64,000 nt of DNA from an uncultured Candidatus Saccharibacteria bacterium. GTDB lineage: Bacteria; Patescibacteriota; Minisyncoccia; Phycocordibacterales; CALRHW01. Made by a program: the position numbers and the translations under genes. The stretch spans positions 4,425 through 68,424 of the forward strand of contig CAYMIL010000003.1 in assembly GCA_964390845.1 (NCBI GenBank), written 5' to 3'. Positions 1 to 64,000 of this stretch are shown in pieces. The notes below the pieces were generated by a model. It saw only the letters and a program-made list of their open reading frames with translations. It searched no databases and was not told the DNA's origin. Numbering within the stretch: the first letter of the stretch is position 1; every line of letters begins with the position of its first letter.

Positions 1-1
1 T

Positions 2-1363
2 GTGTATCAGGAGGTTATCCGCAAAGAGCGCAATCTTGAATATAAAGGAAAGACAGTAGAGGTTGTGCCAGATGTTCCACTCGAAGCTATTCGTCGCATC
101 GAGCAGGCTGCAAAAAATGCCGACGCTGATGTTACGGTCATCGAAATTGGTGGCACAATTGGTGAGTATCAAAACGTGCTCTTTGTCGAAGCGGCTCGTA
201 TGATGAAGGCGCGAAACCCTCGCAGTGTTGCTGTCGTGATGGTGTCGTATCTGCCGATGCCGTCGATGATCGGCGAGATGAAGACAAAGCCCACGCAACA
301 CGCGGCACGCTCACTCAACAGTGTTGGTGTGCAGGCGGATATTATTATCGCCCGCAGTCATGTGCACCTCGACCAAAAACGAAAAGAAAAAATCGCAATT
401 TTCTGCAACATTCCCGCACAGCAGGTTATTTCAGCTCCCGATGTTGAAAGTATTTACGATGTGCCTATCAATTTTGAAAAAGACAAGCTCAGCTCGCGCC
501 TCTGCGACATCCTCGACCTCAAGCCGAAAAAACGCGTTGCCGATCTCGCGCCATGGAAACAATTGCTCAAGCGCGTGCGCAACGGTTCGACAGATGTTCG
601 CATCGCAATCGTTGGAAAATATTTTGATTCTGGCAATTTCTCTCTTTCCGACGCATATATTTCTGTTATTCATGCAATAAAATTTTCCGCATACAAACTC
701 GGCGTGAAGCCGGTGATTGAATACTTAAGTGCCCGCGATTTTGAAACAGGGAAGCGTGCACTTTCAGACCTCGATGCATATGATGGTATTTTGGTGCCCG
801 GTGGTTTTGGCTCCACAGGCATAGAGGGGAAGCTGAAGGTGATTGAATACGCGCGCACAAAGGGCATTCCATACTTCGGTATTTGCTACGGCATGCAACT
901 TGCTGTCATAGAGTACGCGCGCAATGTTGCAAAACTTTCTGGTGCACACACGACCGAAGTTAACCCAAAAACTCCTTATCCAGTGATATACATCATGCCT
1001 GAGCAGAAAGAGAACCTTGCTGAAAACCGCTATGGTGGCACAATGCGCCTCGGTGCATACCCTGCGGTTCTCAAGAAAGACACCATCGCGCGTGCGGCGT
1101 ATGGCAGTGAAAAAATCTCAGAGCGTCATCGACATCGCTATGAAGTAAATCCGGCATATGTTGAAAAACTAGAAAAAGCCGGCCTTGTCTTTTCAGGTGT
1201 ATCGCCGAGTCGTACGCTTATGGAAATTGCAGAGCTTCCACGCGAAGTGCATCCATTTTTTGTCGGCGCGCAGTTTCACCCAGAATTTCAGGCGCGACCA
1301 CTTGCTCCACACCCGCTTTTTACCGCGTTTGTAGAGGCTTCACTTAAGAGGAAGAGAAAATAA
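2..1363 (+). CDS. pyrG: CTP synthase, 5'-truncated at window edge (C-terminal synthetase part plus glutamine amidotransferase domain)
   Basis: GATase motifs GICYGMQ and HRHRYEVN; continuous frame from the window edge; stop at 1361-1363. Confidence 0.9.
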   Translation: MYQEVIRKERNLEYKGKTVEVVPDVPLEAIRRIEQAAKNADADVTVIEIGGTIGEYQNVLFVEAARMMKARNPRSVAVVMVSYLPMPSMIGEMKTKPTQHAARSLNSVGVQADIIIARSHVHLDQKRKEKIAIFCNIPAQQVISAPDVESIYDVPINFEKDKLSSRLCDILDLKPKKRVADLAPWKQLLKRVRNGSTDVRIAIVGKYFDSGNFSLSDAYISVIHAIKFSAYKLGVKPVIEYLSARDFETGKRALSDLDAYDGILVPGGFGSTGIEGKLKVIEYARTKGIPYFGICYGMQLAVIEYARNVAKLSGAHTTEVNPKTPYPVIYIMPEQKENLAENRYGGTMRLGAYPAVLKKDTIARAAYGSEKISERHRHRYEVNPAYVEKLEKAGLVFSGVSPSRTLMEIAELPREVHPFFVGAQFHPEFQARPLAPHPLFTAFVEASLKRKRK

Positions 1364-1378
1364 AGGCGTTTCAGTCTG

Positions 1379-2929
1379 TTAATACGCCTCAGGAGTCTTT
1401 TCTTTGAGGTATGAGATGAACTGATTTGAGAAGTTGAGCACGAGCTTAAACGGCGTTTCGATGATGAAGTCCATGATGAGGACAAAGACGTTGATCGATG
1501 CAAATGTCTGACTAAGCCAACGACCGGTGCGGATGATCGGCACGGTAAAGATACTTCCGATAAGTGAGAGTGCGCTGTCGCGTGTTGTGATCTTCCATCG
1601 TCGCGCATTGTATCGGATACGGAATGCGAAGTAGCTTACGAGGGCAAGGAAGAAGAGGAATATTGCGATACTGATTGCATTGAAATGGATTGCGTGGAGG
1701 CCCGCGACGATACCGCCAAAGACAACACCAAGAAGTGTGAAATATACAAGACTAAAGACGTAGGTGAGCGCTGTGTTGCCAGTGCGAATCTTTACACGTT
1801 CAACCTTTCCTTCATAAAACACTTCACGCATACCTCGTATAATAAGCTCGCTGTTTTTCTCTCCAAATGTTCCCACACCTCGTGTCGCGAGCAAGAGTAG
1901 GAGAGGGTGAAACACGATGTTGATACCAAGCGATAGGTAGCTGATGGCATTAAAGAAGATAAGCTCGTACGGCAACTCAATTCCGATTGCAAAGATTGCT
2001 TTGGTAAAGAAGAGGTAGAGCACTGCGCGGATACCGCTTGAGCGAATGCGCGCGTTTTCTTTTGCGTACTTCTCCTCAAGAAGGCCTTTTGTAAACGACT
2101 CAAGCTCTGCTTCGTTTTCGAGGATGTGCCCAGATTGTGTACCGTATTTGTGCACCAGCTCTCGGATAATCAGGAAATAGATTGTGTAATTGCGGAGGCG
2201 CTGAACAAGTTTCCATTGCACGGTGTTTTTTATCGCAGTATCGATAGCATCAACAATAGAAGACAAGCGTGCATCCACCTCCTGAATCTTTTCATCAGAG
2301 ATGTCTTTCCACTCAGGCACCATTTTAAGCCAGAGGGCATATGAGAGGGCTTCGTCGTCTGAGCGCAAAAGTGCTCGATGGCATGCGCAGTAGAGCATGA
2401 GATCTATTTCTCGCTCTGGTATGCCGGGGAGCACGATACTGCTTCGCATTGTTTCGTAAAACGCATCAACAAGGCTGTGATCGGCGGTGTGCTCAAGGGG
2501 GTGAATAGCGTGTTCGATTTCTGTCGCCGCAAAAGAGATAAGGCGTTTTCTGTCGCGACTCGAGATCTCGTTTGGCGCTTTTTCAAGACGAACAAATCGG
2601 GAGATGATTGCGTCGATAGCTCGCCCCATTTCCTCTGTAACAATTTCTTCGCCGATATACTGACCGCTTGCAAGCTCTTGCAGCAGAGAGATACCAGAGG
2701 CCTCACCACCTTCAATAACGGTTTTTCGTTTGATGATGCGCTCGAGTGCATTGCGACGCACCATGTGGTCTTCTTTGAAATCCACAAGATAGCGTACTTT
2801 CTCGTAATAGGTTGCCGCCTTGGCCACAAGGCGGTTTACATCAAAGACGGTCTTACCACTCTCGAGGGCGCCATTACCGCTAAACTCGGCCAGTTTTTGG
2901 CTGAATTTGCTCATTGGTTGAGTTAACAT
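1379..2929 (-). CDS. hypothetical membrane protein (about 300 aa soluble N-terminal region followed by multiple TM helices)
   Basis: 516-aa ORF; hydrophobic helices in the C-terminal half; no motif I recognise. Confidence 0.55.
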   Translation of the reverse strand: MLTQPMSKFSQKLAEFSGNGALESGKTVFDVNRLVAKAATYYEKVRYLVDFKEDHMVRRNALERIIKRKTVIEGGEASGISLLQELASGQYIGEEIVTEEMGRAIDAIISRFVRLEKAPNEISSRDRKRLISFAATEIEHAIHPLEHTADHSLVDAFYETMRSSIVLPGIPEREIDLMLYCACHRALLRSDDEALSYALWLKMVPEWKDISDEKIQEVDARLSSIVDAIDTAIKNTVQWKLVQRLRNYTIYFLIIRELVHKYGTQSGHILENEAELESFTKGLLEEKYAKENARIRSSGIRAVLYLFFTKAIFAIGIELPYELIFFNAISYLSLGINIVFHPLLLLLATRGVGTFGEKNSELIIRGMREVFYEGKVERVKIRTGNTALTYVFSLVYFTLLGVVFGGIVAGLHAIHFNAISIAIFLFFLALVSYFAFRIRYNARRWKITTRDSALSLIGSIFTVPIIRTGRWLSQTFASINVFVLIMDFIIETPFKLVLNFSNQFISYLKEKTPEAY

Positions 2930-2962
2930 AAGGGGTATTATACCAGAAAAAAGCCGCCTCCC

Positions 2963-3589
2963 TCAATAGTGTCGAGGGGGCGGCTGGTCGAACCATGCGA
3001 AGAGGAGCGCGACGGCTCCAACGGTGAAGATGGCGATTTCCGCCACAAACCACGTGCTGATCAGGTACTTCCTGAGCCAGTTCTTGTCGCCGTGGCTCTT
3101 GATGCGCTCATGAAGCACTGCAGGCTCCCACGCAGTAACCCACGCCATCGGGTTTTTGTGGACATACGGCGTGTTGTATGTGTCCACAAAGAACTTGTAT
3201 GCCTTGTTGGAAAATGGCCAGAGCCATTTCACACCCCACCCAACACCAAACGAGTCGTTGACGAAGTGGGTACTGGTGCAGGCACATGCAAGCAGGGCGC
3301 TGATGATCCCTGTCCGCACCGAGCCGTCGACAACTCCGCCAAGTGCCCCCGCAACGAGCGCGAGCGCCGGCAGGAAGACGAGGGGGTAGTGGAAGAGGTC
3401 CCGGTGGTTGTGCGGGTTGTCCTTGTGGGCCGTGATGCCACCCAAGAACAGTGCGTCGAAGTCTGGAAGCACGGAGCACATGAGTGCAAGCGCGAGGAGT
3501 CCCCAGTGCGTGTGAAGGGGCACATCGAATGCGTTGCACATCACCGAGGTCCAGAGCATGGCAAAACCTAGGTCTGAAATGAACAACAT
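2963..3589 (-). CDS. membrane-bound metal-dependent hydrolase, YdjM/DUF457-like
   Basis: LPDFD and HNHRDLFHYP motifs resemble the E. coli YdjM LPDIDHP/HRGFTHS motifs; AGGAGG SD 6 nt before the internal ATG (M73 of the track ORF); the upstream part of the track ORF overlaps tRNA-Gln; GC-rich. Confidence 0.6.
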   Translation of the reverse strand: MLFISDLGFAMLWTSVMCNAFDVPLHTHWGLLALALMCSVLPDFDALFLGGITAHKDNPHNHRDLFHYPLVFLPALALVAGALGGVVDGSVRTGIISALLACACTSTHFVNDSFGVGWGVKWLWPFSNKAYKFFVDTYNTPYVHKNPMAWVTAWEPAVLHERIKSHGDKNWLRKYLISTWFVAEIAIFTVGAVALLFAWFDQPPPRHY

Positions 3590-3715
3590 GACGCGCCTCC
3601 TTTCTCTATGGGTAATGGGCGTCTTGGAGGATAAAATATCTAAAAAAAGATTGGTTGTCAAGGAGGTATTGAATAATTGGACTTTTTGAAGTATCGTAAA
3701 GAACGTTTGAAGTAT

Positions 3716-3789
3716 TGCCGATTCGTCTAATGGTAGGACGACCGCCTCTGGAGCGGTTAATTGGGGTTCGAGTCCCTGATCGGCAGCCA
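3716..3789 (+). tRNA. tRNA-Gln (anticodon CTG), CCA encoded
   Basis: Cloverleaf built by hand: acceptor TGCCGAT/ATCGGCA, D stem GTCT/GGAC, anticodon stem ACCGC/GCGGT with loop CUCUGGA, T stem plus TTCGAGT loop, discriminator G followed by CCA. Confidence 0.8.
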
Positions 3790-3840
3790 AGTCATGCGGG
3801 GTCATCGCGCTCGAGGTGCGTGAGAATGTATAATTGTTAT

Positions 3841-4152
3841 ATGGAACTACTCTGGGATATTTATGAAATACAAAGTGATGCCGACAAATTGCACGGAGTA
3901 ATGCTTCGCGGACGTATCCGTAAATTCACTATCGAGAATGACATTGTCTGTCTTGCAGAAAATGCTTCTGATAAAGAGAATGCGGTTCGCTTTGCTTTGT
4001 TGGCAAACACGGATCCAGCCAAGGTTGCGGGCATCATCCAGCAACTTATTCCTGGCTCGTCTGTATCGAAAGTGTTGGAGTCAGTAAAGAATCCGGTACT
4101 CTCAAAATTGAAAGTAAACGACCTTTCTCGCTACCCTCTTGAGAATTCTTAG
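3841..4152 (+). CDS. hypothetical protein (about 100 aa, possible small alpha/beta domain)
   Basis: The track ORF 3715..4152 overlaps the tRNA at its 5' end; an internal ATG at 3841 is preceded by a TATAAT-like box at 3827-3832; no recognisable motif. Confidence 0.35.
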   Translation: MELLWDIYEIQSDADKLHGVMLRGRIRKFTIENDIVCLAENASDKENAVRFALLANTDPAKVAGIIQQLIPGSSVSKVLESVKNPVLSKLKVNDLSRYPLENS

Positions 4153-4390
4153 GTGCACGAGACGCGTTGTTTCGAACTAGGTCAAACACACCAAATGGAC
4201 TAAGCGGGGCTTGGTCGACCACGGTTCTAACACGAGACGGCCAGCTAATTTGAGATAGGCTATCGCACTCGAGATATGTCGACAGTCTTTCAGAAATCTA
4301 TAAGGTTAAGTTTCTAAAAATAGTGGAATTAGTTACATCAATCACTGTTTAGACTTAGTGGGGTCGCTGAAAGGGGTATATAATGACTGT

Positions 4391-4780
4391 ATGAAAGAGC
4401 AGGAAGATGCAATTAGAGAATATCTGACTGAGCGGGGGTGGGACCAGCTTCGTCCAGGTGATTTAGCAAAATCAATTTCAATAGAAGCAGCAGAACTTCT
4501 CGAACTTTTCCAATGGAATAATCAGAGTCTGGCTGAAGTAAAATCTGATAAAGAGAAAGTGGAGGCGATAAAGAAAGAGCTTGCAGATGTTCTAATCTAT
4601 TGCCTAGATTTGAGTGTTTTGCTTGAGCTAGACACCGCTGATATTGTTAGACAGAAACTAGAGAAAGTTAAATTGAAATATCCAGCACATCTTTTTAAGG
4701 ACAAAAACAAAGCGAAAGATGCAGAAAACGAGGGTATTTATTGGAAAATCAAAAAAGAGCATCGGATGAAGGGCGAATAA
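4391..4780 (+). CDS. MazG-like nucleotide pyrophosphohydrolase (all-alpha NTP-PPase)
   Basis: EAAELLE...W...KEELADVLIYCLDL signature of the MazG/dCTPase family; TATAAT at 4375-4380 immediately upstream of the ATG at 4391 (a GTG at 4358 is an alternative start); AT-rich gene. Confidence 0.7.
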   Translation: MKEQEDAIREYLTERGWDQLRPGDLAKSISIEAAELLELFQWNNQSLAEVKSDKEKVEAIKKELADVLIYCLDLSVLLELDTADIVRQKLEKVKLKYPAHLFKDKNKAKDAENEGIYWKIKKEHRMKGE

Positions 4781-4815
4781 AGTGGCTTAAGCTAGAAAAT
4801 CTTCTATAAAAAAAT

Positions 4816-4840
4816 CAGCGCACCCTTGCGGGGTGCGCTG
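4816..4840. terminator. bidirectional rho-independent terminator between convergent genes
   Basis: GCGCACCC-ttgc-GGGTGCGC hairpin flanked by an A7 run upstream and T-rich sequence on the opposite strand. Confidence 0.7.
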
Positions 4841-4869
4841 TGTGGCGACATTACGGTGGTTGCGCCACG

Positions 4870-5352
4870 TTACCACATCTTCGAAGAGCTGTGCGGACGA
4901 AGCAGGGCATTGAGCATCTTCACTGGCTCGATCCGCAGGTCCGCCCAATGAGCTTCCTTCCAGGAGATTCCGACCTTCACGAACTTCATTCGGGTGAGCC
5001 AAAGCCACCAGATGCGCGGGGTGTGGTACCACGTGGAAACTGCAATCGCCCGAGGGGTCTTGTAGTTGTTGTGGTACCGTGCCAGTGTGAGAAATGCATC
5101 CGTCTCACCGGCAGTGTTTCGTCCGATTGGCTCGAAAACGATGTCCACCTCCGGAACCTTCTGGTCGAGGAAGAATTGCTTCATTCCTTGACCCATGTAG
5201 ATCCCGCGCTTTTTGGCTGAAACCGTGATGAAGATCTTCTGAATCTTGCCCTTTCGGTAGAGCTCCAGAGCTTTTTCGCACCGTCCAGTCGTCTGACCAT
5301 CAATGCGTCCGTTGCACAGCTGTCCGTATCCGTAGACAAGGCCAAAGACCAT
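4870..5352 (-). CDS. YdcF/DUF218 (SanA/ElyC-like) family protein
   Basis: G..DG..T.RC..A..LY..G....I..SG pattern typical of DUF218; preceded by a TTGACA-17-ATAATA promoter and an AAGGAGG SD. Confidence 0.7.
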   Translation of the reverse strand: MVFGLVYGYGQLCNGRIDGQTTGRCEKALELYRKGKIQKIFITVSAKKRGIYMGQGMKQFFLDQKVPEVDIVFEPIGRNTAGETDAFLTLARYHNNYKTPRAIAVSTWYHTPRIWWLWLTRMKFVKVGISWKEAHWADLRIEPVKMLNALLRPHSSSKMW

Positions 5353-5371
5353 GAGTCCTCCTTCTGACGGC

Positions 5372-5400
5372 TATTATGCTATATTTTGGTGATATGTCAA
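5372..5400 (-). promoter_or_regulatory. sigma70-type promoter for the YdcF-like gene
   Basis: Minus-strand TTGACA, 17-nt spacer, ATAATA, then AAGGAGG-actc-ATG. Confidence 0.6.
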
Positions 5401-5408
5401 GGTATCTC

Positions 5409-5436
5409 TTGAATTAGTTTGTGGGACGGGTAGTAT
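5409..5436 (+). promoter_or_regulatory. sigma70-type promoter for the HTH-Nudix gene
   Basis: TTGAAT-16 nt-TAGTAT followed by an AGGAAGGA SD and the ATG at 5461. Confidence 0.5.
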
Positions 5437-5460
5437 GGGTAGGAAGGATATATTGCAGAC

Positions 5461-6177
5461 ATGCTTCACAACTTTTCACCAATTCAAAACCACATTCTCT
5501 CCAAACTTAAGAACGCACACGTTCTTCGGTATAGCGAACTGCATCCAGACAAGGTGCCCAATGATTTGTTCAACTACCATTTGCAGTATTTGGTGAAAAA
5601 AGATTTTGTGTTGAAGTCCGACGATGGCTATTCTTTGTCTGAAACAGGTATCAAACATGTTGCTGACCCGTATCCTACCAACGATGCTATTACGAGCTTG
5701 TTTAAGATAAATGTCATTACGATTGTATCGAGGGTTGTCGACGGGCGCATCGAGATTTTGAATCAGGTGAGAAAATCCAACCCATCGTATGGAAAGGTGG
5801 GTGTGATGGGTGGTGTGGTGCTCAAGGGTGAGCTCATTGAGCCCGCGGCGACACGAAAACTAAAACAAGAAACAGGTCTTGATGCGCAGTTTAGACTACT
5901 GGGTGCGGAGCGAAGAATTATGTATAAAGGTGGCGAGTTGTTTTCTGATGTGTTGTTTCCAATCGCATATGCAGATTCGTATAGCGGAGAGCTTATTGAA
6001 GACTCGGATTTTGGTCACAATATGTGGGTATCTATCGATGAGGCGCTTCGCAATGAATCATCCGAGTTTGATTCTATACACAGTATTACTACTGTGCTGA
6101 CAGCTATTAAAAACAAGGCGGTGGCAACACTCCCTGTGTTTTTCAAAGAAGAAATACAGAGCGATATAATTGAGTAA
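5461..6177 (+). CDS. winged-helix DNA-binding domain fused to a Nudix-fold domain with a degenerate Nudix box (putative regulator)
   Basis: N-terminal wHTH-like sequence ILSKLKNAHVLRYSEL...NYHLQYLVKKDFV; C-terminal GGVVLKGELIEPAATRKLKQETGL matches Gx5Ex7REUxEExGU with K/Q substitutions at the catalytic Glu positions. Confidence 0.6.
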   Translation: MLHNFSPIQNHILSKLKNAHVLRYSELHPDKVPNDLFNYHLQYLVKKDFVLKSDDGYSLSETGIKHVADPYPTNDAITSLFKINVITIVSRVVDGRIEILNQVRKSNPSYGKVGVMGGVVLKGELIEPAATRKLKQETGLDAQFRLLGAERRIMYKGGELFSDVLFPIAYADSYSGELIEDSDFGHNMWVSIDEALRNESSEFDSIHSITTVLTAIKNKAVATLPVFFKEEIQSDIIE

Positions 6178-6291
6178 TATCACCACGTAGTGGGATATGT
6201 ATCTACCGAGGACCTCCTCGCTTTTTTTGTATATACAGATGCGTAGACTAATGGATGGGATTATCAACGTAACCCTTACAAAGGAAAAGCA

Positions 6292-7122
6292 ATGAACACA
6301 CACATAAGCGAGCTTAAGACCACAGGATTCGTCATGCTGGATTATCCATCTGACCTCAGGTCTGCGGTGGAGAAGACCGTGGAGTTGTGGAAGCGTTTTT
6401 GTGCTTTGCCTGTTGAGGTGAAGAAGGGGCTTCCGTACAGCAACGGTGGCGATGGTGTCGGGTACGAACTCAAAGAAGGCATTGGCAACAAGGCCGATCG
6501 AAAGGAGAATTTCGACATCACGACGGAAGGCGAAGCGTGGTTTCTCAAGAACATCGACACAATCGAAAATCCAGTTGCGATTGAGTTTGTGAAGAGTGCC
6601 ACAGCTCTTGTTGCGGTGATGAAGCCAACAATTCTCGAGTTTGCGTCGCAGGCCGAAGCCGAGTTTGGACTCGAAGGTTTCGCGAAGGAGGTCGAGGAAA
6701 GTGAGGCTGGGTTCTTTACGAGATTTATCCACTACTTCGGTGACAGGGATGTTGGCGAAGAGACTGCGACGGCACACACGGATCAGAGCGGATTCACTCT
6801 GCATTTGTTTGAGAACGCAGAGGGTCTGCAGTGTCTGACGTATGACATGAAGTGGATAGATATGCCGGTGTCGAGCGGTAGGACGGTGATTATTCCGTCT
6901 ATGCAGATGCAACTGCGCTCACGTGGTGAGCTCACTGCGCTGTGCCACAGGGTCATCGCGACCGAACGCACTGCGCACGAGGGACGGTATTCCGCTGTCT
7001 GCTTTGTGCAGTTGAAGCGCACACCACGATACGACAAGGAAAAGGGGGGTCGACTTCAGGAAAAGGAGCCGGGCTTCAACTACGGCATGACACATGAGGA
7101 GTTCGCGACGTTGTTTAAGTAG
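6292..7122 (+). CDS. 2-oxoglutarate/Fe(II)-dependent oxygenase family protein
   Basis: HTD (HxD)...H(RV)...RYS facial-triad/2OG-binding pattern; AAGGAAA SD. Confidence 0.7.
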   Translation: MNTHISELKTTGFVMLDYPSDLRSAVEKTVELWKRFCALPVEVKKGLPYSNGGDGVGYELKEGIGNKADRKENFDITTEGEAWFLKNIDTIENPVAIEFVKSATALVAVMKPTILEFASQAEAEFGLEGFAKEVEESEAGFFTRFIHYFGDRDVGEETATAHTDQSGFTLHLFENAEGLQCLTYDMKWIDMPVSSGRTVIIPSMQMQLRSRGELTALCHRVIATERTAHEGRYSAVCFVQLKRTPRYDKEKGGRLQEKEPGFNYGMTHEEFATLFK

Positions 7123-7142
7123 AACTCATGTGTGCGTATACC

Positions 7143-7172
7143 AAGGGCGGCCGATTACTCGGCCGCCCTTTC
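7143..7172 (+). terminator. rho-independent terminator
   Basis: GGGCGGCCGA-ttact-CGGCCGCCC followed by TTTCTG. Confidence 0.6.
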
Positions 7173-7345
7173 TGCGTGTTTGAGAGTATTCACATTACAA
7201 ACTATTCACAACTCCGCGTGTGATTGGACCGAAGAAACCAATTGCTGGAGAAATGGTGCGCGCGCCGTATGAAATGATGCTCCATATGCAGAGATTGCAA
7301 TGAATAAGGCTATAACAATAGATGAATATAGTTTATGCATAGCGT

Positions 7346-8173
7346 TTAGTATAACACTGAGGTGTGTGCTGAAGTAAGCTCAACAACCACAATGCGTCCG
7401 TCTGATGTGTATTTTCCAACAGTAAACGCGCCCGCCTCGTATTCTTTGACGCGCTCGACACATCCTGCGCGCACGAGGTCTGCGACGAGGCGGGCGCGCT
7501 CAGAATCTATGTTTGTATCGACGCGGTGAGAAATTTGAAATGTGAGTTGTGTAAAACCGAAACCAATATCTTTTGTCGCAGAGCCAAGCCATAGCGTTGC
7601 AGGTTCTGTGGGTGTTGGCTGTGTGTTGCTCCAAAAACGCGGGTCTGCAGGGTCGGGAAGTGTGTGCGCATGAAGTCCCCAGAAACGCACATGATGACGT
7701 CGGCGCGGACTATTACCGATTGGCTTTTCAAAACCAACATCTGCGGGACGACCAAAAAGAAGGAGTGTGCTAAACGGCGCTCGTGGATAAGGACGATTGA
7801 ATAAAAAAGCGATTGTCATGCGCCAGCCTGTACGGAGGGTGAGTCTGTCGGCAAGAAACCACCCAGCACGAGCAAACGCTTCTTCGAGTGCTTTTCGAGA
7901 ACCAATAACAGCAATGTTGACGGGGTCGCCAGGGATGCCGTCTTTTGCTCGTGTAAAGCGGGGGATTCTTCCTTTTCTCACAATGAGAAGCCAGAGCTCG
8001 ATAATGCCGGGTAGTAGAATGTATGCGAGCGCGGCGTAGGAAGAAAATAATGCAAGAAATAAAAGGAGTTGGTGGTCAAAATGGTTTGATACCACGACCG
8101 CTGAAAACCACAACAGTGCGATAGCCACAGCAAACCCGCCTATTCGCTGAAGGATACGGGCAAGAATATTCAT
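7346..8173 (-). CDS. membrane protein, tentatively LssY C-terminal-like domain
   Basis: N-terminal TM helices, then a GDPVN...GW..AD region that I recall from LssY_C-type proteins; low certainty. Confidence 0.45.
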   Translation of the reverse strand: MNILARILQRIGGFAVAIALLWFSAVVVSNHFDHQLLLFLALFSSYAALAYILLPGIIELWLLIVRKGRIPRFTRAKDGIPGDPVNIAVIGSRKALEEAFARAGWFLADRLTLRTGWRMTIAFLFNRPYPRAPFSTLLLFGRPADVGFEKPIGNSPRRRHHVRFWGLHAHTLPDPADPRFWSNTQPTPTEPATLWLGSATKDIGFGFTQLTFQISHRVDTNIDSERARLVADLVRAGCVERVKEYEAGAFTVGKYTSDGRIVVVELTSAHTSVLY

Positions 8174-8267
8174 GTGTTAATGATAGCGCAGGGTTCTCGT
8201 CTTTTGTGTGGATAAGAACACCCCTCGCCGACAATGTCGACGAGGGGTGCGGTGCCTTGGGTCTGCT

Positions 8268-8927
8268 TCACGCGATGACTTCGTGCCACAGTTTGACGAT
8301 CTCGCCGACGACTTGGTCGACGCTCATCATGGTGGTATCGATGATGATTGCTCCCCGGGCGGTGGTGAGTGGGGCACACTCGCGCTTCTTGTCTCGCTCA
8401 TCCCGTTCGATGATGGCGGTGCGGATAGCGAAGAGTGATCCCTGATGTGTGCGCCGGGCGTCGCTCGCGATTCTCATGGCACGAGTGTCTTCGCTTGCGT
8501 CCATGTAGATCTTGAGCTTCGCTTCTGGGAAGACCACGCTCCCCATGTCGCGCCCTTCAGCAACGATGCCTTGGGTGCCGACCTGGCTCTGCAGGATGTG
8601 GTTGACGTCTCGGCGCACCGCGGGAATCTTGCCGATTTCCGAGGCACGCTTGCCCATCTCCTCACTCCAGAGCCTCTGTGGCGGCTCGCTTCCGCTGATG
8701 AGCAGTTGGTCGCCGTTGAAGCTGATGCGCGTCACGTCGAAGCGTGACTGGTCCTTGTTGTGTATGGACGCGCCCTGGTTTTGCAGATACGCCGCGGCGC
8801 GATAGACCACGCCGGAGTGCAGAACACGGAAGCCGAGCTTCTGTGCGACAAGTTTGCTCACGGTGCTCTTGCCAACACCGGCGGGACCATCGATCGTGAT
8901 CACGCGTTCCTTCGGTGTCAAATTCAT
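8268..8927 (-). CDS. cmk: cytidylate kinase
   Basis: ITIDGPAGVGKSTV P-loop and the LHSGVVYR motif; GC-rich compared with its neighbours. Confidence 0.9.
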   Translation of the reverse strand: MNLTPKERVITIDGPAGVGKSTVSKLVAQKLGFRVLHSGVVYRAAAYLQNQGASIHNKDQSRFDVTRISFNGDQLLISGSEPPQRLWSEEMGKRASEIGKIPAVRRDVNHILQSQVGTQGIVAEGRDMGSVVFPEAKLKIYMDASEDTRAMRIASDARRTHQGSLFAIRTAIIERDERDKKRECAPLTTARGAIIIDTTMMSVDQVVGEIVKLWHEVIA

Positions 8928-9013
8928 GAAGTGACTCCTGTTTTTGTGGTGCGATTCTACAATCTTTGTATATCAGAATGGATGAGGAGTCAAATGTATG
9001 TATAATATGTCTC

Positions 9014-10435
9014 ATGGATACGTTTTATGTCACAACCCCGATTTACTACGTCAACGACAAGCCCCACATTGGCCATGCGTATACCACGCTGATTGCCGAT
9101 GTCTATGCGCGCTTTTATCGTGAGCGTCTTGGTGCCGAAAATGTCTTTTTCCTTACGGGTACAGACGAGCACGGTGCGAAAGTTGCACAGTCTGCTGAAA
9201 AAAATGGCATCGCTCCTCAGGAATTTACCGATAAAGTCTCTGCGGAATACAAAGCAGTGTGGAAGATGCTTGGTATTAGTTATGACGAATTTTTCCGAAC
9301 AACAGATCCTCGGCACAAAGAAACGGTGCAGGCATTTTTACAGAACCTCTATGACAAAGGCTATATCTACAAAGCGGCATACAAGGGCACATATTGTATC
9401 GGATGTGAGAAGTTTCTTTCGTTTGAAGAGATTGTAAATGGTGCGTGCGCGCTTCATCCCAACCTCAAACTTGTTGAGCAAGAAGAAGAAAATTATTTTT
9501 TCAAAATGAAGGAGATGTCTGCGCGCGTACTGGAAAAGCTTGAGGCTGGCGCGTATTCTGTTTTTCCAGAAGAGCGAAAGAATGAAATTATTGGGAAAAT
9601 GAAGCAGGGCATCGAGGATATTTCTATTTCTCGTGTTGGCGTGACATGGGGCGTGCCGGTGCCGTGGGACCCAGCGCACACGGTGTATGTGTGGGTTGAT
9701 GCGCTTATCAACTACTATTCCGCAACTCGAATTTATCCGGGACGTGAAGGTTTTTGGCCACCAACATTGCATCTTATGGCAAAAGATATTTTGTGGTTCC
9801 ATGCACTTGTCTGGGAGGGTCTACTTCTCGCACACGATCTTGAATTGCCAAAAACAGTCTTTGCGCACGGTTTCTTTACTATCGACGGGCAAAAGATGTC
9901 GAAATCTTTGGGCAATGTTATCAATCCTGTTGATATCGTGACAGAATATGGTGTCGACGGCGCGCGATATTTGCTTGCGAGCGCGTTTCAATTTGGAAGT
10001 GATGGTGATATTTCACTCGCGCGATTCAAAGAAAAATTTAATAGTGATTTGGCAAACGGTATTGGTAATCTCGTATCGCGTATTGCCAAGCTCGCGGAAA
10101 AATTGGAAGTAAATCCGGCAGACATAGAGCGTGCACGGTTGCTTGCAACACAAGACGAGACAATACTGCGTCATTTTGAGTCGCATCGACCAGATGAAGC
10201 GCTTCGGTATGTGTGGTCAAAGATAGCGGTCCTTGACGCGCGCATGGCGACAGATAAGCCGTGGGAGATTGCAGATACGGGCACACTTTCACAGACACTC
10301 ACAAGTTATATTGAATCGTTGATTACCATTGGCACACTCTTGCGACCGTTCTTACCTGAGACATCAGAAAAGATTCTCAGTATCTTTACTGCACAAAAAA
10401 TCACAAAACCTGAGCCATTGTTTTTGAGAAAATAG
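9014..10435 (+). CDS. metG: methionyl-tRNA synthetase (short form)
   Basis: HIGH motif PHIGHAYTT and KMSKS motif KMSKSLGN; TATAAT box 8 nt upstream of the ATG (near-leaderless). Confidence 0.9.
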   Translation: MDTFYVTTPIYYVNDKPHIGHAYTTLIADVYARFYRERLGAENVFFLTGTDEHGAKVAQSAEKNGIAPQEFTDKVSAEYKAVWKMLGISYDEFFRTTDPRHKETVQAFLQNLYDKGYIYKAAYKGTYCIGCEKFLSFEEIVNGACALHPNLKLVEQEEENYFFKMKEMSARVLEKLEAGAYSVFPEERKNEIIGKMKQGIEDISISRVGVTWGVPVPWDPAHTVYVWVDALINYYSATRIYPGREGFWPPTLHLMAKDILWFHALVWEGLLLAHDLELPKTVFAHGFFTIDGQKMSKSLGNVINPVDIVTEYGVDGARYLLASAFQFGSDGDISLARFKEKFNSDLANGIGNLVSRIAKLAEKLEVNPADIERARLLATQDETILRHFESHRPDEALRYVWSKIAVLDARMATDKPWEIADTGTLSQTLTSYIESLITIGTLLRPFLPETSEKILSIFTAQKITKPEPLFLRK

Positions 10436-10447
10436 CTGTGGTATACT

Positions 10448-10630
10448 TGGGGCGAACCAATGAACCGGCTGACACCGGTGAGGTGAAGAAAGAACGCCCC
10501 ACGGGCAAGTAGACTCTTCCGGCCCTGCTCCGACAAGCAGATAATCGAGCAAAAAACAGGGTGGCACCGCGATAAAATCGCCCCTGCGAATTTATTAACA
10601 CTAATGAATTCGGAGGGGTGTTTTTATTTC
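10448..10630 (+). promoter_or_regulatory. T-box riboswitch leader (Asp specifier candidate) controlling aspS
   Basis: T-box sequence AGGGUGGCACCGCG at 10558-10571; antiterminator AGGG[UGGCACC]GCG-auaaaau-CGCCCCU; alternative terminator CGCCCCUGCGAAUUUAUU/AAUGAAUUCGGAGGGGUG plus U-run at 10579-10629; Stem I base UGGGGCG/CGCCCCA (10448-10454/10495-10501); GAC-A in the loop of the ACCGG/CCGGU hairpin (10469-10474). Confidence 0.8.
10579..10629 (+). terminator. T-box terminator hairpin with U-tract immediately upstream of aspS
   Basis: About 17-bp imperfect stem, loop AACACU, then UUUUUAUUU; shares its 5' arm with the antiterminator. Confidence 0.75.
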
Positions 10631-10646
10631 TCCGAACACATGTGCC

Positions 10647-12041
10647 ATGGAACGAACATATATAAAAGATTTGCAGAATAACAAGGGAAGTGAGGTCCGC
10701 ATTTCTTGTTGGGTTGAAGTGCGTCGAGATCAGGGGAAAATGGTCTTTTTTGATTTTCGTGATATGACCGGCAAAGTGCAGGGTGTGGTGCTTCCGGGCA
10801 ACACCACCGCTCTTGAAGCGTCGCGCGAGATTCGTGCAGAATGGGTGCTTGATATTACTGCAAAAGTAAACGAACGGCCAGAGAAAAATAAGCAGGCAGA
10901 CAAGCAAAACGGTGACATTGAGCTTGAGGTGCTTGGTATTGCAGTGCTCAACAAGGCAGACACACCTGTGTTTGATGTTTCGACAGACACACGCGTCGTC
11001 GGAGAAGACACACGCCTTGAGTATCGCTACCTCGATTTGCGCAGTGATCGTATGCAGAAAAACATTCGCAACAGACATCGCGTTATCAAGGGTATTCGCG
11101 ACTACTTAGACGCGGAAGGATTTATTGAAGTTGAAACACCTATTTTGACGAAATCAACGCCGGAGGGTGCGCGTGATTATGTGGTGCCATCTCGCATTGA
11201 TCAGGGTAAGTTTTACGCTCTTCCGCAGTCGCCACAACAGTACAAGCAACTTCTCATGACATCTGGTGTTGAAAAATATTTTCAGATTGCCCGATGTATG
11301 CGCGATGAAGACACACGCGGCGACCGTCAGCCAGAATTTACTCAGCTCGATATCGAAATGAGCTTTGTGAAAGAAGAAGATATTTTGCAACTCATCGAGG
11401 GAATGCTTATCAAGCTTGTGCAGACGCAGTATCCTGAAAAAAGGATTCAGGCGATTCCGTTTCCACGTATCACCTACAAAGAAGCGATGGAAACGTATGG
11501 TAGTGACCGACCAGACATCCGCGAAAACAAAGAAGATCCAAACCTACTTGCATTCTGCTGGGTCGTGGATTTTCCATTCTTTGAGAAAACCCCAGAAGGT
11601 GGTTGGACATTTACGCACAATCCATTTTCTGCTGCAAAGCCAGAACACCACGAGCGTCTCATGAAGGGTGAATCAATCGGGGATATTGTCGCGGCTCAGT
11701 ACGATATCTGCCTCAATGGTTATGAGATCGGTGGTGGTTCGATTCGCAACCATGATCCTGAAGCGCTCATCAAAGTGTTCGAGATTATGGGATATCCGCG
11801 CGAAAAGGTTGAGCAAAATTTCGGCCACATGCTTCATGCGTTTCGCTCTGGCACACCACCGCATGGCGGTATTGCATGGGGTCTTGATCGTCTGATGATG
11901 CTTTTGCAAAACGAAGCATCAATCCGTGAAGTGATTGCGTTTCCAAAAACAGGAGAAGGTCGCGACCTCATGATGAAATCTCCGTCCGATATTTCACTCG
12001 AGCAGTTGCGGGAGCTTGGTCTTTCGGTAAAAAAGCAATAA
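10647..12041 (+). CDS. aspS: aspartyl-tRNA synthetase (compact, lacks the GAD insertion domain)
   Basis: Class II motifs (FRDE-like QLDIEMSF, GGSIRNHD, GLDRLMM); OB-fold N-terminal domain; 464 aa. Confidence 0.9.
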   Translation: MERTYIKDLQNNKGSEVRISCWVEVRRDQGKMVFFDFRDMTGKVQGVVLPGNTTALEASREIRAEWVLDITAKVNERPEKNKQADKQNGDIELEVLGIAVLNKADTPVFDVSTDTRVVGEDTRLEYRYLDLRSDRMQKNIRNRHRVIKGIRDYLDAEGFIEVETPILTKSTPEGARDYVVPSRIDQGKFYALPQSPQQYKQLLMTSGVEKYFQIARCMRDEDTRGDRQPEFTQLDIEMSFVKEEDILQLIEGMLIKLVQTQYPEKRIQAIPFPRITYKEAMETYGSDRPDIRENKEDPNLLAFCWVVDFPFFEKTPEGGWTFTHNPFSAAKPEHHERLMKGESIGDIVAAQYDICLNGYEIGGGSIRNHDPEALIKVFEIMGYPREKVEQNFGHMLHAFRSGTPPHGGIAWGLDRLMMLLQNEASIREVIAFPKTGEGRDLMMKSPSDISLEQLRELGLSVKKQ

Positions 12042-12069
12042 TATTAGTACATCTATAACATATAGAACT

Positions 12070-12504
12070 ATGCAAAAAATTCACGCGCTTATTCATCGGT
12101 TACACAATCCAGACTTCGGAATCTTGCTTGTGCGCATTGTGCTTGGACTCGCGTTCATGCATGCGGGTTGGTTTAAGATTACTCATGTAGATATGATTGT
12201 TGGTGGGTTTGCAATGATGGGAATTCCTGCGGTACTCGCATATTTTGTAACCTATGCAGAGTTTGTCTGCGGATTGCTCATGATTATTGGAATTTTTGTG
12301 CGTTATGCGGGCATTGTTCTTGCGTCAATTATGGTCGTTGCTATCGCAAAGGTTCATTTCCCAAATGGATACGGCATGATGAACGGTGTGCTTGAAGGCA
12401 AGGGGGGTGGCTATGAATATGTCCTCGCGCTTTTGTTGCTCTCTGTTGCCATGGTTACGTTTGGTGCGGGCGCATACTCACTTGCGCGGGTGTTGAAAAA
12501 ATAG
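12070..12504 (+). CDS. DoxX family membrane protein
   Basis: Four TM segments and the characteristic DoxX ...LLVRIVLGLAFMHAGWFK... N-terminus. Confidence 0.75.
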   Translation: MQKIHALIHRLHNPDFGILLVRIVLGLAFMHAGWFKITHVDMIVGGFAMMGIPAVLAYFVTYAEFVCGLLMIIGIFVRYAGIVLASIMVVAIAKVHFPNGYGMMNGVLEGKGGGYEYVLALLLLSVAMVTFGAGAYSLARVLKK

Positions 12505-12539
12505 CACACAGCCTCTGTTTGGTTTGCTATACTATATGT

Positions 12540-13736
12540 ATGAAGAAATATAGTTTTATCATCATTATTATTGCCACTGTGCTATGGTATGGTTTTGGTG
12601 CGCTTTCGGTACATGCGGCGCAGTGTACATTTGATAGAAATCTTGATGTAGGTGACGAGGGAGAGGATGTTCGCTGTTTGCAAAAGTTTTTGAATTCTGC
12701 TGGCTTCGTGATTACGACAACAGGAGGTGGAGCGCCAGGTAATGAAACAACCAAGTTTGGTGAGCTTACACGTCAGGCGCTTGCAAAATGGCAGAGTGCG
12801 CAGGGCCTTACTCCACCAATAGGCTATTTCGGCACGCTTTCTCGTCAAAAATATGGCGCGCTGTCGGGTTCGTCGAGCACATCAGGCTCTTCCGGTTCCG
12901 GAGATCTCACATATCTTCAAGAGCGATTGGCGCAATTGCGAGAGCAACTCAATAATGCCCAATCATCATCACAGCAGGTTGTTGTAAATGCGACAGAGAG
13001 TAGTGCGCGCGCCGCTATAGAAAAAGCTGTCGATGGAATTATCGACGCAGAGAAAAAGGTTGATGATGGCAACGAGGACGATGACGACATTATGGCCGCT
13101 CACGACAACCTTGATGATGCGCGCGAATCCTTTGTACGCGCAATACGCTCATATTTCCGTGGCGACTATAATGGTGCAGTGCAATATGCACAGAAAGCGG
13201 TGGACGATGCACTCGATGCATATTCTGACGCTGGTGGAAAAACTGATGAAGATAAGGCAGATGCCCTCATAGATAAAGTGCAGGAAAAGATTGACGATGC
13301 TCACGATACAATTGATGCCGCAGATGATGACGGCGAGGATATTGATGAAGCAGAAGATATTTTGTCTGAAGCAGAGGACAAGCTTGATGAGGCTGATGAT
13401 GCCTTTGACGATGCCGACTACGAGCGGTCAATAGAGCTTGCTGAGGAAGCAGAAGACCTTGTGCGAGATGCTATCGATGCTATTGGAAACTCAGACAAGA
13501 GTGACGCACAAGAGGAAATAGATGATGCTCAGGAGATGATTGATGATGCCGAAGAGGAGATTCAGGACGCCGAAGACGATGGTGATGATGTCGATGATGC
13601 GTGGGACCTGCTTGATGATGCAAAAAAGTATCTTGATGATGCTCAGGATGAGTATGACGACAAAAATTACAGCGCCGCAAAGAACCTTGCTAAAAAAGCT
13701 CAAAACAAGGTCGACGACGCTCTCGACGAGATTTAA
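12540..13736 (+). CDS. secreted peptidoglycan-binding-domain protein with three acidic tandem repeats
   Basis: Signal/TM IIIIIATVLWYGFGALSVHA; PG_binding_1-like DVGDEGEDVRCLQKFLNSAGF...LTRQALAKWQ; C-terminal roughly 250 aa very D/E-rich with three repeats of about 60 aa (DDG.EDD.D...LDDA...DY...A..AVDDALD). Confidence 0.65.
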   Translation: MKKYSFIIIIIATVLWYGFGALSVHAAQCTFDRNLDVGDEGEDVRCLQKFLNSAGFVITTTGGGAPGNETTKFGELTRQALAKWQSAQGLTPPIGYFGTLSRQKYGALSGSSSTSGSSGSGDLTYLQERLAQLREQLNNAQSSSQQVVVNATESSARAAIEKAVDGIIDAEKKVDDGNEDDDDIMAAHDNLDDARESFVRAIRSYFRGDYNGAVQYAQKAVDDALDAYSDAGGKTDEDKADALIDKVQEKIDDAHDTIDAADDDGEDIDEAEDILSEAEDKLDEADDAFDDADYERSIELAEEAEDLVRDAIDAIGNSDKSDAQEEIDDAQEMIDDAEEEIQDAEDDGDDVDDAWDLLDDAKKYLDDAQDEYDDKNYSAAKNLAKKAQNKVDDALDEI

Positions 13737-13742
13737 TCAGCC

Positions 13743-14324
13743 GTGAAAAACATACTCCTCATACTGTGCTGTGTGGTGATACTCGCGTTTGGTATACATG
13801 CAGTTGTGTTTTATGTGAGTGAAAAGAATGTGGTTGCGTCGATACAAACGTTTGAGGAGTGTGAAAAAAACGGTTACCCTGTTGCAGAGTCTCTTCCGCG
13901 CCAGTGTCGAACGCCAGATGACAGGGTGTTTGTGGAAGATGTGCAGCGCGCGCATCCTGTTGGCGATATTGCTGATATGATTCGGGTGGACATGCCACAT
14001 GCGCACGCGACCATTACAAGTCCGCTTACAGTGACAGGTGTGGCGCGTGGTCAGTGGTATTTTGAGGCATCATTTCCGGTAACATTGCTTGATGCGTCTG
14101 GAAATGAACTCGCTACTGTTCCCGCGCAGGCACAGGGTGAATGGATGACCGAAGATTTTGTGCCTTTTGAAGCGGTGCTTGAATTTACCCCTCCTTCAGA
14201 TAAGATGGGTACACTCGTATTTAAAAAGGACAATCCTTCTGGCCTCCCAGAGTATGATCGAAGCTTTTCTATACCAGTATCCTTTACTACTCACACAACA
14301 GATGAAGAACATGAAGAAGAATGA
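13743..14324 (+). CDS. Gmad2 immunoglobulin-like domain protein with N-terminal TM anchor (GTG start)
   Basis: SPLTVTGVARGQWYFEASFPVTLLDASGNELATVPAQAQGEWMTEDFVPFEA matches the Gmad2/GerMN-associated Ig-like domain pattern. Confidence 0.6.
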   Translation: MKNILLILCCVVILAFGIHAVVFYVSEKNVVASIQTFEECEKNGYPVAESLPRQCRTPDDRVFVEDVQRAHPVGDIADMIRVDMPHAHATITSPLTVTGVARGQWYFEASFPVTLLDASGNELATVPAQAQGEWMTEDFVPFEAVLEFTPPSDKMGTLVFKKDNPSGLPEYDRSFSIPVSFTTHTTDEEHEEE

Positions 14325-15066
14325 TACATCGTGGGGAGGTGTTGCCGACTGGTACGACAAACACCTCACAGACGACACAGATTCATATCACACACAAGTT
14401 ATCCTCCCACACCTTACACGCCTGATGGATATTTCACCTACACATCGTGTGCTTGACCTCGCGTGTGGAACAGGTTTTTTTACTCGTGCATGGCGCGAGC
14501 ATACAGAGCACGTTCTCGGTGCGGATATTTCCCCGGAGCTCATTTCAATCGCGCGAGAACACAGTAAAGATGTGCAATATATTGTGACCTCCTCACATGA
14601 GCTTTCAGCTATCGCGGATGCGTCATACGACCGCATCTCGTGTGTCTTGGCAATACAGAATATTGAAAAAGTAAAAGAAACATTTGCGGAGTGCGCGCGC
14701 ATCTTGGCGCCAGGTGGCTCGGTGTTTCTAGTGATGAATCATCCAGCATTTCGTATCCCACACATGTCTTCGTGGGGATGGGATGAGGAGGGGCGACAGT
14801 ACCGCCGTATTGATGCGTACACCTCAGAATCAAAAGCGTATATCGACGCGCATCCAGGAAAAAAGAAAAAACAGGAAACAATTTCGTTTCATCGACCGTT
14901 GCAATATTATGCAAAAGCATGCGCCGCTTCAGGGCTTGCTATTGCGCGCCTTGAAGAATGGAGTTCTCATAGAAAAAGCCAGAGTGGCCCTCGCCAAAAA
15001 GAAGAGGATCGTATGCGAAAAGAGATCCCACTCTTTATGTGTCTTGAGCTCAAGCGCCTCTCCTAG
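14302..15066 (+). CDS. class I SAM-dependent methyltransferase
   Basis: Motif I VLDLACGTGFFT; start ATG at 14302 overlaps the end of the upstream gene by 23 nt. Confidence 0.7.
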   Translation: MKNMKKNDTSWGGVADWYDKHLTDDTDSYHTQVILPHLTRLMDISPTHRVLDLACGTGFFTRAWREHTEHVLGADISPELISIAREHSKDVQYIVTSSHELSAIADASYDRISCVLAIQNIEKVKETFAECARILAPGGSVFLVMNHPAFRIPHMSSWGWDEEGRQYRRIDAYTSESKAYIDAHPGKKKKQETISFHRPLQYYAKACAASGLAIARLEEWSSHRKSQSGPRQKEEDRMRKEIPLFMCLELKRLS

Positions 15067-16245
15067 CTACTTTGTGTCTTTCAGAGAAAAACTCCACAGC
15101 GCTCCCGTGAGCGTGATGATACCGAGTATTGAAAACGTGTAGCTGTATGGGGCATGTGAGATTGTTGTGCAGTATGCCGCAAGACTCACCACTGCTGGGG
15201 TAATAATGTATGACAGCGGTCGTGTTGCTCGAAAGAGGCTAATGAAGCCAGCGTTTTTGTCGGTAACGTGTTTGAAAAAATACGACTCTGATGACACTTC
15301 AACAAAGCTTGCTCCAACGCGTGTCAAAAAGAGAAACAGCGCCCACAATACAAGGTCTGAACTACGGAGGGCGGGTATGCAGAATGTTGTTACGGACATG
15401 ATACAGAAACCGGTGATGAGTATTTCTTTCTCACCGATTTTTTTGTCCGCGAGCGCGCCTAGTGGAAGCTCAAAAAGCATAAAAGGGAGTAGCATAATGG
15501 TGAAGATGACACCGATATGAGACCATGAAAATCCTATGTGGTTGTGCAAATACAGTGGCATGTAGATGACCATCCATGCGTAAAAGAATTGGAGAACGCA
15601 CTGTCCAGCGAGCGCTCCGCGGATGTCTCGGTTGCTCCACGCATCTCGAAGTGTGCCACGGATGTCGATGGTGCGCACTCGGCTTCCCGTTGCACCTCGT
15701 AGATAGTGTCGTACAACAAAAAAGAGAGGGAAGAGAAAGAGGAGAGAAACGAGGTATACATTGCCGTAGTGTCCGCTTGCGAGAAGTATGCCGGTAAGAA
15801 GTGGCGATACGACGAGTGTGATATTTCCAAGTGTGAGATAAAGTCCGCGCGCTACGCCAGTGTGCTTTTCGTTTTTAAGTGATCCTTCGAGAAATACATC
15901 GAGGCCGAATGTCGCGAGAGGGATGATCGCTTGGTGTGTGATAAATGCCAAGGCGACTGTCATGGGCGTTGAGCCAACCGCAAGTCCCACAAGCGCCGAC
16001 GCCTCAAGCACCAGTGCCCACAGGGTATACTTGTGGTTTCCAATACGCGACAAAATACGTGGAGTACAAAAAAGCAGGATAGTAGTAATCACGGATCCTA
16101 CCATATACAGAAGTCCAAGTGTATCTGCTGAGAAAAAAGTGCCGAGGTACGAGGAGTTGACGTAAATGATCAGGAAAAAATGGAATGAAAGCAGAAGGTT
16201 TGAAAGGTAGATTGCGATAAGGCGATGTGATGGTGTGTGTGACAT
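15067..16245 (-). CDS. MFS transporter
   Basis: 12-TM-like hydrophobic profile; internal ATG (MSHTPSH) with an AGGAG SD and an upstream TATACT -10 box; the longer track ORF has no signal upstream of this ATG. Confidence 0.7.
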   Translation of the reverse strand: MSHTPSHRLIAIYLSNLLLSFHFFLIIYVNSSYLGTFFSADTLGLLYMVGSVITTILLFCTPRILSRIGNHKYTLWALVLEASALVGLAVGSTPMTVALAFITHQAIIPLATFGLDVFLEGSLKNEKHTGVARGLYLTLGNITLVVSPLLTGILLASGHYGNVYLVSLLFLFPLFFVVRHYLRGATGSRVRTIDIRGTLRDAWSNRDIRGALAGQCVLQFFYAWMVIYMPLYLHNHIGFSWSHIGVIFTIMLLPFMLFELPLGALADKKIGEKEILITGFCIMSVTTFCIPALRSSDLVLWALFLFLTRVGASFVEVSSESYFFKHVTDKNAGFISLFRATRPLSYIITPAVVSLAAYCTTISHAPYSYTFSILGIITLTGALWSFSLKDTK

Positions 16246-16380
16246 GTACGCTCCTAAGTATACCTCGAGGAAGGAGCTCTTGACAGTGGAAAAATAAAGG
16301 CATATGGTAATGAGGAATCGCACCTTGGAATATTGCTCGACATGTTGTCGGCTCTTCGGTGCTCTGTCAAGGAGGTGTTT

Positions 16381-17055
16381 ATGCGTCGCATGTGCATGCT
16401 CCCGTTTCTGCTGATGATCGCTTGTGCGGTGACCTTGGTTGCCGCGGGCGACAAGAACACCGGCGACACGTCGTCGCCGAGCAAGTCGGAACACCGCGAC
16501 ATCTTCCGCGGGGGTCGTGTGACTCCCGACGAAATGGCAACCATCGCGCAGACCTTCTGCGCCGATGGCTACGCGGTGACGCAGTCCCGCGTGGTGGTTC
16601 CGAACGACGGTTCGGCGCTGTTCGTGGTTGGTGTCCTGACTACCAAGTCGGGGCGCCAGTACAACTTCGGCGACATCTTGCCTCCGGGCGAGGTGATCGT
16701 GTCCGGCATGGCGTGGGTCATGCCGCGTGGTCCTGATGCGTTCATGGACTACGACGGGTACAACGGCGTTCTCGAAGTCGCCGCTGGCGAGATGGTGGTC
16801 GTCGGGGACGTCCTCGACACCAGCGCCGACGGAGGCACTCCGGCGTCCACGGGACCGCAGACCTGCACGGTGACGTGTGGTACGTCAGCGTACTACGCCT
16901 GCTGCAGTTACCGGCCCGATGGTTACCCCACCTGCCACTGCAAGAAGCAGACGGAGAACGCCTCCTGCGCTTCCGGTGGCCCTGGGGCGAGCCAGTGCTC
17001 GCTGTCGCAGTCGCCTCCCGGCTCGAGTCAGCCGGGCAACAAGCCGCAGAACTAG
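16381..17055 (+). CDS. secreted cysteine-rich hypothetical protein (GC-rich island)
   Basis: AGGAGG SD 6 nt before the ATG; signal peptide MRRMCMLPFLLMIACAVTLVAAG; 10 Cys clustered in the last 50 aa; strongly GC-enriched third codon positions. Confidence 0.6.
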   Translation: MRRMCMLPFLLMIACAVTLVAAGDKNTGDTSSPSKSEHRDIFRGGRVTPDEMATIAQTFCADGYAVTQSRVVVPNDGSALFVVGVLTTKSGRQYNFGDILPPGEVIVSGMAWVMPRGPDAFMDYDGYNGVLEVAAGEMVVVGDVLDTSADGGTPASTGPQTCTVTCGTSAYYACCSYRPDGYPTCHCKKQTENASCASGGPGASQCSLSQSPPGSSQPGNKPQN

Positions 17056-17074
17056 CCCCTGCGGCACAACAAAA

Positions 17075-17112
17075 CCGGCCAGCACCCTTGAGGTGCTGGC
17101 CGGCTCTTTTTT
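17075..17112 (+). terminator. rho-independent terminator
   Basis: CCGGCCAGCACC-cttga-GGTGCTGGCCGG followed by CTCTTTTTTATT. Confidence 0.8.
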
Positions 17113-17144
17113 ATTTACTTTTTTCTACTTACACGCCCCACGAC

Positions 17145-19028
17145 TTAGACTCCAAGTACCACAGGGATAACAATTGGCTTCTTTGCGGTGCGCTGGAAGA
17201 GGAAGCGAGTAACTGAATCAGCAATATTTTCCTTTACGTAATCGAAGTTGATTGGATTCATGCCGACAGTCGTGTCTTCCACGGTCTTTTTGATAAGTGT
17301 GCGTGCCTCCTGAAGCAAATCCTGAGATTCGCGCAAATAAATGAATCCTCGAGAAATGATGTCGGGGGACTTTCGGAGCTTTCCTGTCTTGAGGTTGACG
17401 CTTGCGATGATGACAAACATGCCGTCTTCCGCGAGCATTTTTCTGTCACGCATCACAACTTCCTGCACGTCTCCGACAGAGAATCCATCTACCATCACCA
17501 TACTGTTTGGGGCAGACTCTTTGAGCTTTACGATTTTTTCACCCTTGTCCTGTATTTCAATAATAGAGCCGTTGTCTGGTACAACAATATGGTCTTCTGG
17601 CATGCCAAGTGATTCTACGAGCTGAGCATGAAGACGTAGGCGATAGTGGTTGCCGTGAATAGGCATAAAGAATTTCGGATTGATCTTCTTAAACATCCAT
17701 TCAAGCTCGCCGCGGTTGCCGTGGCCTGTGGAGTGGATGTACACATCGGATGTTCGATAGTGAATGATTTTGGCACCCTGTCGCGCGATATTGTCTTTGA
17801 GTTTTTCTACCTTCTTTTCATTGCCAGGAACGATAGATGAAGAGAGCAACACGGTATCACGTTTCGTAAGTTGGAAGTTTTTGTGGTTTTTTGTCGCCAT
17901 GCGCATAAGACCAGAAAACTCTTCTCCCTGTGCACCCGTTGCGAGAATAACAATCTTGTCTGGTGGGTACTTTTCCACGTCTTCGGTAGGAATCATCGTT
18001 TCCTTTTTAGGGTTAAACATTCCTGCCGCCTTTGCGATTTCAAGATTTGTTTTCATGCTTCGGCCTTCTACGGCGACACGTTTTCCATAGTGTTCTGACA
18101 CTTCGATAATTTTGATGAGGCGCTCGAGGGTAGAAGCAAAGGTGCCGATAATAAGACGCCCTTTAATATTTTTAATGATATCCTCGAGATTTTTGTGAAC
18201 GATTTTTTCTGGTGTTGAAAAACCAGGGTTTTCAACGTTTGTTGAGTCGTTCATAAAGAGAAGTACCTTTTCTTTTTCAAATCGTTTGTACTCTTTCTCT
18301 TCTGCTTCTGTTGGCATGCCGTCATTGTGGTCGAGTTTTGGGTCGCCGGCATTGACGATGCATCCGTATGGAGTTTCGATAATTACACCCATTGAGTCTG
18401 GAATCGTGTGGGACACTGAAAAGAATCGGACAGGGAGATTGCCGAGGCGGATGCGCTCTTCTTTTTCCACGGTAACGATTTCAAACGGTGGAAACTGAGG
18501 AAACTCTTCCTGTCGCTTTTTGATCATGAGTGTCGTGAGCTGACGGGAGTAGAGTGGCGGGTTGCCGATACGTGGCATGATAAATGGAATACCGCCGATA
18601 TGATCGAGGTGGCCGTGAGTGATGATGACCGCGCGGATTTTATCTTTTCGATCTTCGAGGTACTTTGTGTTTGGGAGAATGTAGTCTACGCCCGGAGTAC
18701 CTTCTTCTTTAAATTGAAAGCCCATATCGATGACAATGATGTCATTGCCAAACTCTACGGCTGTCATGTTTCGGCCGATTTCTTCAACGCCTCCAAGTGG
18801 GATGATGCGCACATTGTCACCAAGTGGTGGAATGGTGTCTTCGTGTTTTCTTTGCTGAGGACGTTGTCCGCCCGCGTCTCGTCGCATAGCGCTTGGGCTT
18901 CCGCGCATACCAGCGACGGGTCGTCGTCCCATATTACCTCCGCGAGATCGTCGGCGAGGTCGTTCTCCGCGTGATCGCGGTGCGGACGAAGAAAATGCTC
19001 GTCGCGGTGTTTCTTGTGATTGTTCCAT
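17145..19028 (-). CDS. rnj: ribonuclease J with an Arg-rich N-terminal extension
   Basis: Metallo-beta-lactamase HGHLDHIGG motif, beta-CASP and C-terminal domain; about 70-aa R/G/P-rich N-terminus. Confidence 0.9.
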   Translation of the reverse strand: MEQSQETPRRAFSSSAPRSRGERPRRRSRGGNMGRRPVAGMRGSPSAMRRDAGGQRPQQRKHEDTIPPLGDNVRIIPLGGVEEIGRNMTAVEFGNDIIVIDMGFQFKEEGTPGVDYILPNTKYLEDRKDKIRAVIITHGHLDHIGGIPFIMPRIGNPPLYSRQLTTLMIKKRQEEFPQFPPFEIVTVEKEERIRLGNLPVRFFSVSHTIPDSMGVIIETPYGCIVNAGDPKLDHNDGMPTEAEEKEYKRFEKEKVLLFMNDSTNVENPGFSTPEKIVHKNLEDIIKNIKGRLIIGTFASTLERLIKIIEVSEHYGKRVAVEGRSMKTNLEIAKAAGMFNPKKETMIPTEDVEKYPPDKIVILATGAQGEEFSGLMRMATKNHKNFQLTKRDTVLLSSSIVPGNEKKVEKLKDNIARQGAKIIHYRTSDVYIHSTGHGNRGELEWMFKKINPKFFMPIHGNHYRLRLHAQLVESLGMPEDHIVVPDNGSIIEIQDKGEKIVKLKESAPNSMVMVDGFSVGDVQEVVMRDRKMLAEDGMFVIIASVNLKTGKLRKSPDIISRGFIYLRESQDLLQEARTLIKKTVEDTTVGMNPINFDYVKENIADSVTRFLFQRTAKKPIVIPVVLGV

Positions 19029-19058
19029 TGTCAGTTGTTCTTTATGTCTTACTAATGA

Positions 19059-20759
19059 TTAATTATTTGATGAAAATATTTTCCACACCCGATTTGTTTC
19101 TATATACCACTCGTACACATTCATAAATCGTTCTGCCGGACTGATTGCTTGACCGAGTTTCAGATTTTTGACCTTTGAAGGTACCAAGTATATGAAGTCG
19201 GGTGAATATGTAAACACCGCAGGCATGTCTTCCTTGAGAAGATCGACGAATGCATCGTACTTCTCTTCACGCAAAGCTGGGTCTGTAATTGCTCGCATTT
19301 CCTCAAGCAATCTGTCGGCTTTGATATTTGCGTAGAGTGCAATATTGAGGCCGGGGTCGTTGCGTTGAGATGCATGCCAGAACGGATACAGGTCCGAATC
19401 TCGGCCAATCACTTCACCAAACAAGAGTGCGTCGTACTTTCGTGGGCGAATGATGTTTTGATTGAGATCACTTGTTTCAAATACGCGAATCTCAACATCT
19501 GCGCCGATTTTTTCCCATGCTTCTTTGATGAGTACAGCCGCTTCTTTAAGCTCTGGCGCATCGCCTGTAGAGATAGAGAAGGCGAGTGATACTGTTTCAT
19601 TTCCGCTTTTCTTCTCCATAATACCCGTGTCTGGATTTTGTTTCCAGCCGTTGCGTGTGAGTATGTCTCGTGCCTGTTGCGCGCGCTCCTCACTCGATGA
19701 TGCGGTTTCCGCAACGGAATTTGAGGATGGTCCGTCTATTGGTGTTCCGTATCCGCTCAATACCTCGCCGACAATGCGGTCTCGGTCGATCGCTGTATCG
19801 AGTGCAATGCGTACTTCACGGCGTGTAAAGAGAGGTGCTTGGTTTTGGTTGAAAAATACACCAAAGACGCGTGGAAGCGGCGCGTGCATAATTGTCGTAT
19901 CTTTTCGGACAATCGAATCAACTTGCTGTGGCGGAACGCCATGGACGCTGTCGACAGATCCGTCGGTGTATGCCTCAAGTGCATCTTCTTCGTTCATGTA
20001 AAAGCGAAGGGTGATGTGCTCTATGTATGGTTCTCCCAGAGTATACTTACTAAATGGCACGAGGTCGTAGTATACAGGAAGGCCTCCAGAATTTCTTTTT
20101 ACTTTCTTAAGTTTGTATGGACCAGAACCGATGGGTTCGGTGTTAAGAAGACTTGCGACAAACTGATCAGAATCAAGGCTACCCCACATGTGCTGAGGGA
20201 GAATACCCATGGTGAGATTTTCGATAAAAGGAGCGTATGGTTGTTTGAGGGTAAACTTTATTGTCTTCTCATCTATTTTTTGCACGAGCACGCCGTCCCA
20301 GTTGACTCGCTTCGGGCTTTTGATGCTATTGTCCTGTGCTTTGCGTACGGTAAATTCTACATCGCTCGCGGTCACTGGTGTGCCATCATGGAACACTGCG
20401 TCGTCTCGAATAACGACAGTGTACTCAAGGCCGTCTGGGGAGATAGTGTATTCCTTGCTGAGGTCATTGATGATACCGCCTTCTGGTGTTGCACGAAGCA
20501 GGCCTGAATATATGAGAGAGGTGAGGTCTTCGTCTGCGTCAGAGAGTGCAAGTATTGGGTTGATAAAGCGAGGTGATCCGACAACCGCTTCTTGAAGTGA
20601 GCCACCACGGCGCGGTACTTTTGTGAGAATATGCGAATTGAGACCCCATACAATCAAAAAGCCGGTAATGCACAGAAGGGCAAAAAAGAATACAAACAAG
20701 AGGCGTTCTGTGGTTGAGAACGTTCGTACTGCGTGAAATATTTTTTTTGAGAAGGGCAT
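19059..20759 (-). CDS. ABC transporter substrate-binding protein, family 5 (peptide/nickel type)
   Basis: N-terminal TM/signal sequence, SBP_bac_5-like length and motifs (for example IRVFETSD); start taken at M9 of the track ORF. Confidence 0.75.
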   Translation of the reverse strand: MPFSKKIFHAVRTFSTTERLLFVFFFALLCITGFLIVWGLNSHILTKVPRRGGSLQEAVVGSPRFINPILALSDADEDLTSLIYSGLLRATPEGGIINDLSKEYTISPDGLEYTVVIRDDAVFHDGTPVTASDVEFTVRKAQDNSIKSPKRVNWDGVLVQKIDEKTIKFTLKQPYAPFIENLTMGILPQHMWGSLDSDQFVASLLNTEPIGSGPYKLKKVKRNSGGLPVYYDLVPFSKYTLGEPYIEHITLRFYMNEEDALEAYTDGSVDSVHGVPPQQVDSIVRKDTTIMHAPLPRVFGVFFNQNQAPLFTRREVRIALDTAIDRDRIVGEVLSGYGTPIDGPSSNSVAETASSSEERAQQARDILTRNGWKQNPDTGIMEKKSGNETVSLAFSISTGDAPELKEAAVLIKEAWEKIGADVEIRVFETSDLNQNIIRPRKYDALLFGEVIGRDSDLYPFWHASQRNDPGLNIALYANIKADRLLEEMRAITDPALREEKYDAFVDLLKEDMPAVFTYSPDFIYLVPSKVKNLKLGQAISPAERFMNVYEWYIETNRVWKIFSSNN

Positions 20760-20801
20760 ATGCGCCCGATTTCGAGAGGTCATAAGCCGATATGGCTGAT
20801 C

Positions 20802-21032
20802 CTACACAAACAGAGAGAAGAACGCTGAGGCGATGAAAAGGCCAGCTATAACGATGGTTGAGTTAAACAAGACTTTTTCGAGTCCTCGTCGAGCATGGTG
20901 GCCAGATGAGAATCCATCTCCGCCAAACGCACTTCCGAGCCCTGCTTCCGATCGCTGTACGACAACAAGCGCGACAAGAACGATTGAAAGCACAATCTGT
21001 ATATAGGGAAGTATTGAAGCAATAAAGCTCAT
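20802..21032 (-). CDS. secG: preprotein translocase subunit SecG
   Basis: GLGSAFGG...RRG motif and two TM helices; extended -10 box TGTATAAT 7 nt upstream of the internal ATG (leaderless-like); upstream part of the track ORF rejected. Confidence 0.75.
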   Translation of the reverse strand: MSFIASILPYIQIVLSIVLVALVVVQRSEAGLGSAFGGDGFSSGHHARRGLEKVLFNSTIVIAGLFIASAFFSLFV

Positions 21033-21141
21033 TCCAGAGATTATACAAGCTTGGTTGAAAAAAGCAACTATCTCGGAACCTACCACTTCGGTGAACTTTT
21101 TGGTACTATAGTGCCACATTATAAGTAATATGTTCACTGCT

Positions 21142-21462
21142 ATGGCAAAAAAGACCAAGGCAATAACGAAGATCATGCCGCTCGGCGACCGTGTCCTCGT
21201 GCGGCCGTTTACTGCAGATGATATGGCGCCAAAGAAGTCCTTCGGCATCATTATCCCGGACACTGTTCAGAAAGAAAAACCGGAGCAGGGTGAGGTGGTT
21301 GCTGTAGGCGAAGGGCGTCGTGAAGACGGCAAGCTGATCCCCGTTCGCGTAAAGGTGGGCGATACAATACTTTTTTCCCGATATGGTTTTGAAGATGTTC
21401 GTGTTGATGATAAGGAGTTTTATATTCTCAAAGAAGAAAATATTTTAGCGATTATTAAATAA
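21142..21462 (+). CDS. groES: co-chaperonin GroES
   Basis: IMPLGDRVLV...GEVVAVG GroES signature. Confidence 0.9.
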   Translation: MAKKTKAITKIMPLGDRVLVRPFTADDMAPKKSFGIIIPDTVQKEKPEQGEVVAVGEGRREDGKLIPVRVKVGDTILFSRYGFEDVRVDDKEFYILKEENILAIIK

Positions 21463-23112
<1,650 letters not shown>

Positions 23113-23114
23113 AT

Positions 23115-23675
23115 ATGACTACATACATTATTCTCGGCGTTGTTGCTATCGTTGCCATCTGGTTTGTTGTTGCATATAACGGCTTCGTGAGGCTCGTACA
23201 TCGCGCGAAAGAAGCGTGGTCGGATATCGAGGTCCAGCTCAAACGTCGCTACGATCTTATTCCAAATCTTGTCAGCACGGTGCAGGGATACGCAGAACAT
23301 GAAAAAGGTGCGTTTGAAAATGTGACGAAAGCGCGAGCGGCCGCTTTGGGCGCGAGCGCGGGCTCTATGGCGCAAAAAGGTCAGGCGGAAAATATGCTCA
23401 CGGATGCACTCAAAAGTGTGTTTGCTGTTGCAGAAGCATACCCAGACTTGAAAGCAAATCAAAACTTCCTTGAGCTTCAGCGTGAGCTTTCTGATACGGA
23501 AAATAAAATTCAGGCGGCGCGACGTTTCTACAATACCAACGTACGCGATCTCAATATCGGAATTGAATCATTCCCAGGCAATGTCATCGCTGGCATCTTC
23601 AAATTTTCCAAGATGGAACTTTTTGATCTACCAGATAGTGCTCCTGCGCAAGAGCCTGTGTCAGTAAAATTCTAA
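23115..23675 (+). CDS. lemA: LemA family protein
   Basis: N-terminal TM helix and the LemA WSDIEVQLKRRYDLIPNLV motif. Confidence 0.85.
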   Translation: MTTYIILGVVAIVAIWFVVAYNGFVRLVHRAKEAWSDIEVQLKRRYDLIPNLVSTVQGYAEHEKGAFENVTKARAAALGASAGSMAQKGQAENMLTDALKSVFAVAEAYPDLKANQNFLELQRELSDTENKIQAARRFYNTNVRDLNIGIESFPGNVIAGIFKFSKMELFDLPDSAPAQEPVSVKF

Positions 23676-23716
23676 CAACAAAACACACTCTCGACAGAGA
23701 GTGTGTTTTGTTGTAG
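23676..23716 (+). terminator. rho-independent terminator
   Basis: CAACAAAACACACTCTC-gaca-GAGAGTGTGTTTTGTTG long perfect palindrome. Confidence 0.8.
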
Positions 23717-23799
23717 TATTCCTCGTCAGAACGTAGGAGTGTGTGCACGTGGCTTCGTGGTCTGTGCATACTACTCACCTAATAGTGAAGGAGGAACTC

Positions 23800-24375
23800 A
23801 TGTCTTTTCTAGACCGAGTGGCGCCGTCCATGCGACGCATGATTGCATGTGGCCGTGTCCCAAGAAGGCTCGTCTATGAGTACGCGCGACGCCGTGGTGT
23901 CGACGCAGATCTGATGCTTCGCTACGATAGGTGGTTGCGCTTCTACAGCGCGCTTCACCTGCCCGTGTCACTGCTGAAGCCCTTTGCGTGCTTGGATACC
24001 GTGCGCACGTGGAGAGCGTGCATCGATGACCTGCTCGTGATGTACTGCTTGCTTGAGATTCCTCTCGGCAAGCCCGTCAACTTCACGCAGATTGACAATG
24101 CTGTCGAGGAGAGTCTCGTCAACAACCGTGTCGCTGTCCTTGTACACGGTCGTCTCGCTCGTGAGAAGGAGCTCGCGTCGAAACATGAGGATGTCGTCAA
24201 GGTTCTCGATAATGAATTCAGTGAGCGCTACGCACTCTATCAGTCGTTCAGTCTCGTTGGTGATATGGGTTGCTACGCTCACAGGGCGCGAATCGTGTTT
24301 TGGCAGAACCCCGATGACCCTGGGGGCAGGCTCACGGATTTGCTCAAGGAAGAAATCAACCGCAAGGTCAACTAA
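23800..24375 (+). CDS. hypothetical protein (GC-rich island)
   Basis: GAAGGAGG SD plus spacer before the ATG at 23800; no recognisable domain; followed by a hairpin plus T-run. Confidence 0.5.
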   Translation: MSFLDRVAPSMRRMIACGRVPRRLVYEYARRRGVDADLMLRYDRWLRFYSALHLPVSLLKPFACLDTVRTWRACIDDLLVMYCLLEIPLGKPVNFTQIDNAVEESLVNNRVAVLVHGRLAREKELASKHEDVVKVLDNEFSERYALYQSFSLVGDMGCYAHRARIVFWQNPDDPGGRLTDLLKEEINRKVN

Positions 24376-24376
24376 T

Positions 24377-24414
24377 CCCCATTGTCGCAGAAGCGGCAAT
24401 GGGGTTCTCTTTTG
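24377..24414 (+). terminator. probable rho-independent terminator
   Basis: CCCCATTG...CAATGGGG stem followed by TTCTCTTTTG. Confidence 0.5.
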
Positions 24415-24446
24415 TATTTTCAAAACAGGTGCTCTATAATTCCCGC

Positions 24447-25343
24447 ATGAACATCTATAAACACCAGAGTTCCAATGTGCTCAAAACATGGGCGCTCATG
24501 ACAGTGTTTTTCATTGTCATCATCGCGCTCGGTTGGTTTTTTGGCGTCGCATACAATAGTCCAGGTATTTTATATGTCGCTGTCTTCTTTAGTATCGCGA
24601 TGAACATTGGCGCGTATTGGTTTTCAGACAAACTTGTGCTCAAGATGTATCGTGCTGTACCAGCGACGCGTGAAGAACATCGCGAGTTGTGGAATATTGT
24701 TGAAAATCTATCTATCACTGCCGGCTTGCCTATGCCGAAGGTCTATATTATTCCTGACGTATCACCAAATGCTTTTGCAACTGGTCGAAATAAAGAGCAT
24801 GCGGTTGTCGCGGTAACGAGTGGTTTGTTGCAGATTCTTGAGCGCAATGAGCTTGAGGGTGTAATCGCACACGAGTTGTCCCATATTGGCAATCGAGACA
24901 TGCTACTCTCTACGGTGGTGGTCGTGCTTGTCGGTTTCATTTCAATTCTGTCGGATATGTTTTTGCGCGCGAGAATGTTTGGTGTGGGACATCGTGATAG
25001 TGATCGTGGCAACGTGGGCGGTATTATTGTATTGCTCGGCATCGTGTTTTCGATTGTCTCACCGATTGTTGCTCTTCTTATTCAGCTCGCTATTTCTCGC
25101 AAGCGAGAATTTCTCGCTGATGCTTCGGCTGCACTCCTTACACGGTATCCAGAAGGTCTTGCGTCCGCACTTCTAAAAATTTCTGCGTATGGCGCGCGCG
25201 CACCAATGCGTCGCGCTACCAATGCGACAGCCCACCTCTTTATTGCAAATCCTTTTGGTGCGCGCGCTCATGCACTAGGTAAACTTTTTATGACACATCC
25301 GCCTGTAGAAGAGCGTGTTGCTGTGTTGCGGGGAATGAAGTAA
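24447..25343 (+). CDS. htpX: protease HtpX (M48 family)
   Basis: HELSH zinc motif, four TM segments, typical HtpX length from the internal ATG. Confidence 0.9.
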   Translation: MNIYKHQSSNVLKTWALMTVFFIVIIALGWFFGVAYNSPGILYVAVFFSIAMNIGAYWFSDKLVLKMYRAVPATREEHRELWNIVENLSITAGLPMPKVYIIPDVSPNAFATGRNKEHAVVAVTSGLLQILERNELEGVIAHELSHIGNRDMLLSTVVVVLVGFISILSDMFLRARMFGVGHRDSDRGNVGGIIVLLGIVFSIVSPIVALLIQLAISRKREFLADASAALLTRYPEGLASALLKISAYGARAPMRRATNATAHLFIANPFGARAHALGKLFMTHPPVEERVAVLRGMK

Positions 25344-25357
25344 GTGTAATAAAAAAC

Positions 25358-25393
25358 GAGACCCCTCCGCGATGTCCGCGGTAGGGGTCTTTG
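25358..25393. terminator. bidirectional terminator hairpin between convergent genes
   Basis: GAGACCCCT-ccgcgatgtccgcgg-TAGGGGTCT with an A-run upstream and TTTGTGTG downstream. Confidence 0.65.
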
Positions 25394-25408
25394 TGTGAGA
25401 TGTGATGC

Positions 25409-25972
25409 TCACTGCTGAGCACGAATGATGGCCGCGTCAACCGTCTGCTGGAGGGTCCGCACTCGAGGCCAGCACTCCGGGCTCTCTCGCACGGCCTCTC
25501 GGAAGTTGTGCGTGATCTCGCGCTGGCCCGGAAAGTCCTCCTCCATGCCGATGACGACACGTCTGTGGTGTTCGAACATCAGGTGTCCACGCCACTCGCC
25601 GAGTTCGCCTCGGGTGTCCTGCGCGTATGGGCCTTCTGCTGGGTCGCGTGGGACGGTCTTGGACTCGCAGGGGAGCCAGAACATGAGGCACCCCTTGCGA
25701 GACGCAAACTCCATCCACCGACGCTCCCACTTGATGTGGTGCACCGGCTCAGGGTTTGAGTTTGGGGTGATCTCGTGTGCACGGATCGGATGGTCACTCG
25801 GATAGGAAACGGGGATCACGAGCGTGCACGAAAGCGAGTACCGCGAGAAGATCTTGTGACACTCGCTCTGCCAGTCGTTGCCTCCGCGCACAGGCCCAGC
25901 CAGGAAAAAGACATGACCAGGCGGGTTGATCGATTCGGGCATCGTCTTCGGAAGAACAATTTTCGCCGACAT
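25409..25972 (-). CDS. nucleoside 2-deoxyribosyltransferase-like (DNPH1/Rcl-type fold) protein, tentative
   Basis: VFFLAGPVRG...W N-terminal motif and a downstream VVIGMEED region resemble the N-deoxyribosyltransferase-like superfamily; GC-rich. Confidence 0.4.
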   Translation of the reverse strand: MSAKIVLPKTMPESINPPGHVFFLAGPVRGGNDWQSECHKIFSRYSLSCTLVIPVSYPSDHPIRAHEITPNSNPEPVHHIKWERRWMEFASRKGCLMFWLPCESKTVPRDPAEGPYAQDTRGELGEWRGHLMFEHHRRVVIGMEEDFPGQREITHNFREAVRESPECWPRVRTLQQTVDAAIIRAQQ

Positions 25973-26107
25973 GGTGCTCCCTTCGAAAGTGGTGAACGGG
26001 TGGGGATTGCGTGTCAGAAACCAGTGTCTACCGTAGCATACGTGCAGTAGCGCGTCTATAGTATTGTGTTGTCTGTGAGTTGATTTCGCGCTATTGTTGT
26101 CTGCATT

Positions 26108-26197
26108 GGAAAGATGCCAGAGCGGTCGAATGGGCCACCCTGGAAAGGTGGTATATCCGAAAGGGTATCGAGGGTTCGAATCCCTCTCTTTCCGCCA
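26108..26197 (+). tRNA. tRNA-Ser (anticodon GGA), long variable arm, CCA encoded
   Basis: Acceptor GGAAAGA/TCTTTCC, anticodon loop CUGGAAA, 18-nt variable arm, GGTTCGAATCC T-arm, G-CCA end. Confidence 0.85.
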
Positions 26198-26288
26198 ATT
26201 TCGTATCTATTGAACAAAACCCGCCTTTGCGGTACTGTGTTTTTGGAAGTTTGTACGAGCTAAACCCAATACGAGGAGGTGATGTAAC

Positions 26289-26843
26289 ATGTCGACGCCC
26301 AAGAAGCTTCGCATCCGTCTGCTTGGCGACCCTGTTCTGCGCAGTGTCGCACAGCGTGTCAAAAGTCCACGTCATCCAACAATCCGCAAGATTGTCCGCG
26401 ATCTCGTGCACACCTTTGAGGTGTACGGCGGCGGCGGTCTTTCCGCGCCACAAGTCGGGCACTCTCTGCGCATCATTGTGGTCGGCATTCGGTCATCGCC
26501 GCGCTATCCAGACATCATGCCGACTAGGCGTCACGTCATGATCAACCCTGTATTCCTGACGAAGTCTTACTCTGTGGAGGATGGACCAGAGGGGTGCGTG
26601 AGCTTGCCGGGGCTCATTGCGTTGAAGGTGCCACGTCACGCCAGTGTGCGCATTCAGTGGACGACGCCTGGGGGTCGTGTCCTGGAAGGCTGTTTTACGG
26701 GCACGTTTGCCCGTATCATCCAGCATGAGATGGACCACCTTGACGGACTCATGTTCACGGACCGCCTCAAGAACAACAAGTCGCTCGTCTCGTGGAAGGG
26801 GTATGAGAAGCTTTGCGCCACCGACAACGTGTCGCAGAAGTGA
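26289..26843 (+). CDS. def: peptide deformylase
   Basis: GLSAPQVG, EGCVSLPG and QHEMDHLDG motifs; GAGGAGG SD; GC-rich. Confidence 0.9.
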   Translation: MSTPKKLRIRLLGDPVLRSVAQRVKSPRHPTIRKIVRDLVHTFEVYGGGGLSAPQVGHSLRIIVVGIRSSPRYPDIMPTRRHVMINPVFLTKSYSVEDGPEGCVSLPGLIALKVPRHASVRIQWTTPGGRVLEGCFTGTFARIIQHEMDHLDGLMFTDRLKNNKSLVSWKGYEKLCATDNVSQK

Positions 26844-26861
26844 TCTTCTTCGCTCAGCGCC

Positions 26862-26904
26862 AACCCGCCTCGCGTCTCTGACGTTGAGGCGGGTTTCTTT
26901 TATT
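26862..26904 (+). terminator. rho-independent terminator
   Basis: AACCCGCCTC-loop-GAGGCGGGTT followed by TCTTTTATT. Confidence 0.75.
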
Positions 26905-26996
26905 GACGCTTATATGCCTCGGGTATACGATGAACTATGAGAATTCTTGGCGCGTTGCCGAGGATATGTTCCTTACCAGATCAGAAGGAGGAGGGT

Positions 26997-27959
26997 ATGG
27001 CAAAAAAGAACCCACTGAGTAGCCCGGTGTTCATGGGCCGCCCATTCCGCATGGCTGTGAAGGGAGGAATGCTTCGGCCTTTCTGCAAGAGCGTCGAGGT
27101 GTTGCCGAAGATTCAGAAGGAGGGAAGGTTTTACACCCTCCATCTCTGCATCAACAAGGGACGCAAGACGCTCTCGTACACCCCAGTCTTGTACCAGTGC
27201 GACCTCGTCGCGCTGTGGCGGAGTGCGCAGGTCATCGAGCGGTTTCGCTCCATTTCGTCTGAGGACATGATGTACGCGTACTGTGCTGTCTACTGGGCAT
27301 CGTACAACGAAGCCTCGGGCATCACGCACGCCAACGACGCACAGTGTGTCACCGAAGTCCGCAAGGTCATCGGCGACGATGAGTTTGTGCGGATCATGCA
27401 AACCCCACCGCCAGAGGACATCATCAAGGCAATCGTGATGGGTGCCGGCGTCAAGAGGAGCCTTTCTCTGACGCCGCTCACCTACGAGTGCAAGCGTGGC
27501 ACGATTTTGTGGAGGAATACGTTTGCTCAGGTGTGCGTCCTGCACCCTGAGACATGGGAAGCTCGACGAGAGAGTCTCAAGGAAATCCTCTACAAGTACG
27601 AACCCGACCTGCACAACTGTGCGGTGGAGGTGCTCGAATCGTTCTCGCGCGACATCAACTGCGTGCCGATGCTTGAGGTGGTCGCTGGAGACATCATCTT
27701 CGACGCGCCCTACGCATCGATCACTCCGCACGTTCTCTGCGCCGCGTCGGCGATTGTGCTTGGGCTTCGTCTTCACACCCAGCGCAAGATCGACAAGGGC
27801 CAGAATGTGAGTGAGCTCGGGTTTCAGGAGGCCGTGCACGCACGCCTCTATGAACGTGCGGTGCTCTGGCTCAAAAGCCGCACTGAACGAAAGGATGAGG
27901 AACGAGTGTTCAAGGAACTCGACTTCGTCTTGGAGCAGACGGTCGCGTGCTCCATCTAG
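26997..27959 (+). CDS. hypothetical protein, 321 aa (GC-rich island)
   Basis: GAAGGAGGAGGG SD before the ATG at 26997; Cys-containing; no recognisable domain. Confidence 0.5.
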   Translation: MAKKNPLSSPVFMGRPFRMAVKGGMLRPFCKSVEVLPKIQKEGRFYTLHLCINKGRKTLSYTPVLYQCDLVALWRSAQVIERFRSISSEDMMYAYCAVYWASYNEASGITHANDAQCVTEVRKVIGDDEFVRIMQTPPPEDIIKAIVMGAGVKRSLSLTPLTYECKRGTILWRNTFAQVCVLHPETWEARRESLKEILYKYEPDLHNCAVEVLESFSRDINCVPMLEVVAGDIIFDAPYASITPHVLCAASAIVLGLRLHTQRKIDKGQNVSELGFQEAVHARLYERAVLWLKSRTERKDEERVFKELDFVLEQTVACSI

Positions 27960-27972
27960 GTTCTCCTTCGAG

Positions 27973-28016
27973 GGGCCGCCACCAGATCGTTTGGTGGCGG
28001 CCCTTTTCTTTTTTCT
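27973..28016 (+). terminator. rho-independent terminator
   Basis: GGGCCGCCACC-agatcgttt-GGTGGCGGCCC followed by a TTTTCTTTTTTC run. Confidence 0.8.
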
Positions 28017-28030
28017 GTTATACTAACGTC

Positions 28031-28741
28031 ATGAAAAACATACTCCTTAGTCTCATCGTATTTGTGTTAGCGGGTCTTGGAACATTTTTTTACTTTACAC
28101 ACCCTGTTGAACAGCCAACACAAGATATTTCTGAAACAAGTGCAGACGCACAGCTTGAAGTTGTCTACACAGACACGCAAGCACTGTACCGCATAGCTTC
28201 AGAGCGTTCTGTCGCAACATTTCGTATTGGAGAAACATTGCGTGGAGAACCGTTTACTGCAGTGGGTACGACAAGTCAGGTGTCGGGTGATGTTGTGATA
28301 CAGAAAGGTGTTGTGGATGCAACAACATCACCTCCTGTATTGTTCACGATAGGCGAGGTTCGTCTTGATGCGCGAACATTTACAACGGATAGTCAGCAAC
28401 GCGATACTGCACTCAAGCGTTTTATTCTACAAACAGAAACGCCGGGTAATGAGTTTATGGTGTTTGTGCCGAGCGATGTTGTTGATGTTCCTGAGCAGAT
28501 TGTTTTGGGCGAACCCTTTACCGCGACTCTCAAAGGTAACATGACGATTGCCGGCATAACACATCCTGTTGAGTTCGCTCTTACTGCAACACAAACACCA
28601 GACACATTGTCATTGCATGTTGAGGGTGTGCTCAAACGCTCCGATTTCAATCTCACGATTCCAAACATTCCGTTTGTTGCAGATGTTGATGATGTTATTG
28701 AGGTGAGTGTAGATGCTATTGCATATATTGTGCACCCATAA
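28031..28741 (+). CDS. YceI-like domain protein with N-terminal TM anchor
   Basis: YceI family pattern (…VDATTSPPVLFTIGEV…NMTIAGITHPVEF…LKRSDF) after a signal/TM helix. Confidence 0.75.
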   Translation: MKNILLSLIVFVLAGLGTFFYFTHPVEQPTQDISETSADAQLEVVYTDTQALYRIASERSVATFRIGETLRGEPFTAVGTTSQVSGDVVIQKGVVDATTSPPVLFTIGEVRLDARTFTTDSQQRDTALKRFILQTETPGNEFMVFVPSDVVDVPEQIVLGEPFTATLKGNMTIAGITHPVEFALTATQTPDTLSLHVEGVLKRSDFNLTIPNIPFVADVDDVIEVSVDAIAYIVHP

Positions 28742-28743
28742 AC

Positions 28744-29376
28744 GTGTGTATGAAGCGGGGCATGCACACAAGAGAAAAAAGGCGATGCGGATGGGTGAGC
28801 GGGGATGCGCTCTATCAAAAATATCATGATGAAGAGTGGGGTGTGCCGGTGCACGATGACAGAAAACTTTTTGAGGCAGTCATTCTCGATACATTTCAGG
28901 CTGGACTCTCGTGGTTTACTATTTTAAAGAAGCGCGAAAACTTTCGCCGTGCCTTCGATAATTTTGACGCACAAAAGATTGCTCGCTATGATGCGCGCAA
29001 ACGCGTAGCGCTTATGCGCGATGTCGGCATTGTCCGCAACCGTCTAAAAATTCAAGCCGCGATTGCCAACGCGCAGGCATTTCTGAGGGTCCAAAAAGAA
29101 TTTGGTACATTTGATACATATATATGGCAGTTTGTGGGTGGAAAGCCGAAAGTAAATGCGTGGAAAACACACACAGAGCTTCCGCCTCGCAGTGTCGAGT
29201 CTGACGCTATGAGTGCTGACCTTAAAAAACGCGGGTTTAAATTTGTCGGCTCTACAATTTGCTATGCGTTTATGCAGGCCGTGGGCATGATACATGACCA
29301 CACAATAGATTGTTTCAGGTATAATAAGACATATAAAAGGCGTATAGATCATGCACGACGAACTTCCAAAAAATAA
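28744..29376 (+). CDS. tag: DNA-3-methyladenine glycosylase I
   Basis: RCGWV...YHDEEWGVP...LFE...FQAGLSW signature; start ambiguous (several in-frame ATGs); 3' end overlaps msrB by 26 nt. Confidence 0.85.
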   Translation: MCMKRGMHTREKRRCGWVSGDALYQKYHDEEWGVPVHDDRKLFEAVILDTFQAGLSWFTILKKRENFRRAFDNFDAQKIARYDARKRVALMRDVGIVRNRLKIQAAIANAQAFLRVQKEFGTFDTYIWQFVGGKPKVNAWKTHTELPPRSVESDAMSADLKKRGFKFVGSTICYAFMQAVGMIHDHTIDCFRYNKTYKRRIDHARRTSKK

Positions 29377-29752
29377 TGAGGAATGGCGAAGTAAGCTGAC
29401 CCCAGAGCAGTATGCTGTTATGCGTGAGAAGGGTACAGAAGCACCTTTTTCGGGCAAATATGTGCACACCAAGGACAAGGGTGTGTACAAATGTGCCGCA
29501 TGTGGTCAGGAATTGTTTTCTTCTGATACAAAATTCGACTCTGGTACAGGGTGGCCGAGTTTTGATGATGTTGTATCAAACAACAACATAGAGACGCGTG
29601 AAGACCGAGAGTTTGGTATGCATCGTGTAGAGGTGTTGTGCAAAAAATGTGGTGCTCACCTCGGGCATGTATTTCACGATGGTCCGACCCCAACAGGCAA
29701 GCGCTACTGTATCAACTCCGTCTGTCTCGACCTAGATTCGGGCAACTCTTGA
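29351..29752 (+). CDS. msrB: peptide methionine sulfoxide reductase MsrB
   Basis: Two CxxC zinc pairs and the RYCINS catalytic motif. Confidence 0.9.
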   Translation: MHDELPKNNEEWRSKLTPEQYAVMREKGTEAPFSGKYVHTKDKGVYKCAACGQELFSSDTKFDSGTGWPSFDDVVSNNNIETREDREFGMHRVEVLCKKCGAHLGHVFHDGPTPTGKRYCINSVCLDLDSGNS

Positions 29753-29776
29753 CTTTTTTCTTAAATCGAGTATGAT
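29749..29776 (+). promoter_or_regulatory. sigma70-type promoter with a roughly 120-nt leader for the RRM-protein gene
   Basis: TTGACT-16 nt-TATGAT; the downstream ORF starts at 29907. Confidence 0.5.
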
Positions 29777-29906
29777 AGCGGCAGTAAGTTTTCTCAGCAT
29801 TCGACGGGTGAGGCAGTGGGCGATGTTTATCGAAACACGATCTCCAGAAGAACATGAGAGTACCAGTCGCTTACGAATTTAAAAGCCAAAGACTGGTGTA
29901 TCATAG

Positions 29907-30179
29907 ATGGCTACAAAGCTCTATGTGGGTGGCATTCCTTACAGCTCAACAGAGAACTCTCTCCGAGATGCATTCTCAAAGGCTGGTGAGGTTGTGTCAG
30001 CTACTATTATCAACGACAAAGTAACTGGACGATCCCGAGGATTTGGTTTCGTCGAGATGGCATCTGCAGAAGGCGCGCAAGCAGCAATCGAGATGTATCA
30101 CGACAAGCCATTTGAAGGACGAACACTCACAGTGAACGAAGCTCGACCAATGGAAGAGCGACCTCCACGACGAATGTAA
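29907..30179 (+). CDS. RNA-binding protein (RRM domain)
   Basis: RNP-2 LYVGGI and RNP-1 RGFGFVEM motifs. Confidence 0.85.
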   Translation: MATKLYVGGIPYSSTENSLRDAFSKAGEVVSATIINDKVTGRSRGFGFVEMASAEGAQAAIEMYHDKPFEGRTLTVNEARPMEERPPRRM

Positions 30180-30186
30180 GTTGAAC

Positions 30187-30218
30187 AAAAAGACCCCTCA
30201 CGGGGTCTTTTTGTTTTG
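30187..30218 (+). terminator. rho-independent terminator
   Basis: AAAAAGACCCC-tcac-GGGGTCTTTTTGTTTT. Confidence 0.85.
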
Positions 30219-30232
30219 GTATACTGATATAC

Positions 30233-30673
30233 ATGAAGAGAAATTTTTTTATTGAAATTGTATGCCTTGTTGTGGTCGTGTTGCTGTTTATTAATGCGTT
30301 TACATCACGAACTATTCCACCCACACAGACAATTTCGGTCGGAGGCGCCCTCGTATCTGTCGAAGTTGCCGACACAATAGCATCGCGCACGCAAGGACTT
30401 TCTGGTCGCGACAGTCTTGGTATCAATTCTGGGTTGTTGTTTGTGTTTGATGAGCCCGAAGAGGTGGGTATTTGGATGAAGGATATGAAATTTCCGATTG
30501 ATATTATTTGGATAGATGAAGAAGGGGTTGTGATTGATGTTGTTGAAGGTGCAACGCCAGAATCGTATCCAACAGTGTACACGCCGTATCGTGATGCTAC
30601 GTATGTGCTTGAAGTAAACAGTGGTTTTGCATCAACACATCGCATTCGTTCGGGTACACGCGTCACTTTTTAG
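30233..30673 (+). CDS. DUF192 domain protein (membrane-anchored)
   Basis: GLLFVFDEPEEVGIWMKDMKFPIDIIWIDEEG...ATYVLEVNSG matches the DUF192/COG1430 pattern. Confidence 0.7.
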   Translation: MKRNFFIEIVCLVVVVLLFINAFTSRTIPPTQTISVGGALVSVEVADTIASRTQGLSGRDSLGINSGLLFVFDEPEEVGIWMKDMKFPIDIIWIDEEGVVIDVVEGATPESYPTVYTPYRDATYVLEVNSGFASTHRIRSGTRVTF

Positions 30674-30943
30674 TATTTTTTGCGAAAAAACCGCATTTTT
30701 TTGAAAAAAATGTGGAAAAGTCAAAAACTTTTTTCAATTTTTCTCTAAAAAATTGAAACGAGGTGTCAATTTTACTCCCTTTTTAAGGGGCATTTTGTCT
30801 TGTTGTCGGGCGCGCTCTTTACAGTCTCTTTTTTTTATTTCATGACCCCTAAAAATGGCTTTATCCACTGTTCTGCTCGCTATCTTTTTCGGGTAAAATG
30901 AGGAAACGACTTTAGAAGATTTTTATTAGCACCATATCCGAGT

Positions 30944-33613
30944 ATGAGCATCACTATAAAAAAGACGGACGGCACAAAAGAAGCGTTTAACGCTGATAAA
31001 ATCAATCGATCGATTGAGCGTGCGTGTAAGGGAATGCTTGATCCTATCAGCATGGTGACGCAAATTGCGACCGAAACTCGATTTACGTTGTTTGATGGCA
31101 TCACCACAGATGAAATTGATCAGGCAACGATCAACGCCGCACTTCAAAACGTCAAAGATGATCCGGATTATGACAAGGTGGCTACTCGACTCCTCCTCAA
31201 AACGATTTATCGAAAGGTGCTCGGTGATTATGATAAAGATGATGTCGAAGAACTCAAGAAAAAACATCGAGAAACATTTCCAGCGTACATAAAATCTGCT
31301 GTTGCCGACGGACGCATGCATCAAAACATGATCGACAAGTTTAATCTTGCCGATCTTGCTGGCGCGCTCAACATCGATCGCGATGAATTTTTCCAGTACG
31401 CAGGTCTTTCGGGATTCCTCAATCGATATGCTCTCAAAAATCTCGATCAATCTGTTCGGGAAACACCGCAATACTTCTTTATGCGTGTCGCGATGGGGCT
31501 TTCATACAATGAAAAAGATCCAACAGCCGCTGCAAAAAAGTTTTATCACAAGATGTCAAAGTTTGAGTACATCGCTGGTGGCTCGACAAACCTCGGTGCT
31601 GGCTCTGTGCGTCCCGCTCTCTCAAATTGTTTCTTGCTTGAGGTGCACGACGATCTCGATCATATCGCAAAATCTGTTTCCGACATTATGCGATTGTCGA
31701 AATCATCTGGCGGTATCGGCGCGTCGATGACAAAATTGCGCGCGGCGGGCTCACCACTGCTTACAAACCCAGGTACATCAACCGGCCCGACTCCGTTTGC
31801 AAAAATTATCGACACAGCAATCCGAGCTATTCAGCGTGGAGGAAAGAAAAAAGGTGCACTCGCATTTTACATGGAAAATTGGCATCTCGACTTCCCGGAG
31901 TTTATTGATTGGAAGCACAATGCGGGCGATGACTACATGCGCATGCGCACCGCCAACACTGCCGCGTTTTTGTCTGATGAGTTTATGAAGCGCGTGCAGT
32001 CGGGTGGAGACTGGTACATGTTTGATCCAAAGGAAACTCCAGACCTCAACGAGCTCTATGGCAAGAAGTTTAGCGAACGATACGCTCAGTATATTCAGAT
32101 GGCGGAAGAGGGAAAGCTCCGGATTTTCAAAAAAGTTCCTGCTCGCGAGCAAATGCGTCAGATTCTTGTTGCGCTTCAGTCGACATCTCACCCATGGCTT
32201 GTGTGGAAAGATTCTATCAATCTTCGAGCACTCAACAACAATACGGGCACGATCCATATGTCCAATTTGTGTACGGAAATTTGTCTTCCTCAGGACAGAA
32301 ACAATATCGCCGTATGTAACCTCATCTCTGTAAACATTGTTGCGCACATCAACAACAAAGAAGTAAATTGGGGAAGGCTCGAAGAGAGTGTGCGACTCGC
32401 TGTCCGACAGCTCGACAATCTTGTCGACATCAACGAGCTTCCACTCCCAGAAGCAAATCGTTCGGATAAAGAAAACAGAGCAATCGGTCTTGGCGTGATG
32501 GGATTTGCGGATGCCGTTGAGCGACTCGGCCTCTCATATGATAGTCCGCATGCGTGGGATTTTGCCGACAGAATTTTTGAATTCATTAGCTACATGGCTA
32601 TTGATGAAAGCGCAAATCTCGCACAAGAGCGCGGAAGCTACACGCATTTTGATGGCTCTGAGTGGTCCAAGGGACACGTTCCGTTTGATACTATCGCAAA
32701 GCTCGAGCGTGACAGAGGCGTTATGCTCAGTGTTTCAAAAGAAAGCAAGCACCGAGGTCTCAATTGGGATGTCCTTCGGGAAAAGGTAAAGAAAGGAATG
32801 CGAAACGCAACATTGATGGCGGTCGCTCCAAATGCAAACATCGGTTTGCTCGCCGCAACAACTCCAGGTATCGACCCGCGTTTTGCTCAAGTATTTTCTC
32901 GAAACAAAATTTCTGGAAAGTATCTCGACATCAACCACAATCTTGTGAAAGATCTCAAAAATATGGGTATTTGGGAAAAAACTCGTGAAATAATTATCGA
33001 GCGACAAGGAGATATCTCAGAGATTGCGGAGATTCCACAACACGTTCGCGATGTCTACAAAACAGCATTCACCACTTCACCGCACGCATTCGTTGAGGTT
33101 GCCGCTCGTGCTCAGAAATGGGTCGACCAAGCGATTTCTCGAAACATGTACCTTGAGACTCGCGACATCGACGAGACAATGAGTGTCTATATGGGCGCGT
33201 GGGAGAAGGGTCTCAAGTCTACATATTACTTGCACATGAAGCCGCGACACACAGCAGAGCAAAGTACTGTTGCGGTCAATAAAGCACAGAAGATTGGTAA
33301 GGTTGGTTTTGCTGCGATAGGTTCAATGAAGTCTGCGCCACTTCAAACTCCTGCGTTTGCCGCTGTCGGCGCGGTGACCGCTCCACTTCCGCTCGGCAAA
33401 ACAGTTCCTGTTGCTGAAGAGGTGAAGACTGTTGCGCCACAGCCTGTTCATACACCCGCTCCGGAGCCTGTGGCTGTCTCGGCGCCTATGCCAGAACATA
33501 AGCAGGGAGGTTTTGCTTCTGTTGCGGTAGCTACGGCAGAACCCCGGCGTGAATTCAAAGTGCATGGCCCAGTAGATCCAGCAGACGCAAATATTTGTGA
33601 TAGTTGCCAGTAG
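30944..33613 (+). CDS. nrdA: class Ia ribonucleoside-diphosphate reductase alpha subunit with ATP-cone and a low-complexity C-terminal linker
   Basis: ATP-cone N-terminus, catalytic NLCTEI motif, C-terminal CDSCQ redox pair after an A/P/V-rich stretch of about 90 aa. Confidence 0.9.
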   Translation: MSITIKKTDGTKEAFNADKINRSIERACKGMLDPISMVTQIATETRFTLFDGITTDEIDQATINAALQNVKDDPDYDKVATRLLLKTIYRKVLGDYDKDDVEELKKKHRETFPAYIKSAVADGRMHQNMIDKFNLADLAGALNIDRDEFFQYAGLSGFLNRYALKNLDQSVRETPQYFFMRVAMGLSYNEKDPTAAAKKFYHKMSKFEYIAGGSTNLGAGSVRPALSNCFLLEVHDDLDHIAKSVSDIMRLSKSSGGIGASMTKLRAAGSPLLTNPGTSTGPTPFAKIIDTAIRAIQRGGKKKGALAFYMENWHLDFPEFIDWKHNAGDDYMRMRTANTAAFLSDEFMKRVQSGGDWYMFDPKETPDLNELYGKKFSERYAQYIQMAEEGKLRIFKKVPAREQMRQILVALQSTSHPWLVWKDSINLRALNNNTGTIHMSNLCTEICLPQDRNNIAVCNLISVNIVAHINNKEVNWGRLEESVRLAVRQLDNLVDINELPLPEANRSDKENRAIGLGVMGFADAVERLGLSYDSPHAWDFADRIFEFISYMAIDESANLAQERGSYTHFDGSEWSKGHVPFDTIAKLERDRGVMLSVSKESKHRGLNWDVLREKVKKGMRNATLMAVAPNANIGLLAATTPGIDPRFAQVFSRNKISGKYLDINHNLVKDLKNMGIWEKTREIIIERQGDISEIAEIPQHVRDVYKTAFTTSPHAFVEVAARAQKWVDQAISRNMYLETRDIDETMSVYMGAWEKGLKSTYYLHMKPRHTAEQSTVAVNKAQKIGKVGFAAIGSMKSAPLQTPAFAAVGAVTAPLPLGKTVPVAEEVKTVAPQPVHTPAPEPVAVSAPMPEHKQGGFASVAVATAEPRREFKVHGPVDPADANICDSCQ

Positions 33614-33661
33614 TACCAGACAACACAATCCGTTTTTACCAACCACTAACCACACATCATT

Positions 33662-34687
33662 ATGTTGATAGGCAAAGCATCCCCAGAAGACATGAATCTT
33701 CACCCACTCAATTATCGGTGGGCATACGATCTCTACAATCAAGCAGTACGAAATACATGGTTTCCACACGAAATTGCTCTTAAAGAAGATCTCGAGGACT
33801 GGGAGAAGATGACAGAAGATGAGCGTCATGCGGTCAAGTTTTTGATGGCGTTCTTTAACCCTGCTGAGTTGATAGTTAATCGATCGATTGCGCTCGGTAT
33901 TTATCCATACTTAAAGTCGCCAGAGTGTCATTTGTATCTCGCAAAGCAAATGTGGGAGGAGGCAAATCATTGTGTTGCGTTTGAGTATGTGCTCGAGACA
34001 TTCCCTTTTGATCGAGAAAAGATTTTTGACCTTCATTTGCAGGTTCCATCGATGCAGGCAAAAGAGGTGTATATCAACAAGTATATGAAGCGTATGACAG
34101 AAGATACGCTCGACATCTCTACTGTTGAAGGAAAGAAAGATTTTATTCGAAACCTTGTCGCGACAAATATTGTGATGGAAGGCGTGTGGTTTTACAGTGG
34201 TTTTATGGTGGCGCTTTCATTCCGTCAGCGCAACCAACTTCGAAATTTTGGCTCAATGATCAACTGGGTTCTCCGTGATGAGAGTCTTCACTTGAAATTT
34301 GGTATTAACCTTATTCACAATATTCTTGAGGAAAATCAGGAATTGCTCACTGAAGATTTTGCATCAGAGATTCGCGATATTATTATTGAGGGCGTAAATC
34401 TTGAAACTGGTTACAACAAAGACTTGTTCCCAAATGGTATTCTCGGTCTCAATGCAGACTACGTCAACCAGTATGTGCAGTATGTTGCAGATCGCCGTCT
34501 TGAGGAGCTTGGTCTTCCAAAGCATTACAATGTTACAAATCCTGCAAAATGGATGAGTACAGCAACAGATGTGTTTGAGTTGGTAAACTTCTTTGAGGCG
34601 CAGAATACGAGTTATGAAGTGGATGCGCGCGCACACAGTGCTGGTGCCGAGAAAAAAGAAGGGGAGATAGCTCCCGCGAGCGAATAA
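33662..34687 (+). CDS. nrdB: ribonucleoside-diphosphate reductase beta subunit
   Basis: Di-iron/tyrosyl-radical ferritin-like motifs (EEANHC, ...VMEGVWFYSGF...). Confidence 0.9.
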   Translation: MLIGKASPEDMNLHPLNYRWAYDLYNQAVRNTWFPHEIALKEDLEDWEKMTEDERHAVKFLMAFFNPAELIVNRSIALGIYPYLKSPECHLYLAKQMWEEANHCVAFEYVLETFPFDREKIFDLHLQVPSMQAKEVYINKYMKRMTEDTLDISTVEGKKDFIRNLVATNIVMEGVWFYSGFMVALSFRQRNQLRNFGSMINWVLRDESLHLKFGINLIHNILEENQELLTEDFASEIRDIIIEGVNLETGYNKDLFPNGILGLNADYVNQYVQYVADRRLEELGLPKHYNVTNPAKWMSTATDVFELVNFFEAQNTSYEVDARAHSAGAEKKEGEIAPASE

Positions 34688-34716
34688 TACCCCCACACGG
34701 GTGATATACTAACAGT

Positions 34717-35742
34717 ATGAAAAAGATTAAAGTTGCAATAAATGGCGCGGGCCGAATCGGAAGAGCGTTTATCAAAGTAGCACACGGACGAAAAGAGCTT
34801 GAGGTTGTTGCGATAAATGACCTAGGAAATATCGATAATATTGCGTATTTACTCAAATACGATACAGCCTATGGCGTAACGCCGTTTGATGTAACTGTAT
34901 CTGCTGACAAAAAAGAACTTATCGTAGATGGTCAGAAGATTGCGTATTGTAGTGAAAAAGATCCTGCGATGTTGCCATGGAGCGACCTTGGTGTGGATGT
35001 TGTTGTCGAATCAACAGGCCTCTTCACAAGCTTCGAGGCGTCTCGAGCGCACATAAAAGCAGGCGCGAAGAAAGTGGTAATCAGCGCTCCAGCAAAAGAC
35101 GATGCTCCAGCTGACGGCGCGACAATTCTCATGGGTATCAACGAGGAAAAATTTGCGACATGCGCAATCACCTCAAATGCATCGTGCACCACAAACTCTG
35201 CAAGTCCGCTCATTGCGATTTTGCATGAGGCGCTTGGTATCGAGAAAGCAATGCTCAATACGGTCCATGCCTACACAGCAAGCCAGGGAATTGTCGATGG
35301 TCCAAATAAAAAAGATTTTCGTGAAGGTCGCGCGGCGGCGATGAATATTGTGCCGTCGTCAACGGGTGCGGCGATTGCTGTTACAAAAGCATTCCCAGAA
35401 CTCGCAGGAAAGTTTGATGGTATCTCAATGCGCGTACCAGTGGTTGTTGGTTCTATTGCAGACATCACCTTTATTTCAAAGCGCGACACAACTGCTGAAG
35501 AGGTAAATGATATTTTGAAAAAAGCTGCAGGCGAAAAGCGATGGCAGAATATTTTTGCTGTTACTGAAGAAGATCTCGTGTCTTCTGATATTAAGGGAAG
35601 TAAGTATGCTTCAATTGCCGACCTCTCCTTTACGCGTGTTGTTGGTGGAAATCTTGTAAAAGTCCTTGCGTGGTACGACAACGAAATGGGGTACACCCAT
35701 ACTCTCGTTGATCATGTGGTAAAAGCGGGGCAGGCGGCGTAG
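34717..35742 (+). CDS. gap: glyceraldehyde-3-phosphate dehydrogenase
   Basis: NGAGRIGR NAD-binding motif and ASCTTN active site. Confidence 0.9.
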   Translation: MKKIKVAINGAGRIGRAFIKVAHGRKELEVVAINDLGNIDNIAYLLKYDTAYGVTPFDVTVSADKKELIVDGQKIAYCSEKDPAMLPWSDLGVDVVVESTGLFTSFEASRAHIKAGAKKVVISAPAKDDAPADGATILMGINEEKFATCAITSNASCTTNSASPLIAILHEALGIEKAMLNTVHAYTASQGIVDGPNKKDFREGRAAAMNIVPSSTGAAIAVTKAFPELAGKFDGISMRVPVVVGSIADITFISKRDTTAEEVNDILKKAAGEKRWQNIFAVTEEDLVSSDIKGSKYASIADLSFTRVVGGNLVKVLAWYDNEMGYTHTLVDHVVKAGQAA

Positions 35743-35753
35743 TTTGTACAGAA

Positions 35754-35800
35754 AACCCACCACTCCGACAGGTAGCAGGCTTCCTGTTGTGTGGTGGGTT
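35754..35800. terminator. hairpin between convergent gap and a minus-strand gene (T-run on the minus strand)
   Basis: CCCACCAC...GTGGTGGG with an inner stem; on the minus strand it is followed by TTTTCTGT. Confidence 0.5.
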
Positions 35801-36293
35801 AGTCGCCGACTTGGATTCGGCGATGCGCTCCAGAGAGGAGGGGTTGGATCTCGTCAAACTCCTTCTGGCTGAGGACGACCACCTCCTTGGTGCCGTTCTC
35901 CTTCTTGACGAGGCGGACGATCTTGCGCTTGTCGATCTCGCCGTTTGCCTTGGTGGTGTACCAGTGGATGTCGGAAGGGCTGTTCACCCAGTGCTTGCCG
36001 CCGACGATGATCGGCACAAAGTTGCGCTGGATCTTGACCTTCGTCTTGATGAGCGCGTGGGCGACCTCGATGGCTTCGGCGTGGAACTCCTTCCATGAAC
36101 CACCCTTGAGGCGCTCGCAGAGCTTCTCGAAACCACCAGAGAGCCCAAGCTCGCAGGACTCGTAGATGAAATCGACGTCGTCGATCTCCCGGTCGCCACG
36201 GACGATGTCCGCGATGGTGTTCTCAAGACCGATGCCGATCTTGGGCTGGGCCTCATTGAGGCCTGGGACAGGAATGGGCGCGTTGTCAGACAT
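35799..36293 (-). CDS. hypothetical protein, 164 aa (GC-rich island)
   Basis: GC-rich ORF with a GGAG-containing SD-like sequence (GGAGATTCGACCCATG); no recognisable domain. Confidence 0.5.
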   Translation of the reverse strand: MSDNAPIPVPGLNEAQPKIGIGLENTIADIVRGDREIDDVDFIYESCELGLSGGFEKLCERLKGGSWKEFHAEAIEVAHALIKTKVKIQRNFVPIIVGGKHWVNSPSDIHWYTTKANGEIDKRKIVRLVKKENGTKEVVVLSQKEFDEIQPLLSGAHRRIQVGD

Positions 36294-36414
36294 GGGTCGA
36301 ATCTCCTTTTCCCCGGAGGGGTGTATAGGCTTGACGTAGAGGAACGTTCAGGAAATACAGTACAATATATACATATTTTAATCAATCCCTTAGGGTACGT
36401 GGTACAATATATTC

Positions 36415-36903
36415 ATGCAACAGATTTTTATCGCGTCCGATCATGCAGGATTTGAACTCAAACAAGAACTTGTTTCTTTTTTGCGTGGTATGGGATATGA
36501 CGTCAAAGATTTTGGCGCTCACGAATTTAATGCAGACGATGATTATCCAGATTTTATTGCTCCGCTTGCGCGTGAAATATCACAGAGTGCTTTACGTGGT
36601 GAGGATGTAAAGGGGATTATTCTTGGTGGTTCGGGCCAAGGTGAAGCAATTGTCGCCAACAGGTTTCCACATGTCCGCGCGGTGGTGTTTAATGGTCAGT
36701 ATGCGCCCACAGATGGTCGCCAGGTTCCGCACGAAATCATAACATCGCGCGAACACAATGACGCAAACATTTTGTCGCTTGGCGCGCGCTTTATTTCATC
36801 TCAAGAAGCACGAGACGCTGTTGAGGTTTGGCTTGCGACAAAGTTTTCGGGCGAAGAGCGTCATGTGCGTCGCATACAAAAGATAAACGATATCACTATC
36901 TAA
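36415..36903 (+). CDS. rpiB: ribose-5-phosphate isomerase B
   Basis: RpiB/LacAB family N-terminus IFIASDHAGFELK and the GGSGQGEAI motif; TACAAT box 7 nt upstream of the ATG. Confidence 0.85.
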   Translation: MQQIFIASDHAGFELKQELVSFLRGMGYDVKDFGAHEFNADDDYPDFIAPLAREISQSALRGEDVKGIILGGSGQGEAIVANRFPHVRAVVFNGQYAPTDGRQVPHEIITSREHNDANILSLGARFISSQEARDAVEVWLATKFSGEERHVRRIQKINDITI

Positions 36904-36907
36904 TTAT

Positions 36908-37609
36908 ATGACTGAGATTATTCCCGCAATTATGCCGACAAGCTTTTCCGACCTTGAGGATAAGCTCGGCCTTGTTGCTTCACACGTATCTCTTGTGCAG
37001 ATAGATGTTATGGATGGCCGACTTACTCCTGCAAAGACGTGGCCATATGCGACCGGCGAGCTCGATAAAAATTTTGTGAAAATAATACAGGAAGAAGAGG
37101 GGTTTCCTTTTTGGAATGATGTCGATTTTGAAGCAGATCTCATGGTGCGCGAGCCGGAAAAGATTTGGCGTGATTGGGTGAGTGCCGGTGCAAAGCGACT
37201 CATTTTCCATCTTGAGTCGCTTGCTCAGCCAGAAGAATTTCTCGACATGATGAGAAAAAATGCTGTCGCAAAGGATTCTCCACTCTACACAGAGATTGGG
37301 TTGGCGATACGGATTAGCACTGACAACGATGTGTTGTATCCACTTATTCCACATATCGATTTTGTGCAGTGTATGGGTATTATGGAAATTGGTGTGCAGG
37401 GGTCTGCATTTGATGAACGTGTACTTGAGAAGGTTGCGGATTTGCGTGCGAAGTTTCCTGAACTTATAATAAGTGTTGATGGTGGTGTAAATATGGAGAC
37501 CGTGCCACGACTCATCGAAGCGGGAGTTAATCGTCTCGCGATTGGTTCTGCAATATTTGCCGCAGAACATCCAGAAGACGCGCTGAAAGCTTTTCAACAC
37601 AATGAGTGA
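36908..37609 (+). CDS. rpe: ribulose-phosphate 3-epimerase
   Basis: DVMDG motif and TIM-barrel epimerase pattern. Confidence 0.85.
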   Translation: MTEIIPAIMPTSFSDLEDKLGLVASHVSLVQIDVMDGRLTPAKTWPYATGELDKNFVKIIQEEEGFPFWNDVDFEADLMVREPEKIWRDWVSAGAKRLIFHLESLAQPEEFLDMMRKNAVAKDSPLYTEIGLAIRISTDNDVLYPLIPHIDFVQCMGIMEIGVQGSAFDERVLEKVADLRAKFPELIISVDGGVNMETVPRLIEAGVNRLAIGSAIFAAEHPEDALKAFQHNE

Positions 37610-38471
37610 GCTCACTGATACAAAAATACAAGAACTACAATTACAAGCAAACGATATTCGTCAGTCGATTATCAAGATGCTTGTTGAAGCGGGTTCTGGT
37701 CATACTGCCGGCCCCCTTGGTATGGCTGACATTTTTACCGCGCTCTATTTTCATATACTCAAACACGATCCCAAAAAACCAGATTGGCCAGAGCGTGACC
37801 GCGTGGTCCTTTCCAATGGTCACATTTGTCCGGTGCTCTATGCAACAATGGCGCACGCGGGATATTTTCCTGTAAAAGAGCTTTCGACACTGCGAAAGTT
37901 TGGTTCACGTTTGCAAGGACACCCGCATCGAGAATATTTGCCCATGCTTGAGACAAGCTCGGGTCCGCTTGGTTCGGGTCTTTCGCAGGCTGTTGGTATG
38001 GCACTCGCTGATAGGATAGACCGCGGTGTTTCAAGCGACCGCTATGTGTACTGCCTTATGAGCGATGGCGAACTCAACGAAGGTCAGCCGTGGGAAGCGG
38101 CGATGCTTGCCGGTAAAAACAGGTTGCGCAATCTTATTGGCATTATCGACAGAAACAATATTCAGATAGATGGTTTTACCGAAGATGTAATGCCCCTTGA
38201 GCCACTTGCAGATAAATGGCGGTCTTGGAATTGGCACGTTATTGAAATCGATGGACACAATTTTGAGGAAATTGTTGATGCTGTACAGCAAGCAAAAGCG
38301 GTGTTTGAAAAGCCGACGGTTATTATCGCGCACACAATTCCAGGTAAAGGTGTTCCAGAATTTGAGCGAAAGTTTGAATGGCATGGCAAACCACCAAACA
38401 AAGATGAAGCCGACATGGCACTTGCCGCGTTACGCACGCTTGGAGGGAAAATAAAGAGTGAGCATGAATAA
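37602..38471 (+). CDS. transketolase, N-terminal subunit (split form)
   Basis: GHTAGPLGMADI thiamine-diphosphate motif; overlaps rpe by 8 nt. Confidence 0.9.
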   Translation: MSELTDTKIQELQLQANDIRQSIIKMLVEAGSGHTAGPLGMADIFTALYFHILKHDPKKPDWPERDRVVLSNGHICPVLYATMAHAGYFPVKELSTLRKFGSRLQGHPHREYLPMLETSSGPLGSGLSQAVGMALADRIDRGVSSDRYVYCLMSDGELNEGQPWEAAMLAGKNRLRNLIGIIDRNNIQIDGFTEDVMPLEPLADKWRSWNWHVIEIDGHNFEEIVDAVQQAKAVFEKPTVIIAHTIPGKGVPEFERKFEWHGKPPNKDEADMALAALRTLGGKIKSEHE

Positions 38472-39465
38472 TATGACGCACGATACGCTCAACAAAAAAA
38501 TATTTGATACAGATGTCGAGCAGGTGCCTATCCGAAAAGGGTTTGGCGAGGGCTTGCTTATTGCGGGCGCACAGCACGAGGGCGTTGTCGGCTTATGTGC
38601 CGACCTTGTCGAGTCTACGCAGATGCATCTCTTTGCGCAGAAATTTCCAAAGCGTTTTATAGAAATAGGAGTCGCAGAGCAAAACCTCGCATCGGTTGCA
38701 TCTGGTATGGCGGCGATGGGGAAGATTCCATTTATCACATCCTACGCAATGTTTTCTCCGGGCCGAAACTGGGAGCAGATTCGTACAACGATTGCATACA
38801 ATGATCAGCCGGTAAAAATTGCTGGATCGCACGCCGGTATCTCCGTCGGTCCCGACGGTGGTACGCATCAGGCAGTAGAAGACATCGCGCTTATGCGTGT
38901 TATACCACACATGGTAGTCCTTTCTCCGTGCGATGCAATTGAAGCAAAAAAGGCGACAGTCGCCGCGGCGAAAATAAACAAACCTGTATACATACGTCTT
39001 GCTCGAGAGAAAACACCAGTCATTACTACAGAAGATACGCCATTTGAAATTGGTAAGGCACAAACCTTTTTTGCTCCACAGAAAGGAAACGCATCTGTCG
39101 GCATTATCGCAACGGGCGCCCTTGTGCACAAAGCACTTGTTGTTGCGCGCGCGTTTGAGAAGAAAGGGGTTGCTATAAAGGTGATTAATCTTGCGACAAT
39201 AAAACCACTTGATGAAGAGGCCATACGAGCTCTTGCTGAAGAAACGGGTGCAATTGTGACCGTGGAAGAACACCAGATTGCTGGTGGAATGGGAAGTGCT
39301 GTTGCTGAGTGTCTTGCACAGCATCAGCCGGTGCCAATCGAGTTTGTGGGTGTTCGAGATATGTTTGGCCAGTCTGGTACTCCGGCGGAGCTTATTGAGC
39401 ATTACGGCATGGGAGAGTCTGCGATATCAGAGGCTGTTGAGCGTGTGCTGTCTCGTAAACACTAG
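38458..39465 (+). CDS. transketolase, C-terminal subunit (split form)
   Basis: Pyrimidine-binding and C-terminal transketolase domains; overlaps the upstream subunit by 14 nt. Confidence 0.9.
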   Translation: MSMNNMTHDTLNKKIFDTDVEQVPIRKGFGEGLLIAGAQHEGVVGLCADLVESTQMHLFAQKFPKRFIEIGVAEQNLASVASGMAAMGKIPFITSYAMFSPGRNWEQIRTTIAYNDQPVKIAGSHAGISVGPDGGTHQAVEDIALMRVIPHMVVLSPCDAIEAKKATVAAAKINKPVYIRLAREKTPVITTEDTPFEIGKAQTFFAPQKGNASVGIIATGALVHKALVVARAFEKKGVAIKVINLATIKPLDEEAIRALAEETGAIVTVEEHQIAGGMGSAVAECLAQHQPVPIEFVGVRDMFGQSGTPAELIEHYGMGESAISEAVERVLSRKH

Positions 39466-39628
39466 TTTGCATACGTGAGGAAAAAAGACTTGAAGAGTTG
39501 TATTGGTGTGTTAGCATAAAAGTTGGGTCAGTTCTGTTACGTTGCTGACTGGAGGCACCCTATTGTGTCTCGCCACTTTCACAATTTGCGTGGGTGATAG
39601 GACGCCACGCACCATTCCCAGTGTTGGG

Positions 39629-40066
39629 ATGGAGAGTATGCTTATGACTACGGCAGTACTCGTGGAGGAAGCAGAGATCGAGCGGTCGCGGTGCGCGATT
39701 CGTGAGAAGCTCTGCAAGCACGGTCTCGGCCCTGCGGAGGCTGAGGAGGTCATGTCCGAGGCGACCCCGCGTCTTGCGGAGGAGGTCTTCGCCTGGACGG
39801 AGCGTGCCACCAAGCTGATGAAGCGGAGTGTGCGCGACAAGTTCAAGCGGGTTCGGCCTGCACGCATCATGCGCATCACGTTGCGCTGGCTGCGTCTGCT
39901 CAGCACGTCCATCGCCAACGTGGACGCGCTCTACTCCAAGTGCTTGCGGCGTCTCAACCAGCTCAAGCTGGACATCAGCGCTCGCAACGTGACCGAGATG
40001 AGGCGCTTCGCGCGTGGCATCATCGTGGCGCTCAAGATCAAGGAGCGCAAGATGGTTCCCGCGTAG
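39629..40066 (+). CDS. hypothetical basic alpha-helical protein (GC-rich island); start uncertain (39629 or 39647)
   Basis: GC-rich ORF; GGAGAG SD-like sequence 7 nt before the third ATG; R/K-rich; followed by a strong hairpin terminator. Confidence 0.4.
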   Translation: MESMLMTTAVLVEEAEIERSRCAIREKLCKHGLGPAEAEEVMSEATPRLAEEVFAWTERATKLMKRSVRDKFKRVRPARIMRITLRWLRLLSTSIANVDALYSKCLRRLNQLKLDISARNVTEMRRFARGIIVALKIKERKMVPA

Positions 40067-40086
40067 GGGGCATCGTCACAGTCAGG

Positions 40087-40130
40087 AAAAAGGGGGTTCG
40101 ACTCGCGTCGAACCCCCTTCCTTTTTTATT
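40087..40130. terminator. bidirectional rho-independent terminator
   Basis: GGGGGTTCGAC-tcgc-GTCGAACCCCC flanked by an A-run and TTCCTTTTTTATT. Confidence 0.85.
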
Positions 40131-41130
40131 AAATTTCCCGAGGAGTGTATTCTTTTGGTGCGTTTTCTAGAAAATGTTCCACCTCTTTTCTGGAGAGTAG
40201 TCCTTTCTGTGCACCGATCTGCTGAACAACAGACATTGAATTAATTGGTCCCCATGATAGCGCCACATCAAGTGGTTTACCGAGGGCGAGTGCCGCCGTA
40301 ACGGTAGAGGCAAACGCATCTCCTGCTCCCGTGCGTTCGTATGGTGGTTTTGGATCGGGATAAGGAGGCATGAACCACGCCGTTGTTCCGTCATATGCGT
40401 ATGCGCCCTTTGGACCGTCGGTAATGCAAATAATTTTTGGCCCGAGACCGTGCATTTGTATAAGGAGTTCTTTGATGCCAGCATGGCTGTCCGCTGGGAT
40501 TCCAAGGATGCGCTTCGATTCTTCAACATTACAGAAGAAAATTTCACAGCGTTTATATAATTCGCGCAATTTCTCCACGCCCAACTTCATCTGAAACGTG
40601 CCGGGCTGGAATGCCAGTTTTATTTCTGGATGCGCGCGAATGTATTCCATAATCTGTGTGTGATATGGGAGAGAGTTTTGGCCAAGTGAGCTTAGGTAGA
40701 GCCAACGAGGAGAACCGATGCGCGGTAGAGAGTATGGATATTCTTGATGCTTTACCAAAATGGTGCGCTCATCTTCAAACCACAGTACATAATGATAGTT
40801 TGTCTGCATGTGTTTGTGGCGGGCAACAAATTTTGTGGAGACCCCTTGTTTTTTTAGTTCAGCAATGCACTCTGCGCCATTTTGATCGCCACCTAGATCC
40901 GTCACAAGCCCCGAAGACAGACCGAGACGTGCGGCGGATACTGCCGCGTTTGCGCTGTTACCAACCGCTTTTACAACTTCTACAAACTCATAGGGAATTT
41001 TTTCAGCAAAGGGCATGCAGAGTTCACATTGCTCGTGGTTGATGTTGCAATGAACGCTCGCCGTATCCAAACGAATAAACGCATCGACAACGGTATCACC
41101 GATTGCCAAGAAATCTATTTTTCTAAACAT
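40129..41130 (-). CDS. PfkB-family carbohydrate kinase (ribokinase-like)
   Basis: GAGDAF anion-hole motif and N-terminal GG-like motif. Confidence 0.8.
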   Translation of the reverse strand: MFRKIDFLAIGDTVVDAFIRLDTASVHCNINHEQCELCMPFAEKIPYEFVEVVKAVGNSANAAVSAARLGLSSGLVTDLGGDQNGAECIAELKKQGVSTKFVARHKHMQTNYHYVLWFEDERTILVKHQEYPYSLPRIGSPRWLYLSSLGQNSLPYHTQIMEYIRAHPEIKLAFQPGTFQMKLGVEKLRELYKRCEIFFCNVEESKRILGIPADSHAGIKELLIQMHGLGPKIICITDGPKGAYAYDGTTAWFMPPYPDPKPPYERTGAGDAFASTVTAALALGKPLDVALSWGPINSMSVVQQIGAQKGLLSRKEVEHFLENAPKEYTPREI

Positions 41131-41172
41131 ATGGTTTAGTATATCACGGCACTTTTTGGCTGTGATAGAATA

Positions 41173-42048
41173 ATGTGCATGAAAACATTACGCGAAACGG
41201 TTGCTGACGCGATGAGCAAGGGTGTCGCTGTTGGTCATTTCAATATTTCAAACCTTGAAGCACTGTGGGGTATTTTCAATGCCGCCCGAACACTTGATGT
41301 GCCAGTTATTATCGGTGTCTCTGAGGGTGAGCGGGATTTTATCGGCGTACGGCAGACAGCGGCGTTGGTGCGTAGTATTCGAGAGCAATTTTCATATCCA
41401 ATCTTTCTTAATGCCGATCACACATATTCTATAGAGCGTGTAAAAGAGGCCATTGATGCAGGCTTTGATTCAGTCATTTTTGATGGCGCCAAACTTCCAT
41501 TTGATGAAAATGTGCGTATGGCAAAAGAGTGTGTTGAATATGCCCGAGCATCGGGACGTGATGTGGTTATAGAAGGTGAGCTCGGCTATATCGGCCAGTC
41601 TTCAAAAATCCTCGACGATATTCCAGAAGGAGTAAATCTCAATGACGATATGCTCACAAGTGCAGAAGAGGCCAAAAAGTTTGTTGAAATGACGGGTGTC
41701 GATATGCTTGCGCCAGCAGTCGGCAATATTCACGGCATGCTTCGTGGAGGAAGTGATCCAAAGCTTAACATCGAGCGCATCAAAGAAATTGCTGAGGCAA
41801 CAGGTGTGCCACTTGTGCTTCACGGTGGTTCTGGTAATAGCGCAGAAGATTTTCAGGCGGGTATCGACGCGGGTGTTGGTATCGTGCATATCAATACCGA
41901 ACTACGCGTTGCATATCGCGATGCGCTTAAGCTCGCGCTCCAGGAACATCCCGACGAAGTTGCGCCATATAAAATTCTCAAGGGTGCTGTAGTTGCTGTA
42001 GAAAAAGTGGCGGAAGCAAAACTTAAAACGTTTAATAAGTTGGCGTAA
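41173..42048 (+). CDS. fba: class II fructose/tagatose-bisphosphate aldolase
   Basis: Class II aldolase metal-binding His pattern (LNADH, LHGGSG). Confidence 0.85.
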   Translation: MCMKTLRETVADAMSKGVAVGHFNISNLEALWGIFNAARTLDVPVIIGVSEGERDFIGVRQTAALVRSIREQFSYPIFLNADHTYSIERVKEAIDAGFDSVIFDGAKLPFDENVRMAKECVEYARASGRDVVIEGELGYIGQSSKILDDIPEGVNLNDDMLTSAEEAKKFVEMTGVDMLAPAVGNIHGMLRGGSDPKLNIERIKEIAEATGVPLVLHGGSGNSAEDFQAGIDAGVGIVHINTELRVAYRDALKLALQEHPDEVAPYKILKGAVVAVEKVAEAKLKTFNKLA

Positions 42049-42062
42049 TTTGAGCGAGGCAT

Positions 42063-43712
42063 ATGAATCTTAAAGAACAGATCTCGTCGATTATAGAAGG
42101 TGAGTGTGCAGATGATGCAGAAACGCTTACGAAGTATAGCCATGACGCAAGCCTCCTTGAGGTGTGCCCAAAGCTCGTTGTTTTTCCAAAGCACGCGCGA
42201 GACATAGAGGCGCTCACGGCGTTTGTCGCGGACCCTGTCAACAGAGCGAAAGACCCGACGCTGTCGCTTACTGTCCGAGCAGCGGGAAGTTGTATGTCCG
42301 GTGGTTCACTCAACGAATCAATTATTGCGGATGTATCAAAGTATATGGGAGGAATTGTTGGTTTTGAGGGTGAGAGTGCGCGTGTACTTCCCGGCACATT
42401 TTACCGAGACTTTGAGCCAGAAACTTTGAAACGGGGTCTCATTTTGCCCTGTTTCACTGCGTCTAAAAATTTGTGCGCACTTGGTGGAATGATCGGTAAC
42501 AATGCTGCTGGAGAAAAAACACTTCGCTATGGAAAGATGGAACATTTCGTGCAGGAATTACGCGTTGTGTTTGCCGATGGTAAGGAGTACGAGGTGCGAC
42601 CACTTACGCGTGCAGAGCTTGATGCAAAAATGGCGCAAGGGGATTTTGAAGGAAATCTCTACAAAGAAATATTTGAACTCGTGACAACGCACGCAGAAAA
42701 ACTTCGTTCTGCAAAACCACGTGTGTCAAAAAATTCTGCGGGCTACTATTTGTGGAATGTGTGGGATGAAAAGACGGGCGTGTTTGATCTTACGAAGCTT
42801 ATCGTTGGATCGCAGGGAACGCTCGGTATCGTGACGGAAGCAAAACTTCGCCTCGTTCCCGTTGAAAAGACATCAAAGTTATTTGTTGTATTTTTAAGAG
42901 ACCTATCTCGCCTTGGCGACTTGGTAAAGGAGTGCCTCGAACTCAACCCTGAAACAGTTGAATCGTACGATGACAGTACGATGAAGCTCGCGGTACGTTT
43001 TTTGCCAGAAATGCTTCGCACAATGAAGACGGGCAACTTCTTTCGTCTGATGTTGAGTTTTATTCCGGAAGCATTCATGATGCTCACGGGCGGTATTCCA
43101 AAGCTTATTTTGCTCGTAGAGTTTTCGGGCAATGACGAGCGCGCGATTGATGAGCGCATGAAAGCGCTTCGAGCAAAAATCGCGCACTTTGGTTTTGCGA
43201 TGCGTGCAACAAAATCAGCACGTGAATCTGAAAAATATTGGACAATCCGCCGCGAGAGTTTCAATCTTCTTCGCAAACACGTGCACGGTATGCGTACTGC
43301 GCCATTTGTTGATGATGTCGTGGTGCGCCCGGAATTTCTGCCCGAATTTCTCCCAAAGATGCGCGCAATCCTCGACAAACACAACCTCATCTACACAATC
43401 GCCGGCCACGCGGGCAACGGCAATTTTCACATCATTCCGCTGATGGACATGACGAAAGAGGAAAATCGAGCCCTCATCCCTGTTGTATCTGAAGAAATCT
43501 TTGATCTGGTGAAATCATTTGACGGCTCATTTACCGGCGAGCACAACGACGGCATTATTCGTACACCATATCTTCCAAAAATGTTTGCGCCGGATATCAT
43601 TGAGCTCTTTGAGCGCACCAAGCATATCTTTGATCCACTCACACTCTTTAATCCTGGCAAAAAGGTGGGGGGTAGTATTGAATACATGGTTTCTCACCTC
43701 GCTCGTAACTAA
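42063..43712 (+). CDS. FAD-linked oxidase (GlcD/D-lactate dehydrogenase-like)
   Basis: FAD_binding_4-like N-terminal domain and C-terminal FAD-oxidase domain; 549 aa. Confidence 0.8.
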   Translation: MNLKEQISSIIEGECADDAETLTKYSHDASLLEVCPKLVVFPKHARDIEALTAFVADPVNRAKDPTLSLTVRAAGSCMSGGSLNESIIADVSKYMGGIVGFEGESARVLPGTFYRDFEPETLKRGLILPCFTASKNLCALGGMIGNNAAGEKTLRYGKMEHFVQELRVVFADGKEYEVRPLTRAELDAKMAQGDFEGNLYKEIFELVTTHAEKLRSAKPRVSKNSAGYYLWNVWDEKTGVFDLTKLIVGSQGTLGIVTEAKLRLVPVEKTSKLFVVFLRDLSRLGDLVKECLELNPETVESYDDSTMKLAVRFLPEMLRTMKTGNFFRLMLSFIPEAFMMLTGGIPKLILLVEFSGNDERAIDERMKALRAKIAHFGFAMRATKSARESEKYWTIRRESFNLLRKHVHGMRTAPFVDDVVVRPEFLPEFLPKMRAILDKHNLIYTIAGHAGNGNFHIIPLMDMTKEENRALIPVVSEEIFDLVKSFDGSFTGEHNDGIIRTPYLPKMFAPDIIELFERTKHIFDPLTLFNPGKKVGGSIEYMVSHLARN

Positions 43713-43771
43713 TTTCGCCAGAAAGGGGCTCAAGCTATTGATTTTTTCAAGCTCATATATATAATGGTGAA

Positions 43772-44428
43772 ATGCTTAGTTTAAACGTAGAAAACCGAAC
43801 AACGTCAGATAATCTGGCACACCTCCGAAAAAATGGCTTTATTCCTGCTGTTTTTTACGGAAAAAAGGAGGAATCAACTCCAATTTCTATCAAGTTTGCT
43901 GACTTCCTTAAGGTATGGAAGAAGGCTGGAGAGTCATCTGTCGTTACACTAAAGCGACAAGGTGGCGAAGATCTTGAGGCGCTCATTCACGATGTTGACC
44001 TCGATCCAGTTACCGACGCTCCTCGTCACGCAGATTTCTATGTCTTCGAGAAAGGGCATAAAATCAAAGTTGATATCCCTATCGAATTCGTTGGTGTTGC
44101 ACCAGCGGCGAAAGATTTGGGCGGTATTCTCGTCAAAGTTATGCGAGAAGTAAAGATTGAGGCAATGCCTAAGGATCTCCCTCATGAGATTAAGGTTGAT
44201 GTCTCTTCACTCACTACATTCGACAGTCAAATTCTCGCAAAAGATATCGTTCTTCCAGCAGGTGTTACTCTCGTAGAGTCTCCAGAAGAAGTGGTAGCGC
44301 TCGTATCCGAGGCAAAAGAAGAGTCCGAAGAGCCAGCGGCTCCAGTTGACCTCTCTGCTATTGAGGTAGAAAAGAAAGGAAAGAAAGAGGAGGAGGGTGC
44401 AGCAGAAGGCGAAGCAAAGCCAGAGTAA
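43772..44428 (+). CDS. rplY: ribosomal protein L25/general stress protein Ctc
   Basis: L25 beta-barrel N-terminus and acidic C-terminal tail. Confidence 0.85.
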   Translation: MLSLNVENRTTSDNLAHLRKNGFIPAVFYGKKEESTPISIKFADFLKVWKKAGESSVVTLKRQGGEDLEALIHDVDLDPVTDAPRHADFYVFEKGHKIKVDIPIEFVGVAPAAKDLGGILVKVMREVKIEAMPKDLPHEIKVDVSSLTTFDSQILAKDIVLPAGVTLVESPEEVVALVSEAKEESEEPAAPVDLSAIEVEKKGKKEEEGAAEGEAKPE

Positions 44429-44451
44429 TACGGTCTGCGGGTTGGTGCGGT

Positions 44452-45873
44452 ATGTGGTCGGTAGTTCTATATATGCGCATAGTTAACATCCCAGTCTTCA
44501 TACTAGTCCTAAGTACGCTCCTCGTGAGCGTATACAAAATCACCTTGCCGGGTGATTTTGTTTTTGCCGCTGATTCGGCATGTACTGACCAGACAGATGG
44601 TAAAAGCCGTTCACAGCTTGAGCAAGAGCTCGCCGCGTGTGAGGCGGAAATGGCACAATGGACACAACAGCTCAATCAGGCACGTTCTATGAGTGCGGGT
44701 TTCAAAACAGATATCAATGTTCTCACGGCAAAAATTAATGCCGCGAAGGCAAATATTAATGGGAAAAATATCGCCATTAACAACCTCACAAAAGACATTA
44801 CGGTAAAGCAGTCGGAGATTGCAAAACTTGATTCTCGTCTTGAGCGCGGTCGAGAAGTCCTTGCTGAAATCCTCCGAAAGACAAATGTAATCACATCAGC
44901 ATCGCTTGTTGAGACAATGCTTTCAAACAAAGATCTCTCAGACTTTTTTGCAGATGTAGATGCATACTCTTCCACGGAGCGAGAACTGTCTGATTTGTTC
45001 AATGAATTGCGCCAAACTCGAAGTGTCGCCGATTCTGAGCGTGCTATTCTCGATAAAAAACGAGAACAAGAGGCCTCTGCACGAGCAGCTCTTGAGGCGT
45101 CAAAAAAAGAGGTAGAAGTTGATCAGGCAGAAAAACAGCGCCTGCTTGCTATAAGTCAGAAAAACGAAAAGACGTATGCGCAGGAGGTTGCGGAGCGTCA
45201 GGCAAAGGCAGCTCAGATTAAGGCTGTGCTGTTCCCATTGCGAGACTCTGCGGCGATTCCATTTGGTACCGCACTTCAGTATGCGCAGGAGGCGAGTGCA
45301 AAAACAGGTGTTCATGCGGCACTTATCCTCGCCATCCTTCAGCAAGAGTCTAACCTTGGTGCAAACGTTGGTTCGTGTGTGATCACCGATCTCGGATCTG
45401 GTCAGACACGAAGCGTCAATTCTGGCCTCGTCTATTCAAACGGTATTCATCCAACTCGAGATTTACCTCCGCTAAAAACATTGCTTGCCGAGCTTGGCCG
45501 CGACCCTCTTCAAACACGGGTATCGTGTCCGATTGCTGGCGTTGCCGGCTATGGTGGTGCGATGGGACCAGCTCAGTTTATCCCTTCAACATGGAATATC
45601 ATCAAGGGCACAGTAGCATCATTTCTTGGAAAATCCGTACCAGATCCTTGGAACCCAGCAGATGCTATTATGGCTTCGGCAACCTTGCTTCGAGACCTTG
45701 TGGGCACGACGGGAGACCGCTATACCGACGACAGAACGGCGGCATGTCGATACTATTCTGGGCGTACCTGCTATGTGGGAGGAAAGGCTGGTCCAGGCCT
45801 CAGTTATGGTACTCAGGTTATGAACCGAGTAGCGGCTATCCAGCGTGATATCGACTTTTTGCGGGATAACTAG
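44452..45873 (+). CDS. secreted coiled-coil protein with C-terminal lytic transglycosylase (SLT/MltB-like) domain
   Basis: N-terminal TM/signal sequence, long coiled coil, [12 protein letters not shown] and [12 protein letters not shown] motifs. Confidence 0.65.
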
Positions 45874-45917
45874 TCTTGTATTTGCATAAAACCCCTTTTA
45901 CTGCTATAGTATCGCCC

Positions 45918-46169
45918 ATGAAGAAAGAAATACATCCTGAATATTTCCCACAAGCAACCGTCGTGTGCGCGTGTGGAAATACCTTTACCCTCGGCTCAAC
46001 AAAAGAGAAAATCGAGGTTGAAATTTGTAGCGCCTGCCATCCGTTCTACACTGGAGCAGAGAAGGTGCTTGATACTGCAGGACGAGTAGAGAAATTCAAG
46101 TCTCGACAGACAAAGTCTGCGGCTCTCCCAAAGAAAACAAAGAAGGCGAAAGCTTCGAAAGAAGAGTAA
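45918..46169 (+). CDS. rpmE: ribosomal protein L31
   Basis: MKKEIHPEY...C..C...HPFYTG signature. Confidence 0.9.
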
Positions 46170-46181
46170 CTTTCACCCGCC

Positions 46182-47144
46182 TTGGATATTGAGAAGTACA
46201 AACAAAATCCCAAGACAAGCTATCTCGCGGATCACTACCTGAACCTCCTTAAGGAAGAAGAACACACTAAAGCTCTGTCTGCGTCTGACCCTGCGATGCA
46301 GGAGCTTGCTCTCGATGAGCTTAAAAATCTTTCAGCTCAAAAAGAAGCCGTCCTTAAACAGATGGACGACATTTTGACTGCTGAAAAAGAAGAGGACGAG
46401 TTTCCCAATGAGATTATTCTTGAAGTACGTGCTGGCGCTGGTGGCGACGAGGCATCTCTTTTTGCTCGGGAGCTTGCTGAAATGTATGAAAAATATGCTG
46501 AGCGTCGAGGGTGGAGTTTTAAAAAAATAGATGAATCCCAGAATGCGCTCGGAGGCTACAAAGAAGCTTCTTTTGAGGTGCGAGGGCAGGATGTATACAA
46601 AGATTTACGATTTGAAACAGGTGTTCACCGTATCCAGCGTATCCCAGCAACGGAGAAAATGGGGCGAGTGCACACGTCGACCGCGTCGCTGGCTATTATG
46701 CCAATGCGAAAGAAGGTTCATGTCGAAATCAACCCCGCCGACCTTGAAATCGAGTTTTCTCGATCTGGAGGTGCGGGCGGACAGAACGTCAACAAAGTGG
46801 AAACTGCTGTGCGTATTATTCACAAACCGACAGGTATCGATGTGCGCTCAACTGCCGAGCGAAGTCAGCTCAAAAATCGAGAAAAAGCGATGAGTATTCT
46901 TTCGGCAAAGCTTGAAATGCTCGCCGAAGAAGAGGCAGCAAAGAAGCTTTCAGCAAACCGCAAGGACCAGATCGGCACAGCAGACCGTTCCGAGAAGATT
47001 CGTACCTACAATATCTTGCAGGACCGTGTGACAGACCACCGTATCAAGGAGTCATGGCACAATATTGAGCAAATTTTCCTTGGAAACCTCGATCCCATCA
47101 TCGACGCCATCAGGGCACGTGAGGCAGGGGAGGTATCCGTTTAA
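46182..47144 (+). CDS. prfA: peptide chain release factor 1 (TTG start)
   Basis: GGQ motif [11 protein letters not shown] and PAT tripeptide. Confidence 0.9.
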
Positions 47145-47206
47145 GCCATTGCGCTGTCACCCATAATCTGATAGACTCTCACATTGTATCTATGCAAGCA
47201 CAGAAT

Positions 47207-47899
47207 ATGTCAAAAAACACGATAGAAAGTCTCTTTAAAGCAGGAGCGCATTTTGCCTATACAAAAGCACGACGACACCCGTCTGCTAAACCGTTTATCT
47301 TCGGTGTAAAGAACCGAGTTGAGATTTTTGATCTCGAAAAGACAAGCGAACAGCTTGAGAAGGCAAAGCAGTTTGTGCAGTCTATTGCCGCTACAGGAGG
47401 TTCAATCCTTTTTGTGGGCGGAAAGAGTGAGGCTCGAGAAGCGATTCGAAATGCCGCTCAGTCACTTGGTATGCCGTTTGTCGCAAGCCGATGGATTGGT
47501 GGAACTCTCACTAATTTCCCAGAGATTCGAAAGCGCGTTACAAAGCTCGAACAGCTTCTTTCTCAGAAAGAAAAAGGTGAGCTTGTGAAGTACACAAAGA
47601 AGGAGCGTCTTCTTATCGACCGAGAAATCGTTCGACTTCAGGAAAACTTCTCAGGACTCGTGCCGATGAAGGAATTTCCAAAGGCTATGTTTGTTGTGGA
47701 TCTCAAGCGAGAGCACATTGCAGTAAAAGAAGCTCAGGCTCACAATATCCCTATCATCAGCCTTTCTGGTTCTGATTGTAATCTTGGTGAGGTAGAGTAC
47801 GCGATTCCAGGCAATGATGCGTCAATGCAGAGCATCGCGTATGTTGTAGGACAAATCGCTACTGCGTACAAAGAAGGAGCATCTTCAAAGAAGCAGTAA
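47207..47899 (+). CDS. rpsB: ribosomal protein S2
   Basis: LFKAGAHF...RWIGGTLTN signature. Confidence 0.9.
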   Translation: MSKNTIESLFKAGAHFAYTKARRHPSAKPFIFGVKNRVEIFDLEKTSEQLEKAKQFVQSIAATGGSILFVGGKSEAREAIRNAAQSLGMPFVASRWIGGTLTNFPEIRKRVTKLEQLLSQKEKGELVKYTKKERLLIDREIVRLQENFSGLVPMKEFPKAMFVVDLKREHIAVKEAQAHNIPIISLSGSDCNLGEVEYAIPGNDASMQSIAYVVGQIATAYKEGASSKKQ

Positions 47900-47941
47900 G
47901 CGGACACTGTTGGTTTATTAGTTTTTATTCTTTCACACATC

Positions 47942-48532
47942 ATGGATATCACTACGAATCAGATTAAAGATTTACGAGATAAGACAGGTGTCTCTGTGAT
48001 GCAGTGTAAGAAGGCCCTCGAAGAGGCGGGTGGAGATACAGAAAAGGCGCTCATGATTCTTCAGAAGAATAGTAAAGCGACTGCTCTCAAAAAACTCGAC
48101 CGAACACTTGGTTCGGGCGTGGTGCAGGCATACATCCACTCTACAGGCACAGTTGGCTCTATGGTTGAGCTTCTCTGCGAAACTGATTTCGTAGCAAAGA
48201 ATGAGGATTTCAAGGTTCTTGCGTATGATGTTGCACTTCATATCGCGGCCGCTGATCCTCAGTATCTCTCTCGAGAGCATGTGCCCGCTGAGGATGTACA
48301 GCGTGCAACAGAGATGTTTCAGGCTGACATCGAAGGAAAGCCTGAAGATTTGAAGGCAAAGATTCTTGAAGGAAAGCTTTCTGCATATTTTGCAGAGCGT
48401 TCTCTTCTCGATCAGCCGTTCGTGAAGAATCCAGACCTTACCATTCGCAACCTCGTCGAAGGTGCAGTTCAGAAGTTCGGAGAGAAAACTGAGATCGGCA
48501 GATTTGCTCGATTCTCTGTTCTTCAAAAATAA
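47942..48532 (+). CDS. tsf: elongation factor Ts (short form)
   Basis: UBA-like N-terminus IKDLRDKTGVSVMQCKKALEE; 196 aa. Confidence 0.9.
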   Translation: MDITTNQIKDLRDKTGVSVMQCKKALEEAGGDTEKALMILQKNSKATALKKLDRTLGSGVVQAYIHSTGTVGSMVELLCETDFVAKNEDFKVLAYDVALHIAAADPQYLSREHVPAEDVQRATEMFQADIEGKPEDLKAKILEGKLSAYFAERSLLDQPFVKNPDLTIRNLVEGAVQKFGEKTEIGRFARFSVLQK

Positions 48533-48538
48533 ACACGT

Positions 48539-48934
48539 ATGACTCTTTCATTGTTTGCCGTATCGCTCGCGATGTGTGCACTCATGATTGCAACGCGACT
48601 CGCTGAGCTTAAACGACAGAAGACGTTTGCTCCGACAGAGTTTATCAACCGTTGGAACACAGATGTTGAGGCGTATCTTGCCAAGGCGAAAGCGTTTGCG
48701 CTTAAAGCAAAGCAGGAGGGTGTGTTTTTTGTAACGCACTACGTTCCATTTTATGCATGGAATCAGGCTCGACACCTGACTTCTGGTTTGCGCCGACATT
48801 ATGATAAGATTGAGCGTACGGTTCGGGGTCGAAATATGATTCGACAGACCGGCGAAGCGTCTGAGTTTATCAAACACATCGCGCGGCACAAAGAGTCTCT
48901 TTCGGCTACAGTGCAGGAAGAGCGAGTAGAGTAA
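48539..48934 (+). CDS. hypothetical small membrane-anchored protein
   Basis: N-terminal TM helix; no recognisable motif. Confidence 0.45.
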   Translation: MTLSLFAVSLAMCALMIATRLAELKRQKTFAPTEFINRWNTDVEAYLAKAKAFALKAKQEGVFFVTHYVPFYAWNQARHLTSGLRRHYDKIERTVRGRNMIRQTGEASEFIKHIARHKESLSATVQEERVE

Positions 48935-48938
48935 CAAC

Positions 48939-49011
48939 GCCACCTTAGCTCAGTTGGTAGAGCAGCTGTTTTGTAAACAGCAGGTCGTCAGTTCAAGCCT
49001 GACAGGTGGCT
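48939..49011 (+). tRNA. tRNA-Thr (anticodon TGT), CCA not encoded
   Basis: Acceptor GCCACCT/AGGTGGC, D stem GCTC/GAGC, anticodon loop UUUGUAA, GTTCAAG T-loop. Confidence 0.85.
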
Positions 49012-49021
49012 CAAGACAAGT

Positions 49022-50566
49022 ATGGCAGAGGCCCATCATTCTCATAAACCATTTCATATCGGTCGCGCATCCGAGCTTTCAGGCTCGGACAGATTGTTGT
49101 ATCGACTTCTTGAGATACTCCCCGGTTTTCTTGCGTGGGGGACGATTCTTGGCGCGGTGCTGTTGTCGTACCTAGACCCAGTGCTTGCCGCAATTTTCAT
49201 TATCATTTTTGATTTTTACTGGCTTCTTAAGACAGTCTATCTTTCCATCTACCTTCGCCACAACTGGAAACGTATGCGACACAATATGTCGCTTGATTGG
49301 GGTGCAATGCTAACACATATCAAGTATGAGCACATTGTCCATTTGGTGATTTTGCCATTCTATAAAGAATCTTATGAGGTGGTAGAAAAAAGTATTCAGG
49401 CAATTCTTGATGCTCGGTACGACAAGAAAAAAATTGCGATTGTCATTGCCGCAGAAGAGCGTGCTGGAGAAGAAGCACAGCAGGTGATGGCACGAATAGA
49501 AGAACAGTATGCAGGGAAATTTGGATACTTCCTTAAGACAACGCATCCAAAAGATATTCCGGGCGAAATGGCTGGAAAAGGGTCAAATATCGCATATGCA
49601 ATTGAGAAGGCTCGCACTGATATTTTGGATGCGCATGAGGTTTCCTATGACGACGTAATTGTTTCTGCGTTTGATATGGATACCGTGGTGTACGAACAGT
49701 ATTTCCTCTGTGTGACATGGCACTTTATGACTGCAGAAAATCCATATCGTGTGTCGTATCAGCCTGTTCCGCTCTACAACAACAACGTGTGGGAGGCGCC
49801 AGCGCTATCGCGTGTTGTTGCTGCATCAGGCACATTTTGGCAGATGATTCAGCAGGAACGCCCAGAGAAACTCGCAACATTTTCTTCGCATGCAGTTTCT
49901 TTTAAGGCGCTCTATGAAATAGGGTATTGGCAGACAAACATGGTGTCTGAAGATTCTCGAATCTTCTGGAACGCATTTCTTGGCTACGATGGACAGTACG
50001 CGGTGTTGCCAATCTCGTACCCTGTGTCTATGGATGCAAATCTTGCGCCGACATTTTTTCAGACAGTTAAAAATATTTATAAGCAACAGCGACGATGGGG
50101 GTGGGGCGTTGAAAACGTGCCATACATTTTGTTTGGTCTGATAAAAAACCCACGTATTCGGTTGTGGAAGAAAATCAAGGTCGCCTTTGTTCAGCTTGAA
50201 GGTTTCTGGTCGCTTGCGACAAACCCGATTCTTATCTTTTTGCTCGGGTGGTTGCCATTGTGGCTGGGTGGAGGGAAATTTAATACGACAATTTTGTCGT
50301 ATAATCTTCCAATCATTACGCGTAACCTCATGATTCTCGCGATGGTTGGTTTGGTCATGTCTGCGATTATTTCTATAAGCTTTTTGCCACCGATGCCGAA
50401 GGGTTCAAAAAGGGGTCGCCGGATGATTTTTATGGTATTGCAATGGATCTTTGTGCCATTGACGATTACTATTTTTGGGTCAATTCCTGGTCTTGAAGCG
50501 CAGACTCGACTCATGCTCGGCAGGTATATGGGCTTTTGGGTTACTCCAAAGCATCGTGTGCTATAG
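49022..50566 (+). CDS. processive family-2 glycosyltransferase (cellulose/chitin-synthase-like, QxxRW)
   Basis: QQRRWGWG motif, DxD-containing cytoplasmic domain between N- and C-terminal TM bundles. Confidence 0.8.
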   Translation: MAEAHHSHKPFHIGRASELSGSDRLLYRLLEILPGFLAWGTILGAVLLSYLDPVLAAIFIIIFDFYWLLKTVYLSIYLRHNWKRMRHNMSLDWGAMLTHIKYEHIVHLVILPFYKESYEVVEKSIQAILDARYDKKKIAIVIAAEERAGEEAQQVMARIEEQYAGKFGYFLKTTHPKDIPGEMAGKGSNIAYAIEKARTDILDAHEVSYDDVIVSAFDMDTVVYEQYFLCVTWHFMTAENPYRVSYQPVPLYNNNVWEAPALSRVVAASGTFWQMIQQERPEKLATFSSHAVSFKALYEIGYWQTNMVSEDSRIFWNAFLGYDGQYAVLPISYPVSMDANLAPTFFQTVKNIYKQQRRWGWGVENVPYILFGLIKNPRIRLWKKIKVAFVQLEGFWSLATNPILIFLLGWLPLWLGGGKFNTTILSYNLPIITRNLMILAMVGLVMSAIISISFLPPMPKGSKRGRRMIFMVLQWIFVPLTITIFGSIPGLEAQTRLMLGRYMGFWVTPKHRVL

Positions 50567-50574
50567 TATCCTGT

Positions 50575-51441
50575 ATGGAACCGATGAAAGCAAAAAAGCG
50601 CGCGTTCTACTTCTATGCGTTTATCGTATGCTTTTTTGCTGTCGTGCCTCTCCTTGTGCTGTATTCTCTCGGCTATAGTTTGTCTACAGGGTATTCACTC
50701 ATAGAACGTGGTGGTTTGTATGTATTTACTCCAGAATCTGGTTCGTATATTTATGTAAACAATGAGCTCAAAAAGGAGACGGGGCTTTTCCAAAAAGAGT
50801 TGTTTCTCCAAAACCTTAAACCTCGAGAATATACGGTGATTGTCGCCAACGATTTATACTGGCCGTGGACAAAAGATATTGTGGTGCGAGAGAAAGAAGT
50901 TTCGCCTGTGTTTCCGCTACTTGTTCCACGCGATTTAGAGCTTCGAGAGATCAAAGTATCAACATCAACACCTGTAGTGCGTGGAGAGTATGAAAAAATA
51001 AATGCATTGTTTGCTCCCACATCGACATCGACTACGCCACAGAGTGCAACAGTTGGTGTTGCCTCAACTTCTCCAGAAGCTCGAGCTATAGAAAAGAAAC
51101 ATATGAAAGTATGGTCTGACGGCGCGTCTGTATTTGCGTCGTGGATAGGAAATGAGAGCAGAATACCTCCGTATTTCTGTGGAGATGGCGGTGGGGCATG
51201 TGTGCCAACAATTCGTGTTATCACCCAACCATCAACTATTCGCCATGTCGATTTTTATCCTGGTCGCGACGATGCGATTATTCTTTCTTCTGATGAAGGA
51301 GTGTTTGCGGTTGAGCTAGATATTCGCACATATCAAAATGCGTATCCGTTGTATCAAGGAAAAAATCCAGATTTTCGTGTTGAGGATGATGAGGTGTTTG
51401 TGAAAGACGGCTCGTTTATTGGGCAGTTTATGGCATTATAA
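50575..51441 (+). CDS. hypothetical membrane-anchored extracytoplasmic protein (possible partner of the GT2 enzyme)
   Basis: Single N-terminal TM helix, then a roughly 250-aa soluble part; ATG 9 nt after the GT2 stop. Confidence 0.5.
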   Translation: MEPMKAKKRAFYFYAFIVCFFAVVPLLVLYSLGYSLSTGYSLIERGGLYVFTPESGSYIYVNNELKKETGLFQKELFLQNLKPREYTVIVANDLYWPWTKDIVVREKEVSPVFPLLVPRDLELREIKVSTSTPVVRGEYEKINALFAPTSTSTTPQSATVGVASTSPEARAIEKKHMKVWSDGASVFASWIGNESRIPPYFCGDGGGACVPTIRVITQPSTIRHVDFYPGRDDAIILSSDEGVFAVELDIRTYQNAYPLYQGKNPDFRVEDDEVFVKDGSFIGQFMAL

Positions 51442-51445
51442 GAAT

Positions 51446-52183
51446 ATGGAACAGCAACAGCGGCCAGGACACCTTCATCCGATTACCCAGATCATCCGTG
51501 ACATCACGGCTATTTTTGCTGAACTCGGTTTTTCTGTCGCACGCGGTCCCGAAATAGAAAATGAGCATCATAATTTTGATGCGCTAAACATCCCGTCATA
51601 TCACCCAGCTCGTGATATGTGGGATACATTTTGGCTACAGCCGACCGCAATGAAGCAGTTGTTGCGCACACATACATCTCCTGTGCAAGTGCGTTACATG
51701 GAAACTCATACACCACCGATTCGTATTATCGCTCCGGGCAAAGTGTTTCGCCATGAGGCAACAGACGCGACACACGAAGCGCAGTTTCATCAGATTGAAG
51801 GTCTTATGGTGGGCACGGATGTTTCTCTTGCCCATCTCAAGTGGGTGCTTGAAATTTTCTTTGGAAAATTGTTTTCTCGATCTGTTTTGGTGCGCATGCG
51901 CCCGAGCTTCTTTCCCTTTGTTGAGCCGGGTGTAGAGATAGATATGTCGTGTTTTAAATGTGGTGGTACGGGATGCTCGTTGTGCAAACACACTGGCTGG
52001 ATAGAAATTATGGGCGCTGGTATGGTGCATCCGAAGGTGCTTGAAGCTGTTGGTATCGACCCGACCGTCTATCGTGGTTTTGCTTTTGGTGGCGGTATCG
52101 ATCGCCTTGCGATGTTGCTCTACGGTATCGATGATGTGCGTTTGCTGTACAGTGGTGATCTTCGGTTGATCAATCAATTCTAA
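51446..52183 (+). CDS. pheS: phenylalanyl-tRNA synthetase alpha subunit (compact)
   Basis: Class II motifs (FRHEATDATHEAQFHQIEG, GAGMVHPKVL) and the FGGGIDRLAML motif 3. Confidence 0.85.
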   Translation: MEQQQRPGHLHPITQIIRDITAIFAELGFSVARGPEIENEHHNFDALNIPSYHPARDMWDTFWLQPTAMKQLLRTHTSPVQVRYMETHTPPIRIIAPGKVFRHEATDATHEAQFHQIEGLMVGTDVSLAHLKWVLEIFFGKLFSRSVLVRMRPSFFPFVEPGVEIDMSCFKCGGTGCSLCKHTGWIEIMGAGMVHPKVLEAVGIDPTVYRGFAFGGGIDRLAMLLYGIDDVRLLYSGDLRLINQF

Positions 52184-52184
52184 T

Positions 52185-54191
52185 ATGAAACTTTCGTATA
52201 ACTGGCTTTGTAAATATGTGGCATTGGACGGATATCAGTCTCCGTCAGAGGTCGCGCAACTTCTTACAGGCCACTCTTTTGAAGTTGAATCTGTAGAGGC
52301 TGTCGACCAGGGCAGAGATTATGTATTTGATGTGAGTGTGTTGCCCAACCGCGCGCACGATTGTCTTTCTCATCGTGGTATTGCTCAAGAAATTGCAGCA
52401 CTGCTCGGCACTCGTGTGTCGTTGCCACAACACGATACGACCGCGACAATTACAAACTCTCTTTTAAGCGCATCTGTTGATGATGCGACGCTGTGTCCGC
52501 GGTACAGTGCGGCAGTGATACAGGGTGTATCTGTTGGTCCGTCGCCACAATGGCTTGTGGAGCTACTTACGGCTATTGGCCAGAAATCAATTAACAACAT
52601 TGTTGACGCGACCAACTATGTTATGTTTGCGCTCGGTCAGCCGTTACATGCATTTGATTGCGCACAACTTATCGCGCGAGAAGGTGTTGGTAGCACAACA
52701 TACTCACTACGTATTCGTGAATCCGTGAAGGGGGAATCCGTCGAAGCTCTCGATGGTAAAACATATACGCTTCCTGTGGGAACACTTGTAATAACTGATG
52801 CGCACTGCAAAGACAATAAGATTCTTGGTATCGCTGGTATCAAGGGTGGTACTGCCGCAGAAATTACCACAGACACAAGAGCTGTTGTGATAGAGTCTGC
52901 AAATTTTGATCCGATTGCTATTCGCACATCCGCAAAAGCACTTGGTTTGCGCACAGATGCGTCTGTACGTTTTGAAAATGGTATTACGCCACACCTCACC
53001 TATGATGCATTGCAAGAAGTATGTCAGTTGATTTGTGAAATTGCGGGAGGGGAGATTGTGGGGACTATTGATGTACACGAAGCACTTCCTGCGCGAACAG
53101 AAATTACACTACCTTTTGCGGATGTTGAGGGTATCCTTGGTCTTGCTATTTCTCCAGAAAAAATTATTTCCTTGCTTAAGGCATTACGGTGTGATGTGGA
53201 AGAGTGTGATGGTGGCGTTGTTGTAAGGGTTCCACATGATCGGCTTGATCTCGTGATTCCACAAGATCTTGTAGAAGAGGTGGGTCGTCTTCATGGATAC
53301 ACACAGATTCCACCGCGCAAACCAGAGGAGGCTGCGGCGACCGAGGTGACTGAGGCGGACAGCGCGGCGGCCGCATTTTCGGCGCGGGTTGAGCGTGTGC
53401 GCGACGTCCTTGCCGCGGCCGGTTTTTCTGAAGTGTACACATATACATTCCGTGATACTGGTGCGCGCGAGCTTGCAAACCCAATAGCGTCAGATAAAGC
53501 ATATGTGCGCGCCAATCTCATTGATGGTGTTATTGAAAGCATGGCTCTCAATACATACAATGCACCACTCTTGCAGATATACGATGCGGTACGGGTATTT
53601 GAAATCGGTACAGTATTTGATGAACGAAGCGAGCACGTGTCTCTTTGTTGCGCTATCGCTCCAGTAAAAAAAGTAAAAAAGGCAGACGAGGTATTTCAGG
53701 GCGAGCTCGCAACATTGTGTGCTCGGATTGCATCAACAATCGGTGCTTCAGAAATTCCATCATCCGCATACGCTATTATTGAGCGCAATGGTGTATATGC
53801 TCTTGAGATTCAGTTTGAACACGTGTGCGCGTCATTGCCTCACGATGTGTCATACACCCATACCCTCGCACCTCAGGCATCTCGAAAAACATACACCCGC
53901 ATTTCTCAGTATCCATTTATGTTGCGCGATATCGCTATCTTTGTCCCTGCAGACACAGATGAAGCACTTGTTCGGTCGGTTATTCAAAGCACCGCAGGTG
54001 ATCTTCTTGTATCACTCGCGCTTTTTGATGTCTTTACCAAACAATCTGAAGACGGCACACATAAAACATCATACGCATACAAGCTCGTGTTTCAGTCATC
54101 TGAGCGCACACTTTCAGATGTCGAGGTGGGGGAAATCATGCAACGGGTTACAGACGCACTACATGCACACCCTCAATGGCTTGTCCGATAA
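52185..54191 (+). CDS. pheT: phenylalanyl-tRNA synthetase beta subunit (compact)
   Basis: MKLSYNWL N-terminus, B3/B4 and FDX-ACB-like C-terminus. Confidence 0.9.
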   Translation: MKLSYNWLCKYVALDGYQSPSEVAQLLTGHSFEVESVEAVDQGRDYVFDVSVLPNRAHDCLSHRGIAQEIAALLGTRVSLPQHDTTATITNSLLSASVDDATLCPRYSAAVIQGVSVGPSPQWLVELLTAIGQKSINNIVDATNYVMFALGQPLHAFDCAQLIAREGVGSTTYSLRIRESVKGESVEALDGKTYTLPVGTLVITDAHCKDNKILGIAGIKGGTAAEITTDTRAVVIESANFDPIAIRTSAKALGLRTDASVRFENGITPHLTYDALQEVCQLICEIAGGEIVGTIDVHEALPARTEITLPFADVEGILGLAISPEKIISLLKALRCDVEECDGGVVVRVPHDRLDLVIPQDLVEEVGRLHGYTQIPPRKPEEAAATEVTEADSAAAAFSARVERVRDVLAAAGFSEVYTYTFRDTGARELANPIASDKAYVRANLIDGVIESMALNTYNAPLLQIYDAVRVFEIGTVFDERSEHVSLCCAIAPVKKVKKADEVFQGELATLCARIASTIGASEIPSSAYAIIERNGVYALEIQFEHVCASLPHDVSYTHTLAPQASRKTYTRISQYPFMLRDIAIFVPADTDEALVRSVIQSTAGDLLVSLALFDVFTKQSEDGTHKTSYAYKLVFQSSERTLSDVEVGEIMQRVTDALHAHPQWLVR

Positions 54192-54292
54192 GTGTCGCTC
54201 CAAAACCCTTATTTTAAGCCACAAAAATACTGTTTTGTCATAGTATACGCGCTTGGTTTATTGTGCCGTTTCTGATAGAATAGGAGAACATT

Positions 54293-56356
54293 ATGGCAGA
54301 CGAAAAGAAAAAAGGAGGCTATACAGCCGAATCCATTTCCGTCCTCGAAGGACTTGAGCCTGTACGAAAGCGTCCGGGTATGTACATCGGCACCACGGGT
54401 CCCGATGGTTTTCATCATCTCATCACAGAAATTTTCGATAACTCCCGAGACGAGGCGATGGGTGGTCATGCAAACAACATTGAAATTGTGTTGTTGCCGA
54501 ACAATCGCGTACGAGTCGTAGACAACGGCCGAGGAATTCCTGTCGACGTACACAAGCAGACAAAAGTGTCTGCGCTTGAGACAATCATGACAACGCTCCA
54601 TGCCGGAGGAAAGTTTGGTGGTGATGGATACGCGGTGTCTGGAGGTCTTCACGGTGTGGGTGCGTCTGTGGTAAACGCGCTCTCTATTTTCATGAAAGCA
54701 GAGGTCCACAAAGACGGTGGATACTACATGCAAGAATACAAGCAGGGAAAGAAAAAAGCTGCCGTAAAACGCATTGGCTCAACATCATTCAACGGCACCA
54801 TTATTTCATTTGAGCCGGATGAAGAAATTTTTGGAAAGCAGACTTTTGGTTTTGATCGTATCGTCAACCACATGCGTCAGCAAGCGTATTTGGTAAAAGG
54901 ATTGCGTATCTCTGTCATTGATGCTCGAGCATTTGAAAAAGATATTCCAGAAGGCACCACATACCTTCGTGATTTCTTTGTTGAGAAGGGGGTTGATGCG
55001 CCATCACAAACATTCTATTTCGAAGGAGGTATTCTTTCGATGGTTAAGTTTTACAATCAAACACTCAAACCAATTCATAAAAATATCTTCTACATCGAGA
55101 AGATGACCAATGAGCATGAATCTGTGGAGGTGTCGCTTCAGTATGTCGACGACATTTCAAGCAGAATTCTTGCATTTGCAAACAACATCTACAACTCTGA
55201 AGGCGGTACCCATGTTACGGGCTTTAAGACCGCGCTTACACGAACACTCAATACATACGCCCGAAAAAATAACATTGTTAAGGAAAGTGAAGACAACTTT
55301 ACTGGCGACGACGTTCTCGAGGGTTTGACAGCTGTTGTTTCTGTAAAGCTACGAGAAATTCAGTTTGAAGGACAAACAAAAGCAAAGCTCGGTACTGTCG
55401 ACGCGCGTGGTGCTGTAGAAACTATTTTTGGCGATGCGTTTACATATTTCCTCGAAGAAAATCCAGACGATGCTCGGGCGATGATTCAGAAAGTATTACT
55501 CGCTCTTAAGGCTCGAAAAGCGGCGAAGGCGGCAAAAGAAAGCGTTCTCAGAAAAGGTGCTCTTGAGGGCATGACACTTCCTGGAAAGCTTGCTGATTGT
55601 CAGACAAAAGACGCTTCAGAATCCGAGCTCTTTATTGTGGAGGGAGATTCTGCGGGTGGTACCGCAAAGTCCGGTCGCGATCGTCGCACACAAGCCATTT
55701 TGCCATTGCGCGGAAAAATCCTAAACATCGAACGCGCCCGCCTCGACAAAATGCTTGCGTCTGAGCAGATTAAAAATCTTGTTGTTGCACTCGGTACGGC
55801 AATTGGCGATACCTTCGATATTTCAAAACTCCGCTATCACAAAATTGTGCTCGCAACAGATGCCGACGTCGACGGTGCACACATCCGTACACTCATCCTC
55901 ACGTTGCTGTATCGTTTCTTTAGACCACTTATTGACGGTGGGTATGTATATATTGCTCAGCCACCACTCTACAAAATAAAGAAAGGTAAGGAGATTATCT
56001 ACGCATATACAGAAGAAGAAAAAAATCAAAAGATCGGAAAGGATATTTCTGCCGACGATATTATGGAGGTCGATAGCGGAGATGAGCTTGAGGCCGATGA
56101 GGAAGAGACTGGTGCAAAAAGCAAAACTGCTCGCAAAGACAAAATTTCTATCCAGCGTTATAAAGGTCTTGGTGAGATGAACTCAGAAGAGCTCTGGGAG
56201 ACGACAATGGATCCAAATCGCCGTATTTTGAAGCAGGTTACTATCGAAGACGGTGCCTCTGCGGATAAGGTGTTTGATATTCTTATGGGTACCGACGTCC
56301 CGTCCCGAAAGTCATTCATCCAATCAAACGCAAAGAAAGCTACTATTGATATTTAA
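54293..56356 (+). CDS. gyrB: DNA gyrase subunit B
   Basis: GHKL ATPase motifs, TOPRIM EGDSAGG, C-terminal tail; 687 aa. Confidence 0.9.
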   Translation: MADEKKKGGYTAESISVLEGLEPVRKRPGMYIGTTGPDGFHHLITEIFDNSRDEAMGGHANNIEIVLLPNNRVRVVDNGRGIPVDVHKQTKVSALETIMTTLHAGGKFGGDGYAVSGGLHGVGASVVNALSIFMKAEVHKDGGYYMQEYKQGKKKAAVKRIGSTSFNGTIISFEPDEEIFGKQTFGFDRIVNHMRQQAYLVKGLRISVIDARAFEKDIPEGTTYLRDFFVEKGVDAPSQTFYFEGGILSMVKFYNQTLKPIHKNIFYIEKMTNEHESVEVSLQYVDDISSRILAFANNIYNSEGGTHVTGFKTALTRTLNTYARKNNIVKESEDNFTGDDVLEGLTAVVSVKLREIQFEGQTKAKLGTVDARGAVETIFGDAFTYFLEENPDDARAMIQKVLLALKARKAAKAAKESVLRKGALEGMTLPGKLADCQTKDASESELFIVEGDSAGGTAKSGRDRRTQAILPLRGKILNIERARLDKMLASEQIKNLVVALGTAIGDTFDISKLRYHKIVLATDADVDGAHIRTLILTLLYRFFRPLIDGGYVYIAQPPLYKIKKGKEIIYAYTEEEKNQKIGKDISADDIMEVDSGDELEADEEETGAKSKTARKDKISIQRYKGLGEMNSEELWETTMDPNRRILKQVTIEDGASADKVFDILMGTDVPSRKSFIQSNAKKATIDI

Positions 56357-56411
56357 TGCAACACAATCGCCTTTGACTCGAGGCGATTTTTGCTTTAGAA
56401 TGCCCTGTATT

Positions 56412-56495
56412 GCGTAGATGGCGGAGTGGTCAATCGCAACAGACTGTAAATCTGTCGCCCATTGGGCTACGAAGGTTCGAATCCTTCTCTACGCA
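56412..56495 (+). tRNA. tRNA-Tyr (anticodon GTA), long variable arm
   Basis: Acceptor GCGTAGA/TCTACGC, anticodon loop CUGUAAA, variable arm of about 13 nt, GGTTCGAATCC T-arm, discriminator A. Confidence 0.85.
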
Positions 56496-56500
56496 CCCAC

Positions 56501-58336
56501 ATGACCTCATCAGTATCGCAGGAAAATTATACCCTTCAGGGGTTTTTGAGTTTTTCAAAGCTTTTTGGTACTACCAGAAAAACATTTGCCCTTGCGGGAC
56601 GTTACGAGAAATGGCGACTTGTTTTGGCTCTTGTTCTTGCTATTGCCCTCGATCTTCTTCCGTTTTTGCAGTTTGGTTCGTTTGCGCGCTTGATCGACCT
56701 TACTGTCGCATATTTGTCGGGCAGTGGAACGATGCAGGGTATTTTCACGACAACGATTGTGCTCATCTGCTCGACAGTAGCTCCCAACATTTTATCGCTC
56801 ATATACAACCTTACCCTTACGGTGTTTCGTTTTAGTCTCGACCGAAATCTCACAATCTATTTTCTTCAAAAAATTGCGTCGCTTGATATTGCGACAATTG
56901 AAACCCAACAGTATCAGGACCTTTTTCAGAAGGCAAATGAGCGTTCACTCAGGGTGTTTTATGATTTTATCTATTTTGTTATAGATAATATCGCAAACAT
57001 TTTTGGTATCGCTATCTCGCTTGCCATTCTGGCCCTTATCGATTTGCCACTGCTTGGATATGCATTTGGAGGATCAATTCTTGCGTTGTATGTACAGGTG
57101 CGATATGGCAGAGATGTGTTTTCAATATGGGATTTAAATGCAAGCAACCGTCGCCTGTATTTTAATCGCCGTTCGCATTTTCAAAATCAGACAGACCTCA
57201 CGGAGCTCAAACTCTTTCAATTGGGCCGTCGTTTCCTTGAGGAGGTGAAAAAACTTCTAAATGCTTTTGATGATGAAATGAAATCAGCCGAACGCTCAAA
57301 GTTTGTATGGGAATGTTTGGCACTCGTCGCGTTTGCACTTTGTCTGGGCTTCGGTATTTGGCGCGTGATAGGTCTTACGCTTGTTGGAGTACTTCCGGTT
57401 GGTCAGATGTTGTTTGCATACACAACATACCGCTCGTTTAAAGGAACACTTTCTGATTTCTTTAGAAAGGTTGGTTGGATGACAGAGTATATGCACTATG
57501 TGCAGTATTGGTTTTCTATCGACGATCTTCAGCCAAAGATTAGGGAAAAAGAAGACGCGCACGTGCTCAATATTTCAGAACAGCCACCACGTATTGAGTT
57601 TAAGAATGTTTCGTTTAAATATAGCCAAGAGCAGTCCTACGCTATTAAAGATTTGTCATTTGTGATTGAGCCAGGGAAAAAGGTTGCTATCGTGGGCCTT
57701 TCTGGCGCTGGAAAAACAACGCTTATTAAGCTTCTCTGTAGAGTGTATGACCCAGAGTCGGGCTCAATTCTTGTTGATGGAGTAGATCTTAGAAATATTA
57801 GCCTTGATTCATGGCAAAAGAAACTCGCGGTGTTATTTCAAGATTTTTCTTCATACCAATTTACTGCACGTGAGGCGATTGCACTCGGTGACCCTGATAT
57901 GCCCATCGATGATGAACGCGTTCGCGCTGCGGCCTCCATGGCAATGGCTCACGATTTTATCGAACGTCTTCCGAAAAAATATGACCAGTTGCTCTGGAAG
58001 GGTTTTGAAGATGGGGTAGACCTCTCAAAGGGCGAGCGACAGCGCATGGCTCTTGCTCGTACCATGTATCGTGGGTCTGCTATTACGGTTCTTGATGAGC
58101 CAACGGCGTCCGTTGATGCATTTGCAGAACAGCAGATTTTTGAAACGCTTGAACGTCTGCCAGACACTCGCACAGTGATTCTCATTTCTCACCGTTTCAG
58201 TACGGTAAAAAATGCCGACGATATTTTGGTGATTGAGCATGGTTCTCTCATCGAGCAGGGCACCCATGAGCATCTTATGCAGAAAAAAGGTCGATATGCT
58301 GAGCTTTACAAAATACAAGCAGAAAGTTATATATAA
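56501..58336 (+). CDS. ABC transporter, fused permease/ATP-binding protein (exporter type)
   Basis: Six-TM N-terminal domain, Walker A GLSGAGKTT, signature LSKGERQR and Walker B ILDEPT; start uncertain because the first ATG lies directly after the tRNA. Confidence 0.8.
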   Translation: MTSSVSQENYTLQGFLSFSKLFGTTRKTFALAGRYEKWRLVLALVLAIALDLLPFLQFGSFARLIDLTVAYLSGSGTMQGIFTTTIVLICSTVAPNILSLIYNLTLTVFRFSLDRNLTIYFLQKIASLDIATIETQQYQDLFQKANERSLRVFYDFIYFVIDNIANIFGIAISLAILALIDLPLLGYAFGGSILALYVQVRYGRDVFSIWDLNASNRRLYFNRRSHFQNQTDLTELKLFQLGRRFLEEVKKLLNAFDDEMKSAERSKFVWECLALVAFALCLGFGIWRVIGLTLVGVLPVGQMLFAYTTYRSFKGTLSDFFRKVGWMTEYMHYVQYWFSIDDLQPKIREKEDAHVLNISEQPPRIEFKNVSFKYSQEQSYAIKDLSFVIEPGKKVAIVGLSGAGKTTLIKLLCRVYDPESGSILVDGVDLRNISLDSWQKKLAVLFQDFSSYQFTAREAIALGDPDMPIDDERVRAAASMAMAHDFIERLPKKYDQLLWKGFEDGVDLSKGERQRMALARTMYRGSAITVLDEPTASVDAFAEQQIFETLERLPDTRTVILISHRFSTVKNADDILVIEHGSLIEQGTHEHLMQKKGRYAELYKIQAESYI

Positions 58337-58339
58337 AGT

Positions 58340-59485
58340 ATGACAAAGCACACTCTTGATCGTTCTGGTTTGAGGACATGGATTGAGGTTGATACTCACG
58401 CACTCAAACACAACATTGCTTCTTTGCGTTCGGCTATTCCGTCGTCTGTAAAAATGATGGCTGTTACAAAGTCTAACGCATATGGTCATGGCCTCGTGGA
58501 ATTTTCTCAACACGCTGAAGCCTGCGGTGTGGACTGGATTGGTGTGGATTCTATTACAGAGGCAATCGCACTTCGAGAGGGTGGTATTAAGGCTCCAGTG
58601 TTTGTTTTGGGCTATACATTGCCAGAAATGTTGCCACGTGCCGCGGAGCACTCTATTAGTTTGAGTGTGTCGACCTTTGAAACACTGTCTGCTATCGCCG
58701 GCACATCTTTTTCAGAGAAACTTCGCATACATATTAAGGTTGATACGGGCATGCACCGACAGGGCTTTCAGGTTCATGAGATAGATCGTGTTCTTACAGC
58801 GCTTTCCGAGCTTGGGGACAACGTTATCGTCGAAGGTCTCTTTACTCATTTTGGCGCGGCAAAAAACCCGTCGTTTCAACAGCGAGTATTTGCGCAAATT
58901 ATGCAGTTTGAGCAGTGGGTGAAGGCGTTTTCTGGAGCAGGAATACACCCCCTCAAGCACGTTGCCGCAAGTGGTGGTGCAATTGCGTTTCCTAATTCCC
59001 ATTTTGATATGGTACGCATTGGTATTGCAATGTATGGCGTATATCCTTCAAAAGAAGTGTCTGCGTTTTCTCATCATACGCTCAACCTCAAGCCCGTGTT
59101 GTCGTGGCGAACGGTTATTGGAGAAACAAAGCGTGTTGCCAAGGGTGAGCGTGTCGGGTATGACTTTACAGAAGAGCTCACACGCGACTCCGTCCTTGCG
59201 GTGTGCCCCATTGGATACTGGCATGGCTATCCACGAGCGCTCTCGAGTATAGGTGTCGTGCTTGTTCGCGGCGCGCAGGCGCGTGTTGTTGGACGTGTAT
59301 CTATGGATATGATTGTTATTGATATTACCGACATTCCTGAGGTGTCTGTTGGCGATGTTGTAACCCTCATTGGTGCGGATGGAGACGAGTATATAGGAGC
59401 TGAGACTCTTGCCGACAAGATAGATATGTCTCCGTATGAGTTTATTACCCGTCTCAACCCCCTCATAAAACGCATCTACCGCTAG
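58340..59485 (+). CDS. alr: alanine racemase
   Basis: PLP-binding AVTKSNAYGHG motif. Confidence 0.9.
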   Translation: MTKHTLDRSGLRTWIEVDTHALKHNIASLRSAIPSSVKMMAVTKSNAYGHGLVEFSQHAEACGVDWIGVDSITEAIALREGGIKAPVFVLGYTLPEMLPRAAEHSISLSVSTFETLSAIAGTSFSEKLRIHIKVDTGMHRQGFQVHEIDRVLTALSELGDNVIVEGLFTHFGAAKNPSFQQRVFAQIMQFEQWVKAFSGAGIHPLKHVAASGGAIAFPNSHFDMVRIGIAMYGVYPSKEVSAFSHHTLNLKPVLSWRTVIGETKRVAKGERVGYDFTEELTRDSVLAVCPIGYWHGYPRALSSIGVVLVRGAQARVVGRVSMDMIVIDITDIPEVSVGDVVTLIGADGDEYIGAETLADKIDMSPYEFITRLNPLIKRIYR

Positions 59486-59523
59486 CGTTGCTTTTTAGGC
59501 CCTTTTCGGGTATAGTAGCACCC

Positions 59524-59682
59524 ATGTCACAAGATAGATTGATAAAACTTGTCTGCAAGGATTGTAAGCGGGCAAATTACCAGAGCAGTAAAAACAAAAA
59601 GCTTGTAGAGCGAAAGATTGAGCTCAACAAGTTCTGTTCATGGTGCAAAAAGCGAACAGCGCATAAGGAGGCCAAGAAATAA
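59524..59682 (+). CDS. rpmG: ribosomal protein L33
   Basis: C..C...Y...KNK...C..C zinc ribbon; 52 aa. Confidence 0.85.
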   Translation: MSQDRLIKLVCKDCKRANYQSSKNKKLVERKIELNKFCSWCKKRTAHKEAKK

Positions 59683-59706
59683 GCTCTGGCCCCTGTATAG
59701 TTCTTT

Positions 59707-59778
59707 GGGCCTATAGTTTCAATGGTAAAACGTCGGTCTCCAAAACCGTTGTTCCCCGTTCGAGTCGGGGTGGGCCCG
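59707..59778 (+). tRNA. tRNA-Trp (anticodon CCA)
   Basis: Acceptor GGGCCTA/TGGGCCC, D stem GTTT/AAAC, anticodon loop CUCCAAA, GTTCGAGTC T-loop. Confidence 0.85.
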
Positions 59779-59834
59779 CCGACCCTCGCAGGTCTGTGAT
59801 ATACTTATAAGCGTTACCAAGTAATAGAATTTTT

Positions 59835-60089
59835 ATGGCAAAACCAAATTCCGCCTTTATGAAGCCGCTCAATGTCAGTGCAGATCTCGCGGCAGTAGTA
59901 GGGAACGGTCCGATGCCTCGTTCTGAAGTCGTAAAGAAGCTCTGGGCATACATTAAAGAACACAATCTTCAGGACCCAAAGAACAAGCGAAACATCAATG
60001 CTGACGATAAGCTCAAGAAGGTTTTCGCAGGCAAGTCTGTCGTAAACATGTTTGAGATGACAAAGCTCGTTGCTGCGCACCTCTCATAA
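59835..60089 (+). CDS. SWIB/MDM2 domain protein
   Basis: KLWAYIKEHNLQDPKNKRNINADDKLKKVF...MFEMTKLVAAHL matches the SWIB fold. Confidence 0.7.
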   Translation: MAKPNSAFMKPLNVSADLAAVVGNGPMPRSEVVKKLWAYIKEHNLQDPKNKRNINADDKLKKVFAGKSVVNMFEMTKLVAAHLS

Positions 60090-60097
60090 TCTACAGC

Positions 60098-61018
60098 TTA
60101 CGAAGAAAGGAAAGAAGCGACTGCAGTATGCAGCGCTTTTTTCTTTGTGAGAGGAAACCACTGTATCCGCTTGTCTCGTTTAAACCATGTCATCTGGCGC
60201 TTTGCGTATTGTTTGGTTTCAGTTAGAAGGGCGTCGTGCATCTGAGCGCGGGTTATTGTGCCCTGTAGGTGAAGCGCGAGAAATCTGTACTCCAAACCAA
60301 GTGCGTGCATGCGTTTCCATGAAAGGCCTTGTGCGTGTAGGCGCCGTGCCTCAGCAATCATGCCCTTTTTAAGGCGTATATCGATGCGTTGTTCTATGGC
60401 GTTCGCGAGGGTGTCTTTGTCGGTAAGGATGCCGATCATGTAGGTGTTGTATGGAGATGTATGGTGGGTGCGAGGCACTACGCCAAGCGCCTCCACAATC
60501 TCAAGCGCGCGAATGAGACGTGGTTTGTTGTGTGGATCTATTGTTCCGGCGCGAGATGGGTCTTTGTGTTGAAGGAGAGAAAAAAGTTCTTCTGTCGTTT
60601 TCTTTTCGAGTTTGGTTCGTAGGGGTGGGTTTGGGGGTACGTCAGGAAGCGTGACGTCATCGATAAGCGTGTGTATATAAAATCCGGTTCCACCACAGAT
60701 GATTGGCACTTTCCCGCGAGAGAGAATGTCCGCAATAGCGGCGCTCCCCATGTTTTTAAATTGTGCAACGGTAAATGGTGAGCGTGATGTTGGGCTTGCG
60801 ACATCAAGAAGATGGTGTCGCACCCCGCGCATTTCAGAGCGAGTTATTTTCCCTGTACCAAGGTTGAGGCCTCGGTATACCTGGCGAGAGTCTGCGGATA
60901 TGATTTCGCCATTAAAAGCGCGCGCGAGCTCTACGGCGAGCGCGCTTTTTCCTGATGCCGTCGGGCCGACGATGGCAATAATCTTGGGCTTGTCGATGCC
61001 GGCAATATGTGTCGTCAT
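60098..61018 (-). CDS. miaA: tRNA dimethylallyltransferase
   Basis: P-loop GPTASGKS and IPP-transferase motifs. Confidence 0.9.
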   Translation of the reverse strand: MTTHIAGIDKPKIIAIVGPTASGKSALAVELARAFNGEIISADSRQVYRGLNLGTGKITRSEMRGVRHHLLDVASPTSRSPFTVAQFKNMGSAAIADILSRGKVPIICGGTGFYIHTLIDDVTLPDVPPNPPLRTKLEKKTTEELFSLLQHKDPSRAGTIDPHNKPRLIRALEIVEALGVVPRTHHTSPYNTYMIGILTDKDTLANAIEQRIDIRLKKGMIAEARRLHAQGLSWKRMHALGLEYRFLALHLQGTITRAQMHDALLTETKQYAKRQMTWFKRDKRIQWFPLTKKKALHTAVASFLSS

Positions 61019-61034
61019 ATAGAGAAATAGACTG

Positions 61035-61116
61035 TGCCGCGGGAGAGAATCGAACTCTCATGGATTGCTCCGCACGATTTTGAGTCGTGTGCGTCTACCA
61101 ATTCCGCCACCGCGGC
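61035..61116 (-). tRNA. tRNA-Leu (anticodon CAA), long variable arm
   Basis: Minus-strand cloverleaf: acceptor GCCGCGG/CCGCGGC, anticodon loop CUCAAAA, variable arm of about 14 nt, GTTCGATTC T-loop. Confidence 0.85.
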
Positions 61117-61192
61117 ATGAGATAGAGTGTACCTGTGTTTGCATGGAAAATCAATCATGGTGTGATAAAATTACTCCATACATTACACACAT

Positions 61193-62179
61193 ATGTCACA
61201 ATACTACAACGATTCCGTATTCTGGGTTGAGCTCGATAAAATCAAACCAAACCCATTTCAGCCACGTCGCGAGTTTGACCAAGCTCAGCTCCAAAGTCTC
61301 GCCGACTCTATTCGCCAGTACGGTGTGCTTCAAGCGCTTGTTGTAACACGAAAAGAAGTACCAAAGCCAGACGGTGGTCTTGCGGTGGAGTATGAGCTCA
61401 TCGCCGGAGAGCGTCGCCTGCGCGCTTCAAAGCTCGCAGGTCTTTCTCAGGTCCCTGTGCTCATCAAGACAGGCGACGACAGCGACCTTATGAAGCTTGA
61501 GCTCGCGATTATTGAAAACATTCAGCGTGAAGACCTCAACCCCGTTGACCGTGCTCGTGCGTTTGAACGCTTGGCTGTTGAATTTAAATTTAAGCACAAT
61601 GAGATTGCGCAAAAAGTAGGGAAGAGTCGTGAGTATGTGAGCAACACATTGCGCATTTTGTCATTGCCGTCAGATATTCTTGACGCTCTTTCTGCGGGGC
61701 GAATTTCTGAAGGACACACACGCCCACTCATGATGCTTGGCGATCGTCCCGAAGAGCAGTCTACGCTGTTTAAAGAAATCATGTACAAAAAACTCACGGT
61801 CCGTGAGGCAGAAATGATTTCTCGGAAAATTGCTTTTGATAAGGTGCGCAAGAAAGATTACACTGTTGACCCAGAGCTTATTGAACTTGAGGAGAAACTA
61901 TCACAATCGCTTGGTACGCGTGTGTCTATTGAGCGTCGCGACAACGGCGGGAAACTTTCTATAGATTTCTTTTCTAATGATGATTTGCGTACTATCTTAG
62001 ATATTATCAATTCCCGAAAAGCGGGAAGTGCTACCGAAATGCTCGACAAGCATATTGCAGAACACCCACAGAGCGCTCCAGAGCCAATCGTTACATCTGA
62101 CCTTGCTGATGACCGCTCAGTAGACGAGAAGAAGTCTGATGACGAGGACCTCTATTCGATCAAGAATTTCAGTCTTTAA
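61193..62179 (+). CDS. parB: ParB/Spo0J-like partition protein
   Basis: ParB box GERRLRA, HTH region and acidic C-terminal tail; no parA in the window. Confidence 0.85.
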   Translation: MSQYYNDSVFWVELDKIKPNPFQPRREFDQAQLQSLADSIRQYGVLQALVVTRKEVPKPDGGLAVEYELIAGERRLRASKLAGLSQVPVLIKTGDDSDLMKLELAIIENIQREDLNPVDRARAFERLAVEFKFKHNEIAQKVGKSREYVSNTLRILSLPSDILDALSAGRISEGHTRPLMMLGDRPEEQSTLFKEIMYKKLTVREAEMISRKIAFDKVRKKDYTVDPELIELEEKLSQSLGTRVSIERRDNGGKLSIDFFSNDDLRTILDIINSRKAGSATEMLDKHIAEHPQSAPEPIVTSDLADDRSVDEKKSDDEDLYSIKNFSL

Positions 62180-62185
62180 TTCCTT

Positions 62186-64000
62186 CTACTTCTTCTCCAG
62201 CTTATGTGGGTTGTGATTTGGACACGTCTTGTCTGAACATCTCTCTGGAATAGTTTTGGTGCCTTCCATCATGAGTGCTGGGCAGGGGCCAGTGTCGCGC
62301 ATGTATCCGCAGATGCGACCAGTTGGTTTTGCTTTAATAGCATATTTGCAATCAGGGTAATTGCTACAACTATAGAAAAGTCCAAAACGTCCGCGACGCT
62401 CTGTCATGAAGCCCTTCTGGCAGACAGGACACCCTACACCCGTCGAGTTTTGTTTTTCGAGCTCTGCGTCTTTTTTAATATATTTGCACTTTGGGTAATT
62501 GTTGCATGCGATAAAGCGACCAAACTTTCCGTCGCGCTCAACAAGCATTCCTTTTTCACAGTTCGGACATTTTTCACCAGTTTCTTTTGGTCCCTCGAGC
62601 TCTTTGCCATCTATGGTGCGTGCACCAGTACAATCTGGGAATTTTTCACAACTCATAAACTTTCCACTGCGACTGAGTTTGATAATCATTCCACTTCCAC
62701 AGACAGGGCATTTAAATTCACTTGGCGCTTTTCCAAGGTCTGTTGCTTTTGCTAGTTTTTCTTTTGCTTTTACGTCTTTAGCGAGTGGTTTGTAATATGC
62801 AGAAAGAGTTTTTTCATAATCAGCTTTACCTTGAGCAATTTCGTCGAGCTTGTCTTCCATTTCTGCAGTAAAAGAATCATTGATGTACTCCATGAAATTG
62901 TTTTCAAGGAATGAGCTTACAACATCACCTGTGTCTGTAGGCACAAGCGCTTTGTTTTGTTTTTCTACGTATCCACGATCAACAATTGTCTTGATAATAC
63001 TTGCGTATGTAGATGGGCGACCAATGCCACGCTTTTCAAGCTCTTTAACGAGACCTGCTTCGGAATATCGTGCTGGTGGTTGTGTTTCTTTTTGCTCAGT
63101 TTTTATATCAACAAGGGTGATGCTGTCGCCAACGCTGAGTTTTGGTAGCTCAACATCTTCTTGGCGCGCGGCAGGGTCTGCGGCATACCAACCGTCAGAA
63201 AGGATGCGGGATCCGTGAATTGCGAAATCGGGAATAGAGCCCGACGCGCCAATGTTTGCGGTTACTTTTGTACGAAGAGTGTTTGCATCCGCCATCTGTG
63301 ATGCAACCGTTCGTTTCCAGATAAGGCGATATAATTTTTTCTGTTCCTCAGTAAATCCTGCGTTTTCTCGTGCGAGACTTGTGGGGCGGATTGCTTCGTG
63401 TGCCTCCTGCGCGTTCTTACTCTTTTTGCTAAATGTACGGAATTGTAAATATTGCTTACCAAATTTTTGCTCAATGATGCTCGCAATCTGACCAAGTGCC
63501 ATTTTGCTGAGCGTAGTGCTATCTGTACGCATGTAGGTGATAAGACCTGCTTCGTAGAGTTTCTGGGCGATACCCATTGTCTTTGATGGAGCAAAACCGA
63601 GGCGTGAGCTTGCCGCTTGCTGGAGTGTCGACGTGATAAATGGCGGACGCGGTGAACGTTTCACCTCTGTTTCTTTCACATCAGTGATAGTCCATGAACC
63701 CGATTTTCCCGCTGAAATAATGTGGTCTACCTGTGTGCGCTCCGTTGGTTCCTCGACACACGTAAATGTGAGCGTGTGTTCCACGGGACTTTTTTTATGT
63801 TCCGGTGGGTACTCAAAATCTGCAGTGATTGTCCAAAATGTATGGGGTGTAAAGGCGCGGATTTCTCGCTCGCGCTCCATAATGATGCGAAGCGCTGGAG
63901 ACTGTACGCGTCCAGCAGATAGGCCGTATCGAACTTTTTTCCAGATAATGCCAGAGAGATCATAGCCAACAAGGCGGTCGAGTACACGGCGTGCCTCTTG
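62186..64000 (-). CDS. topA: DNA topoisomerase I, 5'-partial (continues beyond the window end)
   Basis: YMRTDST region and C-terminal C4 zinc ribbons; the frame upstream of the track ATG reads LSGIIWKKVRYGLSAGRVQSPALR and runs open to position 64000. Confidence 0.9.
   Translation of the reverse strand, partial: QEARRVLDRLVGYDLSGIIWKKVRYGLSAGRVQSPALRIIMEREREIRAFTPHTFWTITADFEYPPEHKKSPVEHTLTFTCVEEPTERTQVDHIISAGKSGSWTITDVKETEVKRSPRPPFITSTLQQAASSRLGFAPSKTMGIAQKLYEAGLITYMRTDSTTLSKMALGQIASIIEQKFGKQYLQFRTFSKKSKNAQEAHEAIRPTSLARENAGFTEEQKKLYRLIWKRTVASQMADANTLRTKVTANIGASGSIPDFAIHGSRILSDGWYAADPAARQEDVELPKLSVGDSITLVDIKTEQKETQPPARYSEAGLVKELEKRGIGRPSTYASIIKTIVDRGYVEKQNKALVPTDTGDVVSSFLENNFMEYINDSFTAEMEDKLDEIAQGKADYEKTLSAYYKPLAKDVKAKEKLAKATDLGKAPSEFKCPVCGSGMIIKLSRSGKFMSCEKFPDCTGARTIDGKELEGPKETGEKCPNCEKGMLVERDGKFGRFIACNNYPKCKYIKKDAELEKQNSTGVGCPVCQKGFMTERRGRFGLFYSCSNYPDCKYAIKAKPTGRICGYMRDTGPCPALMMEGTKTIPERCSDKTCPNHNPHKLEKK

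Follow-up and report, generated by a model that had tools for sequence, protein, structure and literature searches.

Classical genomic islands are recent horizontal acquisitions still subject to amelioration, and they stand out from their host by a strong contrast in GC content and codon usage. Hypervariable replacement islands, which include bacteriocin and pherotype loci, pilin loci and surface-antigen loci, are known for homology that breaks sharply at the flanks, for strongly diverged alleles between similar flanking sequences, and for empty sites in related genomes. In bacteroidetocin loci, a GG-leader cysteine peptide is encoded together with a C39-ABC transporter, a TM protein and a thiol oxidoreductase (PMC6671954); the thiol oxidoreductase is thought to form the disulfides of the peptide (Coyne et al., 2019, PMC6671954), and the mature peptides are 42 aa long with 4 Cys (PMC6671954). 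Here we compare these systems with a GC-rich gene for a cysteine-rich protein, located between an MFS transporter gene and rnj in a 64-kb stretch of DNA (hereafter, the window).

The gene had originally been predicted to form a GC-rich island with G or C at most third codon positions, and its composition agrees with that description. The CDS (16381-17055) has a GC content of 0.650, about 4.8 SD higher than the window mean of 0.478, with values of 0.58, 0.54 and 0.83 at the three codon positions (GC3 0.83 vs ~0.45). In 675-nt windows (SD 0.038) it coincides with the maximum of the entire 64 kb (0.659), and 300-nt windows lie at 0.62-0.68 inside the CDS and at about 0.42-0.49 in the flanking MFS and rnj genes. 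The codon usage is also unlike that of the host: CCA, ACA and GTA, with host frequencies of 0.47, 0.45 and 0.22, do not occur in the CDS, and the CTG fraction is 0.50, as compared to 0.06 in the host. Thus, the CDS has both the atypical composition and the atypical codon usage by which genomic islands are recognized. It is the strongest GC outlier of the window, but one of several, which include cmk (GC3 0.76), a 340-aa ORF of unknown function (0.745) and a YdjM-like ORF (0.68). Translational selection was ruled out as the source of the high GC3, because GroEL (Cpn60) in the same window has a GC3 of only 0.436.

The signals around the gene suggest that it is a self-contained transcription unit (Table 1). 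It has its own Shine-Dalgarno sequence, as predicted, 5 nt ahead of the ATG at 16381; gene callers start the CDS at an upstream ATG (16342), which yields a product of 237 aa (P0001). The 5'UTR includes a segment (gcaccttggaatattgctcgac) similar to the UTRs of second cassettes in two related genomes (L002 and L133), and the 5'UTR had no match in Rfam, where only chance-level, sub-threshold scores located on the terminator were returned. The terminator is as strong as had been claimed: the hairpin (17075-17103) together with its T-run has a folding energy of -27.3 kcal/mol (z -4.17), and none of 200 shuffled sequences was as stable. As an A-run precedes the stem, this terminator could also serve the convergent rnj gene.

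Table 1. Features of the cassette and its boundaries (window coordinates)
Feature	Position	Strand	Basis and remarks
MFS transporter, left slot boundary, divergent from cassette	15067..16245	-	Pfam MFS_1
Promoter-like site, TTGACA-17 nt-TATGGT	16280..16308	+	10/12 consensus matches; also before all relatives' slot cassettes
AT-rich 5'UTR, ~70 nt (approximate extent)	16309..16380	+	Sequence; includes Shine-Dalgarno AGGAGG, 16370-16375
CDS, 224 aa + stop	16381..17055	+	Uncharacterized family, 66 representatives
Putative Sec-type signal peptide, aa 1-22 (MRRMCMLPFLLMIACAVTLVAA/GD)	16381..16446	+	By eye; AF2 helix aa 7-19
Variable N-terminal domain, ~aa 36-150	16486..16830	+	AF2: two helices, then beta-rich fold
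Conserved 8-Cys module, aa 162-206 (CTVTCGTSAYYACCSYRPDGYPTCHCKKQTENASCASGGPGASQC)	16864..16998	+	Alignment and AF2
Low-complexity Ser/Pro/Gln/Lys-rich C-terminal tail, aa 207-224	16999..17052	+	Sequence; pLDDT 74-76
Intrinsic terminator: 12-bp GC-rich stem, 5-nt loop, T-run	17075..17112	+	Folding and shuffles
RNase J, right slot boundary, convergent with cassette	17145..19028	-	Pfam RNase_J_b_CASP and RNase_J_C

The interval between rnj and the MFS gene is a slot whose contents vary among relatives, the cassettes being carried by one clade of Paceibacteria (Patescibacteria/CPR). The rnj-MFS adjacency occurs in 73 relatives. In 47 of them the slot has no content, and in 22 it is filled, for the most part with other cargo; where cassettes are present, there are one or two of them. 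GC-rich homologues of the gene sit in the slot of at least six other clade genomes (L002, L082, L083, L084, L131 and L133), and P0006 has a layout compatible with the slot, as judged from gene layout only. The slot genes have a GC content of 0.58-0.65, compared with 0.37-0.48 in their flanks, and GC3 values of 0.66-0.83 in genomes with a GC3 of 0.25-0.48. Their products share 26-49% aa identity. A remote family homologue, X198 (HHalign 91.6%), is 28% identical to P0060, yet both keep the same MRC... and ...AVD ends. A 197-aa slot protein from L003 was discarded as a family member (HHalign probability 1.8%).

These relatives bear directly on the original claim that the gene was acquired recently. 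A single import from a GC-rich donor, with amelioration still pending, would fit the extreme contrast with the host in composition and codon usage. Most of the wider family is native to contigs that are themselves GC-rich, and the other GC-raised genes of the window are a sign that genes do arrive from GC-rich donors. Yet homologues with the same composition are kept at the same locus across relatives, so recent acquisition is unsupported. Their fourfold sites are saturated (identity 0.26-0.37 vs 0.25-0.33 expected, for most pairs), and a search for the origin of the gene found that the sequences closest to the window protein are slot occupants of the same clade and not genes of GC-rich organisms; among the 1.84 billion cluster representatives of the library searched, there is no near-identical copy in a donor context. 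The borders likewise speak against a recent arrival: no tRNA lies within 9 kb of the gene, the neighbors are MFS and rnj with no integrase or mobility gene at the borders, and there are no convincing flanking direct repeats and, apart from the terminator, no repeats of note. In composition the promoter and 5'UTR resemble the host, and they are conserved from cassette to cassette within the clade. We therefore regard a single recent import as very unlikely. In its contrast with the host, and in belonging to a family that elsewhere is native to GC-rich bacteria, the gene does resemble a classical genomic island. Unlike such islands, however, it has been kept in place across relatives, its borders are devoid of mobility genes, tRNA and direct repeats, and it shows no sign of amelioration although its synonymous divergence is saturated.

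In the close pair L133 and L002, the slot gene co-diverged with its flanks, in place. The slot gene has a dS of 0.53 (dN 0.113, omega 0.21), equal to or below that of the two flanks, whose dS is 0.78 and 0.94 (omega 0.025 and 0.064), and the GC3 of the two slot genes is 0.78 and 0.77. An ancient foreign origin of the gene line is plausible, because most family members outside the clade come from contigs that are GC-rich by nature. In a neighbor-joining tree the window protein and P0002-P0006 group together with 62% bootstrap, from capped distances and with poor resolution, and P0007 and P0060 do not clearly join this group. Since this support for monophyly is moderate, more than one acquisition is possible.

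Divergence in the slot is sharply delimited. Between L002 and L084, rnj is 98% identical at the aa level and 89% at the nt level, whereas the slot proteins are 26% identical and their genes have no nucleotide similarity. Among relatives, nucleotide homology ends at the rnj stop codon. A promoter of the architecture TTGACA-N17-TAnnGT nonetheless precedes every slot cassette, every relative's cassette comes with a GC-rich hairpin of its own (-24 to -36 kcal/mol), and between L133 and L084 the promoter and UTR are 0.83-0.93 identical, as compared to 0.3-0.5 for the ORFs. The promoter and 5'UTR are AT-rich, host-like and conserved, and both GC-richness and hyper-divergence are confined to the ORF. 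The slot shares with hypervariable replacement islands, as generally known, the abrupt loss of homology at the flanks, strongly diverged alleles (in the slot, 26-28% aa identity between flanks of 89% nt identity), and empty sites in relatives. Unlike them, the slot keeps its promoter, 5'UTR and terminator architecture, with only the ORF hyper-diverged, and each of its alleles stays at a GC3 of 0.66-0.83 in low-GC3 genomes. To our knowledge, and from a limited literature search, there is no precedent for ORF-limited hyper-divergence with retained high GC3; a limited search of the literature on cysteine-rich proteins secreted by CPR bacteria, or on GC islands, likewise yielded nothing relevant. 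We also considered that the gene might be the target of a diversity-generating retroelement (DGR). This reading was rejected, since a blastn search with the gene as query (word size 7), covering the 64-kb window, returned the gene and its own hairpin only, and no template repeat. The pattern of alleles suggests that balancing selection may act at the slot.

An unsampled GC-rich pool, whether a host organism, phage or plasmid, could in principle feed the slot with new alleles again and again, such that high GC would reflect recency allele by allele. The slot does behave as a general insertion hotspot, with diverse cargo in 22 of the 73 relatives; its alleles diverge far more than the flanks, two of them (P0007 and P0060) do not group clearly within the core slot clade, and some family members lie on GC-rich contigs that IMG/VR classes as viral (L086/L121 and L085). 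Against this stand the 1.84-billion library, in which no sequence from a GC-rich context is closer to the slot alleles than other slot alleles are, and the L133/L002 pair, which diverged in place with GC3 held at 0.77-0.78. Moreover, hyper-diverged alleles still share a conserved promoter and 5'UTR and even the codons at either end of the ORF, which implies that alleles were replaced or diverged within a resident frame. Taken together, we think repeated re-import improbable.

Turning to the product, the sequence features support a Sec-type secreted, probably disulfide-rich protein. The predicted signal peptide has the expected features when read by eye, namely an MRR start, a hydrophobic core and a VAA/GD end, and the N-termini of all homologues follow a K/R-hydrophobic-AxA-like pattern, with ends such as VSA/H, MAA/E and MAA/D. 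By eye, L-M-I-A-C15 of the window protein could also be taken for a lipobox ([LVI][ASTVI][GAS]C) if the pattern is read loosely; the homologues have no Cys at this position. The soluble domain of about 120 aa that had been proposed corresponds in the AF2 model (pLDDT 83.8, pTM 0.76) to a folded N-terminal domain, with pLDDT mostly 81-96 over blocks 41-150, and in the family alignment this domain has only weakly conserved motifs (T-x-x-E-x-x-x-[LI]-A, [AP]-x-x-Y-x-V, G109 and PGxMxxVG). The C-terminal module had been said to hold 10 Cys. We count eight in 45 aa (C162, 166, 174, 175, 185, 187, 196 and 206), the same number as in the peptide quoted with that claim; the precursor has 11 in total, with two in the signal peptide and one at C60. 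C166, C175, C187, C196, G199, G200 and C206 are invariant columns of the module, and A173, C174 and G202 are nearly so. AF2 builds the module from four short strands with pLDDT 92-95. Pro/Lys-rich tails like that of the window protein also occur in P0003, P0005 and P0007, and inspection of the tail by eye revealed neither an LPXTG motif nor a TM anchor. Structure prediction thus gave a confident model, but one for which a Foldseek search of PDB and BFVD found nothing below E 0.02 (TM<=0.18).

The prediction that the cysteine pattern falls outside known families also held up. Sequence and profile searches of the window protein against Pfam, NCBIfam, PHROGs, PADLOC and PDB gave no significant match, and neither did Pfam for any of the 51 aligned family members. 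A likeness to DegS in a single-sequence PDB search was dropped (E>=0.3, with no backing from Foldseek). Word-indexed homology searches, with the single sequence or the family profile, recovered the query alone, so the family came to light only through exhaustive HMMER, with 66 cluster representatives at E<=1e-3 in the 1.84-billion library, which is derived from about 15 billion proteins. In four members (P0008, P0010, P0015 and P0052) the 8-Cys module is duplicated in tandem; elsewhere it is found alone behind GG or Sec leaders, and it is free-standing in L096, L099 and P0030. In 44 metagenome loci the GC content of the gene is close to that of its flanks, most of these loci being GC-rich; no operon partner is conserved across them, and the neighbors on large contigs are heterogeneous. 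As judged by sequence comparison, the module is an undescribed domain family of many environmental bacteria.

In L096, three tandem ORFs of 70 aa each consist of MKKISNLGLPLTRQELKTIVGG followed by the 8-Cys module (E 1e-14 to 2e-15 against the family HMM). Their leaders match TIGR04149 (E 1.7e-4), leader_Chryseo and the lactococcin-G leader, in each case below the curated NCBIfam cut-offs, and the adjoining gene encodes a VKOR+Thioredoxin_4 protein. This GG-leader evidence comes from a single contig of 4.2 kb, which ends before any possible transporter. By analogy, the L096 locus appears bacteriocin-like. Like bacteroidetocins and other class II systems, it encodes precursors of ~70 aa with an L-x-x-x-E-L-x-x-I-x-G-G leader, here in tandem and with the module as the mature part, and a thiol oxidoreductase (VKOR plus thioredoxin in L096) lies beside the peptide genes. 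The likeness seen is one of organization; the bacteroidetocins have 4 Cys and the module 8. The window protein differs further: it begins with a Sec-type signal (MRRMCMLPFLLMIACAVTLVAAGD) and has no C39-cleaved GG leader (LxxxELxxIxGG), it has an extra folded N-domain of ~115 aa, such that the module accounts for the C-terminal portion of the ~200-aa mature protein, and its gene has no transporter, oxidoreductase or TM protein as a neighbor. The GG-leader module and the oxidoreductase of L096 lend the original bacteriocin-like guess indirect support.

Based upon these observations, we propose that the window protein is an anciently acquired, polymorphic, disulfide-rich extracellular effector and one allele of a self-contained cassette, which we consider a serious possibility, if somewhat short of probable. 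The gene line would probably have entered the clade once, long ago, from a GC-rich donor, with its high GC since upheld by something other than recency. The cassette comprises a sigma-70-like promoter, an AT-rich 5'UTR with its Shine-Dalgarno sequence, the GC-rich ORF and the hairpin terminator, in a fixed slot. The high polymorphism of this slot would reflect long-lived allelic lineages, exchanged where the conserved flanks and UTRs allow homologous recombination. The product would leave the cell via Sec as a fast-evolving, beta-rich N-domain joined to the conserved 45-residue module, whose eight cysteines most likely pair as four disulfides, and this disulfide-stabilized protein would work outside the cell in interactions with other cells. 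We read it as an effector because in other bacteria the module forms the whole mature part of GG-leader precursors beside a VKOR-thioredoxin gene; the most likely activity would be antagonism in the manner of a bacteriocin, with the N-domain providing specificity or serving as a carrier. Several findings weigh against this, among them the Sec signal and 115-aa N-domain in place of a GG leader, the lack of a conserved neighbor gene in the wider family, and the dependence of the GG-leader evidence on one 4.2-kb contig with scores under the NCBIfam cut-offs. In addition, neither the window gene, whose neighbors are MFS and RNase J, nor any slot cassette (among them those of L084, L131 and L133) has a C39-ABC transporter, a thiol oxidoreductase or an immunity gene beside it.

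The same cassette history could instead have produced a surface protein with which an episymbiont adheres or binds to its host and which is not toxic. Its N-domain would bind a ligand on the host cell, and the Cys module and Pro-rich tail would serve as a stable stalk or for association with the wall. Attachment to a host is widely assumed for Patescibacteria, and a secreted two-domain protein with a fast-evolving N-domain and a conserved C-terminal module, polymorphic in both presence and allele as is typical of surface antigens and encoded in cassettes that lack an immunity gene, would suit such a role. Nevertheless, inspection by eye found no LPXTG, TM segment, S-layer or choline-binding motif, Foldseek revealed no fold similarity with known adhesin domains, and the existence of the module as a free GG-leader peptide of 45-50 aa fits a purely structural stalk poorly. 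We judge this alternative unlikely, though with some weight. The eight invariant or near-invariant cysteines, spaced CxxxC, CC and CxC and with no structural precedent in the PDB profile search or Foldseek, might also bind a metal or cluster in a metallothionein-like or Fe-S-like manner, making the protein an extracellular metal chaperone or redox protein. However, Sec exports unfolded chains and is an unusual route for cofactor-loaded proteins, in L096 a VKOR-thioredoxin enzyme of the kind that forms disulfides is encoded right beside the module, and the compact beta-hairpin model and GG-leader context are better suited to disulfide-rich peptides, leaving metal binding extremely unlikely.

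If the effector reading is taken further, the atypical composition may be a state upheld by a force restricted to the ORF, and the 8-Cys module may represent a new and widespread class of disulfide-knotted secreted peptides; we put this combined proposal forward tentatively, as possible but rather doubtful. Acting on the ORF alone, such a force would have kept GC3 at ~0.7-0.8 even as synonymous divergence reached saturation, with the promoter and UTR remaining AT-rich and conserved; the candidates are GC-biased gene conversion, if the slot is a recombination hotspot, and selection acting on mRNA or synonymous sites. The peptide class would span GG-leader precursors of the bacteriocin type and Sec-exported two-domain proteins. 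Atypical GC and codon usage are routinely read as recent horizontal transfer, and the slot locus is a clear counter-example, as its orthologous, syntenic alleles retain an atypical composition at saturated synonymous sites; amelioration-based dating would be badly wrong here, and the ORF-limited force would need explanation. With its tandem doubles and its stand-alone GG-leader peptides beside an oxidoreductase, the 8-Cys module is a tractable candidate for a class of antimicrobial or signaling peptides. Patescibacteria, with their tiny genomes, are believed to rely on other cells, and the mediators of their cell-cell contacts are largely unknown. The slot cassette, hypervariable, equipped with its own transcription signals and encoding a putatively secreted effector, is a concrete candidate for the molecules with which these bacteria interact with other cells.

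Read from the ATG behind its Shine-Dalgarno sequence, the window gene encodes 224 aa; gene callers choose an upstream ATG at 16342, giving 237 aa (P0001). The gene had been described as a strongly GC-rich island with its own AGGAGG ribosome-binding site and a strong terminator, and these points hold up. In 675-nt windows across the 64 kb (mean GC 0.478, SD 0.038), the maximum of 0.659 falls exactly at this gene, and 300-nt windows read 0.62-0.68 across it versus about 0.42-0.49 in the flanks. Its codon usage is also sharply different: CCA, ACA and GTA are absent (0.47, 0.45 and 0.22 in pooled host genes), and CTG stands at 0.50 versus 0.06. The identical protein recurs on contigs of 212-302 kb from independent NCBI, ENA and Logan assemblies, so an assembly chimera is unlikely.

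The window gene is the most extreme compositional outlier of the window, not the sole one. Other GC-elevated ORFs are cmk, a housekeeping gene that looks foreign by composition against a genome GC of 0.48; a 340-aa ORF that lacks an obvious signal peptide, does not resemble the cysteine module and has no match in Pfam or NCBIfam; and a YdjM-like ORF. The longest version of the YdjM-like ORF is overlapped at its 5' end by a tRNA-Gln on the other strand; its true start is therefore probably further downstream. The window also holds a GC-rich patch upstream of a tRNA-Ser, and a protein of about 400 aa in which a PG_binding_1 domain precedes a long low-complexity stretch of Asp/Glu/Ala that is extremely acidic.

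Features of the window and related loci, with composition where computed
Sequence	Feature	Coordinates	Strand	GC	GC3	Evidence or context
Window	MFS transporter, flanking	15067-16245	-			Pfam
Window	Promoter-like TTGACA-17-TATGGT	16280-16308	+			Motif match
Window	Shine-Dalgarno AGGAGG	5 nt ahead of ATG 16381	+			Sequence reading
Window	Window gene	16381-17055	+	0.650	0.83	GC1 0.58, GC2 0.54
Window	Terminator	17075-17112	+			12-bp GC-rich hairpin + T-run; -27.3 kcal/mol, z -4.2
Window	RNase J (rnj), flanking	17145-19028	-			Pfam
Window	YdjM-like ORF	2963-3805	-		0.68	
Window	tRNA-Gln	3716-3789	+			
Window	cmk, cytidylate kinase	8268-8927	-	0.60	0.76	PF02224, E 2e-56
Window	PG_binding_1 protein	12519-13736	+			Pfam
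Window	GC-rich patch	~25400-25700		0.61-0.67		Per 100 nt
Window	tRNA-Ser	26108-26197				
Window	340-aa ORF	26937-27959	+		0.745	
L002 (STL-PAT9)	Slot gene			0.60	0.75	Flank 0.38; 45-48% aa identity to window protein
L082	Slot gene P0003			0.58	0.67	Flank 0.43
L083	Slot gene P0004			0.60	0.66	Flank 0.45
L084	Slot gene P0005			0.61	0.72	MFS 0.37, rnj 0.41
L084	Second slot gene X198			0.605	0.73	MFS 0.37, rnj 0.41
L131	Slot gene P0007			0.58	0.66	Flank 0.41
L133	Slot gene P0002			0.60	0.78	Flank 0.37-0.41
L133	Slot gene P0060			0.61	0.71	Flank 0.37-0.41; spacer between the two ORFs 0.43
L003	197-aa slot protein	7819-8412	-	0.55		Locus 0.39
L003	338-aa ORF	8481-9497	-			Adjoins 197-aa gene
L096	VKOR+Thioredoxin_4 fusion, then three GG-leader + 8-Cys precursors	1212-3789				
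L086 (= L121)	Family member and tandem ORFs	1096-4709				Contig GC 0.68
L123	Duplicated gene pair	182-4669				
L115	Adjacent family pair	7398-8090; 8902-9603				
L126	Adjacent family pair	7572-8165; 8374-8973				

RNase J relatives place the genome within Patescibacteria/Paceibacterota (Parcubacteria), the closest species representatives having 75-82% RNase J identity, and the gene order SBP5-rnj-(slot)-MFS-methyltransferase-Gmad2 is conserved. The closest homologues of the window protein lie in this same slot, convergent with rnj and with MFS on the other side where the contig reaches, and each is GC-rich relative to its flanks (table); the gene layout around P0006 is compatible with the slot, and HHalign links X198 to the family as a remote member (91.6%, E 8e-7). 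Outside the Paceibacteria clade, gene GC follows contig GC (0.55-0.72 at most loci, 0.28-0.45 at a few AT-rich ones, such as P0011 with 0.38 in a 0.42 context). Thus, the mismatch between gene and flank is specific to the Paceibacteria slot, and since members are encoded at low GC elsewhere, the protein sequence does not force high GC.

Among 73 rnj-then-MFS loci in relatives, the junction is empty (<250 nt) in 47 and bears assorted cargo (at least 450 nt) in 22, making it a general insertion hotspot. In L003, the closest RNase J relative (82%), the slot holds a different secreted protein, with 6 Cys at its C-terminus and a GGGPPPGPPPTPAPKPKPKP tail; it has no detectable relation to the family (HHalign 1.8%). 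In other Paceibacteria the slot holds unrelated cargo that, by eye, includes a transposase-like 314-aa ORF (L017), short ORFs resembling Flp pilins (L017, L024) and, in L010, a small pair that looks like a toxin-antitoxin system.

Every slot cassette is built alike: TTGACA-N17-TAnnGT is followed by an AT-rich 5'UTR of 75-95 nt that includes a GGAG Shine-Dalgarno sequence, then by the GC-rich ORF and a GC-rich hairpin of its own (-24 to -36 kcal/mol). Within this frame the ORFs diverge strongly. RNase J of L002 and L084 is 98% identical in amino acids (89% in nucleotides) versus 26% for the slot proteins, and nucleotide homology ends at the rnj stop codon and restarts roughly 60 nt upstream of the MFS gene. 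In L133 versus L084, promoter and UTR are 0.83-0.93 identical in nucleotides, against about 0.3-0.5 in both ORFs, with a slight rise at the second promoter and recovery at rnj. Their first-cassette proteins, P0060 and X198, are 28% identical, with the first residues MRC and last residues AVD in common; L002 lacks the first cassette altogether. This pattern fits long-lived, highly divergent allelic lineages that would be swapped by recombination within a conserved frame. A distance tree groups the window protein with P0002-P0006 (62% bootstrap) and does not clearly group P0007 and P0060; a single origin is likely for this core group, though not proven for all cassettes. A search of the 64-kb window revealed no DGR-type template repeat.

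The original prediction attributed the composition to recent horizontal acquisition, and composition is the one genomic-island criterion that the window gene satisfies; a search of the slot borders for tRNA, integrase and flanking repeats found none. Yet GC-rich homologues occupy the same slot across relatives, and fourfold-degenerate sites of conserved residues are saturated for most allele pairs, with identities of 0.26-0.37 versus 0.25-0.33 expected from composition (exceptions: L083-L084, 0.47; L002-L083, 0.42). Simple recent transfer is rejected as very improbable. In the collinear pair L133/L002, used for dN/dS, the slot gene has dS 0.53, dN 0.113 and omega 0.21, compared with 0.78, 0.019 and 0.025 for the C-terminal part of rnj and 0.94, 0.06 and 0.064 for MFS; slot GC3 is 0.78 and 0.77 versus 0.27-0.40 in the neighbours. 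This allele has diverged in place together with the genome and is under purifying selection, but its protein evolves 2-6 times faster than those of the flanks. The dS values argue against local hypermutation. That the slot gene's dS is slightly lower hints at most at synonymous-site constraint, and S/W counts are balanced but uninformative because a pairwise comparison cannot polarise changes.

Alternatively, slot alleles could be re-imported repeatedly from an unsampled GC-rich pool. We consider this unlikely: the promoter/UTR frame is resident and conserved, and the protein search found no closer sequence from a GC-rich context. An ORF-only GC3 of 0.66-0.83 could stem from selection acting on synonymous sites or on the mRNA, or from biased gene conversion towards GC at a recombination hotspot. 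Translational selection is an unlikely cause, since GC3 of the window's GroEL gene (Cpn60) is just 0.436.

A word-indexed homology search returned only the query itself. Exhaustive HMMER against 1.84 billion representatives brought up 66 proteins at E<=1e-3, of which 14 reach E<=1e-10; most are 130-310 aa long. Judged by homology, the window protein is no orphan. In the family alignment, a Sec-type N-terminus is followed by an N-domain of weak conservation (motifs T-x-x-E-x-x-x-[LI]-A, [AP]-x-x-Y-x-V, G109 and PGxMxxVG) and a sharply conserved C-terminal module, C-x-V-x-C-x(2-3)-[YF]-[YF]-A-C-C ... C-x-C ... C-x-x-G-G-x-G-[AS]-x-x-C, with C166, C175, C187, C196, G199, G200 and C206 invariant. 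The module, first counted as having 10 cysteines, has 8 (C162, 166, 174, 175, 185, 187, 196 and 206), and the whole precursor 11. The pattern could initially be assigned to no known family, and it belongs to no described one: none of the 51 aligned members matches Pfam, nor does the window protein match NCBIfam, PHROGs, PADLOC or PDB sequences. Tandem modules occur in P0008, P0010, P0015 and P0052, and a leader plus module alone in P0030, L099, L123 and L129.

No neighbour gene is conserved across the wider family. One member lies on a contig that IMG/VR classes as viral (L086; UViG_3300007984_000001), adjoining a tandem array of four paralogous minus-strand ORFs whose C-termini end similarly (...RLQGDA.P/S.xR), a neighbour family also present in L107. 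L123 has two copies of a gene pair in which a 92-aa Sec-leader peptide, carrying parts of the Cys module, precedes a protein of about 386 aa; one of the larger proteins matches DUF5128 (six-bladed beta-propeller, E 3e-38). Outside CPR, L115 and L126 carry adjacent paralogous pairs of family members, one on a GC-rich contig of 231 kb close to T2SS/T4P E and F genes and the other on a 33-kb contig of GC 0.43.

The sole functional handle on the module is the organisation of L096, an AT-rich contig (GC 0.33). Here, three tandem ORFs of 70-71 aa each consist of MKKISNLGLPLTRQELKTIVGG and then the 8-Cys module; against the family HMM they score E 1e-14 to 2e-15. The leader matches the classic double-glycine motif; NCBIfam matches are sub-threshold but consistent (TIGR04149, GG-leader RiPP, E 1.7e-4; leader_Chryseo; lactococcin-G leader). 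Directly upstream lies a 548-aa VKOR+Thioredoxin_4 fusion, a disulfide-forming oxidoreductase. This layout resembles that of bacteroidetocin loci (PMC6671954), where a GG-leader Cys peptide is encoded alongside a thiol oxidoreductase, a TM protein and an exporter of the C39-ABC type; L096 has counterparts of the first two, and its contig stops before an exporter could come into view. L096 is a candidate new bacteriocin-like locus, and its arrangement indicates that the module is probably exported, disulfide-bonded and capable of acting as a free bacteriocin-type peptide.

The window protein itself, by its sequence, lacks the defining features of a GG-leader bacteriocin, having neither a GG leader nor transporter or oxidoreductase neighbours; it may act like one, though it is not to be classed as one. 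The chief alternative function is that of a non-toxic adhesin or a protein that binds the host. It would suit life as an episymbiont and the lack of an immunity gene, but it sits less easily with the module's free-peptide forms; we regard it as rather doubtful. Both elements have known precedents: effector peptides that are secreted and disulfide-rich, and hypervariable replacement loci. In the searched libraries and literature, we found no description of the 8-Cys module family, of a CPR protein in which it is fused to a Sec-exported N-domain, or of persistent GC-richness restricted to an ORF. Our preferred, still tentative reading is that the window gene is an anciently acquired, polymorphic cassette for a Sec-exported, disulfide-stabilised extracellular effector, most likely antagonistic, in which the variable N-domain would supply specificity or serve as a carrier.

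Follow-up and report, generated by a model that had tools for sequence, protein, structure and literature searches.

Patescibacteria carry many genomic islands as well as singly transferred genes, amounting to up to 13% of the genome length, and these transfers take place mostly among Patescibacteria and are enriched in translation genes (PMC12455944). We analysed here a single stretch of 64 kb from a Paceibacteria-type Patescibacterium, hereafter the window, in which three consecutive genes around a tRNA-Ser(GGA) form a GC-rich block. The features of this block and of its borders are the following:

25357..28003, unstranded: whole GC-rich segment, GC 0.573 (two-state HMM, GC/GC3, 4-mer distance)
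25352..25392, unstranded: GC-rich hairpin between the convergent htpX (plus) and 187-aa gene (minus), AAAAAACGAGACCCCTCCGCGATGTCCGCGGTAGGGGTCTTTGTG, read directly
25409..25972, minus: divergent 187-aa protein, nucleoside 2-deoxyribosyltransferase-like (PF15891-type) superfamily, GC 0.61, GC3 0.745
26108..26197, plus: tRNA-Ser(GGA) (ARAGORN, Rfam)
26289..26843, plus: def, peptide deformylase, 184 aa (PF01327, NF001159), GC3 0.70
26864..26900, plus: intrinsic terminator of def, AACCCGCCTC...GAGGCGGGTT then TCTTTTATT
26903..26931, plus: promoter-like site ahead of the 320-aa gene, TTGACG, 17 nt, TACGAT (consensus match only)
26973..27839, minus: antisense ORF of 288 aa, reported by public gene calls in place of the real gene
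26997..27959, plus: 320-aa protein of a rare uncharacterised family, GC3 0.745 (codon likelihood, homologues, AF2)
27970..28016, plus: strong intrinsic terminator of the 320-aa gene, 17-bp stem and T-run, right edge of the block

Composition and boundaries of the block

Nothing else in the 64 kb departs as strongly in composition as the GC-rich block. Between 25344 and 28016 the GC content is 0.569, versus 0.474 elsewhere in the window, and this stretch holds rank 1 by GC among the 2.6-kb windows of the 64 kb; the uniform composition that an earlier sequence-only reading had named as evidence against its own proposal was therefore not seen. That reading had claimed a raised GC content for the three genes relative to their neighbours, and their third codon positions agree with it: GC3 is 0.745 in the 187-aa gene, 0.697 in def and 0.745 in the 320-aa gene, versus 0.444 in htpX and 0.37 in the yceI-like ORF (window mean 0.49, sd 0.11; host genes about 0.44). 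The two-state HMM sets the left edge of the segment just past the htpX stop codon and the right edge at the terminator of the 320-aa gene, and both htpX and the yceI-like gene keep host composition up to the block edges. The tetranucleotide profile, proposed as a check, is atypical as well, with a 4-mer frequency distance to the rest of the window of 0.396 (same-size windows, 0.208 ± 0.029) and a TETRA z-score correlation of 0.366 (comparison, 0.574 ± 0.087). The codon usage (RSCU) of the block genes correlates with the background at 0.28, versus 0.95 between two halves of the background, and at 0.88 with that of the other GC-rich genes in the window. The shift in the GC-rich genes extends beyond synonymous sites to GC2 and amino-acid usage, Arg/(Arg+Lys) being 0.55-0.74 in these genes versus 0.46 in the background. 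The intergenic DNA adjoining the tRNA-Ser is AT-richer (GC 0.42-0.50).

The three ORFs lie at the coordinates first read from the sequence, the third encoding 320 aa, and each was confirmed to have its own Shine-Dalgarno sequence (GAGGAGG for def, GAAGGAGGAGGG for the 320-aa gene, AAGGGAG for the 187-aa gene) and a GC-rich hairpin followed by a T-run. The hairpin at 25352..25392 forms the left edge of the block; preceded by an A-run and followed by a T-run, it is likely a bidirectional terminator. The promoter-like site at 26903..26931 suggests that the 320-aa gene may be transcribed separately from def.

The HMM detects six strongly GC-rich segments in all, the block being the largest. Together they cover about 9% of the window and hold around ten such genes, including cmk, interleaved with native genes on one contig; every strong outlier lies on the GC-rich side. 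A second GC-rich patch (2953-3562) adjoins a tRNA-Gln, and the four other patches lie away from tRNAs. No boundary motif or cassette structure common to the ten GC-rich genes was seen, ordinary SD sequences and terminators being all that they share. The sharp compositional edges could in principle be those of an assembly chimera, in which GC-rich reads of another organism were spliced into the contig. We find this hardly credible, given that the edges coincide exactly with gene or terminator boundaries, that each gene has matching expression signals, that ten such genes alternate with native ones on a single contig, and that the 187-aa gene was read on 6 contigs of up to 302 kb from NCBI, Logan and ENA assemblies.

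The htpX-tRNA-Ser(GGA) junction in related genomes

The tRNA-Ser(GGA) is linked to htpX, and located downstream of it, in 55 of 80 related Paceibacteria loci, and this framework is conserved class-wide, including in genomes with 55-64% GC. In loci with the tRNA and htpX in the same orientation, the two are separated by 8 bp to about 3 kb, and the cargo found in this slot is heterogeneous (169 ORFs, 130 of them singletons). The tRNA of the window is 97.8% identical to that of the relative L079, and its closest counterpart is in a 43% GC genome; past the tRNA itself, its flanks have no homology with L079 or L060. The tRNA-Ser(GGA) is thus a native, syntenically conserved anchor that stands outside the acquired material, an imported tRNA being ruled out by the synteny and by the identity to the L079 tRNA.

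In the closest relative (L001; GroEL 82% identical, core proteins 69-82%), htpX, tRNA-Ser(GGA) and tag follow one another at distances of 52 bp and about 5 bp, and none of the three block genes is present. Neither def, nor the 187-aa gene, nor the 320-aa gene was found at any of the 80 htpX loci, so that the outcome listed as contrary by the sequence-only reading, the very same block kept in synteny by distant relatives, was looked for and did not appear. Since the htpX-tRNA pair is conserved and the closest relative lacks all three genes, the block represents accessory cargo flanking a conserved anchor. Over the whole stretch syntenic with L001, GC-rich genes are present in 0 of 6 cases and normal-GC genes in 13 of 17 (Fisher p ~0.002). 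A 237-aa GC-rich gene of the window and the GC-rich gene that occupies the same slot in L001 have no similarity to each other. With the nearest relative at 69-82% core identity, loss could alternatively account for the absence of these genes.

Search for mobile-element signatures

The sequence-only reading had considered the tRNA as an integration site and proposed a search for direct repeats of its 3' end near the block border. No such repeat was found: the terminal 25 nt of the tRNA-Ser occur a single time in the window, even with up to 3 mismatches allowed, the terminal 14 nt have only chance-level matches far away, and the tRNA belongs to none of the repeat families in the block. Domain searches identified no integrase or recombinase among the block ORFs, whose neighbours are htpX and yceI. 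In the PHROGs collection the block matched only a generic deformylase family, and PADLOC reported nothing. Phage and plasmid relatives of the block are restricted to ordinary deformylases with at most 39% identity, and its DNA matches plasmids only at the tRNA. Taken together, the domain, PHROGs, PADLOC and phage/plasmid record searches lead us to reject an origin from an integrase-bearing, phage, plasmid or defence element, and the integration-site proposal is not upheld for an ancestral tRNA that has GC-rich genes on both sides. The block might still be the remnant of a genomic island or prophage that inserted site-specifically in tRNA-Ser and later lost its integrase and att sites, as its tRNA adjacency, its atypical composition and the patch beside tRNA-Gln would agree with. 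We consider such decay very improbable: the GC-rich genes stand on both sides of a native tRNA, its 3' end is not repeated, the ORFs include no integrase, phage or defence family, the distant deformylases and the tRNA are the sole links to phages and plasmids, and four other GC-rich patches are not beside tRNAs.

Origin of the block

Our preferred reading, which we hold to be probable, is that the block is accessory cargo horizontally transferred into a Paceibacteria (CPR) chromosome, at a fast-turnover slot around htpX-tRNA-Ser(GGA). The foreign or accessory origin proposed by the sequence-only reading thus finds support in the composition, in the RSCU correlation with the background and in the absence from L001 and the 80 htpX loci. 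The ancestral order would have been htpX, tRNA-Ser and then the downstream genes; the 187-aa gene would have been inserted 3' of htpX and ahead of the tRNA, and the other two, def and the 320-aa gene, directly past the tRNA. Every one of the three is self-contained, having a ribosome-binding site and a terminator to itself. In base composition and codon usage the three genes would reflect a GC-richer donor; about seven other GC-rich genes of the window share that codon usage, and the likeliest donors would be other, so far unsampled Patescibacteria. No donor can be named among the 5.8 billion proteins searched, where the best non-self matches are 42% (def), 47% (187-aa protein) and 35% (320-aa protein) identical. 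As no close donor was found, a recent transfer would need either an unsampled donor or fast divergence. As neither a mobility gene, nor an att repeat, nor a boundary motif was found, the mechanism of insertion is purely what we infer: DNA was probably taken up and recombined into intergenic DNA, and the conserved flanks may have served as recombination anchors. A tRNA-targeting integrase is an unlikely mechanism.

The same framework leaves room for a one-step replacement, in which a GC-rich Paceibacterium donated the whole segment through homologous recombination on htpX, the tRNA and the downstream genes, bringing in all three genes at once. The presence of the framework in genomes with high GC content would allow it, as would the near-identical GC3 of the three genes and the locus L084, which carries a 187-aa homologue beside tRNA-Ser(GGA). 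On balance this scenario seems unlikely, because the flanking htpX and yceI-like gene are host-like up to the edges, the nearest match of the tRNA comes from a 43% GC genome, the DNA adjoining the tRNA is AT-richer, and no locus was found with all three genes together.

The three genes could also be old residents, whose high GC3 arose or was kept in situ, through selection on expression, for instance, or through GC-biased conversion of accessory genes that recombine frequently. In L001, too, accessory genes exceed the core in GC3, which could indicate a composition-shifting process instead of the composition of a donor. The GC3 of the 187-aa homologues is above that of their neighbours in 26 of 39 loci (excess up to +0.23, largest deficit -0.11), 320-aa homologues tend the same way, and the lack of a close donor in the databases would fit too. 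Long residence is nevertheless a rather improbable explanation: it sits badly with the 0 of 6 GC-rich genes shared with L001 and with the shift in GC2 and amino-acid usage, and the highly expressed native groEL has an ordinary GC3 of 0.44. Homologues of the 187-aa and 320-aa genes occur in CPR-like surroundings, show no linkage with one another or with def, and are often GC-richer than their host contigs, which fits mobile accessory genes and thereby the horizontal transfer that we favour.

The encoded proteins

Peptide deformylases are recognised by the catalytic and metal-binding motifs GxGLxAxQ, EGCLS and HExxH. The gene read as def was confirmed as a member of PF01327 (E 6.2e-39; 133.5 bits, cut-off 22.8; profile positions 3-154 of 156) and of NF001159 (E 7e-41; 139.5 bits, cut-off 125). 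Translation and alignment to the solved structure 5hgw reveal intact motifs (GGGLSAPQVG, EGCVSLPG and QHEMDHLDG) and an 'RYPD' insertion. The best PDB matches are the deformylases 5hgw (Burkholderia-type) and 1sv2 (Leptospira), at E 1e-26. As judged from the sequence, def is an intact but divergent peptide deformylase, and its family membership and intact motifs show it as the predicted supplier of N-terminal deformylation. Neither a second def nor fmt was found within the 64 kb, and def may be either of the two things first proposed, an acquired extra copy or a xenologous replacement.

The 187-aa protein had been described as deoxyribosyltransferase-like, which stands at the level of fold but is not matched by a profile hit of the protein itself. 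It has no Pfam or NCBIfam match at E <= 0.01 nor at E <= 1; of the family that it forms with 34 homologues (35-47% identity, among 5.8 billion proteins), 18 of 35 members weakly match PF15891, the best at E 3.6e-6. The AF2 model has a pLDDT of 92 and a pTM of 0.89, and in a Foldseek search of the PDB its top 8 matches are all chains of 4mcj (BDI_0649), a putative nucleoside deoxyribosyltransferase (E 3e-5 to 2e-4, probability 1.0, TM 0.57-0.73), followed by the purine deoxyribosyltransferases 1s2d and 1s2l. E123, part of D-T-R-G-E-L-G, does not vary among the 35 family members and is a candidate for the catalytic glutamate nucleophile; its G-E-L-G motif presumably resembles the (M/Y)-E-L-G of NDT and DNPH1. 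A direct link to human DNPH1 was tried and rejected (hhalign E 0.098, not significant). Judging from the structural model, the 187-aa protein most likely acts in nucleotide salvage, where it would break or transfer the N-glycosidic bonds of nucleosides or nucleotides. Two weak matches (28-32% identity) were found in huge uncultured phages. The gene order in L084 (LemA, GGDEF, 187-aa homologue, tRNA-Ser(GGA)) indicates that this family occurs beside the same tRNA elsewhere. Within 400 bp of NDT-like family members, tRNA-Ser genes with four anticodons occur at 11 times the density found further off in the same loci.

The 320-aa protein, which had been noted to lack a recognisable domain and to sit where fmt may be expected, does lack one: neither the protein nor 34 of its homologues have a Pfam or NCBIfam match, and PHROG and PADLOC searches with the protein were also negative. 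It is not Fmt, since it matches neither Formyl_trans_N nor Formyl_trans_C and has a different predicted fold, a small beta unit at the N-terminus and, after it, an all-alpha domain (AF2, pLDDT 87.5, pTM 0.83), with no match in the two structure libraries searched (PDB and viral). An E. coli Fmt query matched nothing in the window. Word-based protein searches and DNA-pattern scans of viral and metagenome contigs returned no close relatives, and the protein matched no viral contigs, phages or plasmids; distant relatives were detected solely by exhaustive HMMER, which recovered 44 homologues that are about as long, reach E 1e-11 at best and align collinearly. Gene-neighbourhood comparison identified no conserved neighbours for the family. 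The 320-aa protein is real and soluble, and the plus strand is the true coding strand: its frame has the best codon log-likelihood among the six. The antisense 288-aa ORF, which public gene calling placed on the contig and which NCBI, Logan and ENA list among their proteins, has a lower codon likelihood and its GC peak at codon position 1, not 3, and was judged spurious.

Wider meaning

Gain of the three genes by transfer, the most likely reading, is nothing unusual in such genomes, and comparable transfers are already documented for Patescibacteria (PMC12455944). The block is a small and clear case of the way in which ultra-small CPR genomes would gain housekeeping-type functions (here a deformylase, a cytidylate kinase and a nucleoside-salvage-type enzyme) by single-gene insertions at conserved junctions. 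It also illustrates a systematic annotation hazard, the open antisense frame of GC3-rich foreign genes: the public record lists the wrong-strand protein, and this call hid a real rare family without a fold match in the PDB and viral libraries.

Whether the block is one case of a pattern proper to the whole class Paceibacteria, combining integrase-free hot spots, a GC-rich gene pool and a link between NDT-like genes and tRNA-Ser, is doubtful, although conceivable. In this pattern gene turnover would be concentrated at conserved anchors such as htpX-tRNA-Ser(GGA), without integrase. The accessory pool would be systematically GC-richer than its hosts, whereas acquired DNA is usually biased towards AT; if true, this would need a hidden GC-rich donor lineage or GC-biased conversion. 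The proximity of NDT-like genes to tRNA-Ser, if true, could reflect a functional or a targeting link. A wider consequence follows only if the accessory GC bias or the tRNA-Ser/NDT-like link proves general.

Comparison with known systems

Among the PF01327 deformylases (closest solved structures 5hgw/5kob and 1sv2), def is typical in its full-length match, its intact motifs and its RYPD-containing insertion, but differs in having at most 42% identity to any database protein, no adjacent fmt and a genome-foreign composition. The 187-aa protein shares the flavodoxin-like fold of the NDT-like superfamily (PF15891; 4mcj, 1s2d), with a TM of 0.6-0.7 to 4mcj, and has in common with 4mcj an N-terminal FLAG-x(5-6)-DWQ and a later WE motif, whereas it falls below every Pfam threshold.

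As a whole, the block resembles integrase/att-type tRNA islands in its tRNA adjacency, its atypical composition and its absence from relatives. Unlike them, it has no integrase and no duplicated tRNA 3' end, measures only 2.6 kb, and places foreign genes both 5' and 3' of an intact native tRNA. From the islands described in Patescibacteria (mSystems 2025, PMC12455944) the window differs in that its cargo comes as single genes or a patch of three, lacks mobility genes and has no nameable donor, and in that all strong outliers are GC-rich. It is nonetheless like them in belonging to a small CPR genome with about 9% atypical genes (versus up to 13%), in its likely CPR donors, and in the translation-related def of its cargo.

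Composition and gene content of the block

The sequence-only reading placed three ORFs and a tRNA gene in a GC-rich block between htpX and a yceI-like gene, and all four are found there (the last entry of the list is an overlapping public gene call):

25409-25972, minus strand: gene for a 187-aa protein
26108-26197, plus strand: tRNA-Ser(GGA)
26289-26843, plus strand: def
26997-27959, plus strand: gene for a 320-aa protein
26973-27839, minus strand: antisense 288-aa ORF, the public gene call at the 320-aa locus (NCBI, Logan, ENA)

The GC-rich block around tRNA-Ser is a real observation. Its GC content (56.9% in 25344-28016 versus 47.4% elsewhere in the window) ranks first among 2.6-kb windows of the 64 kb, and a two-state HMM sets its limits at 25357-28003; the left one falls just past the stop codon of htpX, the right one at the terminator of the 320-aa gene. 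GC at third codon positions (GC3) is 0.745, 0.697 and 0.745 in the three genes, against 0.444 in htpX and 0.37 in the yceI-like gene. The 4-mer distance between the block and the remainder is 0.396 (0.208 +/- 0.029 for windows of equal size), and its GC-normalised tetranucleotide correlation, 0.366, is among the lowest (0.574 +/- 0.087 for same-size windows). The observation is confirmed, and the genes also have the Shine-Dalgarno (SD) sites and terminator hairpins described from the sequence.

The htpX-tRNA-Ser junction in related genomes

Searching with the HtpX protein recovered 80 loci, all from Patescibacteria/Paceibacteria-type MAGs (top match 69% identical); the contig of the window is itself publicly deposited (ENA ERZ28655916 scaffold_6; a 302-kb contig at NCBI). 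The gene string RNase J, SBP, secG, groES, groEL, lemA and htpX is widely conserved among relatives. In the closest one, L001 (GroEL 82%, LemA 80%), 52 bp separate htpX from a downstream tRNA-Ser(GGA), with tag, an RRM protein and DUF192 immediately behind it; the junction region holds no 187-aa gene, def, 320-aa gene or yceI. Since 55 of the 80 loci have tRNA-Ser(GGA) downstream of htpX, and the window copy is 97.8% identical to the one in L079, the tRNA is a native anchor. Where the two genes are co-oriented, the gap between them varies from 8 bp to about 3 kb, so that the DNA on either side of the conserved tRNA is a variable slot. Its cargo in relatives is heterogeneous (169 ORFs, 130 of them singletons), a GGDEF protein being the most frequent family (6 loci), and relatives of the three block genes are absent from all 80 htpX loci.

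Two of the gaps are short and GC-rich relative to their genomes: 308 bp in L008 (10901-11208; GC 0.51, genome 0.36) and 349 bp in L067 (1028-1376; GC 0.59, genome 0.45). Their length leaves no room for the usual cargo genes, and they might contain a small structured RNA.

Other GC-rich genes in the window

Gene-level GC3 across the window is bimodal. The HMM delimits six GC-rich segments (9% of the window), and about ten genes are GC-rich when weaker cases are included, the three block genes among them. The patches besides the block are gene-sized, with GC of 0.55-0.65 and GC3 of 0.64-0.83 amid host genes of 47% GC, and several of their ORFs belong to no family:

GC-rich patches: 2953-3562, 8221-8915, 16349-17104, 35725-36321, 39588-40117
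Additional GC-rich patches: 4870-5352, 13737-14006, 23743-24375
8268-8927: cytidylate kinase
16342-17055, plus strand: 237-aa secreted Cys-rich protein, between an MFS transporter and RNase J
23743-24375, plus strand: 181/210-aa ORF (publicly called as 181 aa), between lemA and htpX
Without coordinates: YdjM-like protein adjoining tRNA-Gln; DUF218 protein; ORFs of 164 and 174 aa

In relative synonymous codon usage, the correlation of the block genes with the remaining GC-rich genes is 0.88, and with host genes only 0.28, whereas two halves of the host genes correlate at 0.95. Every GC-rich gene forms a monocistronic unit that has an SD and a GC-rich terminator to itself; no boundary motif common to them was seen. 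The stretch syntenic with L001 spans 22 kb; L001 lacks all six GC-rich genes in it and has 13 of the 17 genes of normal GC (Fisher p ~0.002).

In both genomes, GC-rich genes occupy the interval that separates the MFS transporter from RNase J (window 16342-17055, plus strand; L001 1103-2781). Those of L001 are GC3-rich ORFs unrelated to those of the window; proteins from both have signal peptides, Cys-rich C-termini and Pro-rich tails, with no detectable sequence similarity. The genes lemA and htpX are adjacent in most relatives, and ORF 23743-24375, which matched no family in any library, is inserted between them in the window.

Proteins encoded in the block

def encodes a complete peptide deformylase (PF01327, E 6e-39; NF001159 over cut-off) with intact GGGLSAPQ, EGCVS and QHEMDH motifs and an RYPD-containing insertion in common with Burkholderia-type and Leptospira deformylases. 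Against 5.8 billion proteins, its closest non-self match shares 42% identity; phage-encoded deformylases reach at most 39%, and no second def or fmt is present within the 64-kb window. In the genome, this def may be either an additional copy or a replacement.

The 187-aa protein has no Pfam match itself. It is part of a tight family of proteins some 180 residues long (34 homologues, 35-47% identity), half of whose members weakly match PF15891 ("nucleoside 2-deoxyribosyltransferase like"). Its AlphaFold model, built from the family alignment (pLDDT 92), is closest to the putative deoxyribosyltransferase 4mcj (TM 0.6-0.7), also recovered by profile search (E 0.013), followed by purine deoxyribosyltransferases. 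Family matches and structure thus uphold the label "deoxyribosyltransferase-like" at the level of the fold; nucleosides are a putative substrate. Invariant residues include D119, T120, G122 and E123, within a D-T-R-G-E-L-G loop that we take to resemble the catalytic E-L-G loop of nucleoside 2-deoxyribosyltransferases and DNPH1; similarity to DNPH1 itself is not significant. Three longer homologues (P0026, P0032, P0034) carry Gly/Ala-rich low-complexity N-termini, one with a RanBP-type zinc finger, and look eukaryotic, so the family may reach beyond bacteria.

Among 58 non-redundant loci of this family, five besides the window (25409-26197) have a tRNA-Ser gene within 400 bp (L082, L084, L111, L124 and L131), with four anticodons (GGA, TGA, GCT or CGA). 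The density is 0.125 per kb within 400 bp and 0.011 per kb farther off in the same loci, an 11-fold enrichment (p = 0.0015); for other tRNAs the enrichment is about 3-fold.

A word-based search with the 320-aa protein returned no match, not even itself, because the public call there is the antisense ORF, so that protein databases lack the true protein. The plus-strand gene is real, since its frame scores highest of the six in codon log-likelihood (-3.88 per codon; antisense -4.15), its third codon position has the highest GC, and exhaustive HMMER found 44 remote homologues (E as low as 1e-11) that are comparable in length and collinear from the ATG at 26997. The family is rare (44 representatives, P0036-P0079, of about 300-330 aa each among 1.84 billion clusters) and conserves W-R (74-75), R108, P139, E164, G-T (168-169) and W172. 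Its AlphaFold model is confident and, like the sequence, matches nothing in Pfam, the PDB or viral structures; the modelled fold may be undescribed. The suggestion that it is fmt is not supported. A minor gain from the block is an uncharacterised protein family, mis-annotated in public records.

Origin of the block

The best-supported reading is that these are accessory genes which came by horizontal transfer from GC-richer donors and settled in a slot of rapid turnover on both sides of a native tRNA. Elsewhere, homologues of the 187-aa and 320-aa genes lie in contexts resembling the candidate phyla radiation (CPR), and the donors were probably CPR. In GC, these homologues often exceed the genomes that host them, as expected if the genes move, which suggests that accessory genes in such genomes are biased toward high GC. 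The excess over host contigs is often 0.1-0.2 in GC or GC3, and the largest deficit is -0.11 (shifted loci: L096, L102, L107, L133, L139, L155, L158, L159; L087, L163, L165).

The proposal of an acquired block at a tRNA is supported as to acquisition, on composition, codon usage and absence in relatives, and is not supported as to the tRNA being the integration site. No repeat of the tRNA-Ser 3' end was found in the window, there is no recombinase, foreign genes flank the tRNA on both sides, and no phage or plasmid relatives of the block were found; a classical integrase/att mechanism is unsupported. Recombination of taken-up DNA would be the likeliest route of entry, possibly anchored on the conserved flanks. 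Two points weaken the acquisition reading: no close donor was found, and the high GC3 may have arisen in place.

Acquisition of the block would fit a published survey of Patescibacteria, which reports numerous islands and individually transferred genes that make up as much as 13% of the genome's length; most exchanges are among Patescibacteria, and translation genes are over-represented (PMC12455944). The block is a fresh case of this known kind of event.
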